A DNA stretch of 62,530 bases, filler included, from Catajapyx aquilonaris (taxonomy: Eukaryota), in NCBI GenBank assembly GCA_000934665.2. It is 2 parts of 2 records of this genome, joined end to end, with 100 filler letters (N's around TTAATTAATTAA, not from the genome) between each part and the next. Parts side by side here need not be neighbours in the genome. Positions count along the whole stretch, not along the records: positions 31,174 to 62,530 come from JYFJ02004588.1; 1 more part is not named here. One strand, given 5' to 3'. The notes beneath the pieces were generated by a model that worked only from the letters and a program-made list of their open reading frames with translations, was not told the DNA's origin and made no database searches. The position numbers and the translations under genes were made by a program. This document shows, piece after piece, positions 1 through 62,530 of this stretch; positions within the stretch are counted from its first letter, which is position 1; each line of letters opens with the position of its first letter.

Positions 1-97
1 TACCTTTTGTTTTAAAGGTGCCATGTACCCTTCTAAAATAAAGGTGACAAAACAGGCCGTTTCGTCACCTTTAATAAAGGTGACCGGGCTAAGAGTG
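1..97. mobile_element. Right end of a CACT-terminated (CACTA/EnSpm-like) non-autonomous DNA element, truncated by the window edge
   Basis: Ends ...CTAAGAGTG followed by TA (reverse complement CACTCTTAG). The subterminal motif AAAGGTG/CACCTTT recurs at about 14, 40, 66 and 76. Confidence 0.5.
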
Positions 98-3000
98 TAT
101 AGTGGGAGAATGCAGATACCTCACATTTCCGTGATTGCATCAGCCACAAATACAAGTTGAATGTTGGGAAATTTGCCAATTTTAGAATTGGCGCGATCGG
201 GCGCGATCGAGTAACTATTTCTTTGAATTATAAATACTTCCATAGCTTTGAAAAATAAATACAGTGTGTGACTGTTGCAAGAAAGGCTGTGGAAAGCCAC
301 CATACAATATTTACATTGTTGGCCCTGATGAGTAGCGAATGGCAGCAAGGGAAACAATGGTGTCCTACAATCCACTAATACTTTGATAGCCATTAAAGTA
401 ACTGCTTAAATTACGTAGATTAGTGCCAACAACGCCACAGCAATAGGAGAAGTATTTTATAGATCAGCCTGTATAGCCATAGTGTTACATAGTGAAACTT
501 GGGACCCATACCTCCCAAGATGGAAAAAGAGAAAGGCCTCCGAGAAATTTATGTGACTCGATATAATGGGCTGAAATACCTGAATTATTGGGATATAATA
601 CGATTCCATCATTTCTACCAGCACTGAGAATTCAATTGTGAGAATTGCCGCATTGCATTGCATCATGTAAAGTGAAGCAATGAGTGGATAAAAAATTCTA
701 CGGATTGTCTTAGCCTTGTTGTAATTAAAACTTTACGCTGAACTAAGTATTTTTTCTATCTTAGGTTACGCCTTCTAACGCATGGCTTAAAATATTATTA
801 AAATATCATCAGTAGATCAACCTCAGGAACAAATGGGTTAATTAAAATGACTAGGAATAATTTTGAGGATTCCATATGGAAAATTACATGGCATACATTC
901 ACGGGATGTACTATACGGTATTGCTATTTGTGTTTGCTAAATCATGGATTACACTTGTTCATGTGTATAATGAACTGCGTTTCAGTTGGGTGTTCAAAAG
1001 AAACACAGCGCTTCACTGTAATTTAAAATGCTAGAACGATGACATCAAGAGGATTATCATATATAAGCATATACAGCACACTAATGCTCCACGGGCTTCT
1101 AACAATACATTTCTGGATTAGCTCTTAATTCCTAACTGTGCAATTAGAAGAAGCACTGTGTTTTTGCGACGAATCGCAAAAAACGCAGCTGAACTTTTAC
1201 GTCCTTATTTGCGATTTTATAAATTGCCGGTTAACCTCACATGATTGCTTTTTTATCGGGGGAGGGGGGGGGGGGAGAATAAAAGAGCACACACTGGATG
1301 AGCCCCAGAAGCACTGGCCGTGCATTCATGCACTCCTATAAGACCACGTAATAGATGGACGCAGTGTGTGGGCCTTTGAACCTACCCCTGAAGTGAACGG
1401 TCCATTTCCCACTGGAGAATTTCTCCCTTGGACCAGAAAAAAAGGCGTCTCAAACATGGCTGCCCTCAAGGGGAAGCCTGGAGTGGGAATGTTAGCTGCA
1501 CCTTTCAGTGAATAAGAGCGTGAGTGGATTCCTCGCTTGATTAGATTTGAGATCTCTCGATTTTTTAAAAAAAAAAAAGTCCAGGAAGTCCACAGATGCA
1601 TCTGAATTGCTAATTCATTCAAGTAATTTATGCGGAATATACAGTATGACCAGGCTGCGTATATTCTGGAGGGGAACGCAAAGTTTGCGTAATACTCGGC
1701 GGGGTATGAGCATTTACTGTCTGAAACTTATAATCCCTGTTTTGCTCCATCTGGTTGTGACATTGCGGAAAGTTTGACAATATTAAATTGAGGACGGAAT
1801 GACAACACCAGGTTTATGTACGACTTGATTTGTCTCACGTTTTGCCTCACGTTTTGCTCAGGTTATCATGTCTAGCATGGAAAGGTGAATGCAGAGAGTG
1901 GTTAAGTTAACGTTCATAAAGTACTGTACATTACGTGAATAAATCAAAACAAAAGATTTCCGTGAGGATGCTGCACTATACAGCATCAATATTACACCTT
2001 TGGAGGGTTTTCGCTTTTTCTGACAATGGGTGCTGCCATTCCAGTGCATTTCTTTCCGACGTTATCACGCAGTAATGCCACTTGGAGCCATTTATGGGAG
2101 GATGCAGAGCATGGCTGTCGTTCACGCGATTCTTCCCTATTGTCGCCAAAACTCGGTCACGGATTCTCTACTCAGCTTGGGAACTATCAAGTCACATGGG
2201 GGCCAAATCGGGTAGGTTATGGCATCTCAAGCAGCTTTGGTAACCCTCTGAGTCACAGCAGTAACATAGGGGCGACTGTTTTTAAAACCATATCATGGTG
2301 AAACGACTGTCGCTGTGTGCACCAATAAATAGCTTCAGTCGCCTGTAGAGCACTGGCATCACGCGTGAAGAGAGAGAGAAAATATTTAAAACATCATTGG
2401 ACTGTCAGAGGTCTACTGTCGGAAGAACCGAAAATCCGTTGTGGTTCCTGTTACATGGTGTTTCGTAATAATAAGCCAAGCTGCTGGGGAAATGAGACTT
2501 TACCCAAGACTTAAGATTATTGATCCTCGATTTATCTTATTCGCTACACATCCGCCTACGGACGACCGGGTCACTTTCATTTGACTCAACATTGTTGTAC
2601 TGTACAGTATATAGATTACGCCATATAGGCTTAGTTGTGACACTATATATTCGAGTTGCTTTTCCAGAGAACTCTGTATTGGAGTCTTGCAACGTGATAA
2701 TAAACTTATATGCCGGATATAAAAGAATATTATTCAACACCCTTTCCTGCACACGTATACTGCACTGTACTGTACTTGCTCTACATTGTGGCACGCTTTG
2801 AAGGGTGCAATAATCGAAATGTAGCCTATGCCAGGAATCCCTCTCCACATTTTGACCAGGTTTTTGAAAAGTCGAGTGAAATCCCCGGATTTATACATAG
2901 GCCTACTAGATTCCACTTCCACGGCGGGATAATACTGACACTGAACCAAAGTTGTGAGATGGTATCATCCCGACGTTAGGTCAGGTCATGTTCGCCCAGA

Positions 3001-6000
3001 TTAGGCAAACTTCTGAACATAAGTTATACGAACCCTATTTTCTTGTAATCTAAGACGTGACCTAACCTCGAGTTGACCACCAGCTTCTGTCCCCATTCTA
3101 CTTGACCCCATCACCCAGTGCTGGTGGCACATGACCCGTCCTTGATCATCCAGAAATGGCCCTTAATTGGCTCCTATCCCAGTCGCCCTTCATGAATGAG
3201 CCTTAATTGATGTTTGCCCTCCACCTTGAAGGGGGATGATCCTCGTGTTTGAGTAAGGTCATCCGTTTTGAAGGGGGGGGTTAAGACGTAGCCCCGCCCA
3301 TCCATGGAAAGGGCCCAACTCATGTTGAGGGAGGGGGATGGAAATTGATTTGCAGGCCGGGTGGGGTGGGTGTAGTTCCCCGGCCCCAGTGTGTGGGGCG
3401 AGGTGGTGGAGTGAGGAAGGTGGGGAATCGCGCTCTCCGAGACCCTCGCAGCACACCTTGGCACGACACACGACCAGGACCGATGCCATGAAGGTACCTG
3501 TTCATTACAATTTTAGGGGGGTTTGAAATGAGTTTCACGTGCCATTAGGTGGTTGACGTCGTGTCGTGACGTTAGGACAGTGACATACGGGATTGATAAA
3601 CTTGTGCTGAGGGTGACTTCATTGCCGGGGCATATGGAGGTCATATCTTCAGATTCGGATCGGGGTCTAGAGGGCCGGTATGAATATTGCGGGGAACTGG
3701 GTATCTCAAGTGGATAGAATTCGTTGCACTGACTGGTGTATATTTACCGGCATGCGGGTTCTATTCGGCGATTCTTTGCAAAATGCTCGTATCGGTGAAT
3801 CTTTCCCAAATCATAGGTCCTGAAAGACATATTCTTGTGATGGAATCAATTTTGAAGGCTCGTGCACAGGGATTTAGGGCGTTATTTTTTATGGACGTCA
3901 ACTGAACTATTGCCGTGGTTATAAAGTGGGTTGGAACTTGTCGTAGATGTTACTTGAACGCTGCTTAAAACGGCCACGTGAATATGCCTCTTGGTATTTT
4001 AAAATCAATAATATGGCAAAAGGTTGTGTTTCCCTATACCCTTGATTTGGGCATTTCATTCAGAACTGATGATCATTAAAGTTATTATGTTACGTGGAAG
4101 TGCCTGATTACCAGGAACAATCCTAATAGTATGTAGACCTACTCTGATGCGAGTTATTACAGAGTAAGCTTCACCAGCTGTAACTGATATCGAATTAGTA
4201 AATTACTGGGTCATTGTCAAGGAAACCACGTATCTTTCGAGAATTCGTGTAATCACTAATTTGAGACATATTTTATCTTCGCGAATATTTACAACTGATA
4301 ATGTTTTTCAACGCTTAGATAAATATATTAGGTACAGTTTCATTTTGTAGTAGCAGAGTACAAGTCATACATGTATGAAAATTGCGCAATTTTAATTATT
4401 GCTTCATTCAGAGTCCATATTTTATTGTTACAATTTTGGTCTCACTGTAGACAGTCAAGATGACAACTTAAGAGAAGTAATGAGAGGCCCTCTTGGCTCA
4501 CTCTTCACTTGGGCATGCTTCACAAATCCCTGTCCTAATGGTTGGAATGTATTACATAATTTCGGTGAGTCCAATGACTGCGGAGCCGATCCTGGTGACC
4601 CAGAAATAGCATGGCACAATATGCGTGCAAGTAAGTGACCCAGTAAGTCAGATCCGCCAATTGCTGGCAACACCCCCGGGAGTGTGGCGTGAAAAACCGC
4701 GTAATACGAAAAGGCGGACCGAATCCGCCGATCATTTCCTGGGAGGGGTGAGGAAAGCGAAAATTTAGCAAGCCATTTAGCAGGACGTGAAGGTGACAAA
4801 AGTGGACGAGAAACCGGAAACGAAGATGTCATCTCCAGGCTCTTTGCTGGAAAGGTGACAGCTCCATTTTTAAGGTCGCGCTCTTCTTTTCCTCCATCAA
4901 CTCCCACCCGACTTTTTCTTCTTTTTCTTCCTTTTTATACTGACTGTCAAGGTTCACCGGATTCTTAGGATTTCCCGAGGAGTGCAGCTTCCCGTCATAC
5001 TTTGAGAGGGCGTTGCTAATGGGAACAGAGATCTGTTGTGTCTGCTAGATTATTTTTCTTATAGCATTTCTTCGAAATCGCGCGAGGGGGGCTTTACATT
5101 TATGTCCTTTTGTATGGTCGTATACATTACACCGTTATTGTTCATTTTAATATATCATGGGGCTTAGGTCCATCACCTGTAATGGGTGGAAACAAAGTAA
5201 GCTCTTTCTGGATATGTAATCGTGGTTTTTGCCGGAATATAACGTGATGCTCACGGGACTGACACGAGAGATACCACTACGACTTGTGTACGCACTTTGC
5301 AGTAATCCTCATATGTAACTTCACATTGAGATAAAAAGTCTTAATAATGGATTTGGTAATTGTACATTTCTCAATTTAAATGACAACAACAACAACAAAA
5401 ATAATGCGGGTTGTGCTTGACCTCCTTGAGAGGTATGTAGCACGGATCTTTATTATACCGTTGAAGTACGATACGGGCAGCGTGACTGGGAGGTGATGTG
5501 CAAGGTGCAGTGCAATGTCGTTACTATGGTCATTTTGTGAACTCCCCCGCAGGTGGTTAGTCCACATTTCTCAATATGACTCACACTGAGGTATGTGACT
5601 CGTGAGGTAATGGAACTCGTGATATACTGTATAATACCAAAGAACGATATTTTTGCCGATAGTATATTTTCAAACTACGCCCTATCGACACCAGATACTT
5701 CCTGAGTTCCATTGGATTCCCAGTCAATGCATCTGAATTCCCTCTCTGTTCTTGCCAAATGAACCCGTCGCGAGCAAAAAGATGGAGGCGACTGATCACA
5801 GGGAGGTCGAGAGTTTCCTGGAATTCCGGAAAATATCGATAACATAAAGCCACTGTACAGTATACCCAAACTTACCCCATGAACTCCATATATACCTCGT
5901 TGCTTTAGTTTCCTACGCTCCTGCAGTGAGAAACGAAACTTGCAACATGGCGCTTCCATATTTTAGCTCGCTCTAGTCCAGTGAATTTCCCCGAATAATT

Positions 6001-7290
6001 ACCTCTGGCCATACGCGTAATATACAGTATCTTGGAATCTAACATCGAAGAAATTTGGAGTTTAGGAGTGACAGTTATTTATACAGAGAATTAAAAACTT
6101 GAGAATATTAGTGCTACAGTTATTGTCATTGAAATGTCGTGACATTTATTGTCGCGCCACCCTTGATTTGTAATTTGAAGTCAGCGTCGTCGACCTATCT
6201 TGGAAAGAGACCCACTGAAACTTGAAAGGGCCACTTAGCTAGCAATATTTGTATATAAATATTTCAAAGCGAACTGCTGGATGCGGAAGTCCATTTAGGC
6301 AAAGAAGACATTACGGGGGACAACGTGGGAATGGAAATGACCCGGATTCTCTCCCGGGTCTGTCTTTTTTTTACGACTGGACCCCAAAAGTGAGGGTGTA
6401 GTTAATAGCAAGGCCTTGAAAGGGGACGTGAGACGTGTGCTTAATCACTCCTGCGTCATCAAGCCCGCTATAGAGGGTTAGCATTTTGTTGCGACAAAAG
6501 GGAGAGTGGGGGAAGAGGATGAGGAGTAAGGCGGAGTAGTTTCATAAGGCACAAGTGCAATTAGCCTTGTTGGGTGCTGCGAGCTATGCAATAGTGCAGA
6601 AAGGTATCATACGGAGTTGCAAGTCCTAATTAAATTTTCTGCCAGGTCCCTCCTGCCCCACCATAACACCCCTCACTTCTTCTGGTCCTTACTTCACATC
6701 CCCTTGGCATTTAACAATCTCAGATCCAACAATCGACGCTGCACTGTAAACAACTCCTGAGGGAAGGCGGGGCTTTCCACCGGAGGATATATCTTCACTT
6801 TCTGTAGGCGATTTCCCGGGTGCCTCTTGTCATATCGTGAAACACAATAAAATTTGAGACGCGAAGTCAAGTTTGCACAATGTAACTGCACGACGTCTTG
6901 TTGACTGAAGGAATCGATTCATGGTAGAGGTGGAAGTCAAACTCCGATGTGGGATCTGACCCTATAAACCGGGGCTTCAAAGATATTGTAAATCTTCACC
7001 CTAGGCCACAGGCATGAGCAGGTGACTCAGAATTGAAGGCGTTATATTATGGGGAGACGTTGCGACCCAGTATGAAGCTCTAGCTACTTTTTTTGGCTCT
7101 AAAAATTGAGTGCAGGAAGATCTGGTGGTATTATAAGAGTGTGGCATCGCGAATATAGGGCACAGTTCTTACAGTACGGATCAGGCCTTGATGTCTGCGA
7201 AAATTCTTAGAACGGTTTTGGTGAGAGATACGCTGGGGAAAGGGGATCCCGCTAATCACTTCTCGTCCACTTCCCAAAGATGGCTGGTTA

Positions 7291-7465
7291 AGCTGGGTTC
7301 ACACGGGCGCGGGCGATTCGTTGCCTTTGGGTCGTTATGCGGCTGGGATCAACCAATCGTCACGTGCCGCGTAACGACAAAGACAGGAGCGCCCTGCGCG
7401 ATTGGCAGATCCCAACCGTAATGGCTCCAAGGCAACGAAACGCCCGCGCCCGTGTGAACCCAGTC
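7291..7465. mobile_element. PIF/Harbinger-like (Tourist-type) palindromic MITE
   Basis: CTGGGTTCACACGGGCGCGGGCG at the left end matches CGCCCGCGCCCGTGTGAACCCAG at the right end. The arms keep pairing inward for about 75 bp. The left flank is TTA/TAA; the right TSD is degenerate. Confidence 0.7.
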
Positions 7466-7502
7466 ATGGCAATTCAGTTCCAATCAGATGGTATTAAACT
7501 TA

Positions 7503-7629
7503 TGCCCGATTGCACCAACGAAATTACCGATTCGATAGCTCCTAACAGATCGTTAGCACACGTTAAAAGGGCTCCTAACGATCCATTAGGAGCTATCGGA
7601 TCGGTAATTTCGGTTGGTGCAATCTGGCA
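7503..7629. mobile_element. PIF/Harbinger-like MITE, 127 bp, with TTA target-site duplication
   Basis: Inverted arms of about 55 bp (TGCCCGATTGCACCAACGAAATTACCGA... / ...TCGGTAATTTCGGTTGGTGCAATCTGGCA). TTA flanks both sides (7500-7502 and 7630-7632). Confidence 0.8.
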
Positions 7630-8728
7630 TTAGTGCAGGCATGTATTCTAGCAAAGAATCGTCAGCATTCTTGAGTAAATCACTTCAAATATACCTGGAA
7701 ATTACGTGTGCACATTAAATGGGACCTATTGTCGTCTCCAGGTACTAGCCAGGTCAGCTGATCAGAGCAGGCTAAGAATTCTTGGTCGTTTTTTTAAAAC
7801 TAAAAGTTTGACTGTAGTAATTGATCGGAGTTTCTAGTCGCTGACTGGAGCGGGATGTACTGCACGCAGTGCGGTTTCAGGACATTTCCACTAACTTCTT
7901 ATTCTGACCGTAATTCCAGTAACGAATTGGCAGTCTTGCACTGCTTTCTTGCTAATACGACCTCAAGGGTAGGCACAATTTAATTACGATTCGAGTAGGC
8001 TGACGCCTTTCCCTCCACGTAACCCATAGAATCCCCGGAATACTTAGGGCGGGAGACTAATTACAGCGAATCATTTTGGGGAATGAGCCGTTTGGACAAA
8101 AGGGGGCAGGCGCGCAAATCCCATTTGCGTCAGTTTCTGGCATCGCAAGGAGGAAAATGGGCTACCCAAACGACACTGTTGACCGGACACTGACCCTGCA
8201 CGATAAGCAGGTAGGCTTCAATTTTGCTGGAATTAATCGCGAGAATGAGTTCGGTAAATGGAAGGTTGTATTTGTTGATGCGACATTGCAGGATCATCCA
8301 ATTGGAGAGAGTTAGTGAAAAAAATAGAGTCAAGGCTAGAAACCTGAAACTGTCCCCAAAAAGATGTGAAGCACTGGTGGCAGTCTCGTCGCGGTTCCGG
8401 TTATCAAAGGGATAGAGTAGTTGGAGGTGTCGGCGGCGCGGCGTGGCGGTTCCAGGGGAGTCCGTTCTCGACTCCTCGAGTGGAAATTGGAGTTTCAATT
8501 TCGCGGGGTCAGGTCTCGTCTTCTTCTGAACTTGCTCCAAAACGGGTGATATTAGCTAACTTGGACCATTTGGGCCACTGCCGAAGTATTGCATGCAACC
8601 TGATCTTGGATCCCATAGATTTGGGACACTTCATTCCTCTGGCAGTTACTATACTAAAAACTTTAATTGCATAAAAATATTCACTACGGTGCATGAATTT
8701 TTGGCCAGGTAAATAAAACTTCTTCATG

Positions 8729-8732
<4 letters not shown>

Positions 8733-8782
<50 letters not shown>

Positions 8783-9116
8783 CCTGGGGTAGCGCTTTCG
8801 CCCCCATATGGGAGTATATCACACGAACCTTTATTTTGATTGATGGTACATTTTGGTGCCTATTCATTGAAGCGCCCGGGCCCACGGACAGGATGACAGG
8901 AGGGGATGTGCAATGTGTTGTGCAAAGTTTCTAACATATGGTACATAATTTGTGAACTTCCCTGGGTGGATATGTCTAGCGGAGATTCCACCCGAGACGA
9001 AGCCAGAGACGACCCAACTCTGCACGAGATGAAGGGGGGAACCCCTGGCTGGGATCGAACCCGGGACCTTAACATCCGTGGGCGCATACGTTATCGCAGC
9101 GCCACTCCGTCGCCCA
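8733..9116 (-). mobile_element. Full-length tRNA-derived SINE with (TTA)n tail
   Basis: Minus-strand 5' head has an A-box-like TGGCGCTGCGA (~9094-9104) and a B-box GGTTCGATCCC (9051-9061). The 3' tail is a (TTA)n run (~8733-8782). The exact direct repeat TTCATGTATA flanks the element (8723-8732 and 9117-9126). Confidence 0.85.
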
Positions 9117-9126
9117 TTCATGTATA

Positions 9127-9129
9127 TAA

Positions 9130-9172
<43 letters not shown>

Positions 9173-9175
9173 AAT
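9127..9175. repeat. (TAAA)n microsatellite
   Basis: About 11 tandem TAAA units directly after the SINE TSD. Confidence 0.95.
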
Positions 9176-10385
9176 AGCGAAGTTTAAAGATTTTAGTGTA
9201 GGAACCTAAGTGACCATGACGAAGAAGCCTATTCATGCTTAGAATTACAAAATTCTAAACAAACGTATCAAACGTTATACTATACCATCAGGGTACTGAT
9301 GGTTATTGTACGAGAGTCAGAGTGGGCGCAACTTTTTTTGACAGTACCTTGTAATGATCATGTCTCGTAGCCGCTAGGTTTCATTAAGCGAAAATCTGGG
9401 GGTATGAGGTGATTGCAAATCCGAAGCTTGAGCATTGGGCACAACTCCAATTTCACCATGTGTTTGAGATCGGGTCTTCAACCAACCATCCAATTTCCTC
9501 GCTTCATTTCTAATGAATCAGCTTCCACCTCAGACGTAATTTGGACTCAGCTGCCGACACCGACAAACCCTTTCTTTCTGGTTATCAGATGCGCTCAAGA
9601 AAGTTACGATTTTGTCGCCAGAGCAGAATGATTGAGCACGTAGCCTAATTCAAGCCGAAAACTGTGCGAAAAGCGTTACTTAATCTGACGAATCGTCAAG
9701 ATTGATGCCCGCATTATAATATCTAGCCCTGAGACTCCCAGTAGATGGTGCGAATGGAGGCTTGAACTTGTATGCAGTCGTGAGACAGCCTCGTGCGAGG
9801 GTAGTCGAATAAGTAGGTTGCTGCCAACTGTGTATTATTGGACGATCCTGAGGTGACTTTTCGAGGTCAAGAGTGGCGATCTATAGAGACCTCACAATAT
9901 TTACAGGTCTGCTTAATTTTTTCTAGGCAAATGGGCAGTCGAGGCAAGGTAAACACCTTGCGCGTGGGTGAATACTGTACCGTCACCATGCAAAAATACC
10001 GGAGGGAATGAGACATGGCGCGTGAGAAAGGCGAGTTAGTCTAACATTCTAGCTCCATTTCTGTGCAATTATCATGTATTCCGGCCAAGCCACCTCAGCA
10101 TAAATATTGCAAGACTCTTAAAAAGGGGAACGCCGAGCTCGCATTTGCACTCTCCTCGGCCGGAAACGCATTGGGCAAAAACAAAGTTCAGTCCATGACA
10201 CCAAAAATGGCGCGCGTATAAATAGCCGAGTTATAATTGCCATTTTATAAGTTATTAGCGTGCTCCTAAAATAAAGCGGACAGTGTAGGAATCTAGGAAA
10301 TGCATCATGCTCAAGCAGTCTGCCTGGGTGAGAATGCGATTGTTGCTGATCCAGTCGTTGAAATGAATGGATCAGCAGCATATCG

Positions 10386-10641
10386 GAATATCGATATTGT
10401 CCTACCACCCTTCTCGTAATATCGGATAACAGTTTGCGCCCTGTTAATTTTTTTAAATTATTCACTTTCGGAACGAATCAAAATTTTCATTCAGCCAAAT
10501 CCTGCCAAACATTTGATTGAATGAAAATTTTGGTTTGTTCAGCTAAATATATATTTTTTAAATGTATGGTAAACAAAACTTAACAGGACGCAAACTGTTA
10601 TCCAATATTATGAACAGGGTGGTAGGAAAATATCGATATTC
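10386..10641. mobile_element. Foldback/MITE-like element with long imperfect inverted repeats
   Basis: GAATATCGATATTGTCCTACCACCC...GGATAACAGTTTGCGCCCTGTTAA (10386-10447) pairs with 10580-10641. A second inner inverted pair lies at about 10471-10500 / 10511-10540. Confidence 0.7.
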
Positions 10642-13600
10642 TATTATGTTTATTCGTGGGTTTTGTGGCTATATTGGAGGTGACTGGTGGGATTATTACG
10701 AGCAGTTCGCAGCCTCATTCGGTATATAAGGCCGTGTGAGGACCTCTTTTGGAAGCATATATCGGAAGGATGGGAGCTGATTACTGATGCAGGTTTGGCG
10801 CCATGCCTCGCCATCACTTTGCCGCCAATCCCACTGGAAATGACAGCTGGAGGGGATAACGCCTCTGGAATGAATGGCTTCATATCACTGACATCTCCTC
10901 TTTTTTTTGCACACCTTTTTATCTGGCTTCTATGGTCCATCCATCTTTCATCCGTGCACACGGATCATTGCGCTTTTTTTTGACGAGCAAGGTTCTAAAT
11001 TGCACTTGAGCTCTCTTTGACAGCTTTTGTAAATTGATCTTCTCTGGATGGCCGCAGCCTGTCAGATCCCGGATCGGTTTTGTATTGGTAAACTAATTGT
11101 GTTAAATGTAATTTGTACGTGAAAGTTTGAACGACGCAATTGTGCAAAACTGGCCCATTGTCTGGATCCTGGATGACTCGGCAGTTTGCAAAACTGCAAA
11201 GCTGAACGAGCTTAATTTTGTTTTAGAGTAGCCAATCAAATGCCACGTTGCATCACTGAGAAAAATTATCCTAATCCATAACTTCAATAAAGAATCGCTT
11301 CCAAGATTGCCCACGATAGTTTCTATTGGAAGTTGTTCAAGTATATACGAGACTCTGTAATAGAAGATTGGAATATATAGACCGTGAGTTCCATAATTAA
11401 GCTTATATCCGTATTGATTCAAACGTCTCCTGCGTCAAGTCGGTCCTTGTCAATCAGAAATGGCGACGAATCCGCACAGAAGAAATATCTACAGGCAGGC
11501 CTTGCGAATTCCGTTAGTTCAGAGAAGAATCGACAGCGTGGAGGCCCCCCGAGTACTCGCCGAATGACTACACATACATCAAGTGCAAGTCCATTCTCTA
11601 GCAAATTGGCAATCCGTCGATGGCAACAAGGGTTGACTACTCAAGGAGGGGCGAAAAAATATATATGTATTGCTGAGGATGTCAGGAAGCTTGCCAAATT
11701 GATTGCACTCCTCCGAGTACACAATCAAAACTTTTGGAGAGGGTGTGAAGAGGCGTCGACGATGAAGCCGGTCACAGGTGATGGGACAGCAGGTGGTAGG
11801 CCGCAGGCTGGTGTATTTTCAGTTTTTCTCACAGGCTATAGAGAAGCATCGAACAAGTACGTGGATCAAATTAAAGTTATGGGCTTATGGCATATACTCG
11901 TGTTCACAAACTCGTTGAATGCCCGCCGTGATTGTTATTAATTTATGCGTTAATTAATAGTTCAACGAGTTGTTGACTGCAATAATGCTCGTTCGGTGGA
12001 ATGACGTCGCCATATAATAATGCTATCAATTAAATGGCGCTTAATTAACATCAAAATATAATATGGGCCCTGTATATACACTTAACGCATATTATAATAG
12101 GGGCCAATATGGCCGCCATGTTTACCGGCTAATAACTAATTGAACGCGAGAGGCAATTATTATCGGGCCGTTAATTTAGGTGATGAATTACGACAGGTTA
12201 GCTGCAGGTCTCGGACATGTCCCTGTCTGAGGACGACCGTCGGGAAATCCGGCGGTGTGACACAACTCGGCATGACAGATGCGCTGGAGTTGCTGGATTT
12301 TTGATAGTTGTGGGCCAGGTCAAATTGACGACCGGTCATTTGACGTCGGTGAAGAGTGCGTCAACATGGCACAACGCCAGGGATCTTGACGCCCACAGCA
12401 CCGACATTGATATAGGATTATCCATGGGTGTCCGAATGGAAAGGGACCACAGAGGTGTCAGGGATTTCAAGTGCTGCTTGCCAAAATTCAGGGAGGTGCG
12501 ATAAAATCTATCCCGCTGGCACATAACTGCGATTTCTTTTTTGGCAACATGTGGCCACCTTCATCGCGCAAGTTTGGGCCACTTGGGCGGCTCCTGATGG
12601 CCATGATAGACAAGCGTTGTTTACTCGCCGTGTCAGGGGAGCTCTACATGTCAGATGCGCGAAATAATATGAGACGGACAGTGATTAATCAGGGCCTGAT
12701 GAGCGGGAAACAAAGCTCGTTGTCATCATTCCTCAGCTGAGCGGTAATCAAATGGTCTCTGCCCCTGTGGCCAAAAGAAAGGCCGGTTTGAACCTCTGGA
12801 GATAAGTCAGAGCGCTGCCTTTGAAAGGAAGCTGCTGGAGTAAAAAAGCTAAAGAAGCCCGGGGGGGGGGGGGGGGGGGGGNATTCGCGGAAGTGGAAGG
12901 GTGTCGGAGATAAAAAGGCTGGCAAATAGCCGAAAGGCATGGCAGCTCGAGAGGTCCGGTACGGTTTGTGCTTGGCGACACCATCTATTGTGGGGGTTCC
13001 ATTTGTTAATCAGTTGAGGTGGTGTGTTGGTGGCGGAATTGAACCAGAAACCCGCGTGTCTGTGTGGGCACAATCAGTATCAGAAACATATTTTTTGTCC
13101 AAAAGTGCAGGGAAATATAGACTTAAAAGATACATTTCGACTGACTTGTAGCGCTGCTAATGAATGCAGGACAGTTCATTATTGAACCTTTTGATGGGGG
13201 CTTAAATCAGGGGAGATTAAAAAAATATCGATTAATGTACATTCGCTGATGCTGTGCTACTTTAATGTTGCTATGTGGGGAATTACCATCATGGCCTTTA
13301 ATGTTGTTTTTTTTCAGAGAAAAATACTGGCCGCATGATATGTTGTGCGCGGGAAAAAAGTTCGTCATAATTCCCACGTAATTAGGAAATGCTGCAAAGC
13401 TATCAAATTACACGTGGGGAAAAAATTGTCAATCGACCTGTAAATTACCGCCTGGTTAGTAGGGCTGTGGCGCCTATTGCACACGGCATATGATCAGTAC
13501 GTAATAAAATGACCTTTGTCGGTGTCCGCTACCAGAGGACAGCTCAAATTTTGGTCACTTTTCTCGTGATCTGAGCAGAGAGGTGCAGTTTCCCCACCTT

Positions 13601-14362
13601 TGCACAGGTGTGTCTTTGATCATATGCCGCATCTACACGAGGTGCTTGAACCTCTCGGAAATTCCAACCTTTGCCAGTGGGTAGTTAGTGGGAGACCCAA
13701 CCCAGCATGTATAGTCTCTCCTGGCTCTCCACCCAGCCTCCTCTCATTCCCCCCGGTAAGAATTTACGGCGGCGGATTTATAGCTGTCGGAAGCATTGGC
13801 TTCTTGCAGGATGGATAGATCCCAGGCTTTTATTGTCCTTATTTGGCTCGGAATCGAGCGAGTCCTGGCAATCGATTGGGAGGTGCCTAAGGGGGGTGGG
13901 CAGAGAGGGGGGGATATATTGTATATACTGTATATAGGAGAGTACTAGTGAATCGGCCTATAAGTTCTATAAGTGGCAGAAGGAGGGCAATAAAGGATCA
14001 ACCAGATGACGTCAGACCCAGTTCCATTTTCACTTGTGCATGTAGTTCCTCCTTGCCACCAGGCAATATTTCAGCTTTGCCCACTGCTCATTATGAGGGA
14101 GAGAGCGTGTCTTATTAATAATTACATGTGAATTCCGGATGCTTGGGGCTGACTTTTTTGTCCTTTTATTGTGATTGTGAAGCAGCGCGAGTGCGTACCT
14201 ATTTAGGCAGCATTCATAAACTTGCTGTAAGTCATTTAATTAATGCCGGCAGTATATTGTTGATGAATTCGGGCACTGAGTTGGAGCTATAATGTGGAGG
14301 ACGATCGGTGCTTTACTGTGGGTTCACATGTGGGGATTAACTAAATTCTGAGCGTATTTCTA

Positions 14363-15202
14363 TAAGGTTTATGCAAAAGTTCGTGCGGTTTTTTAGGAAA
14401 ATAACAAATCTGTAAAACTTTCTTGCAAAACATTCACTAATAAAATTCTTGACCATCACTTTCAATAACTCCTTGCCGACATCGGGGCAGCAGATGAATG
14501 CCCTGGTAGTATAAGTTTCTGGACTTGTCACAAAGAAGTCAACCACACATTTCTCGACATCAGTGAGATCGGCAAAGTGCTTGCCAGACAAAGCCATGTT
14601 GCATGGAACGAAACAGGTGGTAATCTGAAGAGGCAATGTCTGTCGAGTACGACATGTGTGCTGGTAGCACCTTCCATCTAAGTTCCAGCAACTTCTTTTT
14701 CGTCGCTTTCGCTACACGAGGCCGTGCGTTGCCATGGTGGAGAATGACTTACCGTTAATTATGCACTGTAGCGGTCTGTAGTCACCCTTTCACCTTGTTA
14801 CAACAGCTCATGGTATAGATGATGCCCTCCTGGTCTTGATCAACTGAAGCATTGGGGCGCCCGGACCTTTGCCGATCGGTGACATCAAAATTACCGTGTG
14901 TCAAAAGCGCAAACACTTTCCGACGCTATGTCTCGCAAAAATGCCACTTGGCTTGTGCTTCAGTTTTTCCCTGGTTAAAAAACAAGAGAAAACGGTCCCG
15001 AAGATGGATCTTGTCGGGATTCATCTCGAAATGAGGGCAAATCAGCGACTGATAGGGCAAATCTATATAAATAATCCTGACTGGACGCCTTGCACATGTT
15101 TGTTGAGTAACACCGACACCACAAAACAAATGCGAGTATCAAAATATCTAAAGTTATATAGTCCATGCAAAGTCAACCGCACGAACTTTTGCGTAGACCT
15201 AA
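14363..15202 (-). mobile_element. Internally deleted mariner (DD34D) transposon with transposase pseudogene
   Basis: 28-bp TIRs TAAGGTTTATGCAAAAGTTCGTGCGGTT / TTAGGTCTACGCAAAAGTTCGTGCGGTT (Hsmar1-like), with TA on both flanks. Minus-strand remnants run from the ATG at 15024: MNPDKIHLR...FDVTDRQRSGRP, then VILHHGNARP, KLLELRWKVL, SYSTDIASSDYHLFRSMQH and GKHFADLTDV. Frameshifts and stops are present. Confidence 0.9.
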
Positions 15203-16505
15203 TATTAACATGGATTGACGTCAGGGTTCCACTGGCGTTGCTAGAGAACTGCGGTATTTGTACCTACTTAGGCTGCAAAGCATGTGCGTGAATAATTCAA
15301 TATGGTACCTTGGGTAAGCTAAGTGTGCTGGCGCGAGGTTGCTACTTTAAGGTTGAAAACTCGTTACCCTAATCGTCCACCAGAGCTTCGGTGCGAAATA
15401 AACTGTTGGCCCATGATGATGATAATTCCTCTGCCTCTATGGTGTTCCTCGACTGCTGTGGTTTTCAGGCTTTTCTGTTTTGAGCCCGCTAATATGTAGG
15501 CAGAGAAAATACCTCACGGCGTGCCTACCCGCATGGAATTACATAATGCATGTAATACAGATGAGAGTGATGTAAAACTTACATCAGATGCCCAACTGCA
15601 GTATTTTTCTTGTACAGAATTAGCGATTCTGGATTTTTCCTCTGACGTTTTTCAAAATTCGCATCAGACCAGCTATGTAGATTCTTCACATTTTATCCCT
15701 TCAATTGCATGCGAATGAGATCTCAAAACAGAAATTGCCTCTCTGGTGCCGCTTGCAGGAAAACAGTTTTTGCCGGCGGCCAAAAGCGTGTTCATTCGCG
15801 GCAGCCTGCGGACACGAATGCTTTTGAAATGCACCAGGAACTATATATTTCAAAGAGCGACATTTTTTCTCTCTCTCTCTCTCTCTCGTCAAGTCCATCG
15901 CTTTCATTGCCCCGATTTCAACGGCAGCACTCCCATTGTCCTTTGAAGATAGTCGAAGCATCAAATAGTGGGTTTGCCACGTGTGGACAACATAAAAGGA
16001 ATCCTAGGTTGAACTGTCGGCTACCAAAAGGACCGTATTGTGTACGTACCACAATTGAAAATAATGACGTGGAGGAAAAGGTGTTTGGGAGAAGAAACTG
16101 ACCAATTTTTTTTTTGAAGCGCTTCCTCATATTGTGCGTGTCCTTTCATCCAACTTCAAATGAGTTCTGATGTAGAAGCGCAGAAACGTTATTGAAGGTG
16201 GAATTGCATGTTACGTAACGTGGAGAGATGCTCATGTAACAACCGTCTTTCATGTCACATTATGACAGATTTTTCATATCTTTCTTAGCAGTGGTGATGA
16301 GTGGTGTCATACCCTGATGGCCATAGTAGTGTGGGAGGCATTCTCAGGAACGTTCTCTTACCTGAGAAATCTTAAGGTCCAGATTAGTTGGCAACGAAGG
16401 GCGCATCTTAATGAGTCTCCGCAAAGGGGGCTCAGACGTAATGCCAAATTCTCAAACCCGAAGCCGCATATTTACTCGGGGGCTCTTCTCCTCCTTCCCC
16501 TCCCT

Positions 16506-16535
16506 TCCTCCTCCTCCTCCTCCTCCTCCTCCTCC
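16506..16535. repeat. (CCT)n microsatellite
   Basis: Tandem CCT run; it produces the spurious poly-Pro and poly-Ser ORFs here. Confidence 0.9.
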
Positions 16536-17130
16536 CCCGTTTGATGAATGGCTCCCTAGGGCCAAACCGCCGGGATTCCCAAGCCCTTACTCCTCCATGC
16601 CAACATACACACCCGGGCCTCCAATCTAATTTCCCACCCCCGCCACCCCTGAAAAGACGGCTTCCCCGTAAATTACCGCCATTTTTGCTACAAACAAGAT
16701 TCGGCCTGGGGGTGGGGGGGGGGGGCTATGAAAGCTCACTTCTCGACGTAGTAAACATACGGGGGGAATATTCTCCTGCCGTAATTTACATACCGAATGT
16801 GAGGGAGGGTGAACCTATTTCCTTCGGCGAGAGCGTTTTAGCAAATATGCCGGATTGCCATAACGCATCACGTGCTGATCTAGGGTGTAAACACAGCTCA
16901 GCTATAGTTTGGCAACCCCAAGTCCTCGAGCTCCGACTGTACCAGTGTACCTGTGGTGTCGTATCAACTTTAACTACAGTAGACGGCAGTGTAATGAGAA
17001 ATTGTGTGGCAAATTATTTGAAAACGACGGTCTGGAGCAGCCCTCTGACACTCCTCCCCCAGCCTTATTCAGGCCCCGTGAGTTTAGTTCTTCCCACCTG
17101 CAGGAAAGGGGGGGGGGGGGGTNAAGGGGG

Positions 17131-17186
17131 GTGTTGCCACACACTTGGACACTACCCCAGCGCCGAAGCGGCAACCTCACTCCTTA
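17131..17186. repeat. Dispersed repeat of about 53 bp, copy 1 (inverted relative to 20327-20379)
   Basis: Its reverse complement GGAGTGAGGTTGCCGCTTCGGCGCTGGGGTAGTGTCCAAGTGTGTGGC matches GGAGTGGGGTTGCCGTTTCGGCGCTGGTGTAGTTGCCAAGTGTGTGGC at 20327. Confidence 0.75.
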
Positions 17187-20100
17187 CGGGTGGGAACTGA
17201 TAATGGCACGCGATTAGAGGGGGAGTTTCTAGACCTGTATATTGTATAACCTCGTACCATGGTCGGGAAACATGGTACCGTACTGGGCGACTGGTTTCTG
17301 GAAGTTGGGAAAGAAATCCCTAGGTGGCGTACTCTGCTCCTTCCCAAATTTTATTCCTGCACGATATGACGGAGGAGAATTAATATATAGGACCTTGATA
17401 ATATTTGTGCTTTTGTAGGAACTAAGCAGCGGTTGGGAGTTACACTGTGCCTGTTCACTGAGGCAAAATGTACTGTAGGAAAACAGGGTACTTTGCTCAA
17501 GGAACTGGCTTTACGATATGGAGCAAGGGCTCAAAACGGGTCAAGAGTGGGTCGGAGATGTTCGGGCTTAATTATAGGCGCATCTCCTTGCAACGCATAC
17601 AAAACCAGCTTCCCTCCTGGAATGCAATAGACGTAAATGTAGTCGTACTATCGTATTTGCTAATGGAGAAGTTTAGCTTGCGGGTGGGCGAAAATTGTGT
17701 GGTTTTGCCTTTTGCTTCTCTTTTCTGCGGTATATCTATGGTGAAGCAGCTCATGTTAGGACGCACCTGTTGTCTTCCTGGGATACATCCCTTTTGTGCA
17801 GCCGACCCAATCATCGAGCTGCAGAAATGTTATACGCCCTGTTACCTTAGCAACCTGCTGCTTGTTCTCATTCTCCTAATCTCCACCTCACATCTATACT
17901 CTTTCTGCTGTAAACACGGCCCACGCACCAAAATACAAAAGGATTCGCTTCGGAGGAAAATTTTCCAGGAATTTCAGTGTGATATGTCGTTCGTCTATAA
18001 TGTAGACCCATTAGGCTATATCGGTGCTTTCAATCAGTTTGACTCTGATGTCTCTTGAGTCAACATGCTCTCAGCCTGTGTTATATGGAACAGGAAACAA
18101 TGGATATCAAAACATGTTATTTCTGGAACCTCGCCACTAATCAGATTTGTAAGAATTTAATTGCGTTCTTAGGTGAAGCACTTAGGGACACAATTACGCA
18201 GCCGACTTTCAACCAGGATATCTGGCTCGATATAGCCTGTGCACTTTAAATTCATGTGTGACCTTTTGCCGATTCAACTTCGTACAGCAACTGAAAAGCG
18301 TATATTCTGGAGGAAATGACGCAGTTTTAATTAGAGGTTTGTCGAAGGCATTTATATCTCGTATATGGAGGGACAAAATTTTGCCACAAATGTCTGTCGT
18401 CGGCACAACTTATCGCGAATTTTAAAATTGAGTTATCGCCAATTGGTCAGAAAAAAACATCGGTGGCGGTGGCAGAGTAGTACCTCTAGTTTTACTGTAA
18501 ATGAAGAAATTATATTGGAAGGAATATGATGAGGTAGACCGAATCTTACTTTATAGAAGCAGTAATTCACGCAGCAGTTGAAAAGAACTGGAATCTTCTC
18601 GACCGCTAAAAAACCCGGATATATCCAGGGGTGCAGGAATTTTTTAGTGATATACTTATTAGGCGCGATTCCTCTCCCAGAGCACGGTAATAAGGAAAGT
18701 TCCCGAATGGGCGCATTCGGGCTCGTAAGTGCTGTCGTCTAATTACCGTATTAGGGAACACTGGCAGAGATGTTACCAGTAACGGCTTATTAATACCACG
18801 CGCCCTCAAGTGAACGGGCCGTATAAAACAGTGCTTCAAAAGTGAGTATGCACTTGGGCTGGATTTTGTCTATGGTCTTATGAAACTGCAAGGTGCCTTT
18901 ATAAATTATATCCACAAAGTAGCTAACCCTCATTTCAGACTTGCTGAACTGCACACATTTTGATATCACACACACAGATTGTGACTCCCCTCACACACTA
19001 GAGGGCAGTGGCGTAGTCTGGGACTCTGGGTGTAGACCTGGTGGGGATGGCTCTTTTGTATGGAGAGTTGTGGGACGGCCTGGCTCAGGGGCCGGTCGTA
19101 ATAATGGATTGCTCCAAACCAGTTGTATTATTGCACCACGACCCTGAGAGACATTGCGGGGTCAGGAGGGATGATCTGAGGAGGTTACCCCTCACAAGAT
19201 CTGAAATGTGCGGTCCTATAATGAGACATTATGGATTTTACCAGCACTGTTTTTGTAATAATTTAAAAGCAAAATGTTAAAAATGAGTTGTTGAGGTCCA
19301 GTTTGAAAGTCAGTTAAATACATACACTTTCTGACTCGAACAAGGGCAAAGAAGGGATGCGATTGGATTTAGACTGCAAATAGAGAGTCCAGTTGACTCA
19401 GTGTCGTTCACACTTTCTGTCCACCTCAAGATGAAAATAATGATACCCAGGAAAAGGTGTGGGCGCCAGGACCCGAAACCGCATTTCCTGGACATTCAAA
19501 GGGGAAACCCAATTTTCAAGAGGTTAAGAAGGTGTCCCTAGCGGGAAATATCCTACGACGAGCAATCTCACCTTCAGTTCCGTGACGTCATTCAAAAAGG
19601 GGGGGCGGGGGGGGGGTCTCGAATCATGAGGAAACGGGGCTCATTCTGAACCCTTTATACCGGAATGTACGTCCAAGCTGCGACCTCGTTAGGGAGGTTA
19701 TGGCCGATTTTTTTCCCTACTCAACCTCCTTTTTCTTTGGTTGCAGATTAATACGGATATCTTCAGGAGGTTGATGTAGTTGCCTCCAGGGGGAAGAAGG
19801 AGAGGGGAAAAAAGTTGCAGCTCCCTATAGCTCCTAACGAGGAAATGCTTTCAAAAATCAGAGGGAGCTTAAGTTATGTGCTTAGTAACCAGGGCGTCTA
19901 CTTTGCATTCGGAGCATTCGAAGGCTGTGATGCTGCATTTAGATGAGGTGGACCATTGTGTCTGTGCTCTTCTTGATCCCGCACAAATGGGCTTCTTATT
20001 CGTTTTGGATGCTAAGGACGACAAGTTTGAAATGGGGAAGTTGGTGAAAAGGATGGCGCTTGAAATAACCAAGCGCCAAAGTGTATTCAAAACAGGATAC

Positions 20101-20326
20101 TGAGGATAAGCTATGTTGATCACGGAGATGAGAGTTATACGCTGCGCGGGATTAGATTGCCTCCAAATAAGTTGGTTCAGATTTTTTGTGTGTGTAAGGA
20201 CAAGGATAAACCTGTGGTGCAAATCGAGGACTTTATAAGACATGGGGATGGTTCTGAACAGGCCCCTGCAACTCCTACCCCTACCTTATGGAGACCCCTG
20301 TGAGCTTACTTGCTGGCCCAGTATAG

Positions 20327-20379
20327 GGAGTGGGGTTGCCGTTTCGGCGCTGGTGTAGTTGCCAAGTGTGTGGCGATCC
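20327..20379. repeat. Dispersed repeat of about 53 bp, copy 2
   Basis: Inverted match to 17131-17186. Confidence 0.75.
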
Positions 20380-21659
20380 TGGCGGCGGACGAAGCCTCCC
20401 AAAGCGTCAATTGAAACACCCCCCAATTGAAACCCCCAATTTCTTCAGTATTAAAAGACTTAATAATTGTGCAGTTTTAATAAAATCAGCCACAAAAAAT
20501 TCCCGAGTTTTGCTAGATCCTATCCAAATGTCTGACGCAGTGGGTGCACTTCCGAATCGTAATTGTAATGTACTGAGTGCCATATTTGCTTTTTGGGGCC
20601 GGTTTGATTAATCGGTCAATTTTGAGNGTAATTTTTGGGGGGGGGGGGGGGGGCAGAAGTGAGGCCATGCTTTTTTGCCCGCTTTGCCATTCCGCTCTGT
20701 AAATGCATACAAATACACATGAAAGTCTCCAATTATGGTGTAATTACCGACCGCTCATCTATCAAATGTCATTAGCAATTAATTGGAGGTTTTAATTGAT
20801 TCCGGGCTGGAATATTTTGGGCAGGGCCCCCCGTGCAAGGGGACCTCCTGGGCTGGTAAATCTGCACTCCAAAGTCGGTGCCTGGATTATTGCAAAATTG
20901 AAAATTTGAGCTCGCTTCGGAGGATGTTGGGCCAGAAACTGGAGAAGCAAAGTGACGTTGGTGAAACGCAAGTTATTTTGAGGGGGGAAGGTGAGATAGG
21001 TGGGGGTTCGGAGCGAACTTGCTTCTTCGATGTCAATCACTATACAGCCCCTTCTTGGCGCAATTTTTCTTCGAGATCAGGGCCTTTTCCACCCCCCGAG
21101 CCAGGAGTTACCAAGTCGATTTCATCCTTTCCAAACTTTTCCTTACCCGGGGAAAAAATAAGTTTTCGCTTGTCCTTTCCCCCAGCGAGTTGGGAGCAAT
21201 TTTGGCTGCGAAGTGACTGCACTGTTTTATGAATAGGGTAGCCGGGCGCAACTTGCAGGTGTAATGCACTTTTCAAAACTTTATTGGGAAATAAAGTTGC
21301 GAAACTAAGCTGATTCTTACGCCAGTACAAAGTGCGCCTGAAAAGCACGATGACATCATGGAGATGGCCGGAATACTGCTTGGAAGTCGTTTGTGACTTT
21401 AGATGGAAAAGTGGAACTTAGTTTTGCCTAGTTAGATACCCAACCGAGGAATCTGGATTTGAAAATCACAATGATGCAATTTTTTCCAAATTCATATAGC
21501 CCCAGGAAAGGGTTAGGAGCAGTACATAATCTTCGCATAATTGCAATATGTTATAAAATTCTCAATTTTTGAGTAGCATATTGTGAAATGGCAAGGTTTA
21601 TCAAAAAATGCTAAGAATAAATTATATGGGCAATTGCATAGCAAACATTTTTTGTTTAA

Positions 21660-22116
21660 AGGGACACTCCACTCAAAATACAAGTTGGCCCCCAAAAATC
21701 GGGGGGAAAAATACGATTCCAACGACACCAATAATTATTTTTTTCCGATGAACGATGACCCCAGGGGAACCGGATCATTATGCGTATTTTGGCGATACGG
21801 TTGCAACCGTATGCTGCTGTTCACGACACCCTCGCCGCCTGTCGGCAGGAATGGGAAATGGAGCAGGCACAGCTCACAGTAAACACCTGCCGCGCCAGGA
21901 GTGCCTGCTCCAGTTCCGCCCGGTTCCACTCTGGTGGCGATCGTCAGGCGCCGCCACGTGCGCCCACCTGCCCCGCGCGCGGTTTTCGAACGACACACTT
22001 CCAGCTTTCACACTGGCCTTACCGTTCGTCTCTAAGAAAAACTGCTTATACCCTCGGAATCAGGATTTTTTGCCCGATTTTTAGAACCCAACGTGTATTT
22101 TGAGTGGAGTGTCCCT
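21660..22116. mobile_element. Kolobok-like non-autonomous DNA transposon
   Basis: TIR AGGGACACTCCACTCAAAATAC is exact at both ends and extends imperfectly to about 50 bp. The left flank is TTAA (21656-21659); the right flank has decayed to TTTT. A purine-initial TIR with a TTAA target is typical of Kolobok. Confidence 0.7.
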
Positions 22117-22170
22117 TTTTGGGGGGAAAGATTCGGCATCTCCAGCACCTACGGGAAAAGATTGCATATA

Positions 22171-22905
22171 CAGGGTGTCCCTAAATGATTGTCAACATTT
22201 GAAAGTTGCTTAATTTCTATTAGTTGCGGTGTGCAATGGCAAGACAGACATAGAATGAAAGAGCACATTTGGGAGTTTTTATTGCATACACTAGAAGTGC
22301 TCAATATGAGCACCTTTCGTCACACGACATGATATAGTCTAATTCTCTACACAGGCCAGCATGTCTGATGTGATTGATTCCACAGCAGCAACAATCCTGC
22401 GTTTCAACTCACACAGGCTGGTAGGTAGCCGTGGTACGAAGACCTGGTCCTTTACATATACCCCGAGGGGAAAAAGTCACATGGGGTGAGGTCGGGAGAC
22501 CTTGGCGGCCACTGGAGAAAACCCAGATCTTGCTGACCCTCATGCCCGATCCGCCAATCCTTGCCCTTGCAAAGGCATCCCGTCGTCTGAAACTTCCGGA
22601 ACCACCGTTGAATTATTGTAGGGAGGGGCGTAACGTCCTCCGTACTGTCGCCGTAAGGCCTGCTAAGCAGTAACTACCGAACCCAGCTTTGCAAACTGCA
22701 GGACACGGAATGTTTTCTGTTCGGGAGACACCATTTTGTGGAATGGCCCTGTGTGCCTCGCGGCAAAGTGCGGAACCAACTTTTCTGTGTGCAATAAAAA
22801 CTCCCAAATGTGCTCTTTCGTTCTATGTCTGTCTTGTCATTGCACACCGCATCTAATAGAAATTAAGCACCTTTCAAAAGTTGACAATCATTTAGGAACA
22901 CCCTG
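22171..22905 (-). mobile_element. Internally deleted long-TIR Tc1/mariner-superfamily element (DUF4817-type HTH transposase pseudogene)
   Basis: TIRs of about 120 bp start CAGGGTGT (22171-22290 / 22786-22905), with TA on the left. The minus strand from the ATG at 22734 reads MVSPEQKTFRVLQFAK...QRWFRKFQTTGCLCKGK, joined to WPPRSPDLTPCDFF...YVKDQVFVP...CRVTKGAHIEHF* (stop 22291-22293). Stops and frameshifts are present. Confidence 0.9.
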
Positions 22906-22954
22906 AATATGTAACGCCAGACATGTCTGGGCGGGTTATGCACGATACCGATTA

Positions 22955-23123
22955 CCGTATTTACATTTTTCGAGCGACACACGGAGCTTATATCGAAACA
23001 AACTATGGTAAGACCAAAACTTAAGACATTTCTTAACACTTCAAAACTTAAATAATTAAGATATCTCTACAAGTTTTCGAGTTATAGGGTTTTAAAAGGG
23101 GGCTTTCTTTTTCGATCACCCTG
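22955..23123. mobile_element. Truncated right end of a CAGGGTG-family MITE
   Basis: Ends TTCGATCACCCTG then TA, identical to the terminus at 30431-30445. No matching left end was found and the left boundary is approximate. Confidence 0.5.
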
Positions 23124-25791
23124 TATTTGCGACGGGCCTCGTGCAGTGTTATTCCGGGGGGAAGCGCATTGAAATTCTTGTCATCCACGTGCCACCTTTT
23201 TAATCAAATTTTCTAGGGGGGGGGGGTAACTAATTGCGAAGTTACATTTTGGCACCCTTTATAGACAATTACTAATTTCTAACGGAAAGTGCCATTCGAT
23301 GAAAAGTAGATGTTTTATTTAACAGGCTTCTTATAATAATATTATGTAAGGTCTCAAATTCACACATTTTAGAGCCAATGCGCTATTTTACGTGGTTGTA
23401 ATAAAAACGGAGTACTAAGTATGATCCTGGAGCGGCCTCGAAATAATCTTTGCGACTGGTAGCTATATCACCAGCTAAATGGCAGTTAGCCCGCATATTT
23501 TTTGCATGTCCAAATAGCTGGTGACGGCAACCACCACGCAATAATCAACCGAATGAAAATTTTCTCCGCGCATAAATTCGCAGGTGGCCTATCATCGGGC
23601 TATTGGATTTATTGACGCATTTAACAGGTTATTGGAGTCCAATTGATGTGTATGCTGGGTCCCCCGATCGGATCCAAACCCTGCCGCCATATCAACCGTA
23701 ATCAACATGCAGTCCGGTTTATTCCTTTAGAGAGTGGTGGGTCGTGGCCAGCCTGGGCTCTTCATTAGGATATGCAAATCAGCTGGGCCCTGCACTGATA
23801 AACACTTTGAGCGGGCAGGGGCATAATCCTGGCGGCAGCTTGAAATAATAAGTCGTAATGGATTCGGAATGGAGAGAGATTATGTCCCCTAGGGGCTTGA
23901 CAGTTCATTTAAAGGGTGAGGTGGGGGGTGTCAGTCGGACCCTGTCAAATGCACTATGAAGTCGTCATGGGAACAGCTACAGGATTAAGGAGATTTTGGG
24001 TCTGGTCATTTCGCAGTACATAAGAGGGGATTGGGTCCAAGTGGGAGCTACTTTCAGGAAAGCCGTTCATGCGAGGAGCCAAGCCGAGTTTTTGCACCTC
24101 GGGCCACTTTTCTCACCTTGGATTGGCGAATCTGGAATTTACGACGCAAGATTTTAGGTTGGATAAGTGGGCGCCTTTTATTCTGCACATGTTTGGCCTG
24201 GGGCTGGGTCTGGTTGTTTTCACAGGTTTTACCAAAAGGGCCCTTTTTACATGTTGGGCTACTTGGTATATTGCCATTGAAATATGCGCGAATTTTGCTC
24301 GCAGTCATGTTGGAATTAACTTGTGGATTACGTTATCAAGCAGATTAGACATCATTCCTTTCAATGTAGGCAGTAAAGCGTGAACAGGGACAGACTTCAC
24401 CAAGGGCAAGTGCTGATGGTTGCATAGCGTCAGGATACATTTTGTAAAATGACATGTAGCACCAAGTAACCCAACGAACTTTCGGAGACTATTGATTAGA
24501 CTTGATGGTGCGTCACTATACCTGTGTAGTGATTCAGAAGGTGAGCAAAATTGGGGGCTGTGTGAATGAAAATTTTAAACCTCTGAAAAAGACATGTTGT
24601 CCCGGTTCGCCCGGCCCGGCATGCTCCGAGGCAATATACGGTAGTGAAAGCGTGCAATATTAACGGCCTATAACTGCAAGTTCATGTGCAGGGCTCCCGG
24701 GGAATGACGTCACGTATACCCGGGCCTGTACGCAAGGTCATTGGGATTAGAAGCCTGGAAAAAATAAGAAAATTTTCTCCATAGGAAGACCCTCGAGGAC
24801 TTATCCCATCATCCTCTTTTCAACCAAAAAGTTGTGTGAAGGCATGGCTTACCCCCGGGATTAATTTAATACGAGACGGGGGTCCCTTTTGAGCGACACC
24901 TATAATGCGAGGCTGTCCTAGATCGTGAGTCATGACCACTTTTCTACGTGGATATATTATGCTGCCAAATCATCCCGTAGAGAAACTGTGACAAGAATGG
25001 ACATGGGGGACAGGTCCGGGTCATTGTCGTCCAGATGGTGTTGATTCAGTGGGTCACGATTTGTTTGTGCTCCTTTCAGTATACCCTGTCGCATATGTCA
25101 CGATAAAAGAAATGCCAAAACATGACTTCTGGTGATATGTATCAGGTACTGTACAGTACACGTGCCTTTTATTTATTCACGGGATCTATGCAGCTCAGCT
25201 CGCGGTGAATGTGGAGATGTGGTGGAGAAGACTCGCGAGGGTTTAGTCTAGATGTCTGTGATGTCTGTGATGTCCTTTGATCTGTCAGTCGCCGTCACAT
25301 TGAATTGCCTCCGCTTGGACAGACTTACCACACATTATTCCTGAAGTAGTATTTCTGTCATTTTGTCTTTATCGTGTAATCAGGGTTCTAAATATTATAC
25401 TGGCCAACTTTCAATCTTCTGATGGAGTGTCTTTGTGTCCTACTTTACATTCTGTACCACATGTGAGGAGGTGGCCGCCAAAAGAGACTATCTTGGATTT
25501 TTGTCGTTTTTGTGTTAACACCACCATTAAAATCTTCAAGTAAAGGCGCACCTAATGAGCCAAAGAGCCAGATCGAAATGAGTTTTCTTGAGGCCACAAC
25601 AAGAGGAGGAAATCACCCAAAGACGACTGTCTTCGTCAAACGTGATCAGCCAAAGTCGGCAATTTTCGCCCGATTATATTTTAATATTGCATCGTTCCAG
25701 ATGGAGCACTATGTGGTTTTTTTATACGGGTTTCCTCGCAAATGCATTTCTGCCAATGACAGTGACACTGTGGTGAGGGGTAGGAGCAGTA

Positions 25792-26458
25792 CACTATACG
25801 CCCGATTATCCGGGTGCGGGTTATCCGTGAATCGCCAAAAACAAGTTAAAATTGAGTCCGAAAGAATGTCGATATACACTGTACTCCCGATTATCCGGCC
25901 TAATGACTGCACGTGTGCCGCCGGATAATCGTCATAGATACCCGCGTCAAAATAAGCTATTTTTATACTGTATTCGCCTGTTTTTCATGTACTACTGTAT
26001 GTATACACCTATAGTATGTAAGTTATGCTGTTTTAACTCATCAAAGTGATGAAATTTACCGTAGATTTTTAATTTGGGTTCTAGATAAAGTCTGTTATAT
26101 CTCTTCGTTTGCAAGATATATTGACATTGTTTCGGACATTCATTTTTATTTTTATTTTTTGGCGATACACGGATAATCCGCATTTTCCTCACCCGGATAA
26201 TCGGGAGTACAGTGTATGTCACAGACAAAGAAATATAACAGACTTTATTCAGAAGACCAACTAAAAATCTGTGGTAAGATTTTATTGTGATTCGACTTAA
26301 TTAAAGCAGCGTGCACTATACGTATATGTTCCTGAAAAATCTTCGAATGGCTCATTTTATGGTATTCTATATAGGACCATTTAGGATTATTCGTGTTTTC
26401 CGATTATCCGGGCACACCCGTATATTCATTAGCACGGATAATAATCGGGAGTACAGTG
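25792..26458. mobile_element. Two interleaved pogo/Tigger-like MITEs
   Basis: Four termini of type CACTGTACTCCCGATTATCCG: forward at 25792 and 25877, reverse ending at 26214 and 26458. Three have a TA flank. Internal GATTATCCG/CGGATAATC subrepeats are present. Confidence 0.75.
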
Positions 26459-26758
26459 CATTTGGTCCAATTTTCATACTTCAGGAAATTCATATTTCCG
26501 TTCAACACCTACGCTTCACAACGAGAAAAGCCAAAGTCGGCTATCTTCAAATCTTCATCAGGGTCTGGGACTCTACGTCAATAGGTAAAGGAGCCTGATT
26601 TTGTTGAATTCCGCCAATCATGACATGTAGAAGCTCTTGATTGTGGCATGATCACAATAACAAATTTTCAGCTACACAACTCGTAACTGAAAAAGCAGCA
26701 TTATCTCGGAACGGGATTCCGCGAAGATAGCCACTTTTGGGGGCCGCCTCCTCATGTA

Positions 26759-27386
26759 CAGGGTGGCCGAAAAGTCCCGCATCGATGGGTAATACAATTT
26801 AAAAGATTGGAAAATCACGTGAGCGTGATTAGAGTAGACTTTTTCATGTTTACTGCTCTTGCCCCCACGTCAGTCACGGGACTGGGAGGGGGGAAATGGT
26901 GATCTGGGGGAGGGGGCGTTGCGGGGACTGGGAGGTCAGGGGGAAGGAGCGTATAGAGTGAACTCGGAACCCGAAAATCGAAAAAAGTCTTATAGCACGG
27001 CTCTGTCTGTCTGATACCTGTCCACAGACAGACAGAGCCATTCTATAAAGACTTTTTTCTTCGAAAAAGTCTAAAATAATTCCACGAGTAAAAGCTACAA
27101 CATATTATTTTCAATGTGGTTCCCACCGCTGTCAAAACATAACTGCAGGCCTTGTTTTCATGCTGTCAAGATCAGGGACACGCATCACCTGCATCAGCGT
27201 ATTGCTGCAGAGTGCTGCACCATATCGCCGGACATGGTGTCCCGCATTCTGCGGAACATGAAAACACGCCTACAGTTAGGTTTTGACATTGGTGGGAACC
27301 GCATTAAAATATATATTGTAGGTTTGACCCATGGAATTATTTCTTATTGTATTCACCCATTGATGCGGGACTTTACGGCCACCCTG
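26759..27386 (+). mobile_element. Non-autonomous Tc1/mariner-superfamily element retaining a transposase C-terminal fragment
   Basis: TIRs of about 40 bp, CAGGGTGGCCG(A/T)AAAGTCCCGCATC(G/A)ATGGGT, with TA on both flanks. About 27168-27310 encodes KIRDTHHLHQRIAAECCTISPDMVSRILRNMKTRLQLGFDIGGNRI, similar to the C-terminus of the 22171 element. An internal hairpin lies at about 26981-27058. Confidence 0.85.
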
Positions 27387-28475
27387 TACTATGCAGCTGA
27401 AAAAGATTGAGAAGATTTTGCATTGAAGCGAAATTCAATATCGTCTCAATATTTCTAAGTGATATAGTAAATAGAGTTATGTTCGAATTTTGTAAGAAAC
27501 GGTGCTGAAAGAGGAAGGCGCCTTACGAAATGGCTTCCGATAATTACGATATGATCGTCATTACGGCACTTGCTGTGGTCCAGCCACAAAAGCCCCCATT
27601 ATTAGGCACGAATGTATTGTGGTGGCTGGTTATATCAGCCGGGGGTGACAACCTGAAAAGGGGCGTGGAAATGGAGCAGATAATTAGCATCAGGAGAGAT
27701 AATTAGTACTAGCCACCTAGGGGGGTCCAGCCTGCTTTGAGACAATAAATGTTCCATTACATCTGGGAATGGTTTTTCCCTTCTGATCTATTCTAGAGAA
27801 GATGTCCTGACCCACGAATTGCGATAGTCCTCCGACCTAATAAAATGGTAATGACTCGTGCTGCATTTCACATGAAGGAAGCAGCCTTGCCCAACAATGT
27901 TTTGGTCCCTTAATTGAAATCCAATAGCATCGATGTGCCTCAGACTCTACAACGAATGGGCGCCCTGCATTCGAACAGCCTGAGAATGTACGGCCGTTGT
28001 TTGAAGACCCGTACCAGCCGCTGAACAATGCGACATAGTCCCACGGGGGCCACTGCTGATTCATGACGACAAATTCATCAGCAGGTCTAATGAGGCATTT
28101 CCGCCAGTTTATTGTAGGCCGAGCAGAGAACTCCAGCTCATTTAGCGATTACGTTATGGTGATAACTGGATCAATTTGGCAGCCGAACGACAATGATCTG
28201 GGAAGGGTCTGATGCTGCTATAAATTAACAGTTCATCATGTACTAGTCAGGCTTCATCAGATGTGCTGATGAACAATCTGGACACATATCATATTATACT
28301 TTGCATAATGCAATCCCTATTCTTAGTGGAATCATTAATAATACAGTATAAATGCATAAAAATATGTCATGCTCAGTACGTATCACTCATGTATAGGTCT
28401 GGATGTTGTGCTGTATAGCAAGATTCTTCACATGCTCCGTAGGAAGTTGCTCAGTTTAATGTGCACTTATAGGTA

Positions 28476-28635
28476 CAGTATTGGTCATATATCGAGGCAA
28501 CTGCCTGCGACATTTTCCGAAGCGGCAGAAGAAGGAATCGAAGATAAGCATGCTACAAGCCGGGCGAGCAAGATTCCTTCTTCTGCCGCTTCGGAAAATA
28601 TCGCTGGCGGTTGCCTCGATATATGACCAATACTG
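28476..28635. mobile_element. TA-flanked hairpin MITE, 160 bp (Tc1/mariner/pogo-type termini)
   Basis: 64-bp inverted arms starting CAGTATTGGTCATATATCGAGGC, with 3 mismatches and a 32-nt loop. TA on both flanks. Confidence 0.85.
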
Positions 28636-29562
28636 TACAACCAATCTAGGCAACTGTGCAGTTGGTTCTTGTGGTGGAACTTAAGCAAACTTATTTCCAT
28701 CCCATTTATTTGTAAAGAGTCTGTACTGTACAACACACCTGGGGACTCGGATGTACCCCGTAAGTAAGCTTTAGCTGCTAATGACAGGCTTACTTCAGCG
28801 TACAGGGACTGTCTATGGAGGTTGAAAAGAAGCTTCTCTGCCGGAAGTAGGCCGTTAGGGAAACATGCCTCTGGGAGCGTCCATTGGTTAAAATTATGTG
28901 CGCCTGTTAGCCAAAGTTTATTATGAGTTATGGACGCAAGGTGCAAACCACTCTTGAAACGCGATTGCACCGGAGGGCGTTATTTCATTATCAATACTGC
29001 TTTGGGGGAGTGTCGAAGTGCGTGATTGCAGATGTAGTTTTTTTTGCCGACCAAAATAATTTCTAATCGAACTTGGTGCGTAGTGTCAGAATGTTAAGTG
29101 GGTGTTGTGGGGCGCGCCTGCCAACCAAAATTGATAGGGTATATTTCCATTTTGGGAGGTTTTGAGAGTTCAAAAGAGGCGGTGTTTTAACGATGGATAA
29201 AATGTTTTTGGTGACCAAAAGCACGCTTGCTGCAGTATGGGTTCGTAGGCTACTTATATTGTTCGTGAGTAGGGACTGAAAACAGGAAAGATGGTTGCTG
29301 GGCTTCATGATGGAAAAGATGTGAAAGAACTCTAATGAGACGACCTCGTTCATGTCAAAAGCGCGTCTTTTGAGGATTTTGTATAAAAAAGGAAAATCCG
29401 GAACAAAGAATTGCCGTTTTTTTCTTTCATCGGTTGCATTTATAGGATGTCTGGCCAGGAGCAGTTTGCCTCGCTGAACCTGAATTAAAAGAAAATACTA
29501 TCTGATTGAATAACGCCCACTGTGGCAATACATCGTGACAAAAAATATTCTCTTTATATCTA

Positions 29563-29975
29563 CACTGTAAACCGCAAAACATTAAAATAGCATCACTGGT
29601 GAGTCTCGCATGGATCATCAATTTTTTGATGCTCTTCTAATGCTCTGCCAATGCTCTTGTGATGCTTTTTAGCAACAAAAAAGCATCACAGGAGCATCAC
29701 AAGAGCATTCGTAGAGCATTAGAATAGCGTTAAAAATTGATGTTCCATGAGAGACTCACCAGTGATGCTCATTTAGGGCTGCAAAATGAACGCCCGCCTG
29801 GAAAGTTGCAGCCGCAAAAGTGTTTACGTTACCTTGGTTACCTGCGGTTTGCGGGAGGGAGCGAAAACGAACACCCTTGCAGGTTGCAAGTCGGCCTGCA
29901 GATTGCAGACTTGCAGCCACAAGTTGCAGGCAGGTTGAGGGGTCCCGCAAGTGACTTGCAGTCGGGTTTGTAGTG
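29563..29975. mobile_element. CACT-type composite element: palindrome 29589-29769 plus a TTGCAG-rich half
   Basis: Starts CACTGTAAACC after TA. Arms of about 77 bp (29589-29666 / 29693-29769) are built from ATGCTCT subrepeats. Many TTGCAG/CTGCAA motifs follow, ending GGTTTGTAGTG (reverse complement CACTACAAACC). Confidence 0.6.
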
Positions 29976-30079
29976 GGGAAATCTTCACTTGGACACTATA
30001 CTGATCACTTTTGGTCCGGGTACATTTTCGGCGGGAGAGTTCTGAGAGACCACGGAAGTGTCTTCGAACGCCCCACGTA

Positions 30080-30164
30080 GATTCTTCGTCGTGGGGTACC
30101 TTTATTGCGACGGTATACCAAATTTGATGATAAGAAAAGTGACCCACGAACTTGCAACACCCTG
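30080..30164. mobile_element. Solo right end of a CAGGGTG-family MITE
   Basis: CCCACGAACTTGCAACACCCTG then TA resembles the terminus at 30422-30443. The left boundary is approximate. Confidence 0.5.
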
Positions 30165-30720
30165 TATAACTAATGTAATGTAATAGTATGGCTGATATAA
30201 CCAATATAGCTAGTATGATTGCTTTATTGGTTATAGCCAGTATGATGGATACACAGGGTGTTCGAAATTCGTGGTCGTTTTTATATTAGTTATTATTTGT
30301 AGCTTGTTGTGCCCCTAACCAGATGGCCCATTCTATAGCAACTCGACCCCCTGTGAGTAAAATGGAGAACAAATAGCCACAAAAATAACTACTATTGGAT
30401 GATATCAGTTATAAAAACCTACCCACGAATTTCGATCACCCTGTATAACCAATAAACCTGTATGACAATATAACTGAGTTATATTGGTTATTATTGTAGT
30501 TGTATGTTAAGCACATTGGTTATAACTTGTATGATGTAACCAATGTAACCAGTATGCAGTATGTCTGATATAACCATTATAACAACAGTAGTATGACAGT
30601 TATATTAGTTATATGACTAACATAGCCAATGTAACTATGGTAGTATGATAGTAATATATTGGTAATAACTAGTATGTGTGATGTAACCAATATAACTACT
30701 ATGGAATAACTGATATCACA
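30165..30720. repeat. Degenerate AT-rich minisatellite (TATAACCAAT...AGTATG units in both orientations)
   Basis: Recurrent TAACCAAT, ATTGGTTA and TAGTATG motifs; interrupted by the 30254-30443 MITE. Confidence 0.6.
30254..30443. mobile_element. CAGGGTG-family (Tc1/mariner-type) MITE, 190 bp
   Basis: TIR CAGGGTGTTCGAAATTCGTGG / CCACGAATTTCGATCACCCTG, with TA on the right flank. Confidence 0.75.
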
Positions 30721-31073
30721 ATGCAGTTTCGCACCAAATGTCAGGCAAAAAAAATCTGGGGCTTGTTCCTATCAGTTATTATAGCTACCTCTAAATACAC
30801 TGTCTGCCAAAATAGCCGCGTTCAAACTCGCAGCCCGGGTCTGAATAATCCCATATTGTTATAACTTGGTGGGACCAAATTTTATCAAAATATTGTGCTT
30901 TATCTTTGACTGGACGACTGACAATGGATGACGATGAAAAATTGTGACCATGTACATTATTGGGCTGTCATTGGATGGCGGCTCTGGACCATAATATATT
31001 CTGTGATAATTATATGAAAGATATATGTGATGATGATGATGATGGTAGTGGTGGTGTTACACTGAACACCTAT

Positions 31074-31173
31074 NNNNNNNNNNNNNNNNNNNNNNNNNNN
31101 NNNNNNNNNNNNNNNNNTTAATTAATTAANNNNNNNNNNNNNNNNNNNNNNNNNNNNNNNNNNNNNNNNNNNN
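31074..31173. other. 100-nt assembly gap with an artificial six-frame-stop linker
   Basis: 44 N + TTAATTAATTAA (31118-31129) + 44 N. Confidence 0.97.
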
Positions 31174-34100
31174 ACGTTGAACTTGGCGGTATTTCAGATC
31201 TCACCACTTTTGACGGCCAAGCAGTCAGGAGAACTTGGCCTTTTTTTTACAGAAAGGTTTTTGGTGGGATATTTATTTCTGGAATACGCAGGGCGACAAA
31301 ATATGCAAGTGGTGTTGCCTGATACAGACGCTTATCCATACCGCAATAATAACGGGGCTATTTAGTTTGCATTATGTCGGCAGACACAAGGAGTTAATTG
31401 CATTTCACAATGTGCATGACCCAGTTCTATCTGCATGGAACATCCCGGAGCCCCGTCATATCTATTTATCATGCACGCACGTAAACCTAATCCTCCTTTG
31501 TTATGCCGAAAGTTCGGGTTACCTGCATGCCAAGCGTATTTGCAGTTCTGATAAATCGTCATAATTAACTTATGGGCACTGTATATGTTTCGGTCATGAC
31601 CAGCATGGCAGGCGTTGGGATTAATTACTCCACCTACACTACGATGAAAAAGTTGTTCTCGTGATAATTACACGTAACATATAACGAGTCCTGCGTGTGT
31701 CCGTAGAAAAATTGCACCACAATACAGTTGTGTCAAAGCACCCCGCAGCTTGTCGGCATTAACTGTGAACATTGCAGCATTTTATCACGTTGCAAACTAG
31801 CAAAAAATGGCACGTGTGATTTGTTTCAACTTCAAAAAGGGCAGCATAATAGCTCGTTCAAATATGGCGAAAATCTGGCAATGAAGAGCATCGCTGATGT
31901 TCATGAACTTTGAGAGTGCTGCATTTTGGGTAGGACTCACTGCAATAAGTCAAGTGGACCACCGACCACGTTACTCCAACCAGAGGAAAACAAGTAAAAA
32001 TTTTAGCCGTCGGAGCCATCCTGTCACGAAACAAAAAAAAAATGTTGGGGACAGTCGGCAACAGGGTTTTAGTGTGACCACGAAGCATTAGAGATGCTGG
32101 ACTAGAGGAGCGCTAAACGGATTTAGCAGCTGGGAGGGGGTAGGTAGGATTGCAGGGGGGGAAAGAATCCCTGACTGCAGCAAAAGCCTTGCTAGTCCCT
32201 GGTGGACTAGAAGCGCAGATCAAGGGTACAGGAGAGAGGAACAGCTTCATTCATTATGGAGGATGTTTTCCTGTCTACTCCTTCACTGGCAACGACGGAC
32301 TTGTCCCAACTACTTCCACAAACTTAAATCTGATGCTGGAATTGGTCAATGTTTCCGAACTTCTTTCTACGAACATCCATCATTAAAATTTCACAATGTA
32401 GGAGAATATTGTCGAAATCATGATAAAACACAAGGCATACGTTATAACAATGCAGTGCAGAGCAGAGTGTATTTTCGGCACATTTTTTATCATGATGTAT
32501 TCCTTCTAGCGCATTGCATTATTCATCATTCCGCTCAGATTGGCAGGGGCAACAGGGATTTTTCTTTGTCTGCAAAAGTCTTGAAACATTGCCAAAGCAG
32601 CCAATTTCTTGGAGAGAGAAAAAATCGAAGACGTAATGTGGCTACGGAAGTTGGTAACGTTCCGCTTTACATGTCAGATGGGTTATTTCAAAAGTGACAG
32701 CTGCGTCAACAAGTCGTCACTAAAAAACACATCTCCAAGTTACTCGCTGACAATATTGCAGAGTAGGTAAAGCTTCCGTGTTTATCCTAGAGTGAATTCA
32801 ATGTTACTGCAAGAAGACATGGAATGTGTTTTTTATTGCAGAAAACACTTGAAGGAGATGCAACAATCACTTCACTTACTGCCGAAATTTTACAAGATAT
32901 TATTTTTCTCCACGTGGCTTTTGTATAATGAAGAAAACTATCTCCTGTCCCTCAATTTTCACTTGAACCTTCGTCACAGAGCTCCAATCATGTCATATCA
33001 CTCCTGGTGACGCTAACGACGTAATTAATTCCCCACTAGTGGGCGATCACTGCGACGCCAAAAAAACGCACCGTTATTTACTGTCTGCTTGATTGTATGT
33101 CCCCCGCAATAATTACACGCGGCGCCAAAATCCTGTCAATAATGGCTCAATTAATGCGCCGAAATGGGTTCCATGCCGCTTGGCTTGCTAAATCCCTACC
33201 CGTATATATACATACATGGAAAAAAAAAGAAAAGCCTTACTCTGAAAATTTTGCGTCCAAACCCAAATCCACCTCCATTTTGGGCAAATTTTACCACCAG
33301 TAGCATTGCAGAAGACTACAAAAAAAAATTGCGGAGAGTTATCTCCTCAGTTGTGATGTTGGACGGAGTGGAAGAGAAGTTGCGGAGTCTGGATTAAAGG
33401 ATCCGCAAACTTGTGTAAAAATGGAGACCTCCGGGTCGATAATTGTTATTGGACCTGTGCTGCTGCGACGAGGGGGAAAACTCTGGCTAAAAAGATATTG
33501 TTTTACAGAGGAAAATGTTTTGCTGCGTCTGGCAGCCTGGGTGTTCTTGTGTCAACTTCGTGCAACATGTATTGCTGCGAATTGCGATTCCGAAGCAGCC
33601 CCCCCAGTTGGATATTTAATTTTCATGAATCCTGGGGAGTGGGAAAAGCTTAATAACACCTTCGTGACAAGGGATAGCTATTATCGTTCGCATTGAACCA
33701 TTGTGAGGACGTTTGTAAATAACAATGGGACTCGTTTGGGGGCGGTTGACCAAACAACCGCGGATGTCAACGGTGTTGATCAAAGTCAACGCGTGTCACT
33801 TGGAAATGCCTCTGTGAATTAGTTACTCGTTTCCAGGAATACAAGTTCCTACTCTCTTGACTGTTAATTTTCCTTAATTTAATTACATTTGACACTGTGC
33901 TCAAGCATATAAAACCAGCAACTTCTTTATCCTTTAACCTTTACAAATTAGCAAGACTAAAGCAGCATATTTATTGTTTCCAACAGAACACCCAAAAAAA
34001 ACTGCCCATGCGATCTAGTGAGCTTAGTCGAAATAGGATTTTCATCCTCCAAAATGGGAATGCACTACTGCGGAAGTCGAGCAATATTTTAGAAATGTTT

Positions 34101-37100
34101 TCATTAGTACCCACAAGGCTTTAAGACTAACAATTAAAATAAATGGTCCCACACATTTAACGCAGCTTTTTCTTTCATGCAACCGCGTAGTTTTAATCGC
34201 ACTGTTCTATCAAGCACTGTAAATTTAAAGCTCCGCTAAATCGCGCTCTTGCATTTTAAAGGTTTTTAGGACTACATTTTGCATTGAATTCAGGATATAT
34301 TTCGATATTTTGATACTCATCCAACTGGGGTGCAATAAATAATACATATTCTCAAAATAAATGCAAAAGTAGGTGTTATCTGCACATAATTGCAATTTCA
34401 CAGGTATTAGCGCCATTCAGGCAGAAATATGCGAAAGAGTGATAGCTTTGCAAATTAAACCGATGCCATTTTTTCCCCACAGGAACCGGCGCCAAAACGG
34501 ATATTTCCTCCCGGCAATTCATCACCCGGAGAATGTGAACACATCCAATGAACATGTCACAAGAGCCACGCATGTAACCCAACCTCCTCCTTGTAACCCA
34601 GTCTCTCACACACATTACTTTACACCCGGGAATATACCCCCCGCCATCAGAAATTCAATACACTATTAATGAAGTCAATATCGTCGTCCAGTTCCTTTGA
34701 GCCTCATTTTATCCCCCCCCCCCCTTCGCATCGGATCGATCATCCGAATCCAGGTAAACATGAAGATTCACACCTACTGGCTTGTGACCTCATAAAAAAG
34801 CAATCAAGAGCATTTCCCCCCNCCATCTCCCCAGGTGGGAGTTGCCAACACGGAAAATTGCAGCCTCCCAGCTCATTTGTCACCTTAATGCCTCCCCTAC
34901 TCCAATCCCCACCACCCAACTCCTTGAGCTCAGCCAAAAGAGGCTCTTGTACTATTTTACACAAAAATCTAAAATTCGGTTCAACAGGTGCTATCCCAAA
35001 CGTAATGAGAGAATCGGAGAGAATATTCCGTATTGATTTGAATTTTTTTTGCAGTGAATCGGAGAAATGTCAGCGCAGTGCATTACTCATAATTCCGGGA
35101 GATCCTTTGCCAATTTTTTTTGCGCTTAGCCGGATCAATATTACATTTTTCTTAGAATTATGAAGCTTGCCAACTTTGATCGTATTTCCAACCTGTCACT
35201 CCATGTTTGTCAATATATGTCTTCTCTGGAGTTTTTGCCAGTTCAAGAAACTGGTTGCAAAAATTTGGCAATACATAGTCCCATTATGTGCTGAGTCCGC
35301 ATGTGCAACTGTACTCATTGAGAAAAGCGTCGTGGCAGCATCCCAGAGGTCATAATCCGCCACTCCTGACCTCCTTTTTTTAAATCTCTGAACCACCGAA
35401 AAAATCCGGTGGGGTCGACAGTGTACCCCTAAAAATTGTTGCGATTCTGCCAGCTTCTATTAATATGTGGCGACAAGTCCTGCAGGGCAAGGTTGGAATT
35501 ACCAACCCGACCGTTGACGACGACCGTCCCCGAATAATCGTGACAGACGAGGTCACCCGGCGACCTTGTGTTTCCGGAACATCCGGATAGCTTTTTGCTG
35601 GCACCCAGTTTCACTTCCGCGGAATATAATAGCCCACACCTGTCGCACTATTTTTTGTAGAGCGTTTCAAGGGAGGAAAACAGCTATCTAGGCGTTGTAT
35701 TATTAAAGAGATGGAGATGGCTAGAGCGGTGTGTGCCCCCATATATTATTCAAAGTTTGGTGGGGCCACCATGTGGTCAAATAGGTGGCTGGGGGTGCTA
35801 AAACTTCCCTCCGAATTGTGTAGAACAAGGTGCGGCATAGGTTTTGTACTACAGACAAACACCGACGGTCCGGAAGACAAACTTCCAACGGTTGAGCAAA
35901 TAGTGTGTCCGCTTGGCTTAATTGCTATCTGAAATACGGCCGAAAGTGTATATGCTCGGTTGAGGTCTTGTAAACTTTGGGGAGAAAGTTCAACCACCAG
36001 GAACAACAATGCTGCATTATTCAGATGTGTGGTTGGATGAAAAAAATAAATTAAATTGCTCGGATTGGCCATGTTGTATTATTAATTCAAACAGGTTTGC
36101 ACTGCACTGATTTAAAAACTCGCTCCACCTTGTAAGGAAACGCTGCATTTAAAATGCACGGTGTTATTGCATGTATTAAAAATTAATTTTAACAACCGGT
36201 AATTTGTGGCAATACACTCCACCAATTCACTGCTTACGTGCTCCACACACAGCTATTAATTATATGAATTATTCAATCCGGCCAAAATTAACCTCCTAAC
36301 AAGCCAACCAAGACTGATCACAGTTGACAGAAATTGTAAAGAATTCAACAACATCCAGGTGCATTTCTGCGCATCCAGCAAACTTTGGGAGAATGTTTTC
36401 GCCAATTCCAGCTCCGGTCGCGACAAACACAGAAAGACGACAGTCCCCCAGATTGGCAGCCCCATTTGTCTCATTCAATCCTCGTGACATCAACCTGCTG
36501 GAACGAGTCGAACTTCCTTGAACTGACGAGGAATCCGGATGTTCCTTCCAAAATTTACGCCCCCTTCAAGTGTCGATTCTTGTCACCCGATTGCGGACCC
36601 ACCAAAAAAAAAGAGGTGTGAAGAGGCAACCTCAACCCTCAGAAAATAACCCCTTAAATCGTGTGACGTCAGGAGAATAACGGTTATGCTTCTGAGTTTC
36701 GTTAGAAGTAGGGGCGTCGGCAGCGTCGCGGCGGCCGTAAAGCCACGTCGGTAATTGCCAAGGCGCTTTTATGGCATACTACTATACCCGACTATACCAC
36801 CCCAAGAAAAACCTTTATGATGGTAGAGAGGGGCTGTTTGCTTTACAACTCTGCCAAATTGAGGTGGGTGGTGGGATAGTTGCGGACAATAGTTTTTTTT
36901 TTTTGCATTTTGTTTCCCATCAATTGCTTCCATTTTGCCTGATTTCCATTTGGATTCAATCAGCAATAACGAGGCTGGGCCTCGAATGAGTTTTAATATG
37001 GGGGAATCGATGCGTTTCGCGGAAAGTTCATGATTGCTTCGGTTCGAGAAAGGGAAGAAATAATTACTGAATGGCTGGAGTCAAAAGCTTTATGACAATG

Positions 37101-40100
37101 TTCGATTTGGGGGGAGATGGGGCTTGTTTTGTACGGGATCCCGGCAGATATTTTCATCAATTTTGGATGGAGGTGAATGGGAACTATTGTGCGGATACAA
37201 TAACAGGCGGTTCCGACTGGATATCTGCGTATTGTGTTATTCCGTTTTAAAAGGGTAAACAAGGTGAAAATCATTATTTAAAAAGCAACGACTGCAGAGC
37301 ATATTGACATGTGCTGCACCAAAATCAATTGAACGGTAATTATGCATATAAATCAAGTAATTGCAGTATTAATGTATAATCTCATAATTTCCAACTAATG
37401 TTTGGATCGTGTAATAAGCAACCCCAACAGGCCAACATGCTAACCCCCTCTGAGCGTGACCTCTCAGCGGTCACCATGGCCACTGGACACATACTCACAC
37501 AACCCCCTGTACACTCCTGCCCAAAAATCAAACCGTGTTCTCTCCCCCTCCCACAATAAGTATCGGCCATCGTGCTCTCTATTACACACACGTGACACGG
37601 AAGACTGAATCACCCTCCGATCACCTTCGTGACACAGAAAACGCGAGAGTATAGCACAAGAGAGCGATTGCTTCCAAAAGGGGTGGGTCTCATACCCAAC
37701 GGGGGCGGCCCCTGTTATTAAGCAGTCATGACACACGCAGACATGAAAAGGGGAGTTAGGTGTACCCAAAAAAGACTGCAGAATTTTTTGGGAGACCCCC
37801 CCTACCTCCCATTGTGGCAGGTTCTAGGAATGCGGCATGGCTTAATCCGTCAGCCCAAACTTTTGACGTTCACGATATAGCAGGTCTCTCTGTCTTTAAG
37901 GGATAATTTGGGCCCGATTGGGGAGGGGCCATATCCATTTACAACCCGATCGAGTGGTGGCCAGGCACTAACGTGTCATTACCTGCATGGCGATGCTAAA
38001 TCATATATAGAGAGGATACCGCATATCTGGTCATGTTTGTAAAATGTCACGATGTAACATTAAAGTTAATTACACCGGGCAGTATTCTGTTTGAGGGTGG
38101 TTTATTCCCCACTCGAATTAGTTAATGTCTTTGGATCATACATCAGTTGCACCATTAATCTGCATGATTTAGTGAAAATAACTGACAAGGTTCTGTGACT
38201 TTTCCTATGTGACTTTATAATATGAAGTGTTGACCAGTGCACCACCATGTCGACGGATCCTATTACTGCGGCTGTGTTGACTGTTCCGCACACTTTTATC
38301 TCCCGGTGCAGTTGAACTACCCCGGCAGTTAAAACTTAATCGATAAGGTCTCCTTCATCAAAAAATAATGTGACATGCCACGGCCTCTCCTCCGGAAGTT
38401 CAATCGCTGAGCCGACAAAAGACCAGAAGAAATTAAGGCCCAACCGATATACCGCGCGACAAATCACAAATTGAGCCGATAACTATATAGGTTTGAGTCC
38501 CCGTCGGACAGACGGCAGCACCGGCACTGTATATATAGTTCCTGTTTCATCTGTACGCCCAGTCCCTTCATTTGTCTCCCAGACAGCGGCTCATCAGGCT
38601 TGAAAATAACAAATGAAGAGACGCTAACAACGCAATCGGCCCAAATTAAACTTCCAACATTGGGGAGAGAAAAGCGACGCTGCTGCCCTCTCTCCAGTAC
38701 GTGGAACGAAAGATTCCTGCGCGTAACTCAACCGGACTGTTTCGCATCCTTTTTCCGCCATATGCCGTGCCATTAATGGCAAATGGCGCACTTTGGATGC
38801 GAATTTACTGCGGCGGAAATGATGTTGTGTCCCCCCATCATATTTCATGAAGTGGGAGGTGGGCCACCATTTTATGTCCGATGACACTGAACACGTTTTA
38901 ATATTCCCAATTATATGGCCTATTTTTTGTATGCTGGACAGGAGAGAGGCCACCAGGTGTGATCATGGTATTTTACGAACATTGAAACGGTTCAATTAGC
39001 GTATATAATAATGGTCATCAGCAACACAGATAAGCGGCAGGTTCAATGATTGAAGAGTGTGCCTTTTGTGGTTATTCTGCTGATTAATATGGAATGTCAA
39101 TTATTATCACCTCCTGAAGGTTGAATAGAAGCATACTATTCAATTAGAACCTAACTATTAAAAATTATAGGGCAGAAATAACTGGAACAGACGGTGTGCG
39201 TCGCATATTGCTAGCATTGACCATGAAAATAACTGCATGGTAAACACAGTGATTTTTACGACTCCGTACGCGGTTTTCCTAACATTGGACAGCCCTGAAA
39301 TCGCGTATCGCCTTTGGCTCGGTTCTCAAGGCAACAAGCATGCAAAAGGCAACAATACCCCAGGTAAATGGTCCGTGAAAGCGGAAATAACGTCTCCGAG
39401 TCTTAGCTATTAAAATAAAGTGTCTATCAGGGTTTAGGAGAAATCAATGGCTTTCCCGGACCCCGTGTGCTCTTAGCTCGCTGTCTTATCTCCTTTCGCT
39501 TTTCCTCGGCTCCTATACATGCTCAAGAGTTTGCTCCTGAGGGGGGATTCTGCGATGGCTCATCTTTTCCCATATCGAGCTCCCCCCATCCTTGAATACT
39601 ATAGGAATTAAAAAATGTGAGGAGGGGAGTAAAAATGAGGCAACTCTTCCTGCCAGGGCCCATGAAAAATGGCTCCTGATGGCGCACCAGAATTACCATT
39701 TCGTATTGGTTAATAACACCTAGTTGTTGGAAAAGCTGTTCCTCGTGAATGAAAATGAATGGAGCCGCGGTTTGGCACCAGGCTGGCCCTGCCTGTCATC
39801 TCCAGACTTGTTGCCAATCTGAGGATCTGTTGTCGGTTTTTAAAAATTGTCTGAACCAATTGCGTCCTGAAGCCTATTGCCCCGAGTCGGCCACAGGGCT
39901 CTATTTCTAGTCAAGGACCGCCAAACCAACCTCTCGGCGTCATGCCCGGAAATACCGTCGGCCTATTTGCTTTTACGGAGCCTAAGCAAAAATGGGTGCC
40001 AGCACGTGCCATTAATTGGGCCTCCCAGGTATTAAGTTAATTTGGCTCAGTGCCTAATCAAGACATTTCCGGAGCGGGTGTAGGCGAATCCTGCTTCTCA

Positions 40101-40375
40101 AGGCGCAGTGTTGGGTGTACATATGTCTGCCCTTTGAAAAACGTACTTGTGAGATTAATGGGGGTACGCGTAATTAAACTTTCAACACCACTCGAGTGCC
40201 ACTTCATTGCAAGGTAACATGCTGGTCACGAATTCCTGCCAGTAACCATCAGGGTCAGGTGTCTAACAAGAGCTGTATAGTAGTACGAAATGTGCGTTTG
40301 AAAGTTCTGACCAATGGATATGTGTGGTGTAATAAACAACGGCATGATTAGAATAAAAATACTGCGCCTACCGCA

Positions 40376-40381
40376 TTTATT
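40376..40381 (-). promoter_or_regulatory. Candidate polyadenylation signal of the 754-aa gene
   Basis: AATAAA on the minus strand, about 18 nt downstream of the TGA stop. Confidence 0.35.
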
Positions 40382-40398
40382 CCAGTGAGAAACATTGG

Positions 40399-42663
40399 TC
40401 AGACATAAGTCCCCCCGAAACACCCGCACCAGGGAAGAGTTGGAGGAACGTCCTTGTGTTTCTGGCATTGTCTCCTGCCCCCACTGCCCCTGCTGGCCAT
40501 GCTGACCCTGTCCGGATGGATCCCGTCGGGGTCCTCCACTGGTGTCGATGGAGTCGTGGTGCTGCTGGAGTCCACCCTGGAGGCCGTCTTCTTGTTCTTG
40601 TCCAGTCCAACCCCCAGCACCCGGGCAGGGTCCAAGGAGAAGCTCCTGCTCAGCACCCTGGAACGAGGTCTGGGTCGGTCGGCCTCAACGTCCGAACCAC
40701 CTCCGCCGGTGTGCTTGCGAAGAATCCCGTTGACCACTGGTGACGCGCTTCGTGACGGCTGCGGGCCTTGTCGACCCGGAAGACGGGCGTCGAAGTTGAC
40801 AGAGGTACGTGGGGTAGAGGCTGAGTTGGGACTTGTTGGGACGGTCGTGGTCGGGACAACAGGAGGAGCTGGAGTGGTTGGGGACAGCTGGTGGTGGCTG
40901 GCACTGACGGCCCTTTGAAGCGGGGCGTGACCTGGAGGACACTCTCGGCTGTTGCCCATAAGAGGCATGGCGCTTAGGGTGTGGTGCAAACGGGGTGGTT
41001 CGGTCCGGACTGGGGATGCAACAGGGGTTGTACCGGTCGGAGGTACTTGGAGGTTCACGTTCACCATGTGTCTCAACCCGAACGACTTTCCGATTTTTAT
41101 GCCTTCCTGTTGCTGCGGGTCCTCGCTCGGTTCGGTTTGGACTGCTTCATGGACCAGGGTCGGAGGTCTCCAGAAGGTGTCGAAGCTGCGTGGTACCTCC
41201 TCTGGAGACACTAACCGCAGAAGAAGCCGGTGTCCGTTCAGGTTGATGTAAGACGGAAGGTGCAGGTGGTCGAGTCCTCCTGTTGCGGTAGTTGGTTTCA
41301 ACCGCAACAACCGCTCGCCCGTGTCCACTCCACGGTACACTCGGTGCTCCACTGGCCCATCTATGACGCCCAGTGGCGCCATGAGGTTGCTGATGGCCGT
41401 GTCGTTCAAATGCGGAGGAACACCACCGAGGGCCAGAAACACTGCGGATGGCACCGACGCGTCCAGTAACGGCACCGACACTCCCCGTATGCACAACCCG
41501 CACTCCACAAGAGTCCGCAAGCAACCAGCACTCGCCAGAGATATGTAGCACACACCTGAGGCCACTCGGACACCGGTCACTTCTGTGAGAGTCCCCAGTT
41601 GTCGATGCAACTCATCGATCACCTCCGTGGCGACCAGGTCCGACAGCGCTGACGGAAGATGACTTAGGTGAAATATCAACGTGTACGGTTCCACACAATG
41701 CAGGCGCAGGTGCTCGTCCCTAGCCGAAAAGACGCTAAGTGCTCCGGAAGCTTCAGGCACCATCTCACTTCCCCGCCAGATATGCAAAGCGGGCTCGGAA
41801 GCGCCCAACATCACGCACGAGTTACGTCGCGGCGACGAATTGACCGCGCACCGCTGACAGGAATGATCGTTAATACCGTTGTCGCTCCGGACAGACGACC
41901 GTCGCTGCTGGAAGCCCATCGCCTGCGGGCCTGGCGAACTCCGTCGTCTTACCACAGTCTCGAACCGCTCACAACCCAGACCCAAGCTGCTGCTTCCACT
42001 CGAGTCGCGACTTATCACACCGGATATCCTCGCCGGATCCCAACACCCGGAGAACCCGCTGGTGGTGGTTTCGTCCGAAGTGGTCGCCACGTCGCACGTC
42101 GGAACCACTCTGCTGGTGGACGGAAACGGATACGGAAGCGGCTCCGGGCTCTCCTCGCGAAGGGACGCCTCTTCCGGCAGCACTATTTGTACGGTACGTT
42201 CCGGAGGGGGAATCGGCTGACCGCTGCTGGCCGCTGCTGCCAACGCTTCGTCCGTTTCTTCTCGAAGCGAGTTCAGCCCACCAAAGTCCTTGTGCAAATT
42301 TTCAAGGTTCTCAACGCTTGGTCGGCCACCGTCGACACGATTCTGCTCGTCCTCCGTCTCGTAGCTGGTCTCCTCCCGCTCTTCGTCATCGTCGTCGTCG
42401 TCGTCTCTGTCCAGCACGTCCGGTCGACGTCTCCTGGACGACATCTCATCCACATGCTCTCTCAAAGCCCACAACTCCCTCCGAAGACGGTCGTTCTCCC
42501 TCCTCATCTTCCGGTTGTCGCTCTGACCTCTCTCCACCTCCGCATTGATGTTCATGGTCCTCAATCGAAGCTCCTCGTTCTCGTAGATCATGCCCCGACT
42601 GGCCCTCTTGTCCAGCTTCCGATTGGGCTTGACGCTGGCCGCTTTCTTGCCTGCCCGCAACAT
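40399..42663 (-). CDS. Uncharacterized ~754-aa protein: N-terminal coiled coil, central LINE-ORF1/ZCCHC3-like RRM-type domain, Pro/Ser/Thr-rich disordered regions, C-terminal LPWCGCFGG motif
   Basis: An uninterrupted 2.27-kb ORF in a GC-elevated block, in a window where ORFs outside this locus are at most about 220 aa. First ATG at 42663, with an in-frame stop upstream at 42709-42711. Charged heptad segment at 42442-42591 and an ordered hydrophobic alpha/beta segment at about 41211-41688. Confidence 0.9.
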   Translation of the reverse strand: MLRAGKKAASVKPNRKLDKRASRGMIYENEELRLRTMNINAEVERGQSDNRKMRRENDRLRRELWALREHVDEMSSRRRRPDVLDRDDDDDDDEEREETSYETEDEQNRVDGGRPSVENLENLHKDFGGLNSLREETDEALAAAASSGQPIPPPERTVQIVLPEEASLREESPEPLPYPFPSTSRVVPTCDVATTSDETTTSGFSGCWDPARISGVISRDSSGSSSLGLGCERFETVVRRRSSPGPQAMGFQQRRSSVRSDNGINDHSCQRCAVNSSPRRNSCVMLGASEPALHIWRGSEMVPEASGALSVFSARDEHLRLHCVEPYTLIFHLSHLPSALSDLVATEVIDELHRQLGTLTEVTGVRVASGVCYISLASAGCLRTLVECGLCIRGVSVPLLDASVPSAVFLALGGVPPHLNDTAISNLMAPLGVIDGPVEHRVYRGVDTGERLLRLKPTTATGGLDHLHLPSYINLNGHRLLLRLVSPEEVPRSFDTFWRPPTLVHEAVQTEPSEDPQQQEGIKIGKSFGLRHMVNVNLQVPPTGTTPVASPVRTEPPRLHHTLSAMPLMGNSRECPPGHAPLQRAVSASHHQLSPTTPAPPVVPTTTVPTSPNSASTPRTSVNFDARLPGRQGPQPSRSASPVVNGILRKHTGGGGSDVEADRPRPRSRVLSRSFSLDPARVLGVGLDKNKKTASRVDSSSTTTPSTPVEDPDGIHPDRVSMASRGSGGRRQCQKHKDVPPTLPWCGCFGGTYV

Positions 42664-45600
42664 CTTGGGACACTCTGTTTGGACACCCAGCAGCAACCTT
42701 GGCCTCCACTACAATGGGAGGATCTTCAGCAGATGCACTTCCCAACATCCCGAAACGTGTCGAAATCCTCTCTGCACATGCCAGAGATAAGATGAACACC
42801 TTCCGGCGCAGATGGCCCCATCGCCTCAAGGCCACAGCATCCCACGCTTGTCTTTTGGTGAATTCCGCAAAAGGTGGACCCGTTCCTGACCTGGGTCGGG
42901 ACACCGCTCAGGGAAGAGCAGTCTTTTTCAGTAGCCAGCTGCCGAAAGACTGTCGTGCCTCTGGGCAGCAGCCAATAGCCTCCTCTTTTCTGGGCACCCC
43001 CCAAACTTTGCACCCCCCAGCACCCAGCCTCCTCCGACAAACCGCAGGGATAAATATTTACGCCAGGATCGGACTTTGGTGCTGTTGAAAGTGACGGGGG
43101 CGGATACAAACACCGGCGCCCCGGTTCGGCTTACATTGACCTGCTCGGGTCATCGTCATTGCAGTTTGCAGTAATTCAATCCTAGGTTTATCACTCTTCG
43201 GCCCGCCCGATATAAAGAGGGTAATATAAAAGGTGGACCCAGCTGTTGGCACAGGCCAATTCCATTGGGCATGAACCGACCTGATTTTCCAATTGGCAAA
43301 TCTCCGCAGTTCTCATGCCGGGAACGTGCAAAATGTGCCTCACGGCAACATCGCAACGTGCCAAAATTAGCCCCTTTGCATCTTTCCAGAGGAAGAAGGT
43401 AGAGTCCGCGAAAAAAATGGCATAGAGGGTTGAACCCTTTGGGCTCTGAGCCCATATGCACTACCAGACTCAATGGCCCCTTTTTCTGCTCCAATAAAAT
43501 GCGTTTCCAGAATAAATACGGGGATATAAAAAGAGTGCGTCCAAACAACCGGAATAAACGTGGACGAGGTTAGTGTTGCCAAAAAAAAAAAAATCTGACA
43601 TATTGCTTCGCTAAAGATATCCAGCAAGTACACATATACCGGCTACATAATGCTGTCCGCACGTGTGCATATTTCTGGTTCAATATTCTCCCCAGCATGT
43701 GAGCCAATTTTTGCTTTACAATTTTTTCCCATGCCGCATAAACTTTCCACGTTTTCTCTATGCAAATTTTCGGTTCACCTGCCCCGGATCTGCTGAATAA
43801 GCAAAAGGGGATTACAAAAAAGTGGCTTTGCACATTCCGTAGGGTACAACCAACTAAAGACTTCACCCAGTTGATGCGGCGGAAAGGAATTCTAGAAACA
43901 CCTACAAGCTACGTTCGGAATGGTCAAAGGATGTGGGGGCCATGAAATGGACAGGTATAGAGGCATCAAGTGTCGTACGAGTGACGGTTTCCGTCGTACC
44001 AGAATGTTTGGAAGCGTCATTTCAAAAGAAAGAAGACAGCGGTACCGTCACTTGTCGTGCGATTTTTGACACTTCTACACTCTTGTTTCCTTACCGCCTG
44101 ATGATCCTGATATTTTGTTACGTACCGTACTGTACAACGTTGCCACAATGAGGCGGGAAATATATTGAAGGGACAGTGGCATGTTTTTCTCCCGAGCCCT
44201 TTAATAATAATTGTTGGAGATTGCTGCCAGCTCGTTATATTGGTGTGGACAGGGGCAAAGTACTTTATGTCACCTGGGTTACACCAAGTTCGAGCTAAAA
44301 TTAGCCGAGTTACATAATTGACCGCATCCAACGACGACATCAAAGAATGATGAGACCTCGCCCTGACCTTAACTACACCACTCTCTATATACATACACCG
44401 ACGGCATGGTCTGACTAACTTCCAAGCTGCGTGGGCCTCAGAATCGCCCAAGACCGCCTTTGAGCAAGTAAACTTTAATAAACACGACCGTCGATCAGCG
44501 GAAACTTTGCACCTGTGCCATGCAACGTAACGCCTGGATCTTCCATTTTGCACCTCGCAAACTACCAACCTCAGCGAATTTGGAAGCCAAGAATTTTGCC
44601 TGAGCTTATTTTGGCCAGGTGTAAAAAGGTTGAGATTTTGCAACCGAGCAATGTTTGAAAGGGGACCCCCCTGTAGCCATGGGGGGGGGGGGGGATCTAG
44701 GGGGGCTTAATTGGAATTCGGACGGGTTTAATGGGTTGGGTCGAGTGCGAACGAGGCTCCGGTTAAACGTGATTAACCGGGATAAATTAGTTGGCTGGAA
44801 GTTAATGAGGAACCAAGCGGGAGAGGTAAAGAGAAGCCCCCCTACATGCGGATCCTCGTCGCTACATTTCCTTCCCATAATATCAAACAATGTGGGGGGC
44901 GACATTTTTTGAAGGGTGACGTGGTGGGGGGGCTCTTTCAGGACTAATTGAATGGTCAGACATGCGGAAGTCATACCGGGAGACAGTGTCACAATTACAA
45001 AAGGCTGCTGGCTCTTGAATATTATTGACAACAAAATGTGTTGTCACACTGATAATGTACAGATATTCAACATAAGTAATGCAGAATTTATATTTCAGTT
45101 GAATTTTCAGCTGGACATTTGCATAATGGTTCCTGGCCAGAATAAACTCCGCAAAAGTTACTTTAATTAGGCAATATTGGCAATCGCTCCCATTCAAAAA
45201 CGGGCTCGTCGTAATTTCCGCGCATTAATTCACCGCTCCACAAAGGGCGAGCATCATCTGCTCAAAAACTCAAATATATTCCAGCACATCTGAAAGGTTC
45301 CCCCCAATATTATTTTTTATTCCAGTTCCGTTCGTGTCCGTGGTAATTTCATACTTTGTTCGAGGCATCAAATTAAATTCTGCCAAGGCAAGGTGTACAG
45401 ACGAATGGTTCGCATTTTTTTCATCTCTAAGCTTCGAGCCAATATTCAGCCGAGCAGGTCCGAAGCATTACTTTGCAGGCAACTGAGGCCTCAACAGCAA
45501 ATGTGCATCGATTGCCAACAGCTTCCAGAACTGAAGGAAAAAAGCTGAGGCCGTTTGCCTGTGGTGAAAAAGTAGTGTGTATTTTTTTTTTCAATCCGAG

Positions 45601-46041
45601 GTTACGAAATTTGTTGGGAAGTTTGATCGCGTGTCTTGTCCATGTCCAGCATTTTTAGTGTTCACTAGAATTTTATGAACGCCATTGAAAATAGTTTCGC
45701 GGGACCTCCAAAAAATAAAAGTGTGACGAGATGGCCCCGGCAGGAACAATTTTGGGGTTGTCCTGCAGCACTCGTTAGGTGACCACAAACGCACGTAACT
45801 CCTGGGCGCAAAGCACCCAATTGAAAACACCGCATCCATCCCACTGATTACACACCCTCACATACGCTTCCCCCTCCCAACGACATGTGGATGGACCCGA
45901 CATGTCATTGCCTTTTCGGCACACTTCCACCTCATGGTCCTCCCAGTTGCTTTCATCACGTTGCATTAGCCGGATATACACCGGGAAATGCGGGTCCAAG
46001 TAGCGAACAAAATTATTCCACAGTACAACCTATGCATCCTA

Positions 46042-46151
46042 CACTGAAAACCTGGAGTGCATCATTTTATGCACTTCCACACCGATTGTATATCACACCT
46101 GTCACACTTTCAAGTTGGCAAATATGAATAATGCACCCCATGTTTTCAGTG
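46042..46151. mobile_element. CACTG-terminated MITE, 110 bp, TA-flanked
   Basis: 25-bp TIR CACTGAAAACCTGGAGTGCATCATT versus CACTGAAAACATGGGGTGCATTATT (3 mismatches), with TA on both sides. Confidence 0.75.
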
Positions 46152-49100
46152 TAAGTACTGACCCAGGCTAAACCGAGTATTCTCGTCTTATTCAAATAGC
46201 AACACGTAAAGTGCTGATGAATACGTGCGGTATCTCCTGAATGCTAATGGAAAAAACAGCGGGGGCTTATTAGATTTGCTGTTTCTAAGCCTATAACTTT
46301 TTTTCTCTCTCTCTTTCTTAAGTCGGTGGAACACTTTTTTAGTCTGATGCGAACTTATATGAGGCAGGCAGCTAATTCCCAGCTCGTTTATCTCCAAGGG
46401 AGTGCGAGCGGCTGGCGACGACCAATGAAGCGGGGAATCGCAATTTCACGCCTTTTCCTCCCTCCGGATGATGTCACTTTGACTAATGCTGCCTTATAGC
46501 ACCCCGTTATTCACTTTTATATGCATTTTCAATTACAACCAAGTAGAACAGAGTGGGTAGGACCGGGCAATTCCCCCATCCGGCACTCCCAGAAATCGGA
46601 TTCTCAATTCACGAATTTTATTTGCACGTGTTGTTAACGCCTGTGAAAATGAGGTCACACCCAGTGCAGAATTTTTTTGCGACCCTTTGCAAAAAAAAAC
46701 GTGTGTGAGGTGGGTTGGAAATGGGACGGGTTAATATCCCTGCCTAAAACCAATTTAACAACAAAACCGCTAGCATGTAAATCGCCTCAACCGCGGGTAT
46801 TACTGCGTAACTTTTTTTTTTCACACTCCCTCGGATCCTATCAGGCTGGCTGGTATTTATCACTAGAAAAGGGGGGTCGCCCTTTATAAAACGACACGTA
46901 CGGCGTTAAAATCCCCGCTGTTTTTCCCCCTAGTTTGATAAAAATTTGTGTGTATATATTCACGCACCCGACTGGAAACAATATTGCGTGGGAACCCTAT
47001 AGAGGCAGATTTCGTTTTCTCATAAAGTTTGTTGGAAGTTTCCACCCCCTGGAGGCCTGGGTGGTCCCCCTGCAGCTATGCCTTGTTTAGGGGAATAAAA
47101 CCGGAACTAGGAGCTGTTAGGTTCCGACTTCAAAGCCTCCGTCCACGGATGGCGAACCTCGAAGTGCCGTCCTCAAGCTCCACTTGTCTCGAATTAGAGT
47201 CAGGCAGTGGATTTTCCCCGACCAACTCTCGGCAGAGACTATGATGTCTCCGGGTTGCAATCTAACTCACCTATCGACATGTAAGGGCAGCCTTCCCTTT
47301 TGCTTTGAGGCGGATTCCAATCGGATCGGTAAATCGCGATGTAGTTGTGCAAACGTGATCCTTGGGGCTGAAGGAACTTGCTGGGGATGCTCCAACTTGA
47401 GGAGTCAAACTTTGAGCTTAAAACACAGTGTAAATTTTGAGGATTTAGTTGGGATTTGAGGTTGGAAAAAATTGGGAACTATGCATTTGCGGTTTTGCTT
47501 CTCTCCTGACAGAGTTGAGATCAGGAGAGAACTTTCTAAGCCTCATGATGGCTATTCGGTGTTCGGGATGTCCGCACGGTTATCTGCTGTAATTACAACT
47601 TGTACCGCAGCCATATGTAAAATTAAAGCTGGGCTTCGCGTGAGGGCCATGCGCATTGGAATCACAAACTTCACTGAATAATAACCGTACAATAAATTTC
47701 AAGGTATAATCATTGGAAATAGCCAGAATTTTCCTATAATTTTATTGCTGAGCTACCATCTGGCATACTTTTATGCTGCAATAGATGTGTTACTGCTAAA
47801 ATATGCCGAAAATGCAGCAAAATCTTTTTAAGATCTCATCCTTAATTATACCCTTCCTTCCAAGACATTCAGCTGTATATCCATAGTCAACATGGCAATG
47901 TCTATTCAAATTGCGCAGTGCAAACAGAAGAATCGCGAGTCAACAACGTAAAAGAAACAGCGTAATAATCGAAACCTCAGGAAAGTTCCTGGCCCCCTCT
48001 GATTCAGAAAATCCTCCCAAGTAAAGCTACAAGCAACCGTCTCTTTCGTTTCCTTCCTCTTTTTCTCTCTTCCCCCCGTGGGATGTAAATATTTGCCTGG
48101 AAAGAGGAGTCCATCAGAAAGGAGTTTTGGGAATGTGGGTCTGCCTTACTAGGAAACGGAAAAAAGGGGGCAAAGTATAGTCCCCAGGCGTCATCCTCGC
48201 GCAAAGGAAGCCTTTTCCTTTACCAGCCCAGCTCCTCAGACTCATTTATTGCTGGCCCCTAGGCTTTCCGCCCTAACTACATCCCTTCGGAGCCATGTCA
48301 TCTGCAGCCCTTCCCACCTCACCAACTCCTGTTTGCTCTTTCTCTCGACACCCATTGCCAACCTCTATCTCCTCCAGCTAGCTAGCTCTACCCCCCTTCC
48401 TCTCCCTTTCCCCCATCATCATCTCGCTCACATTCATTACCCTCCAGAGCAAGCTTCATATTCCTGGCTCACACCTTTGGGCTCAGAAACGGCCCGCAAT
48501 TTACGGCCCGCTGTGTAGGTACACAATCGAGTAGATATCAACTAGGTGGAGCAAGATTGAAAGGTTAATTCGGATTGTTGGGACACTGCCAGTTGTTAAA
48601 TTCAAATGGGAACAATTTTACAGGAGGTCAATTGCAGTTTTGAATGGCAATGGGCCATTAATTGAGTTGTAACTAGGGGATGACAAGTTGGCGCAATGTC
48701 ACATGGCAATCATTGTGGACTCTACAGGTGTTCTTCAGTTGAACTGAACCATAATTATTCCCAGTAACACGTCCAAATTCATTATTGTTTCAGAAGACGC
48801 CGTCATTAACTCCATTTCTTCAATGTTTACCCAGTTCCAGGCTGCATTTGCTTCATTTTGTTTTCGCAAAACCTAATTACAGCGCCGCAAGCCCCCATGA
48901 AATCATCCCACACAATTAGATCAAGGCAGGTGCATAAACTGACCGCAAAGCATGAACTTGCTCAGACTTTATTTGGGCCAGGCTGCAACACAGCCCATCT
49001 AAAATACCCTCGAGTAACCTTCGCTTAATGAAGTAAACAAAGAGCAGCCAGCTCGCTGCATAACAAAACAATGTACTGCAACGTCTATTGTGAGATTCAA

Positions 49101-50784
49101 GGTCATTTCCCCAGTATTTATCCTAACCTGTGCCGCAACCTACACACGTGAACACCGGTTGGACTAACCACCAGGCGCAAAAAGTCAGCAGTTTTACCAT
49201 CCTTTCTCATGCAGATGTTTCTTCCCACAAAAACTTGTCTTTTTTTCTTCGTCTTCCACACTTTGTGTCACTTGTGTTCGTTTTCGAGCCGGATGAATTC
49301 GTTACACAGTCCCCCAGAGAATTTTCCGGAGGAAGGGACATTCTGGGTGGAGGAAAAAAAAGCCATTTCAAAGCTTTGGACTCTTCCTTTGTGGCTCAAA
49401 AGTGCTCGGGTGGCAAATGAGTTTGGGGGGGCCGCCTATTAGACGCGAGAATCACTTCTTTTGTCGGTGTGAATAGACTATCTGAAGAAAAGGCGAGAAA
49501 GGATGGTAGAGAGAGAAAAAAAAGTGGTCTAAGAAGCTGATAAGGTCATGCGAGTATCGTGACATTTCTTCCTATCCAGATTTAGGACACCTTTCCGACC
49601 CGTCTCTGTGGTGTCATCAAGACCTTTTACGCTCCCTTTATACAAACCACAAGCCCCAGAGTGAGTGGCCCTTCCCGCAAACGCCACTTGCAGCTGCAAA
49701 TGGACATTTCGATTTCCACCCAGGCCCTCAAAAAGGAGTGTTATACCATCAGGGGTGGTCCTGTTGGGATGACTATATACACGATGTGGGACATGAACAA
49801 AATTCGTACGTTCTATGGAGTCATCTTCATAGTCGACTAATTTCCTCAAATGTGGTTTAGCTCCATGCATCACCACGTACCATTTGAGCAAGCAAACCGC
49901 CACATAAAGTGCATCCCACGACTGAGATATGATATTTAGACCCATCCCACCCGCACTCTGGAAATGCCCAATTTGCTAAGAGTTGCAATTTATGACCAAA
50001 TCCCCATTACATCCGACGTCGAGATGAGAGGTGGGGGGTAGTACGGAAAAGACAAGAAGAGAAGGAGAGAGGATGGATGCAATGAAACTAGAGCCATTTC
50101 GAAAATGAAATAAGGGACTGAAGAAAGAATAAAAACCCTGTTCCTGGCAGTGAATCAGAACCGTTTGTGGACATTGCAATTCAAATCAGCCACTTTTCCT
50201 TATGAAACGCTTCCCTGTTTTCTCACCCGCATAGTCCCCCCCTACTACACAGCAGCCATTTCCCAGCCCTGCTATATATGCACAGGGCCTCGACGTCCCT
50301 TGCCCAACACAGCAGATATATGCGTCCTCCAAAATGGAATTGTGCAGCCTACCCTGCCTGTGAAGGTCCTTTATATGGGGCCAGAGAGAGAGGAGAGGAA
50401 GAGCCTACAAGGGATACGGCACCACTTACCAGGCTCGCTTAGTGAATTAGATGTACCCGGGATGGAGCCGCATTTCCACCCCCCATCCAAGCCCGGGCCT
50501 AACTTTGCATCCAGGTTATGTTATTCTGGCATAATTATCTTAGTTGGAGGGTGACAGGGCTCGGCATCTTGGCACTCCCAAAATGACGATTTTAATCCTG
50601 ATTAGAGCGCTGACAACCCCTGAAGCTGGCACACTTGGCAATTAATTTGGGTGAAGTCCGTGGTTGCGATAGTGCGATAGTTTCCTGGGTGACACAATCG
50701 GAATGCCAAGAGACAGTACCTATACAGTAGTACGTATAATGGTGGGCTCTATAACAGACTGTACTTGTATAAAGTATAGAGCTG

Positions 50785-51135
50785 CACTCTAAAAATTACG
50801 AGTGTTTTTCTACTTGATTTGAGTGATTTTCGCTCTTATACTAGATTTTAATCTCATTCTTTTTGAGTGAATATCGCTCGACCACTGAAAATTTTCGCTC
50901 AAAATAAGCCGATTATCCACTCAGATTCGAGAGAAAAACAACTAAAATTTTTGTTAAATGGGTTTTATTCAATGAAATAGTATAGTCTCGCACTCATCTT
51001 CACTCCTTTCGAGCAATTTTCCATCACACGTTTTGAATAAATATTTGCGGAGTGAAATTCACTCAAAAAGAGCATTTCGCGAAATTGCTCATTTTTTGAG
51101 CAAAATTTTAGGGAGATTTCACTCAATTTTTTAAA
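50785..51135. mobile_element. Degenerate CACTCT-type non-autonomous element
   Basis: Starts CACTCTAAAAA. Repeated GAGTGA...TC(A/G)CTC motifs occur in both orientations, with a partial palindrome at about 50800-50943. The right end is uncertain. Confidence 0.45.
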
Positions 51136-54100
51136 GAAAGATATGAGCTGTAAACTGCCTGAGAAAAAAACTGTGAAGTGTGGCTGGCATGTAATTTTGG
51201 GCTCATTCTCCTCGAAACCCATAAATCAAACCTCTTTCACTTTCCTGAGGCTAAACCACCCCTGAAACCGAACCCTCTTTCGCTGATTCAACCTCAGCGA
51301 TGATCCCATAATTTAACGCCCCTGGGCCTCGGTTTTAATTCACTCCAAGTGCCCTCCTAGTTTTCCCAATATTCCAGCACAGCCCAGGCCCCACTGAAAT
51401 TTGGCGACATCGTTTGCGCTTCGTGTATAGACTATAGATGGTGGTGGTGGTGGTAGGGAGGTGTCGGGGACCCCCCTTCCTAAAGGGATTGTCCCTTGAA
51501 TCAGGAGATGAATACAAGACACGGTACTAAGCTTGGAAACATCGAGTCTCTATACCCGCCCTTCATTTTAGCCTGCTGGGAAATATGTTTTTAAAGCTTA
51601 CGCCTCATTAATGGCCACCGTATTTTTTAAGAATCCGGGGGGTTAAAGTGCATGGGGATAATTTGGTGTAAAACCAGGGATGTCCTGCTGAGAGAAGGGC
51701 ATGGCGTGCAGTCTTGTCACCAGGACTAGGTCCAATGTGGGTTGACATCTGTCCGCCCAGTTCATAAAGGAGGCTTTGGGTTGACAGAAAATGAGTTGGG
51801 TTGGGGGAGAATGGACCAAAGGGGGAGACCAGCAGGAAGGAAGGGGAGGGGGAGAAGTTTTACAGATAATTCTGATAAGTACAAGTACAAGGCCTGCTGG
51901 TGTTCCGGTGTAGCATATGTGCTACGTACATATGTTTAAATTTCTACAATGTGCTCACTCGTGCCATTTTTGCCACGAGTGTCCTGAACGACACCAATCC
52001 ATCAGTGGCGTCCTTCAGGTAGCAGCAGGTTCCAATAATAAACATAGCTTTAGGCACGTATATGTTTACCTTCTCACGCTTCTACAAAAAACAAGGAGCA
52101 CTTTGACGGAAAATTCCAGGCCGTCAGTCGTAGCCTTCAGGTGCATCCAAGTGGAGTCTTCACGCCAGAAATCCGCCGGAATAGAATTGGCGTGCCAAAA
52201 AAGTAGACAGGCTTGTGTGGATGGGTGGTGAGATCCTTCCAAAAAAATAGGAGCGTTAATCCCAAGGGTGCTGAGCTACCCTCCCTTGAATGGGTTAGAC
52301 CTACCGCAATGATTAAATCAAGCATTTTTTGGGGAGCTCTTTCAGTGGGCATCCCCCCTCTTGTGTATATGGAGAGGTGGAAATGTGGCAACTGGAATGG
52401 CACCCTACTGATGCAAAGGATGGGGGTCCAGGATAATCAAATTTTGGCAGAAGGACCACCGCGTGTTGGAAGGGATGGATGGACGCAGTGTTGCCGGGTT
52501 CGGATTAGTTTTGACCCTTCCTGTACGCTTCGTTTAACCGTCGTTGTGCTCCGGGGTTTTCCGGGGCCTAATAGCCTTTCTACCCCAATTGGCGCCAAAT
52601 ATATTTCAGGGAGGCTCTATCTTTTTTTGAGGGTTCATTCCATTAGGTGCTGGAGACACGATTTATTAAGTGAGGCTTTTTGTAGGAGTTTCAGGGGTTA
52701 ATGCCAGCTGGTTCGAGATGAAGCTGCCAGAGAGTGTCTAAGCACACGGTAATAATTAAGAGTGGCATGTTTAGGCAGTGTACAAGAGTGTCATTTATAT
52801 TCATTTCACACTCGGTGAGATTACGCCCCAATGGCAGCCCTTGAGTTATCTGAAAGGTTTTAACATATAAAAATATTAAACCAACTGTAAGTGGCGAATA
52901 CCTGCTCAAAATAATTTCATATGGTTAATTAAATTTCTGAATTACACTCTACGATAGATGGTCGCAAAGGACGTGCAGAAGTGTGCAAATTTAATAACAT
53001 AACAATGAACAGCTGAAAATATTTCGCGGTATAACACGTGCTTTCATAACAACAGCGGAGTGCAAAAGCCTCTTATGTGCACCGTATTATTTCCACAATT
53101 ATTCCCTTCATACCCAAAGCTGATTAGTGTCACCTCTCCTTAACAGACATGTGGTAAATTCCCATGAAATACAGCATTACGTGCCAAGTTCCTACCTCGA
53201 TCCGCATATAAATAAACGACGAGCCTCAAATAAATGTACTCAAAAATAACCACTTCGTCGACTGCAGTGCCTCAGGACTGCTTATCAATAAATCAGGCCG
53301 TTTTCCCTCCCAAAAATCAGGTTGAAAATGCGAGCATACGCTTCTAGTGCTAGAAGGCACATCACCGCCAGGCAAAAGTTGGGCGCATATTAAGTCACGT
53401 TTACCGCCTCATTTAAAAAGCCGGGGCTTCGGTCCGTGATGAGGCGTACGTCTCCCTGCCAGAGAGCTTGTCAAAATAAACAAATTACCGCCCAAGTTAC
53501 TCAAACCAGAACTCCGCCATGTTGCCACCTCATCCAAACCCAATCGAAAAATCCATCCCTGCCCAAGCCTTCCATTGTGGTCCTTCCTTCCAAGAAATTG
53601 CATCTTACCTTTCCTCTTTCCCCCTGGAGAATCGCGACTTCTTTGGTATAAAGGGGGGCCTAAAAGGCTGAAAAGAGGCCTCCGATGTGATGGGGCTTTG
53701 GGAGACACCCCTCAAAGGCCCATTTAACCATCCCTGGCGAGCATTACTCATCGCCACAAGGCCCTTCCTTGTGCCTTGCTTGGACCTGCTCCAGCAAACC
53801 CAGCCTCCCAACCCAGAGGATTGATTCTATCCCAGATGAGAACTGCAAAACCGTGTCGTTAATGACGCTGGGTTGCTCATAAATGTTTGCATTTTTTTAA
53901 GCAGGGAAAAACATGTTAGACTCCCACGTTTTATGTGCGTTTAAGTGAGGTTTTTGGCACCGAGCTGGAGCAGAGGCACGTGAGGCCTGGAAAATGTACG
54001 GTTTTGTCGCGCCTGGAATGAAAGCCGCTTATGTGTTCCATCCGCACGCTTTCAGCTCATAACTGCAACAAGGTGGGTCTGGGAAAGTAACGCTTCTCAT

Positions 54101-56328
54101 AAATACGTCTGTAGTTGAAAATTCCCGGTTGTAAAACACTTGGTGGCTTCAAAAATAGGTTCATGAAGAGTTGATCGCCATGGTCGCAGCCAAAAAAATT
54201 ACTATGAGACTATGAAAAAAATCGCTCAAATTTTAACCAAAAAAACTAAAGTGTGGGGTTGTAAACACATTGTGCAGTAATGCAATTTCAACAGGTTGCA
54301 TACCGTGCGAGTTTTTTGAGAGCAGCTCTAATGAATCGCTCTGGCTGAGTAAAATTTAATGCCCTCGCTGATAAGAATAGTTCATCACTTTAATTAATTG
54401 CAAGCCCCCCCGACAAAATTCGTTTGAATTACAGCCCGGCCGTAAAAATTCGCGTAAAATCCTGTTGACATGCAAACTTCTTTACGTCAACAGCTCCCCC
54501 TCGTAGTCATTCATATGCAAAGAACTGTTAGTCGCCATAAAAATCAAACTCAAGCCTGGTTCCTCCCCACCTATTAAAAAAAACTGCTTAAGAAAAAAAA
54601 AAGAAGTTTCCAATCTTTGATGGAAATAGATCCATCAGAAGTCAGACTCAATCAGGGCCTTGACGTCACTCTGGTTGTAATGACTGCAACCGGATCCTTT
54701 CCTCCGATTTGGACCGCTCATCTGTAACGTTCCCATAGAAACCAAGTCCCAGGGAACGTAAGAAAGAAGAAGCTTTAAAAAATTCATTTTTTTCTCACCC
54801 GCAGGACTCTTTAAATGGCGATGTGCATATAATGTTGGGGTCAATGGTCAAGTCCTTAAGGATTGCTCCTTATGAGTTTGGTCCACACCCTTTAGAAAAA
54901 CAAGATTAGAGAGAGGGGGAACAAGAAAAAGTGGAAAAAGACATGGCCTGGAGGCTCAAGAAGTATACTAATGGCCATGCACTTTAGTGACTTCCGGATC
55001 CGCCTTTTCTCCCCCCAAAAAAGATGTTCCTCGCATCGATTTGGGCCTCTCTCTTCCCCATCTTACAAAACCCATTTCCTCCTAGAATCTGTAAACTTGG
55101 GTCGTAAATCCCGGAAGTTGTGCCCTCCGGTCCTGCTCCTATGTACTGAGCAACGGGCACAATTTCCTGCTAAATACGTCACTACCGGTTTTGGAAGACA
55201 GGAGAGAAATGACTGGAAAAATCAGCATTTTTTCGCACTCTCAGAGGTGAAGGTTCAGCTTAAATGAATGCAATATCACGTTTCTGTAGCCTTAAAATAG
55301 TGCTGACATAAGTTAGTTTCATTGTTGAATCTTGGTGCATATTTCAGACTGAATATATTACACTGTAGTAGAAAAAGGTAGAGAAAGTCATCAAAAATGT
55401 ATGGAAAAAATCAGTGAAAATAATTTTCACAAGACATAGTCTGCAGTATGAATTATTAATTACAAAAAAAACATTTTCTTTTAATGAAACGCGTTTATTG
55501 CACATTTATCAACCGAAAAAAGGAAATGAACTTCTGATGATATTGTCCATAAATATTACCCTAGTTTAAAAGGATGCCTTATCACATTTTTTTTACAAAA
55601 ATCTGGGCGAGCCCCAAGTGAAGGTAACTTTTTGTTACATCCAACCCCTTCAATTTATGCACCCCGCACATGAAATTGAATGTACAGCATCCCCTCGCAG
55701 CCAACCAATCAGACTCATCCCTCCTCTGGACTTACGCATCTCATTGAAAACGAAATAGAGTGACATTTCCCAAGTGGGCTCGATTTTCCGCGTTTATGCA
55801 AATTTAAAGACCGTTACACTTAGTACGCAAATCGAGGACTTAAGGCCGTCAATCCCAGCTGAGAAAAGGCAGCCTACAAATAGGTGGAATGGTTGAGGCG
55901 GGCGTCGTTGCCAATCAATAAGCGGCGCCCAAGACGCTCGAGACGCCTCTTTCTGCTCCTCAATTTTTTTTGTGCTTTTTTTCTCTTTTTTATAGATGCT
56001 TCGGTTCGCCTTCGCCTGGCATGCAAATCAGCCGTGGATTTCTGCCTAAGTTACCAAGTCAGAGCCACCTTTGAACGCTGCTGTGGCCACACTTTGCTTC
56101 CGAAAAAACTTTCTTTCCGAGTGCCAACTTGGCGCTGGCTGCGACCAAATGACATGTGAATTATTGATGCGACACCTCACCTGCGGCGCTGATTAGGGCT
56201 AGGCTGACCACTGTCCACCACCCGACCATGGCGATGGCATCACTGGTTATGAGTCACTAATGATGACGGGGCCACTACCTGCCAGGTAAAAGCAACAAGT
56301 ATATAACATATTGATTGTAAGTATAAAG

Positions 56329-56498
56329 TACTCTCAAAAAACAATGTGCTAAAAACATGCAGAATTATTGTGTATTGCATTGTATAACATTAGATACATT
56401 TCTGTACACAAATTGTGTCTTCAACATACTAGTACGTGTACAAAGAATAATGCACACATGATGTGTATCAAATTTGCACACAATCCTTTTAGAGAGTA
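56329..56498. mobile_element. Degenerate MITE with ACTCTC termini
   Basis: TACTCTCAAAAA...TTTTAGAGAGTA with internal ACACA/TGTGT subrepeats. No clear TSD. Confidence 0.4.
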
Positions 56499-59400
56499 GT
56501 TTGTATAAATTATATAAAAAAATGTAAGGTACATCTGGTGTGAGGCAGGTTTCAGATATTGATTTTACGCTATCGCCTTACACGCTTGTAAATTAAGCGT
56601 AAGATTAATGCAATCCACCGTGCAAAAGTTAAACCCATGTTCGATTATTCCAACACGTTTCTACACCACGTAATGTTCAATCGATTTCATGCATACTTGT
56701 ACTGACGTCACAATGGTCATCTGTTAGCAAAACTGATGTAACTAACATAATTATTAAACTATTTAACGTCTATTTGACGTCAACTACTACACTCGAGTTC
56801 AATGACCAACCTCTGCATATAATTTTGACACCAACTGCTACACGACCAGCTTCCAACACTTGGAACTAATTACACAAATATTAAGTGCCGGCCATAAAAA
56901 TTTTAAGTGCAAATCCCATACATCACTCTGCAGTTCCAAAAATATATACTCGCCTTCTTCCGCGCCCCCTTTTTTTTTCTTCCTCCAGTAAAACACACAC
57001 ACACGTGCTTCTTGCCGGCAGTGCCCCCACCCACACACGTGCCGTGTACCCCCGACCTCGTCCCGAGACTGTGTGTGTGTGACGGATATTCCGCGGGCCA
57101 AGAGACGCCGAACCCAGCGCTCTTGGCGGCCAACATCAGCACTCTTTGGTGGGCCTTTGCTGCTCTTAATAATATGGCGCGCGCTCATCGGGTTGTCACA
57201 CGGTGGTGTGTACAACCGGGTGTCGGATTGATCGATGGTGTCGAAGACTTGCTTTAGAGGGAACGTGTCCTAGGAAATCCTCACTATCTTCTGGCCCGTG
57301 TTTCGCAATCCATAAGGGATAACGTGCAGCCTCTTTTTGGGCGGGTTGGGAAGGATGGGGGAGAGTGGGGGATGGATAGAAAGAGAGATGAGAAGGGGGG
57401 AAAATATCCCTTGGGAGATACGGACACAATGGATACGGGGCCGTGTTTTGGATTCGGAGCCGATTTTAGGGCCGGATATTTATTCGCGTTTTTATGGCAT
57501 GGAGCAAGGAGAGCTTTTTGCGTTTCGGATGTTTTATATATCAAAAACACTCTTATGGCGCATCAGGGAGAGTTACTGCACCGGGTGATTCAATAGGGGA
57601 TATATTCATTAATTATTATGCGTGCATAAAGAATGTCTGTGACAGTGTACTGTAATATATCTCTTGGGCATGTACAGTATAGCTTACATTCATTCGATGA
57701 AAATGTCAGATTGCGTTTTATAAAGAGGCGGAGAATTACGTGCTGATTAATTATGAACTTTTTTGTACACATAAAAATTGACCTGCAACGACCTTTTCCT
57801 CAGTACAGTACATATACCCATAACTTAATTTAGACAGGTCTGCGGTAGTAATAAGTTAGATAATTATGGTGTGTTTGAAAGGCTCGTGACAAAAGACCGA
57901 AAAATGTAGCTCCAAGTTTTATCCTTTATGATTCATACGTATTAGAACAGTTTAATACATTCACGTTAATTTTGTATTCGAAATTGGCTATGGTATTACT
58001 TATTCACATTCAAAAAAGATTTCGTGCTTTTATTTGTGCAAATTCATCAATAACACAAGAAAAATCAAGCAACTTTGCCGTGCCACTGTTTATGCTCAAA
58101 ATTGCTATTAAACGATTCACACGTTTTTTCACCATTGTGGACCGAAAGTATTACTTAATTCGTTTTAGGACACTGAAGCTGTAAATGACAAGGGGGAAAT
58201 GCACAACGCTCTGAGGACATTATTTTGGGAAAACAATGCTCAATCTCAGTTTCAGAATGTGACCATTAAATTGTCTCCGGTAACACACCATCAACTTTTA
58301 AGATCACATCAAAAATTATTTTAAGAATAAGCATTGCATTCTGAATTTCACTTGAAATATGACTTGGGTATCTCAGCTGAAACATATTGAGCTTTTTCAT
58401 GTACAGTAATTCAGTCTCATCTAACTGCTGAAAGTGCCACATGAAATCAAAGTCCGCATAATAATGTCCCTGACTGCAGAAAAGTTACGTGAAAGGCCAA
58501 CAATAACAAAGTCAATGGTGTTGAAGAAACATAATTATTTACTCTGAAGTATGTTTCGGCATCCTTTTCAGTATGGTGCCCACGAGTGACAAACCTGATT
58601 GACACACCAATAAATTGTGCTTAACACACGCCTTGCTACTTCGAGTGTATGATTCCATTTACCGGTATATCACAGTTTCTAGAATGTTTATATAGCTGCC
58701 AGTATTAGTTGTCCATTTCAACTCATAAAATAAGGTAACCAAACAGCTCGATATAATAAGTGCTGCAGAATTTTTACCTCTGTTCAGCATAGTGAATAGA
58801 TAAACAGGGGGTTTACAATACATTATTCAATGTATTATTAGTAAATTATTATTTATTTTGGTTATCAAAAGTGATTCAATGTCACTGGAATTAAATTACT
58901 TTAGTCCTCAGAGACGAAAGCAATGATTTTATGTCTCCCTCAATACATGACATTGCATTATTTTATACTAGAAACTGATACGTACAGTACGTATTTATAC
59001 ACTTTTTTACATAGCTGAATCGCAAATTTCTCCAGAAACCTAAGATGAAAACCAATCACATTATTGTTAATACAGTACTGTAACGTCATTACCAGCTGCC
59101 TTATACCTGATAGTGGACATCCTGCATGGCTGTAACTGAAGTAAAATTTGTCAAAGATCCTAACTAAGAAGTCGTTTGATGTAAGCAGCTTCACGCTGGT
59201 AAATAATTAACAATATCGAATGTTCCAACTGTGTTTTCACTTTTTATGGATGACACTGCACAGTGCACATGCTTCTAAACTGGACACTGCCTTTTGAACC
59301 AATAAAACGTTATTGAAATAAATCCCAGCCATTACAAATCAATCACCTTCCCAAGTGCGGAACAAAGTTGTTCACAATCAATAGGACGTCCCACCCAGGC

Positions 59401-60899
59401 AGCTACGTACTACACGTCAAACTATGTTTCAGGCGCATCACTCGGGTAAACTTGGCATGACACGTCCCGTAGGATAGTTCAGCACTGTGTAGCAAATCAA
59501 GGCTCGTTTCCCACCGAGGGAGGGAGGAAGGGGAGAAATAATTATTTGTTATCCCTTAGAGGCTCTAATGGCACGTGGCAACTCCATGCCTCTTACCTAT
59601 CAATGCGTCCAGTTTAATTTGTCTATATAGTCAAATGGAGGGACTCCCTCCCTGCCATCCAGTGGCCCACATCAAATCCTACAGGAGTGTGCAATACCAG
59701 TGCCAAGTGAGGGATTGTTCACCCCAGCAACCGACTTACAGAAAAGCAATCAACTCGTAATTGTTGCTTCTGGTTAAGCTTGCCGCTGGGGCGAACAATC
59801 CGTAGTTCAACATGGGACGTGAGCAGTGCATTATTTGCCTATATTATTGGGAGTGTACGGCATGCTTGAAACCTGGAAATAATAATTATGTCCGTTCGCA
59901 ACGGGAGAAATGGAGCTGGAAACGTTTGTCTTCGGAAAGTTTCCTCGGAGACATTTGCTTTCACCTCCTGTCTTAATTTTTTATGCATTTCAGTATATAT
60001 ACTACCAAGAGCTGATACTATCCTATTCTTTGTTTCCTCCTTATTTTTCCGGCATGAGGTAACCGAGTGGCAAGGACACTGCGAGGATTCCTCAATTCGC
60101 CTTGTGTGCGCGGGTGCGCGGTCTTTCGACCGCAGCCCAGGACCAGGAAGCAAAGACGACATTTTAGTGTGTGAAATGCCATAAACATGGTCTCCTCCCC
60201 TCCACCACTTTATTCCCTATCGCACACATATGCTTCCGGACACGTGCATGAAAAATCCCCTGGCCGACTCTGCCAGCATCCCTGATCATTAAAGCCCCCT
60301 TAAACAAGGACTCACCGTCAGTAAAAAGCACACCCTCAACAAATAGTGAGCAAAAACACCATATAGCTAACGTGAATAGAATGATGTATCATTGTATCAT
60401 GCTGTCCTGGTGAACCTTTTAAATCAATCACGAGTAATGTTTCGATAACTACAGTAATACGGGCCTGTAAGTACTGCTGTACACATACATGTACACTAAC
60501 TTGTACAGTACGTAGTTGAGACGTGAACCGATAGCAGGCGCAGCAATGCATCGCGACTTCACATATACTCGGTAGACAGGGGAATATTCGGGAATATTCA
60601 TTCCTGCAACCGGTTGTGTGTTTTTCCTTCCTGTGACCTTAGCCTTGAGCTACATTAATGCACTATTACTGGCCGTATTTTACGCACGTAACAAGCTGCT
60701 GCTTCTGTTAAGGTTCCGTGAAGCAGTTTGAGACATCGTTGATCAAAAATTGGTAATCAACTGAGGTGGATATCCTGTAATATGGCTACACTGAGCGAGC
60801 CTTCCACTTGTAGGCTACTCAATATCCACGCACGGTACTGCACCAATATGATTAAAAGGTTCCCATACGTCCGCCTGATAATTATTACATTTCACCAAA

Positions 60900-61595
60900 G
60901 CACAGGGCGAGGTGGGTGCGGGGCCTAGGGCAAGAACTAAGTGCGGGGCATATTCTCAGGGAGTGAATTTATGAACAACACGAATTGCGTATCCCAAAAT
61001 TTAGTTGGCTGACTTTCTCTAATAACGTACAACCGAGGGGCGTATGCCGAAAATTTCCGGGTGCGGGGCTATAAGCAGTGGAGGGCGGGGAGCAAAAGCC
61101 CGCCGCAGGCGAAATTTTTTGGGGGGTTGAAGGTTACCCGAGCTTAGTTGAATGGGTGCGTATTGATGAAATCAGTAGCACTTTTTCCAAAAAATCATGA
61201 ATTAGTAATGAATAATTTGGATTTTTGGAAGCGCGGGGCCTGGCAGTAATTAGGGAGGGAGACCCCACTGAGGGAGAAGCAAGGGTGTACCTCGCTCAAG
61301 CCCTCGCTGCACTTATTATTATCGAAGGCGAAGGCTCGCACATCCACATGTTGTTATTAGATAACATAGTTTAGGTTGGGGAGTCCTTTTTACCAGACGT
61401 GTTCGTTTCAAGAATCTGGCATATGATGCAATAAGGATTTTTTATTTGTTGATTTTTAAATTTTTTTAGTAGGACCAGGTAGGACAGTGAAAGAATGCGG
61501 GGATGTCTAAGTTTTGTACAATTATTCCGTAAGTTGCCCGTTGTCTTCCCAAGCGCGAGGCCTTCCCAGCGCGGGGCCTGGGGCAGGGGCCTATA
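60900..61595. mobile_element. Probable hAT-like non-autonomous relic
   Basis: About six dispersed GCGGGGC(CT) motifs (~60918, 60943, 61062, 61232, 61555, 61570), plus AGGGGCGTA and CCCGCCGCAGGCGAAATTTT motifs. Termini are unresolved. Confidence 0.35.
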
Positions 61596-62267
61596 GTAAC
61601 AGCACATCGTTTCCAGCCACATTGCTCCACATAAAAAATAATTGACGTATAAAATCGCTGCTGTTACCACTGTCAGGAAGTGGATTTCCTTCCTCGGTTC
61701 GGCTGTTTAAAATGAAATTATTCATTCTCAACACTAATACATTTACTCTTATTTAAAAGTATCGGACTCAGCCTGAAGAATTTACAGAAACCTGAGAAAT
61801 TTTTCTCCATCAGATAGGCTACTGGAGATGTGAAAATATGAAACGCCTCCTACCCATTTCTCTGCGTCTTTTTCCTCGAAATAACAAATTATTTCTCAAG
61901 ATAAGACCCCTGCTCCAGTGACTGCAAGAAGTTGTTACTTGAAGAACAAGTTCATAAGTGCCCACTTACAAAAGTCCAATCTACACTCTTGTATATTACA
62001 AACATCATGTTGGCCAATACAGGGAAGTTAAATATTGGTAAAGTGCTCACCCATTATTACGTGTCAGAGGTACATAAGCTGACATGTACTTTAAAAGCAT
62101 CGATGAAATTTGTCAGAGAGACTGGTTCTGATAATCCGACCGCGTAGCTAAATGCGATAGTCACCACATCCTTTGAATTTTCCTGCAAGGAAGCTTTGCC
62201 TGCACAACATTTCACTATTATTCGAGCTCTTTCACTTCCATTCATGAAAGGACGTTAATTCTGATTC

Positions 62268-62272
62268 TCAGT
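62268..62272 (+). promoter_or_regulatory. Candidate arthropod initiator (TCAGT)
   Basis: TCAGT begins 56 nt upstream of the ATG at 62324. Confidence 0.3.
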
Positions 62273-62323
62273 GTCGACACATCAGCACCTCGTGTGTGTT
62301 ACTACAGTTTTAATTTCAACGCG

Positions 62324-62530
62324 ATGGTAAAGCTTCTCTTAGTGATTGTTTTCACGTCTTGTTACAGTAGAGCTCAGCAAGGTAAGACTCCTTTTTAGAC
62401 ATTACAAACAACGTATTTAACTTACCATTTGGCTGCTTATTAATGGCAGATGACCTGGATGTGACGGTGGTCAAGTCACCTCTCTCAACCCCAGCCGTGT
62501 ACTGCCACGCCAGCAACAATGCTTCCGATC
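62324..62530 (+). CDS. 5' end of a probable secreted or cell-surface protein gene (exon 62324-62381, intron 62382-62449, exon 62450 to beyond 62530)
   Basis: Exon 1 encodes signal-peptide-like MVKLLLVIVFTSCYSRAQQ and ends at a strong donor (CAAG|GTAAGA). A 68-nt phase-1 intron has a TTTAAC branch-like motif and a CAG acceptor. Exon 2 stays open to the window end: DDLDVTVVKSPLSTPAVYCHASNNASD. Confidence 0.55.

What the first reader, a model, noticed from the sequence alone, without database searches (positions are those of the whole stretch)
41211..41688. Candidate domesticated LINE ORF1 (ZCCHC3-like RRM) module inside a host gene
Seen: the only ordered domain of the 754-aa protein ends in FLALGGVPPHLNDTAISNLMAPLGVIDGPVEHRVYRGVDTGERLLRLKP...GGLDHLHLPSYINLNGHRLLLR, preceded by another ~80-aa alpha/beta unit. 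Knowledge (recalled pattern, not a search result): V.gVP..l.D..I...L..yG.V......y.G..TG.R...m.....lP..i.i.G.r is the RRM-type core that precedes the CCHC knuckles in L1/Tx1-type ORF1 proteins and in the domesticated protein ZCCHC3. Here no CX2CX4HX4C knuckle follows, there is no ORF2 (EN/RT) downstream, and no TSD or poly(A) tail is evident. Inference: this is an exapted retrotransposon ORF1 RNA-binding fold in an intact cellular gene, possibly an invertebrate counterpart of ZCCHC3 or L1TD1.
Basis: partly seen in the sequence, partly recalled or inferred. Interest (0 to 1): 0.75.

Follow-up and report, generated by a model that had tools for sequence, protein, structure and literature searches.

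The report
Divergent double RRM in arthropod gene
The flagged stretch encodes two back-to-back RNA-recognition-motif folds in the middle of an intact, unnamed gene shared by many arthropods, and nothing found here shows that they were borrowed from a jumping gene.

Summary
Window 40402-42663 (-) is one intact 754-codon ORF, and 41211-41688 encodes the quoted residues 326-484.

With an alignment of 46 sequences, AlphaFold2 folds residues 300-500 at mean pLDDT 84 into two alpha/beta units. Both match solved RRMs:
- Foldseek: tandem RRMs of HuR and hnRNP A1, E about 1e-6.
- Family profile against PDB sequences: RBMS1, E 2e-4.

The gene belongs to an unnamed arthropod family (Daphnia, springtail, cockroach, stick insect, Hemiptera, and more). 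Members share an N-terminal coiled coil and a C-terminal PWCGCWGNGC tail.

The LINE ORF1/ZCCHC3 reading is not established:
- Pfam RBD_ZCCHC3_2nd is the only recurring Pfam hit, but it is far below threshold (14.5 bits against 27; 2 of 46 members).
- No CCHC knuckle occurs in 252 family proteins.
- No RT/EN domain is present in the window.
- The recalled motif matches the general RRM pattern.

Verdict: a divergent host tandem RRM; an ancient ORF1 origin is unproven, about 0.15.

The parts
40402..42663 (-). Complete single-ORF coding sequence, 754 codons (stop at 40399-40401)
   Evidence: The N-terminus MLRAGKK...KPNRKLDKRASRGM and the C-terminus LPWCGC... align with the first and last residues of homologues. 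GC is 60% against 45% for the window.
42244..42663 (-). Conserved N-terminal region (residues 1-140): a basic stretch, then a predicted coiled coil, then an acidic run
   Evidence: 201 proteins match at E<=0.001, with 42-80% identity to this part in the 120 listed rows. 123 of 150 stored proteins match by phmmer. Only weak generic coiled-coil Pfam hits were found (DivIC in 17 of 46 members, Cnn_1N in 15 of 46). This part was not folded.
41446..41694 (-). RRM-fold unit 1 (residues about 324-406)
41194..41445 (-). RRM-fold unit 2 (residues about 407-490), the part that carries the quoted motif
41311..41337 (-). YRGVDTGER, the most conserved stretch (family consensus ERR.YKGVDTGER), on the long beta2-beta3 hairpin of unit 2
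   Evidence: Conservation in A2: R of GER is invariant; E, R, Y, D and G are 90% or more. Strands at model residues 140-144 and 147-158.
41050..41088 (-). Short conserved motif KSFGLRHMVNVNL in the disordered tail (homologues: SFRS.L.V.L)
   Evidence: Seen by eye in the sequences; located. Not counted across the family.
40714..40731 (-). Short conserved motif NGILRK in the disordered tail
   Evidence: The pattern NG[IV]LR[KR] occurs in 20 of 252 stored family proteins.
40402..40437 (-). C-terminal Cys-rich end LPWCGCFGGTYV, a divergent copy of the family's terminal PWCGCWGNGC plus one residue
   Evidence: The terminal pattern occurs in 150 of 252 stored proteins. The window copy keeps PWCGC only.
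40376..40381 (-). AATAAA 18 nt after the stop codon, a possible polyadenylation signal (read from the sequence only)
   Evidence: No poly(A) tract follows.

Best explanation
The stretch encodes a divergent tandem pair of RRM folds. The pair forms the central module of an old, unnamed arthropod host gene, whose other conserved parts are an N-terminal basic/coiled-coil region, a long disordered Ser/Pro/Thr-rich tail with a few conserved short motifs, and a C-terminal Cys-rich end.

Shown:
- The ORF is intact.
- The family is conserved across arthropods.
- Both units have the RRM fold.
- There is no knuckle and no RT/EN.

Inferred:
- The protein pairs through its coiled coil and uses the two RRM units to hold nucleic acid, most likely single-stranded RNA.
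- The classical RNP1/RNP2 aromatic residues are missing. The best-kept surface is the charged beta2-beta3 hairpin ERR.YKGVDTGER of unit 2. Binding would therefore be non-canonical, as in quasi-RRMs, which use loops rather than the sheet (established knowledge of hnRNP F/H, recalled).
- The Cys-rich tail may tether the protein, for example by S-acylation. This is speculation.
- The evolutionary source of the RRM pair cannot be told from these data. A cellular RRM ancestor is the default.
For: ORF and coordinates:
-.

Family:
- 198 proteins match at E<=0.001 among 1.84 billion representatives. They match the N-terminal part, the central module, or both.
- Named members are all arthropods: Daphnia, Hemiptera, Periplaneta, Bacillus rossius and many Holometabola, plus the springtail Orchesella.
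- One UniRef name reads 'RRM domain-containing protein' (Rhodnius).

Fold:
- AlphaFold2 with 46 sequences gives pLDDT 84.1.
- Foldseek finds 190 PDB matches at E<=0.001, the best being HuR RRM1-2 at 6.5e-7.

Sequence:
- The profile of 21 domain-only sequences hits 37 PDB sequences at E<=10. By name, 33 are RRM proteins, led by RBMS1 at 2e-4.

Non-canonical RNP positions:
- Read from alignment A2. The aromatic RNP2 position holds A/L/I/V. RNP1 reads T-G-E-R-[LFY]-[VL]-R.

Not a transposon:
- CCHC is absent from 252 of 252 family proteins.
- No RT/EN family appears in the homologues scanned or in 112 window ORFs.
Against: - No canonical Pfam RRM model reaches threshold on any member. The best are RRM_7 at E 0.12 and RRM_occluded at E 0.18, one member each.
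- The only Pfam family hit by more than one member is the ZCCHC3 second RNA-binding domain.
- The link between strand 3 and the last hairpin of unit 2, where RRMs have helix 2, is short. Only 10-14 residues lie between the R of GER and the conserved P in most homologues, against 18 in the window (A2). Unit 2 may therefore not be a complete RRM in most members.
- Only the window protein was folded.
- RNA binding, dimerisation and lipidation are untested.
- Without aromatic RNP residues, the units could bind protein instead of RNA.
Confidence: 0.65

Rival explanations
1. Ancient exaptation. The two RRM units descend from a type I LINE ORF1 protein (one or two RRMs directly upstream of CCHC knuckles). 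The element lost its knuckles and ORF2 and was captured by the host gene before the arthropod lineages sampled here split. It would be an invertebrate counterpart of ZCCHC3.
For: - PF23058 (RBD_ZCCHC3_2nd) is the only Pfam family matched by more than one member. The two matches share one register: profile position 7 falls two residues after the P of GVP in both P0003 and P0020, and P0003 covers profile 7-61 of 72 (best E 0.0057).
- Type I ORF1 proteins often carry two RRMs, and in HMM-HMM searches these also hit ordinary tandem RRM structures (PMC4120745, passages read). So the structural matches to cellular RRMs do not argue against this reading.
- ESM Atlas leads to DUF4780 (0.82-0.83) and PRE_C2HC (0.76).
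Against: - The scores are far below the curated cut-off (14.5 bits against 27).
- The two hits come from homologous sequences, so they count as one observation.
- An unrelated family (LEM) scored E 0.0072 in the same scan.
- No member hits the first ZCCHC3 domain model or Transposase_22; one search lists all 14 families found, and neither is among them.
- There are no knuckles in 252 of 252 proteins.
- The Atlas scores are under the 0.9 mark that the tool itself calls a lead only.
- The shared motif is generic to RRMs (alignment).
- No direct comparison with ORF1 or ZCCHC3 sequences could be made, because none was available from a tool.
Confidence: 0.15
2. Protein-binding pseudo-RRMs. The two units keep the RRM fold but have lost nucleic-acid binding. 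They serve as protein-protein interaction modules, like UHM-type RRMs, within a coiled-coil scaffold protein.
For: - The aromatic RNP1/RNP2 residues are absent in both units (A2).
- Helix 2 of unit 2 is shortened in most homologues.
- The named holometabolan members keep both ends of the protein without the module. The protein's core role may therefore not need it.
Against: - The best structural matches of unit 2 are quasi-RRMs, which bind RNA without canonical RNP residues.
- The conserved hairpin is rich in Arg and Lys (ERR.YKGVDTGER.VRLK).
Confidence: 0.18
3. Ordinary LINE remnant. The ORF is simply the ORF1 of a retrotransposon copy.
For: None beyond the RRM fold and the single-exon structure.
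Against: - The whole ORF, from the first residues to the last, is collinear with one conserved arthropod protein family.
- Only 198 relatives were found in 1.84 billion representatives.
- There is no RT/EN in the window, no knuckle and no poly(A) tail.
Confidence: 0.01

Closest known systems
Quasi-RRMs of hnRNP F/H, Drosophila Glorund, GRSF1 and ESRP1
   Different: Sequence identity is only 11-19%. No qRRM appears among the 37 PDB sequence-profile hits. The rest of the protein architecture is unrelated.
Canonical tandem RRM proteins (RBMS1/MSSP, ELAV/Hu, Sxl, hnRNP A1 UP1, U2AF65)
   Same: Two RRM folds lie back to back. They give the best Foldseek matches (E about 1e-6) and the best sequence-profile matches (RBMS1 2e-4; Hu, Sxl and U2AF65 0.07-0.8).
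   Different: RNP1/RNP2 aromatics are missing. Pfam RRM_1 is not hit. The relative placement of the two domains differs (rmsd 8-17 A when both units are aligned). The two units show no detectable similarity to each other (hhalign probability 0.6%).
ZCCHC3 second RNA-binding domain (Pfam PF23058)
   Same: It is the only Pfam family matched by more than one member, in one register, over unit 2.
   Different: The match is sub-threshold (14.5 bits against 27). There is no match to a first ZCCHC3 domain model. There are no CCHC knuckles.
Type I LINE ORF1 proteins (Jockey, I, R1, some CR1/L2)
   Same: They have one or two RRMs in tandem that are very divergent in sequence (PMC4120745, passages read).
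   Different: The defining knuckle directly after the RRMs is absent, there is no ORF2, and the module lies in the middle of a conserved host protein.
L1 ORF1p and its domesticated relative L1TD1 (Transposase_22, PF02994)
   Same: A coiled coil and an RRM occur in one protein.
   Different: No Transposase_22 hit appears in any Pfam scan. Here the coiled coil is separated from the RRMs by about 240 disordered residues. There is no CTD. L1 ORF1p does not appear in the rows shown by the three fold searches, which does not exclude it.

Membership tests
RRM fold (RNA recognition motif superfamily) | Four-stranded antiparallel sheet packed on two helices, order beta-alpha-beta-beta-alpha-beta | tested here: met
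RRM fold (RNA recognition motif superfamily) | RNP2 and RNP1 consensus with aromatic residues on strands 1 and 3 (consensus recalled) | tested here: not met
   Alignment A2. In unit 2, strand 1 reads [VI]-x-L-x-G-V-P with no aromatic residue, and strand 3 reads T-G-E-R-[LFY]-[VL]-R. This makes the module a non-canonical RRM.
RRM fold (RNA recognition motif superfamily) | Match to a curated RRM sequence model | tested here: inconclusive
   No Pfam RRM model reaches threshold (RRM_7 E 0.12, RRM_occluded E 0.18, one member each). The family profile does hit RBMS1 at E 2e-4 and 32 further RRM-named PDB sequences at E<=10.
Type I LINE ORF1p | CCHC zinc knuckle(s) immediately downstream of the RRM(s) (PMC4120745) | tested here: not met
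   The regex C..C....H....C finds 0 in the window protein and 0 in 252 stored family proteins.
Type I LINE ORF1p | Linked ORF2 with endonuclease and reverse transcriptase | tested here: not met
   Of the window's 129 ORFs of 90 aa or more, 112 were scanned and none has an RT/EN hit. The 17 left out overlap the gene itself. No RT/EN family was found in the homologues scanned.
Type I LINE ORF1p | Many dispersed genomic copies | not testable with these tools
   No whole genome is held for this window. Indirectly, only 198 relatives were found in 1.84 billion representative proteins.
ZCCHC3 family | Pfam RBD_ZCCHC3_2nd (PF23058) at or above its gathering score of 27 bits | tested here: not met
   The window protein has no hit. 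The best homologues score 14.5 and 14.1 bits. The family is hit by 2 of 46 and 2 of 21 members.
ZCCHC3 family | First RNA-binding domain and C-terminal CCHC knuckles | tested here: not met
   No such family is among the 14 that one search lists in full. No knuckles were found.
L1 ORF1p / L1TD1 (Transposase_22) | Match to PF02994 or to solved L1 ORF1p | tested here: inconclusive
   No Pfam hit. L1 ORF1p is not among the 37 PDB profile hits or the rows shown by the fold searches. A family that is not listed is not excluded.

The most novel reading that the evidence does not exclude
The tandem RRM pair is what remains of a type I LINE ORF1 (two RRMs, knuckles lost). An arthropod gene for a coiled-coil protein with a Cys-rich tail captured it before crustaceans, springtails and insects split, and Holometabola later dropped it. 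This would be an invertebrate parallel to ZCCHC3, possibly acting on retroelement RNA.
Probability: 0.12. Interest if true: 0.6.

Novelty: new member of a known kind. Interest (0 to 1): 0.3.

Why it matters
The result turns an attractive domestication story into a testable question that stays open for now.

It also marks a widely conserved arthropod gene family that carries no informative name in the records seen. No Pfam model reaches threshold on any part of it. Its members have a coiled coil, a divergent double RRM and a nearly invariant PWCGCWGNGC end.

The family would be a reasonable target for RNAi or CLIP in Daphnia or a hemipteran. In the samples seen here the RRM module comes and goes between arthropod orders, so the family may show how an RNA-binding module is gained or shed from a scaffold protein.

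As it stands, the finding is a divergent member of the commonest RNA-binding fold.

Tried and rejected
- Single-sequence searches were blank. Pfam on the whole protein and on the module gave nothing. phmmer against PDB gave a best E of 0.39. A word-index homologue search with residues 300-500 found none.
- A single-sequence AlphaFold2 model was poor (pLDDT 49.6) and was not used.
- The profile of the full-length alignment A1 against PDB gave only acidic and coiled-coil noise.
- One search used a wrongly cut alignment that still held the N-terminus, so every protein 'matched'. I discarded it and redid the step.
- The last word-index search, with profile A2 and longer proteins, returned only 6 proteins, so the family's range outside the named taxa stays open.
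- No whole genome is held, so there is no copy number, synteny or dN/dS.
- No RNA holder is listed for the gene. One run of unknown kind holds four short contigs (157-267 nt, no differences), all inside the CDS, and nothing else within 38500-45500. This is not usable as evidence of expression.
- L1 ORF1p, ZCCHC3 and other retroelement proteins do not appear in the rows shown by Foldseek or VIA-align. That does not exclude them.
- Paper searches found no paper that states an ORF1 origin of ZCCHC3 in the passages I read. None holds the C-terminal motif 'CGCWGNGC'. The query ZCCHC3 + 'RNA-binding domain' + AlphaFold gave 2 unrelated papers. No supplements were opened.
- Rfam and tRNA scans of the window found nothing.
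- The earlier-findings index had nothing at this place or with this sequence.
Full report
**What is there**

The minus strand of the window carries one long open frame, 40399..42696. Its first ATG at 42663 gives a 754-residue protein. It is the only long frame in the window: of 21 stop-to-stop frames of 150 aa or more, the next longest outside this locus is 252 aa. The finding's coordinates 41211-41688 translate on the minus strand to 159 residues that contain the quoted string; these are residues 326-484. The coding sequence is 60% G+C against 45% for the window.

**It is a conserved host gene**

An exhaustive HMMER search of 1.84 billion representative proteins found 198 relatives at E<=0.001 and 16 at E<=1e-30. 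The hits match the N-terminal 1-140 residues, the central part at about 300-490, or both. The sequences also share an extreme C-terminal PWCGCWGNGC-type end (150 of 252 stored proteins). The window copy keeps only LPWCGC.

A word-index search with residues 1-140 gave 201 proteins, of which 120 are listed. Every named one is an arthropod and is called 'uncharacterized' or given a spurious low-complexity name. One Rhodnius entry is named 'RRM domain-containing protein' by UniRef. A springtail (Orchesella) member turned up.

No Pfam model reaches threshold on any member scanned. There are only weak coiled-coil hits at the N-terminus.

**The module is two RRM folds**

With the 46-sequence alignment A1, AlphaFold2 gives residues 300-500 a mean pLDDT of 84.1 and pTM of 0.62. 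The single-sequence model was poor.

- Unit 1 (model residues 25-107) has the order beta-alpha-beta-beta-alpha-beta.
- Unit 2 (model residues 107-198) has beta1-alpha1, a long beta2-beta3 hairpin, two short helical turns of lower confidence, and a final hairpin.

| Search | Result |
|---|---|
| Foldseek, PDB | 190 matches at E<=0.001, led by tandem RRMs (HuR 6.5e-7, hnRNP A1 UP1, raver1, NONO/SFPQ) |

For unit 2 the best matches are quasi-RRMs and DAZL:

For unit 1 the best matches are:

At the sequence level, a profile of 21 domain-only sequences (A2) hits 37 PDB sequences at E<=10. By name, 33 of them are RRM proteins, led by RBMS1 at E 2e-4. The two units have no detectable similarity to each other (hhalign probability 0.6%).

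**The recalled motif is a general RRM pattern**

In the alignment, the family's '..L.GVP....D..v..ll..fG.vi' lies on RBMS1's RNP2 strand and helix 1. The stretch 'rr.ykgvdtgeR.vr' lies on RBMS1's 'RILRDSSGTSRGVGFARM', the beta2-loop-beta3 segment that carries RNP1. So the pattern that prompted the finding marks RRMs in general.

The family lacks the aromatic RNP residues. Its best-conserved stretch is the charged hairpin ERR.YKGVDTGER. In most homologues the segment that should hold helix 2 of unit 2 is short: 10-14 residues from the R of GER to the conserved P, against 18 in the window.

**Test of the LINE ORF1/ZCCHC3 reading**

For:
- Pfam holds a model named RBD_ZCCHC3_2nd (PF23058). It is the only family hit by more than one member, 2 of 46 whole proteins and 2 of 21 domain-only sequences.
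- The hits fall on unit 2 in one register: P0003 residues 489-538 on profile 7-61 of 72, and P0020 residues 371-412 on profile 7-48.
- Type I LINE ORF1 proteins do carry one or two divergent RRMs, and in HMM-HMM searches these hit ordinary RRM structures (PMC4120745, passages read). Matches to cellular RRMs are therefore not evidence against an ORF1 origin.
- ESM Atlas gave leads under 0.9 to arthropod hypothetical clusters, RRM_1, DUF4780 and PRE_C2HC.

Against:
- The scores are 14.5 and 14.1 bits against a cut-off of 27.
- The two sequences are homologues of each other, so they count as one observation.
- An unrelated LEM hit scored E 0.0072 next to the best PF23058 E of 0.0057.
- The window protein itself hits nothing.
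- No first-domain ZCCHC3 model or Transposase_22 is hit.
- No CCHC knuckle exists in the window protein or in any of 252 family proteins.
- No RT/EN domain lies in 112 scanned window ORFs or in the scanned homologues.
- No poly(A) run follows the gene.
- The passages I read of the ZCCHC3 papers do not say that ZCCHC3 comes from a LINE ORF1.

I could not compare the module directly with ZCCHC3 or ORF1 sequences. That comparison remains the decisive missing test.

**Distribution of the module**

A corrected HMM of the module finds it in 64 of 251 stored family proteins (one search was a faulty first attempt). It is present in:
- Daphnia
- the springtail Orchesella
- Periplaneta
- Bacillus rossius
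- eight named Hemiptera

It is not detected in any of the named beetle, wasp/bee/ant, moth, fly, caddisfly or thrips proteins. Those proteins keep both ends of the protein, and the best E with all filters off is 0.59.

A tree of the module places the unnamed module-bearing proteins with the Daphnia-like group or with Hemiptera and Polyneoptera. The window copy sits on a long, unresolved branch.

Caveat: one search sampled only proteins that have the N-terminus, so isoforms or split genes could have been missed. Some family proteins begin just before the module and lack the N-terminus.

**Mechanism**

Shown: an intact, conserved protein with a double RRM fold.

Inferred:
- It self-associates through a coiled coil.
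- It binds single-stranded nucleic acid through a non-canonical surface centred on the basic hairpin of unit 2, as quasi-RRMs do.
- Its disordered tail carries short conserved motifs (KSFGLRHMVNVNL, NGILRK).
- Its Cys-rich end might be lipidated.

A protein-binding pseudo-RRM is a real alternative.

**Verdict**

The gene is a host gene and the module is RRM-type. The domestication claim rests on a sub-threshold match and a generic motif.

I rate the finding as a new, divergent member of a known fold family in an uncharacterised arthropod gene. Interest is about 0.3, and I put about 0.12-0.15 on an ancient ORF1 origin.

Noticed in passing
family proteins P0153-P0251 and others: The double-RRM module is detected in Daphnia, springtail, cockroach, stick insect and Hemiptera members. 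It is not detected in any named beetle, hymenopteran, lepidopteran, dipteran, caddisfly or thrips member, although these keep the N-terminal coiled coil and the C-terminal tail. This could be lineage loss, or isoforms that were not sampled.
   Followed up: partly
window 40402-40437 (-); C-termini of stored family proteins: A nearly invariant extreme C-terminal motif, PW[CF][GA]CWG..C plus one residue, occurs in 150 of 252 stored proteins. The window copy has diverged after PWCGC (LPWCGCFGGTYV). No paper holds the string CGCWGNGC. Its function is unknown; it may be an acylation site.
   Followed up: partly
P0019, P0022, P0023, P0030, P0035, P0054: Several family proteins start shortly before the RRM module and lack the N-terminal coiled coil. 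They may be partial gene models or products of an alternative start.
   Followed up: no
window 1-40000 and 43100-62530: The gene stands alone in about 62 kb. No other ORF of 90 aa or more has a Pfam hit at E<=0.001, apart from a low-complexity Apis_Csd match at 11105-11434 (-) that is below its cut-off. Rfam and tRNA scans found nothing.
   Followed up: partly
window 31074-31117 and 31130-31173: There are two 44-base runs of N (assembly gaps or masking) and four single Ns at 12882, 17123, 20627 and 34822.
   Followed up: no
window 40544-42553: One public run of unknown kind holds four short contigs identical to the CDS and none in the 2-3 kb on either side. The run was found with the gene's own words, so this says little.
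   Followed up: partly
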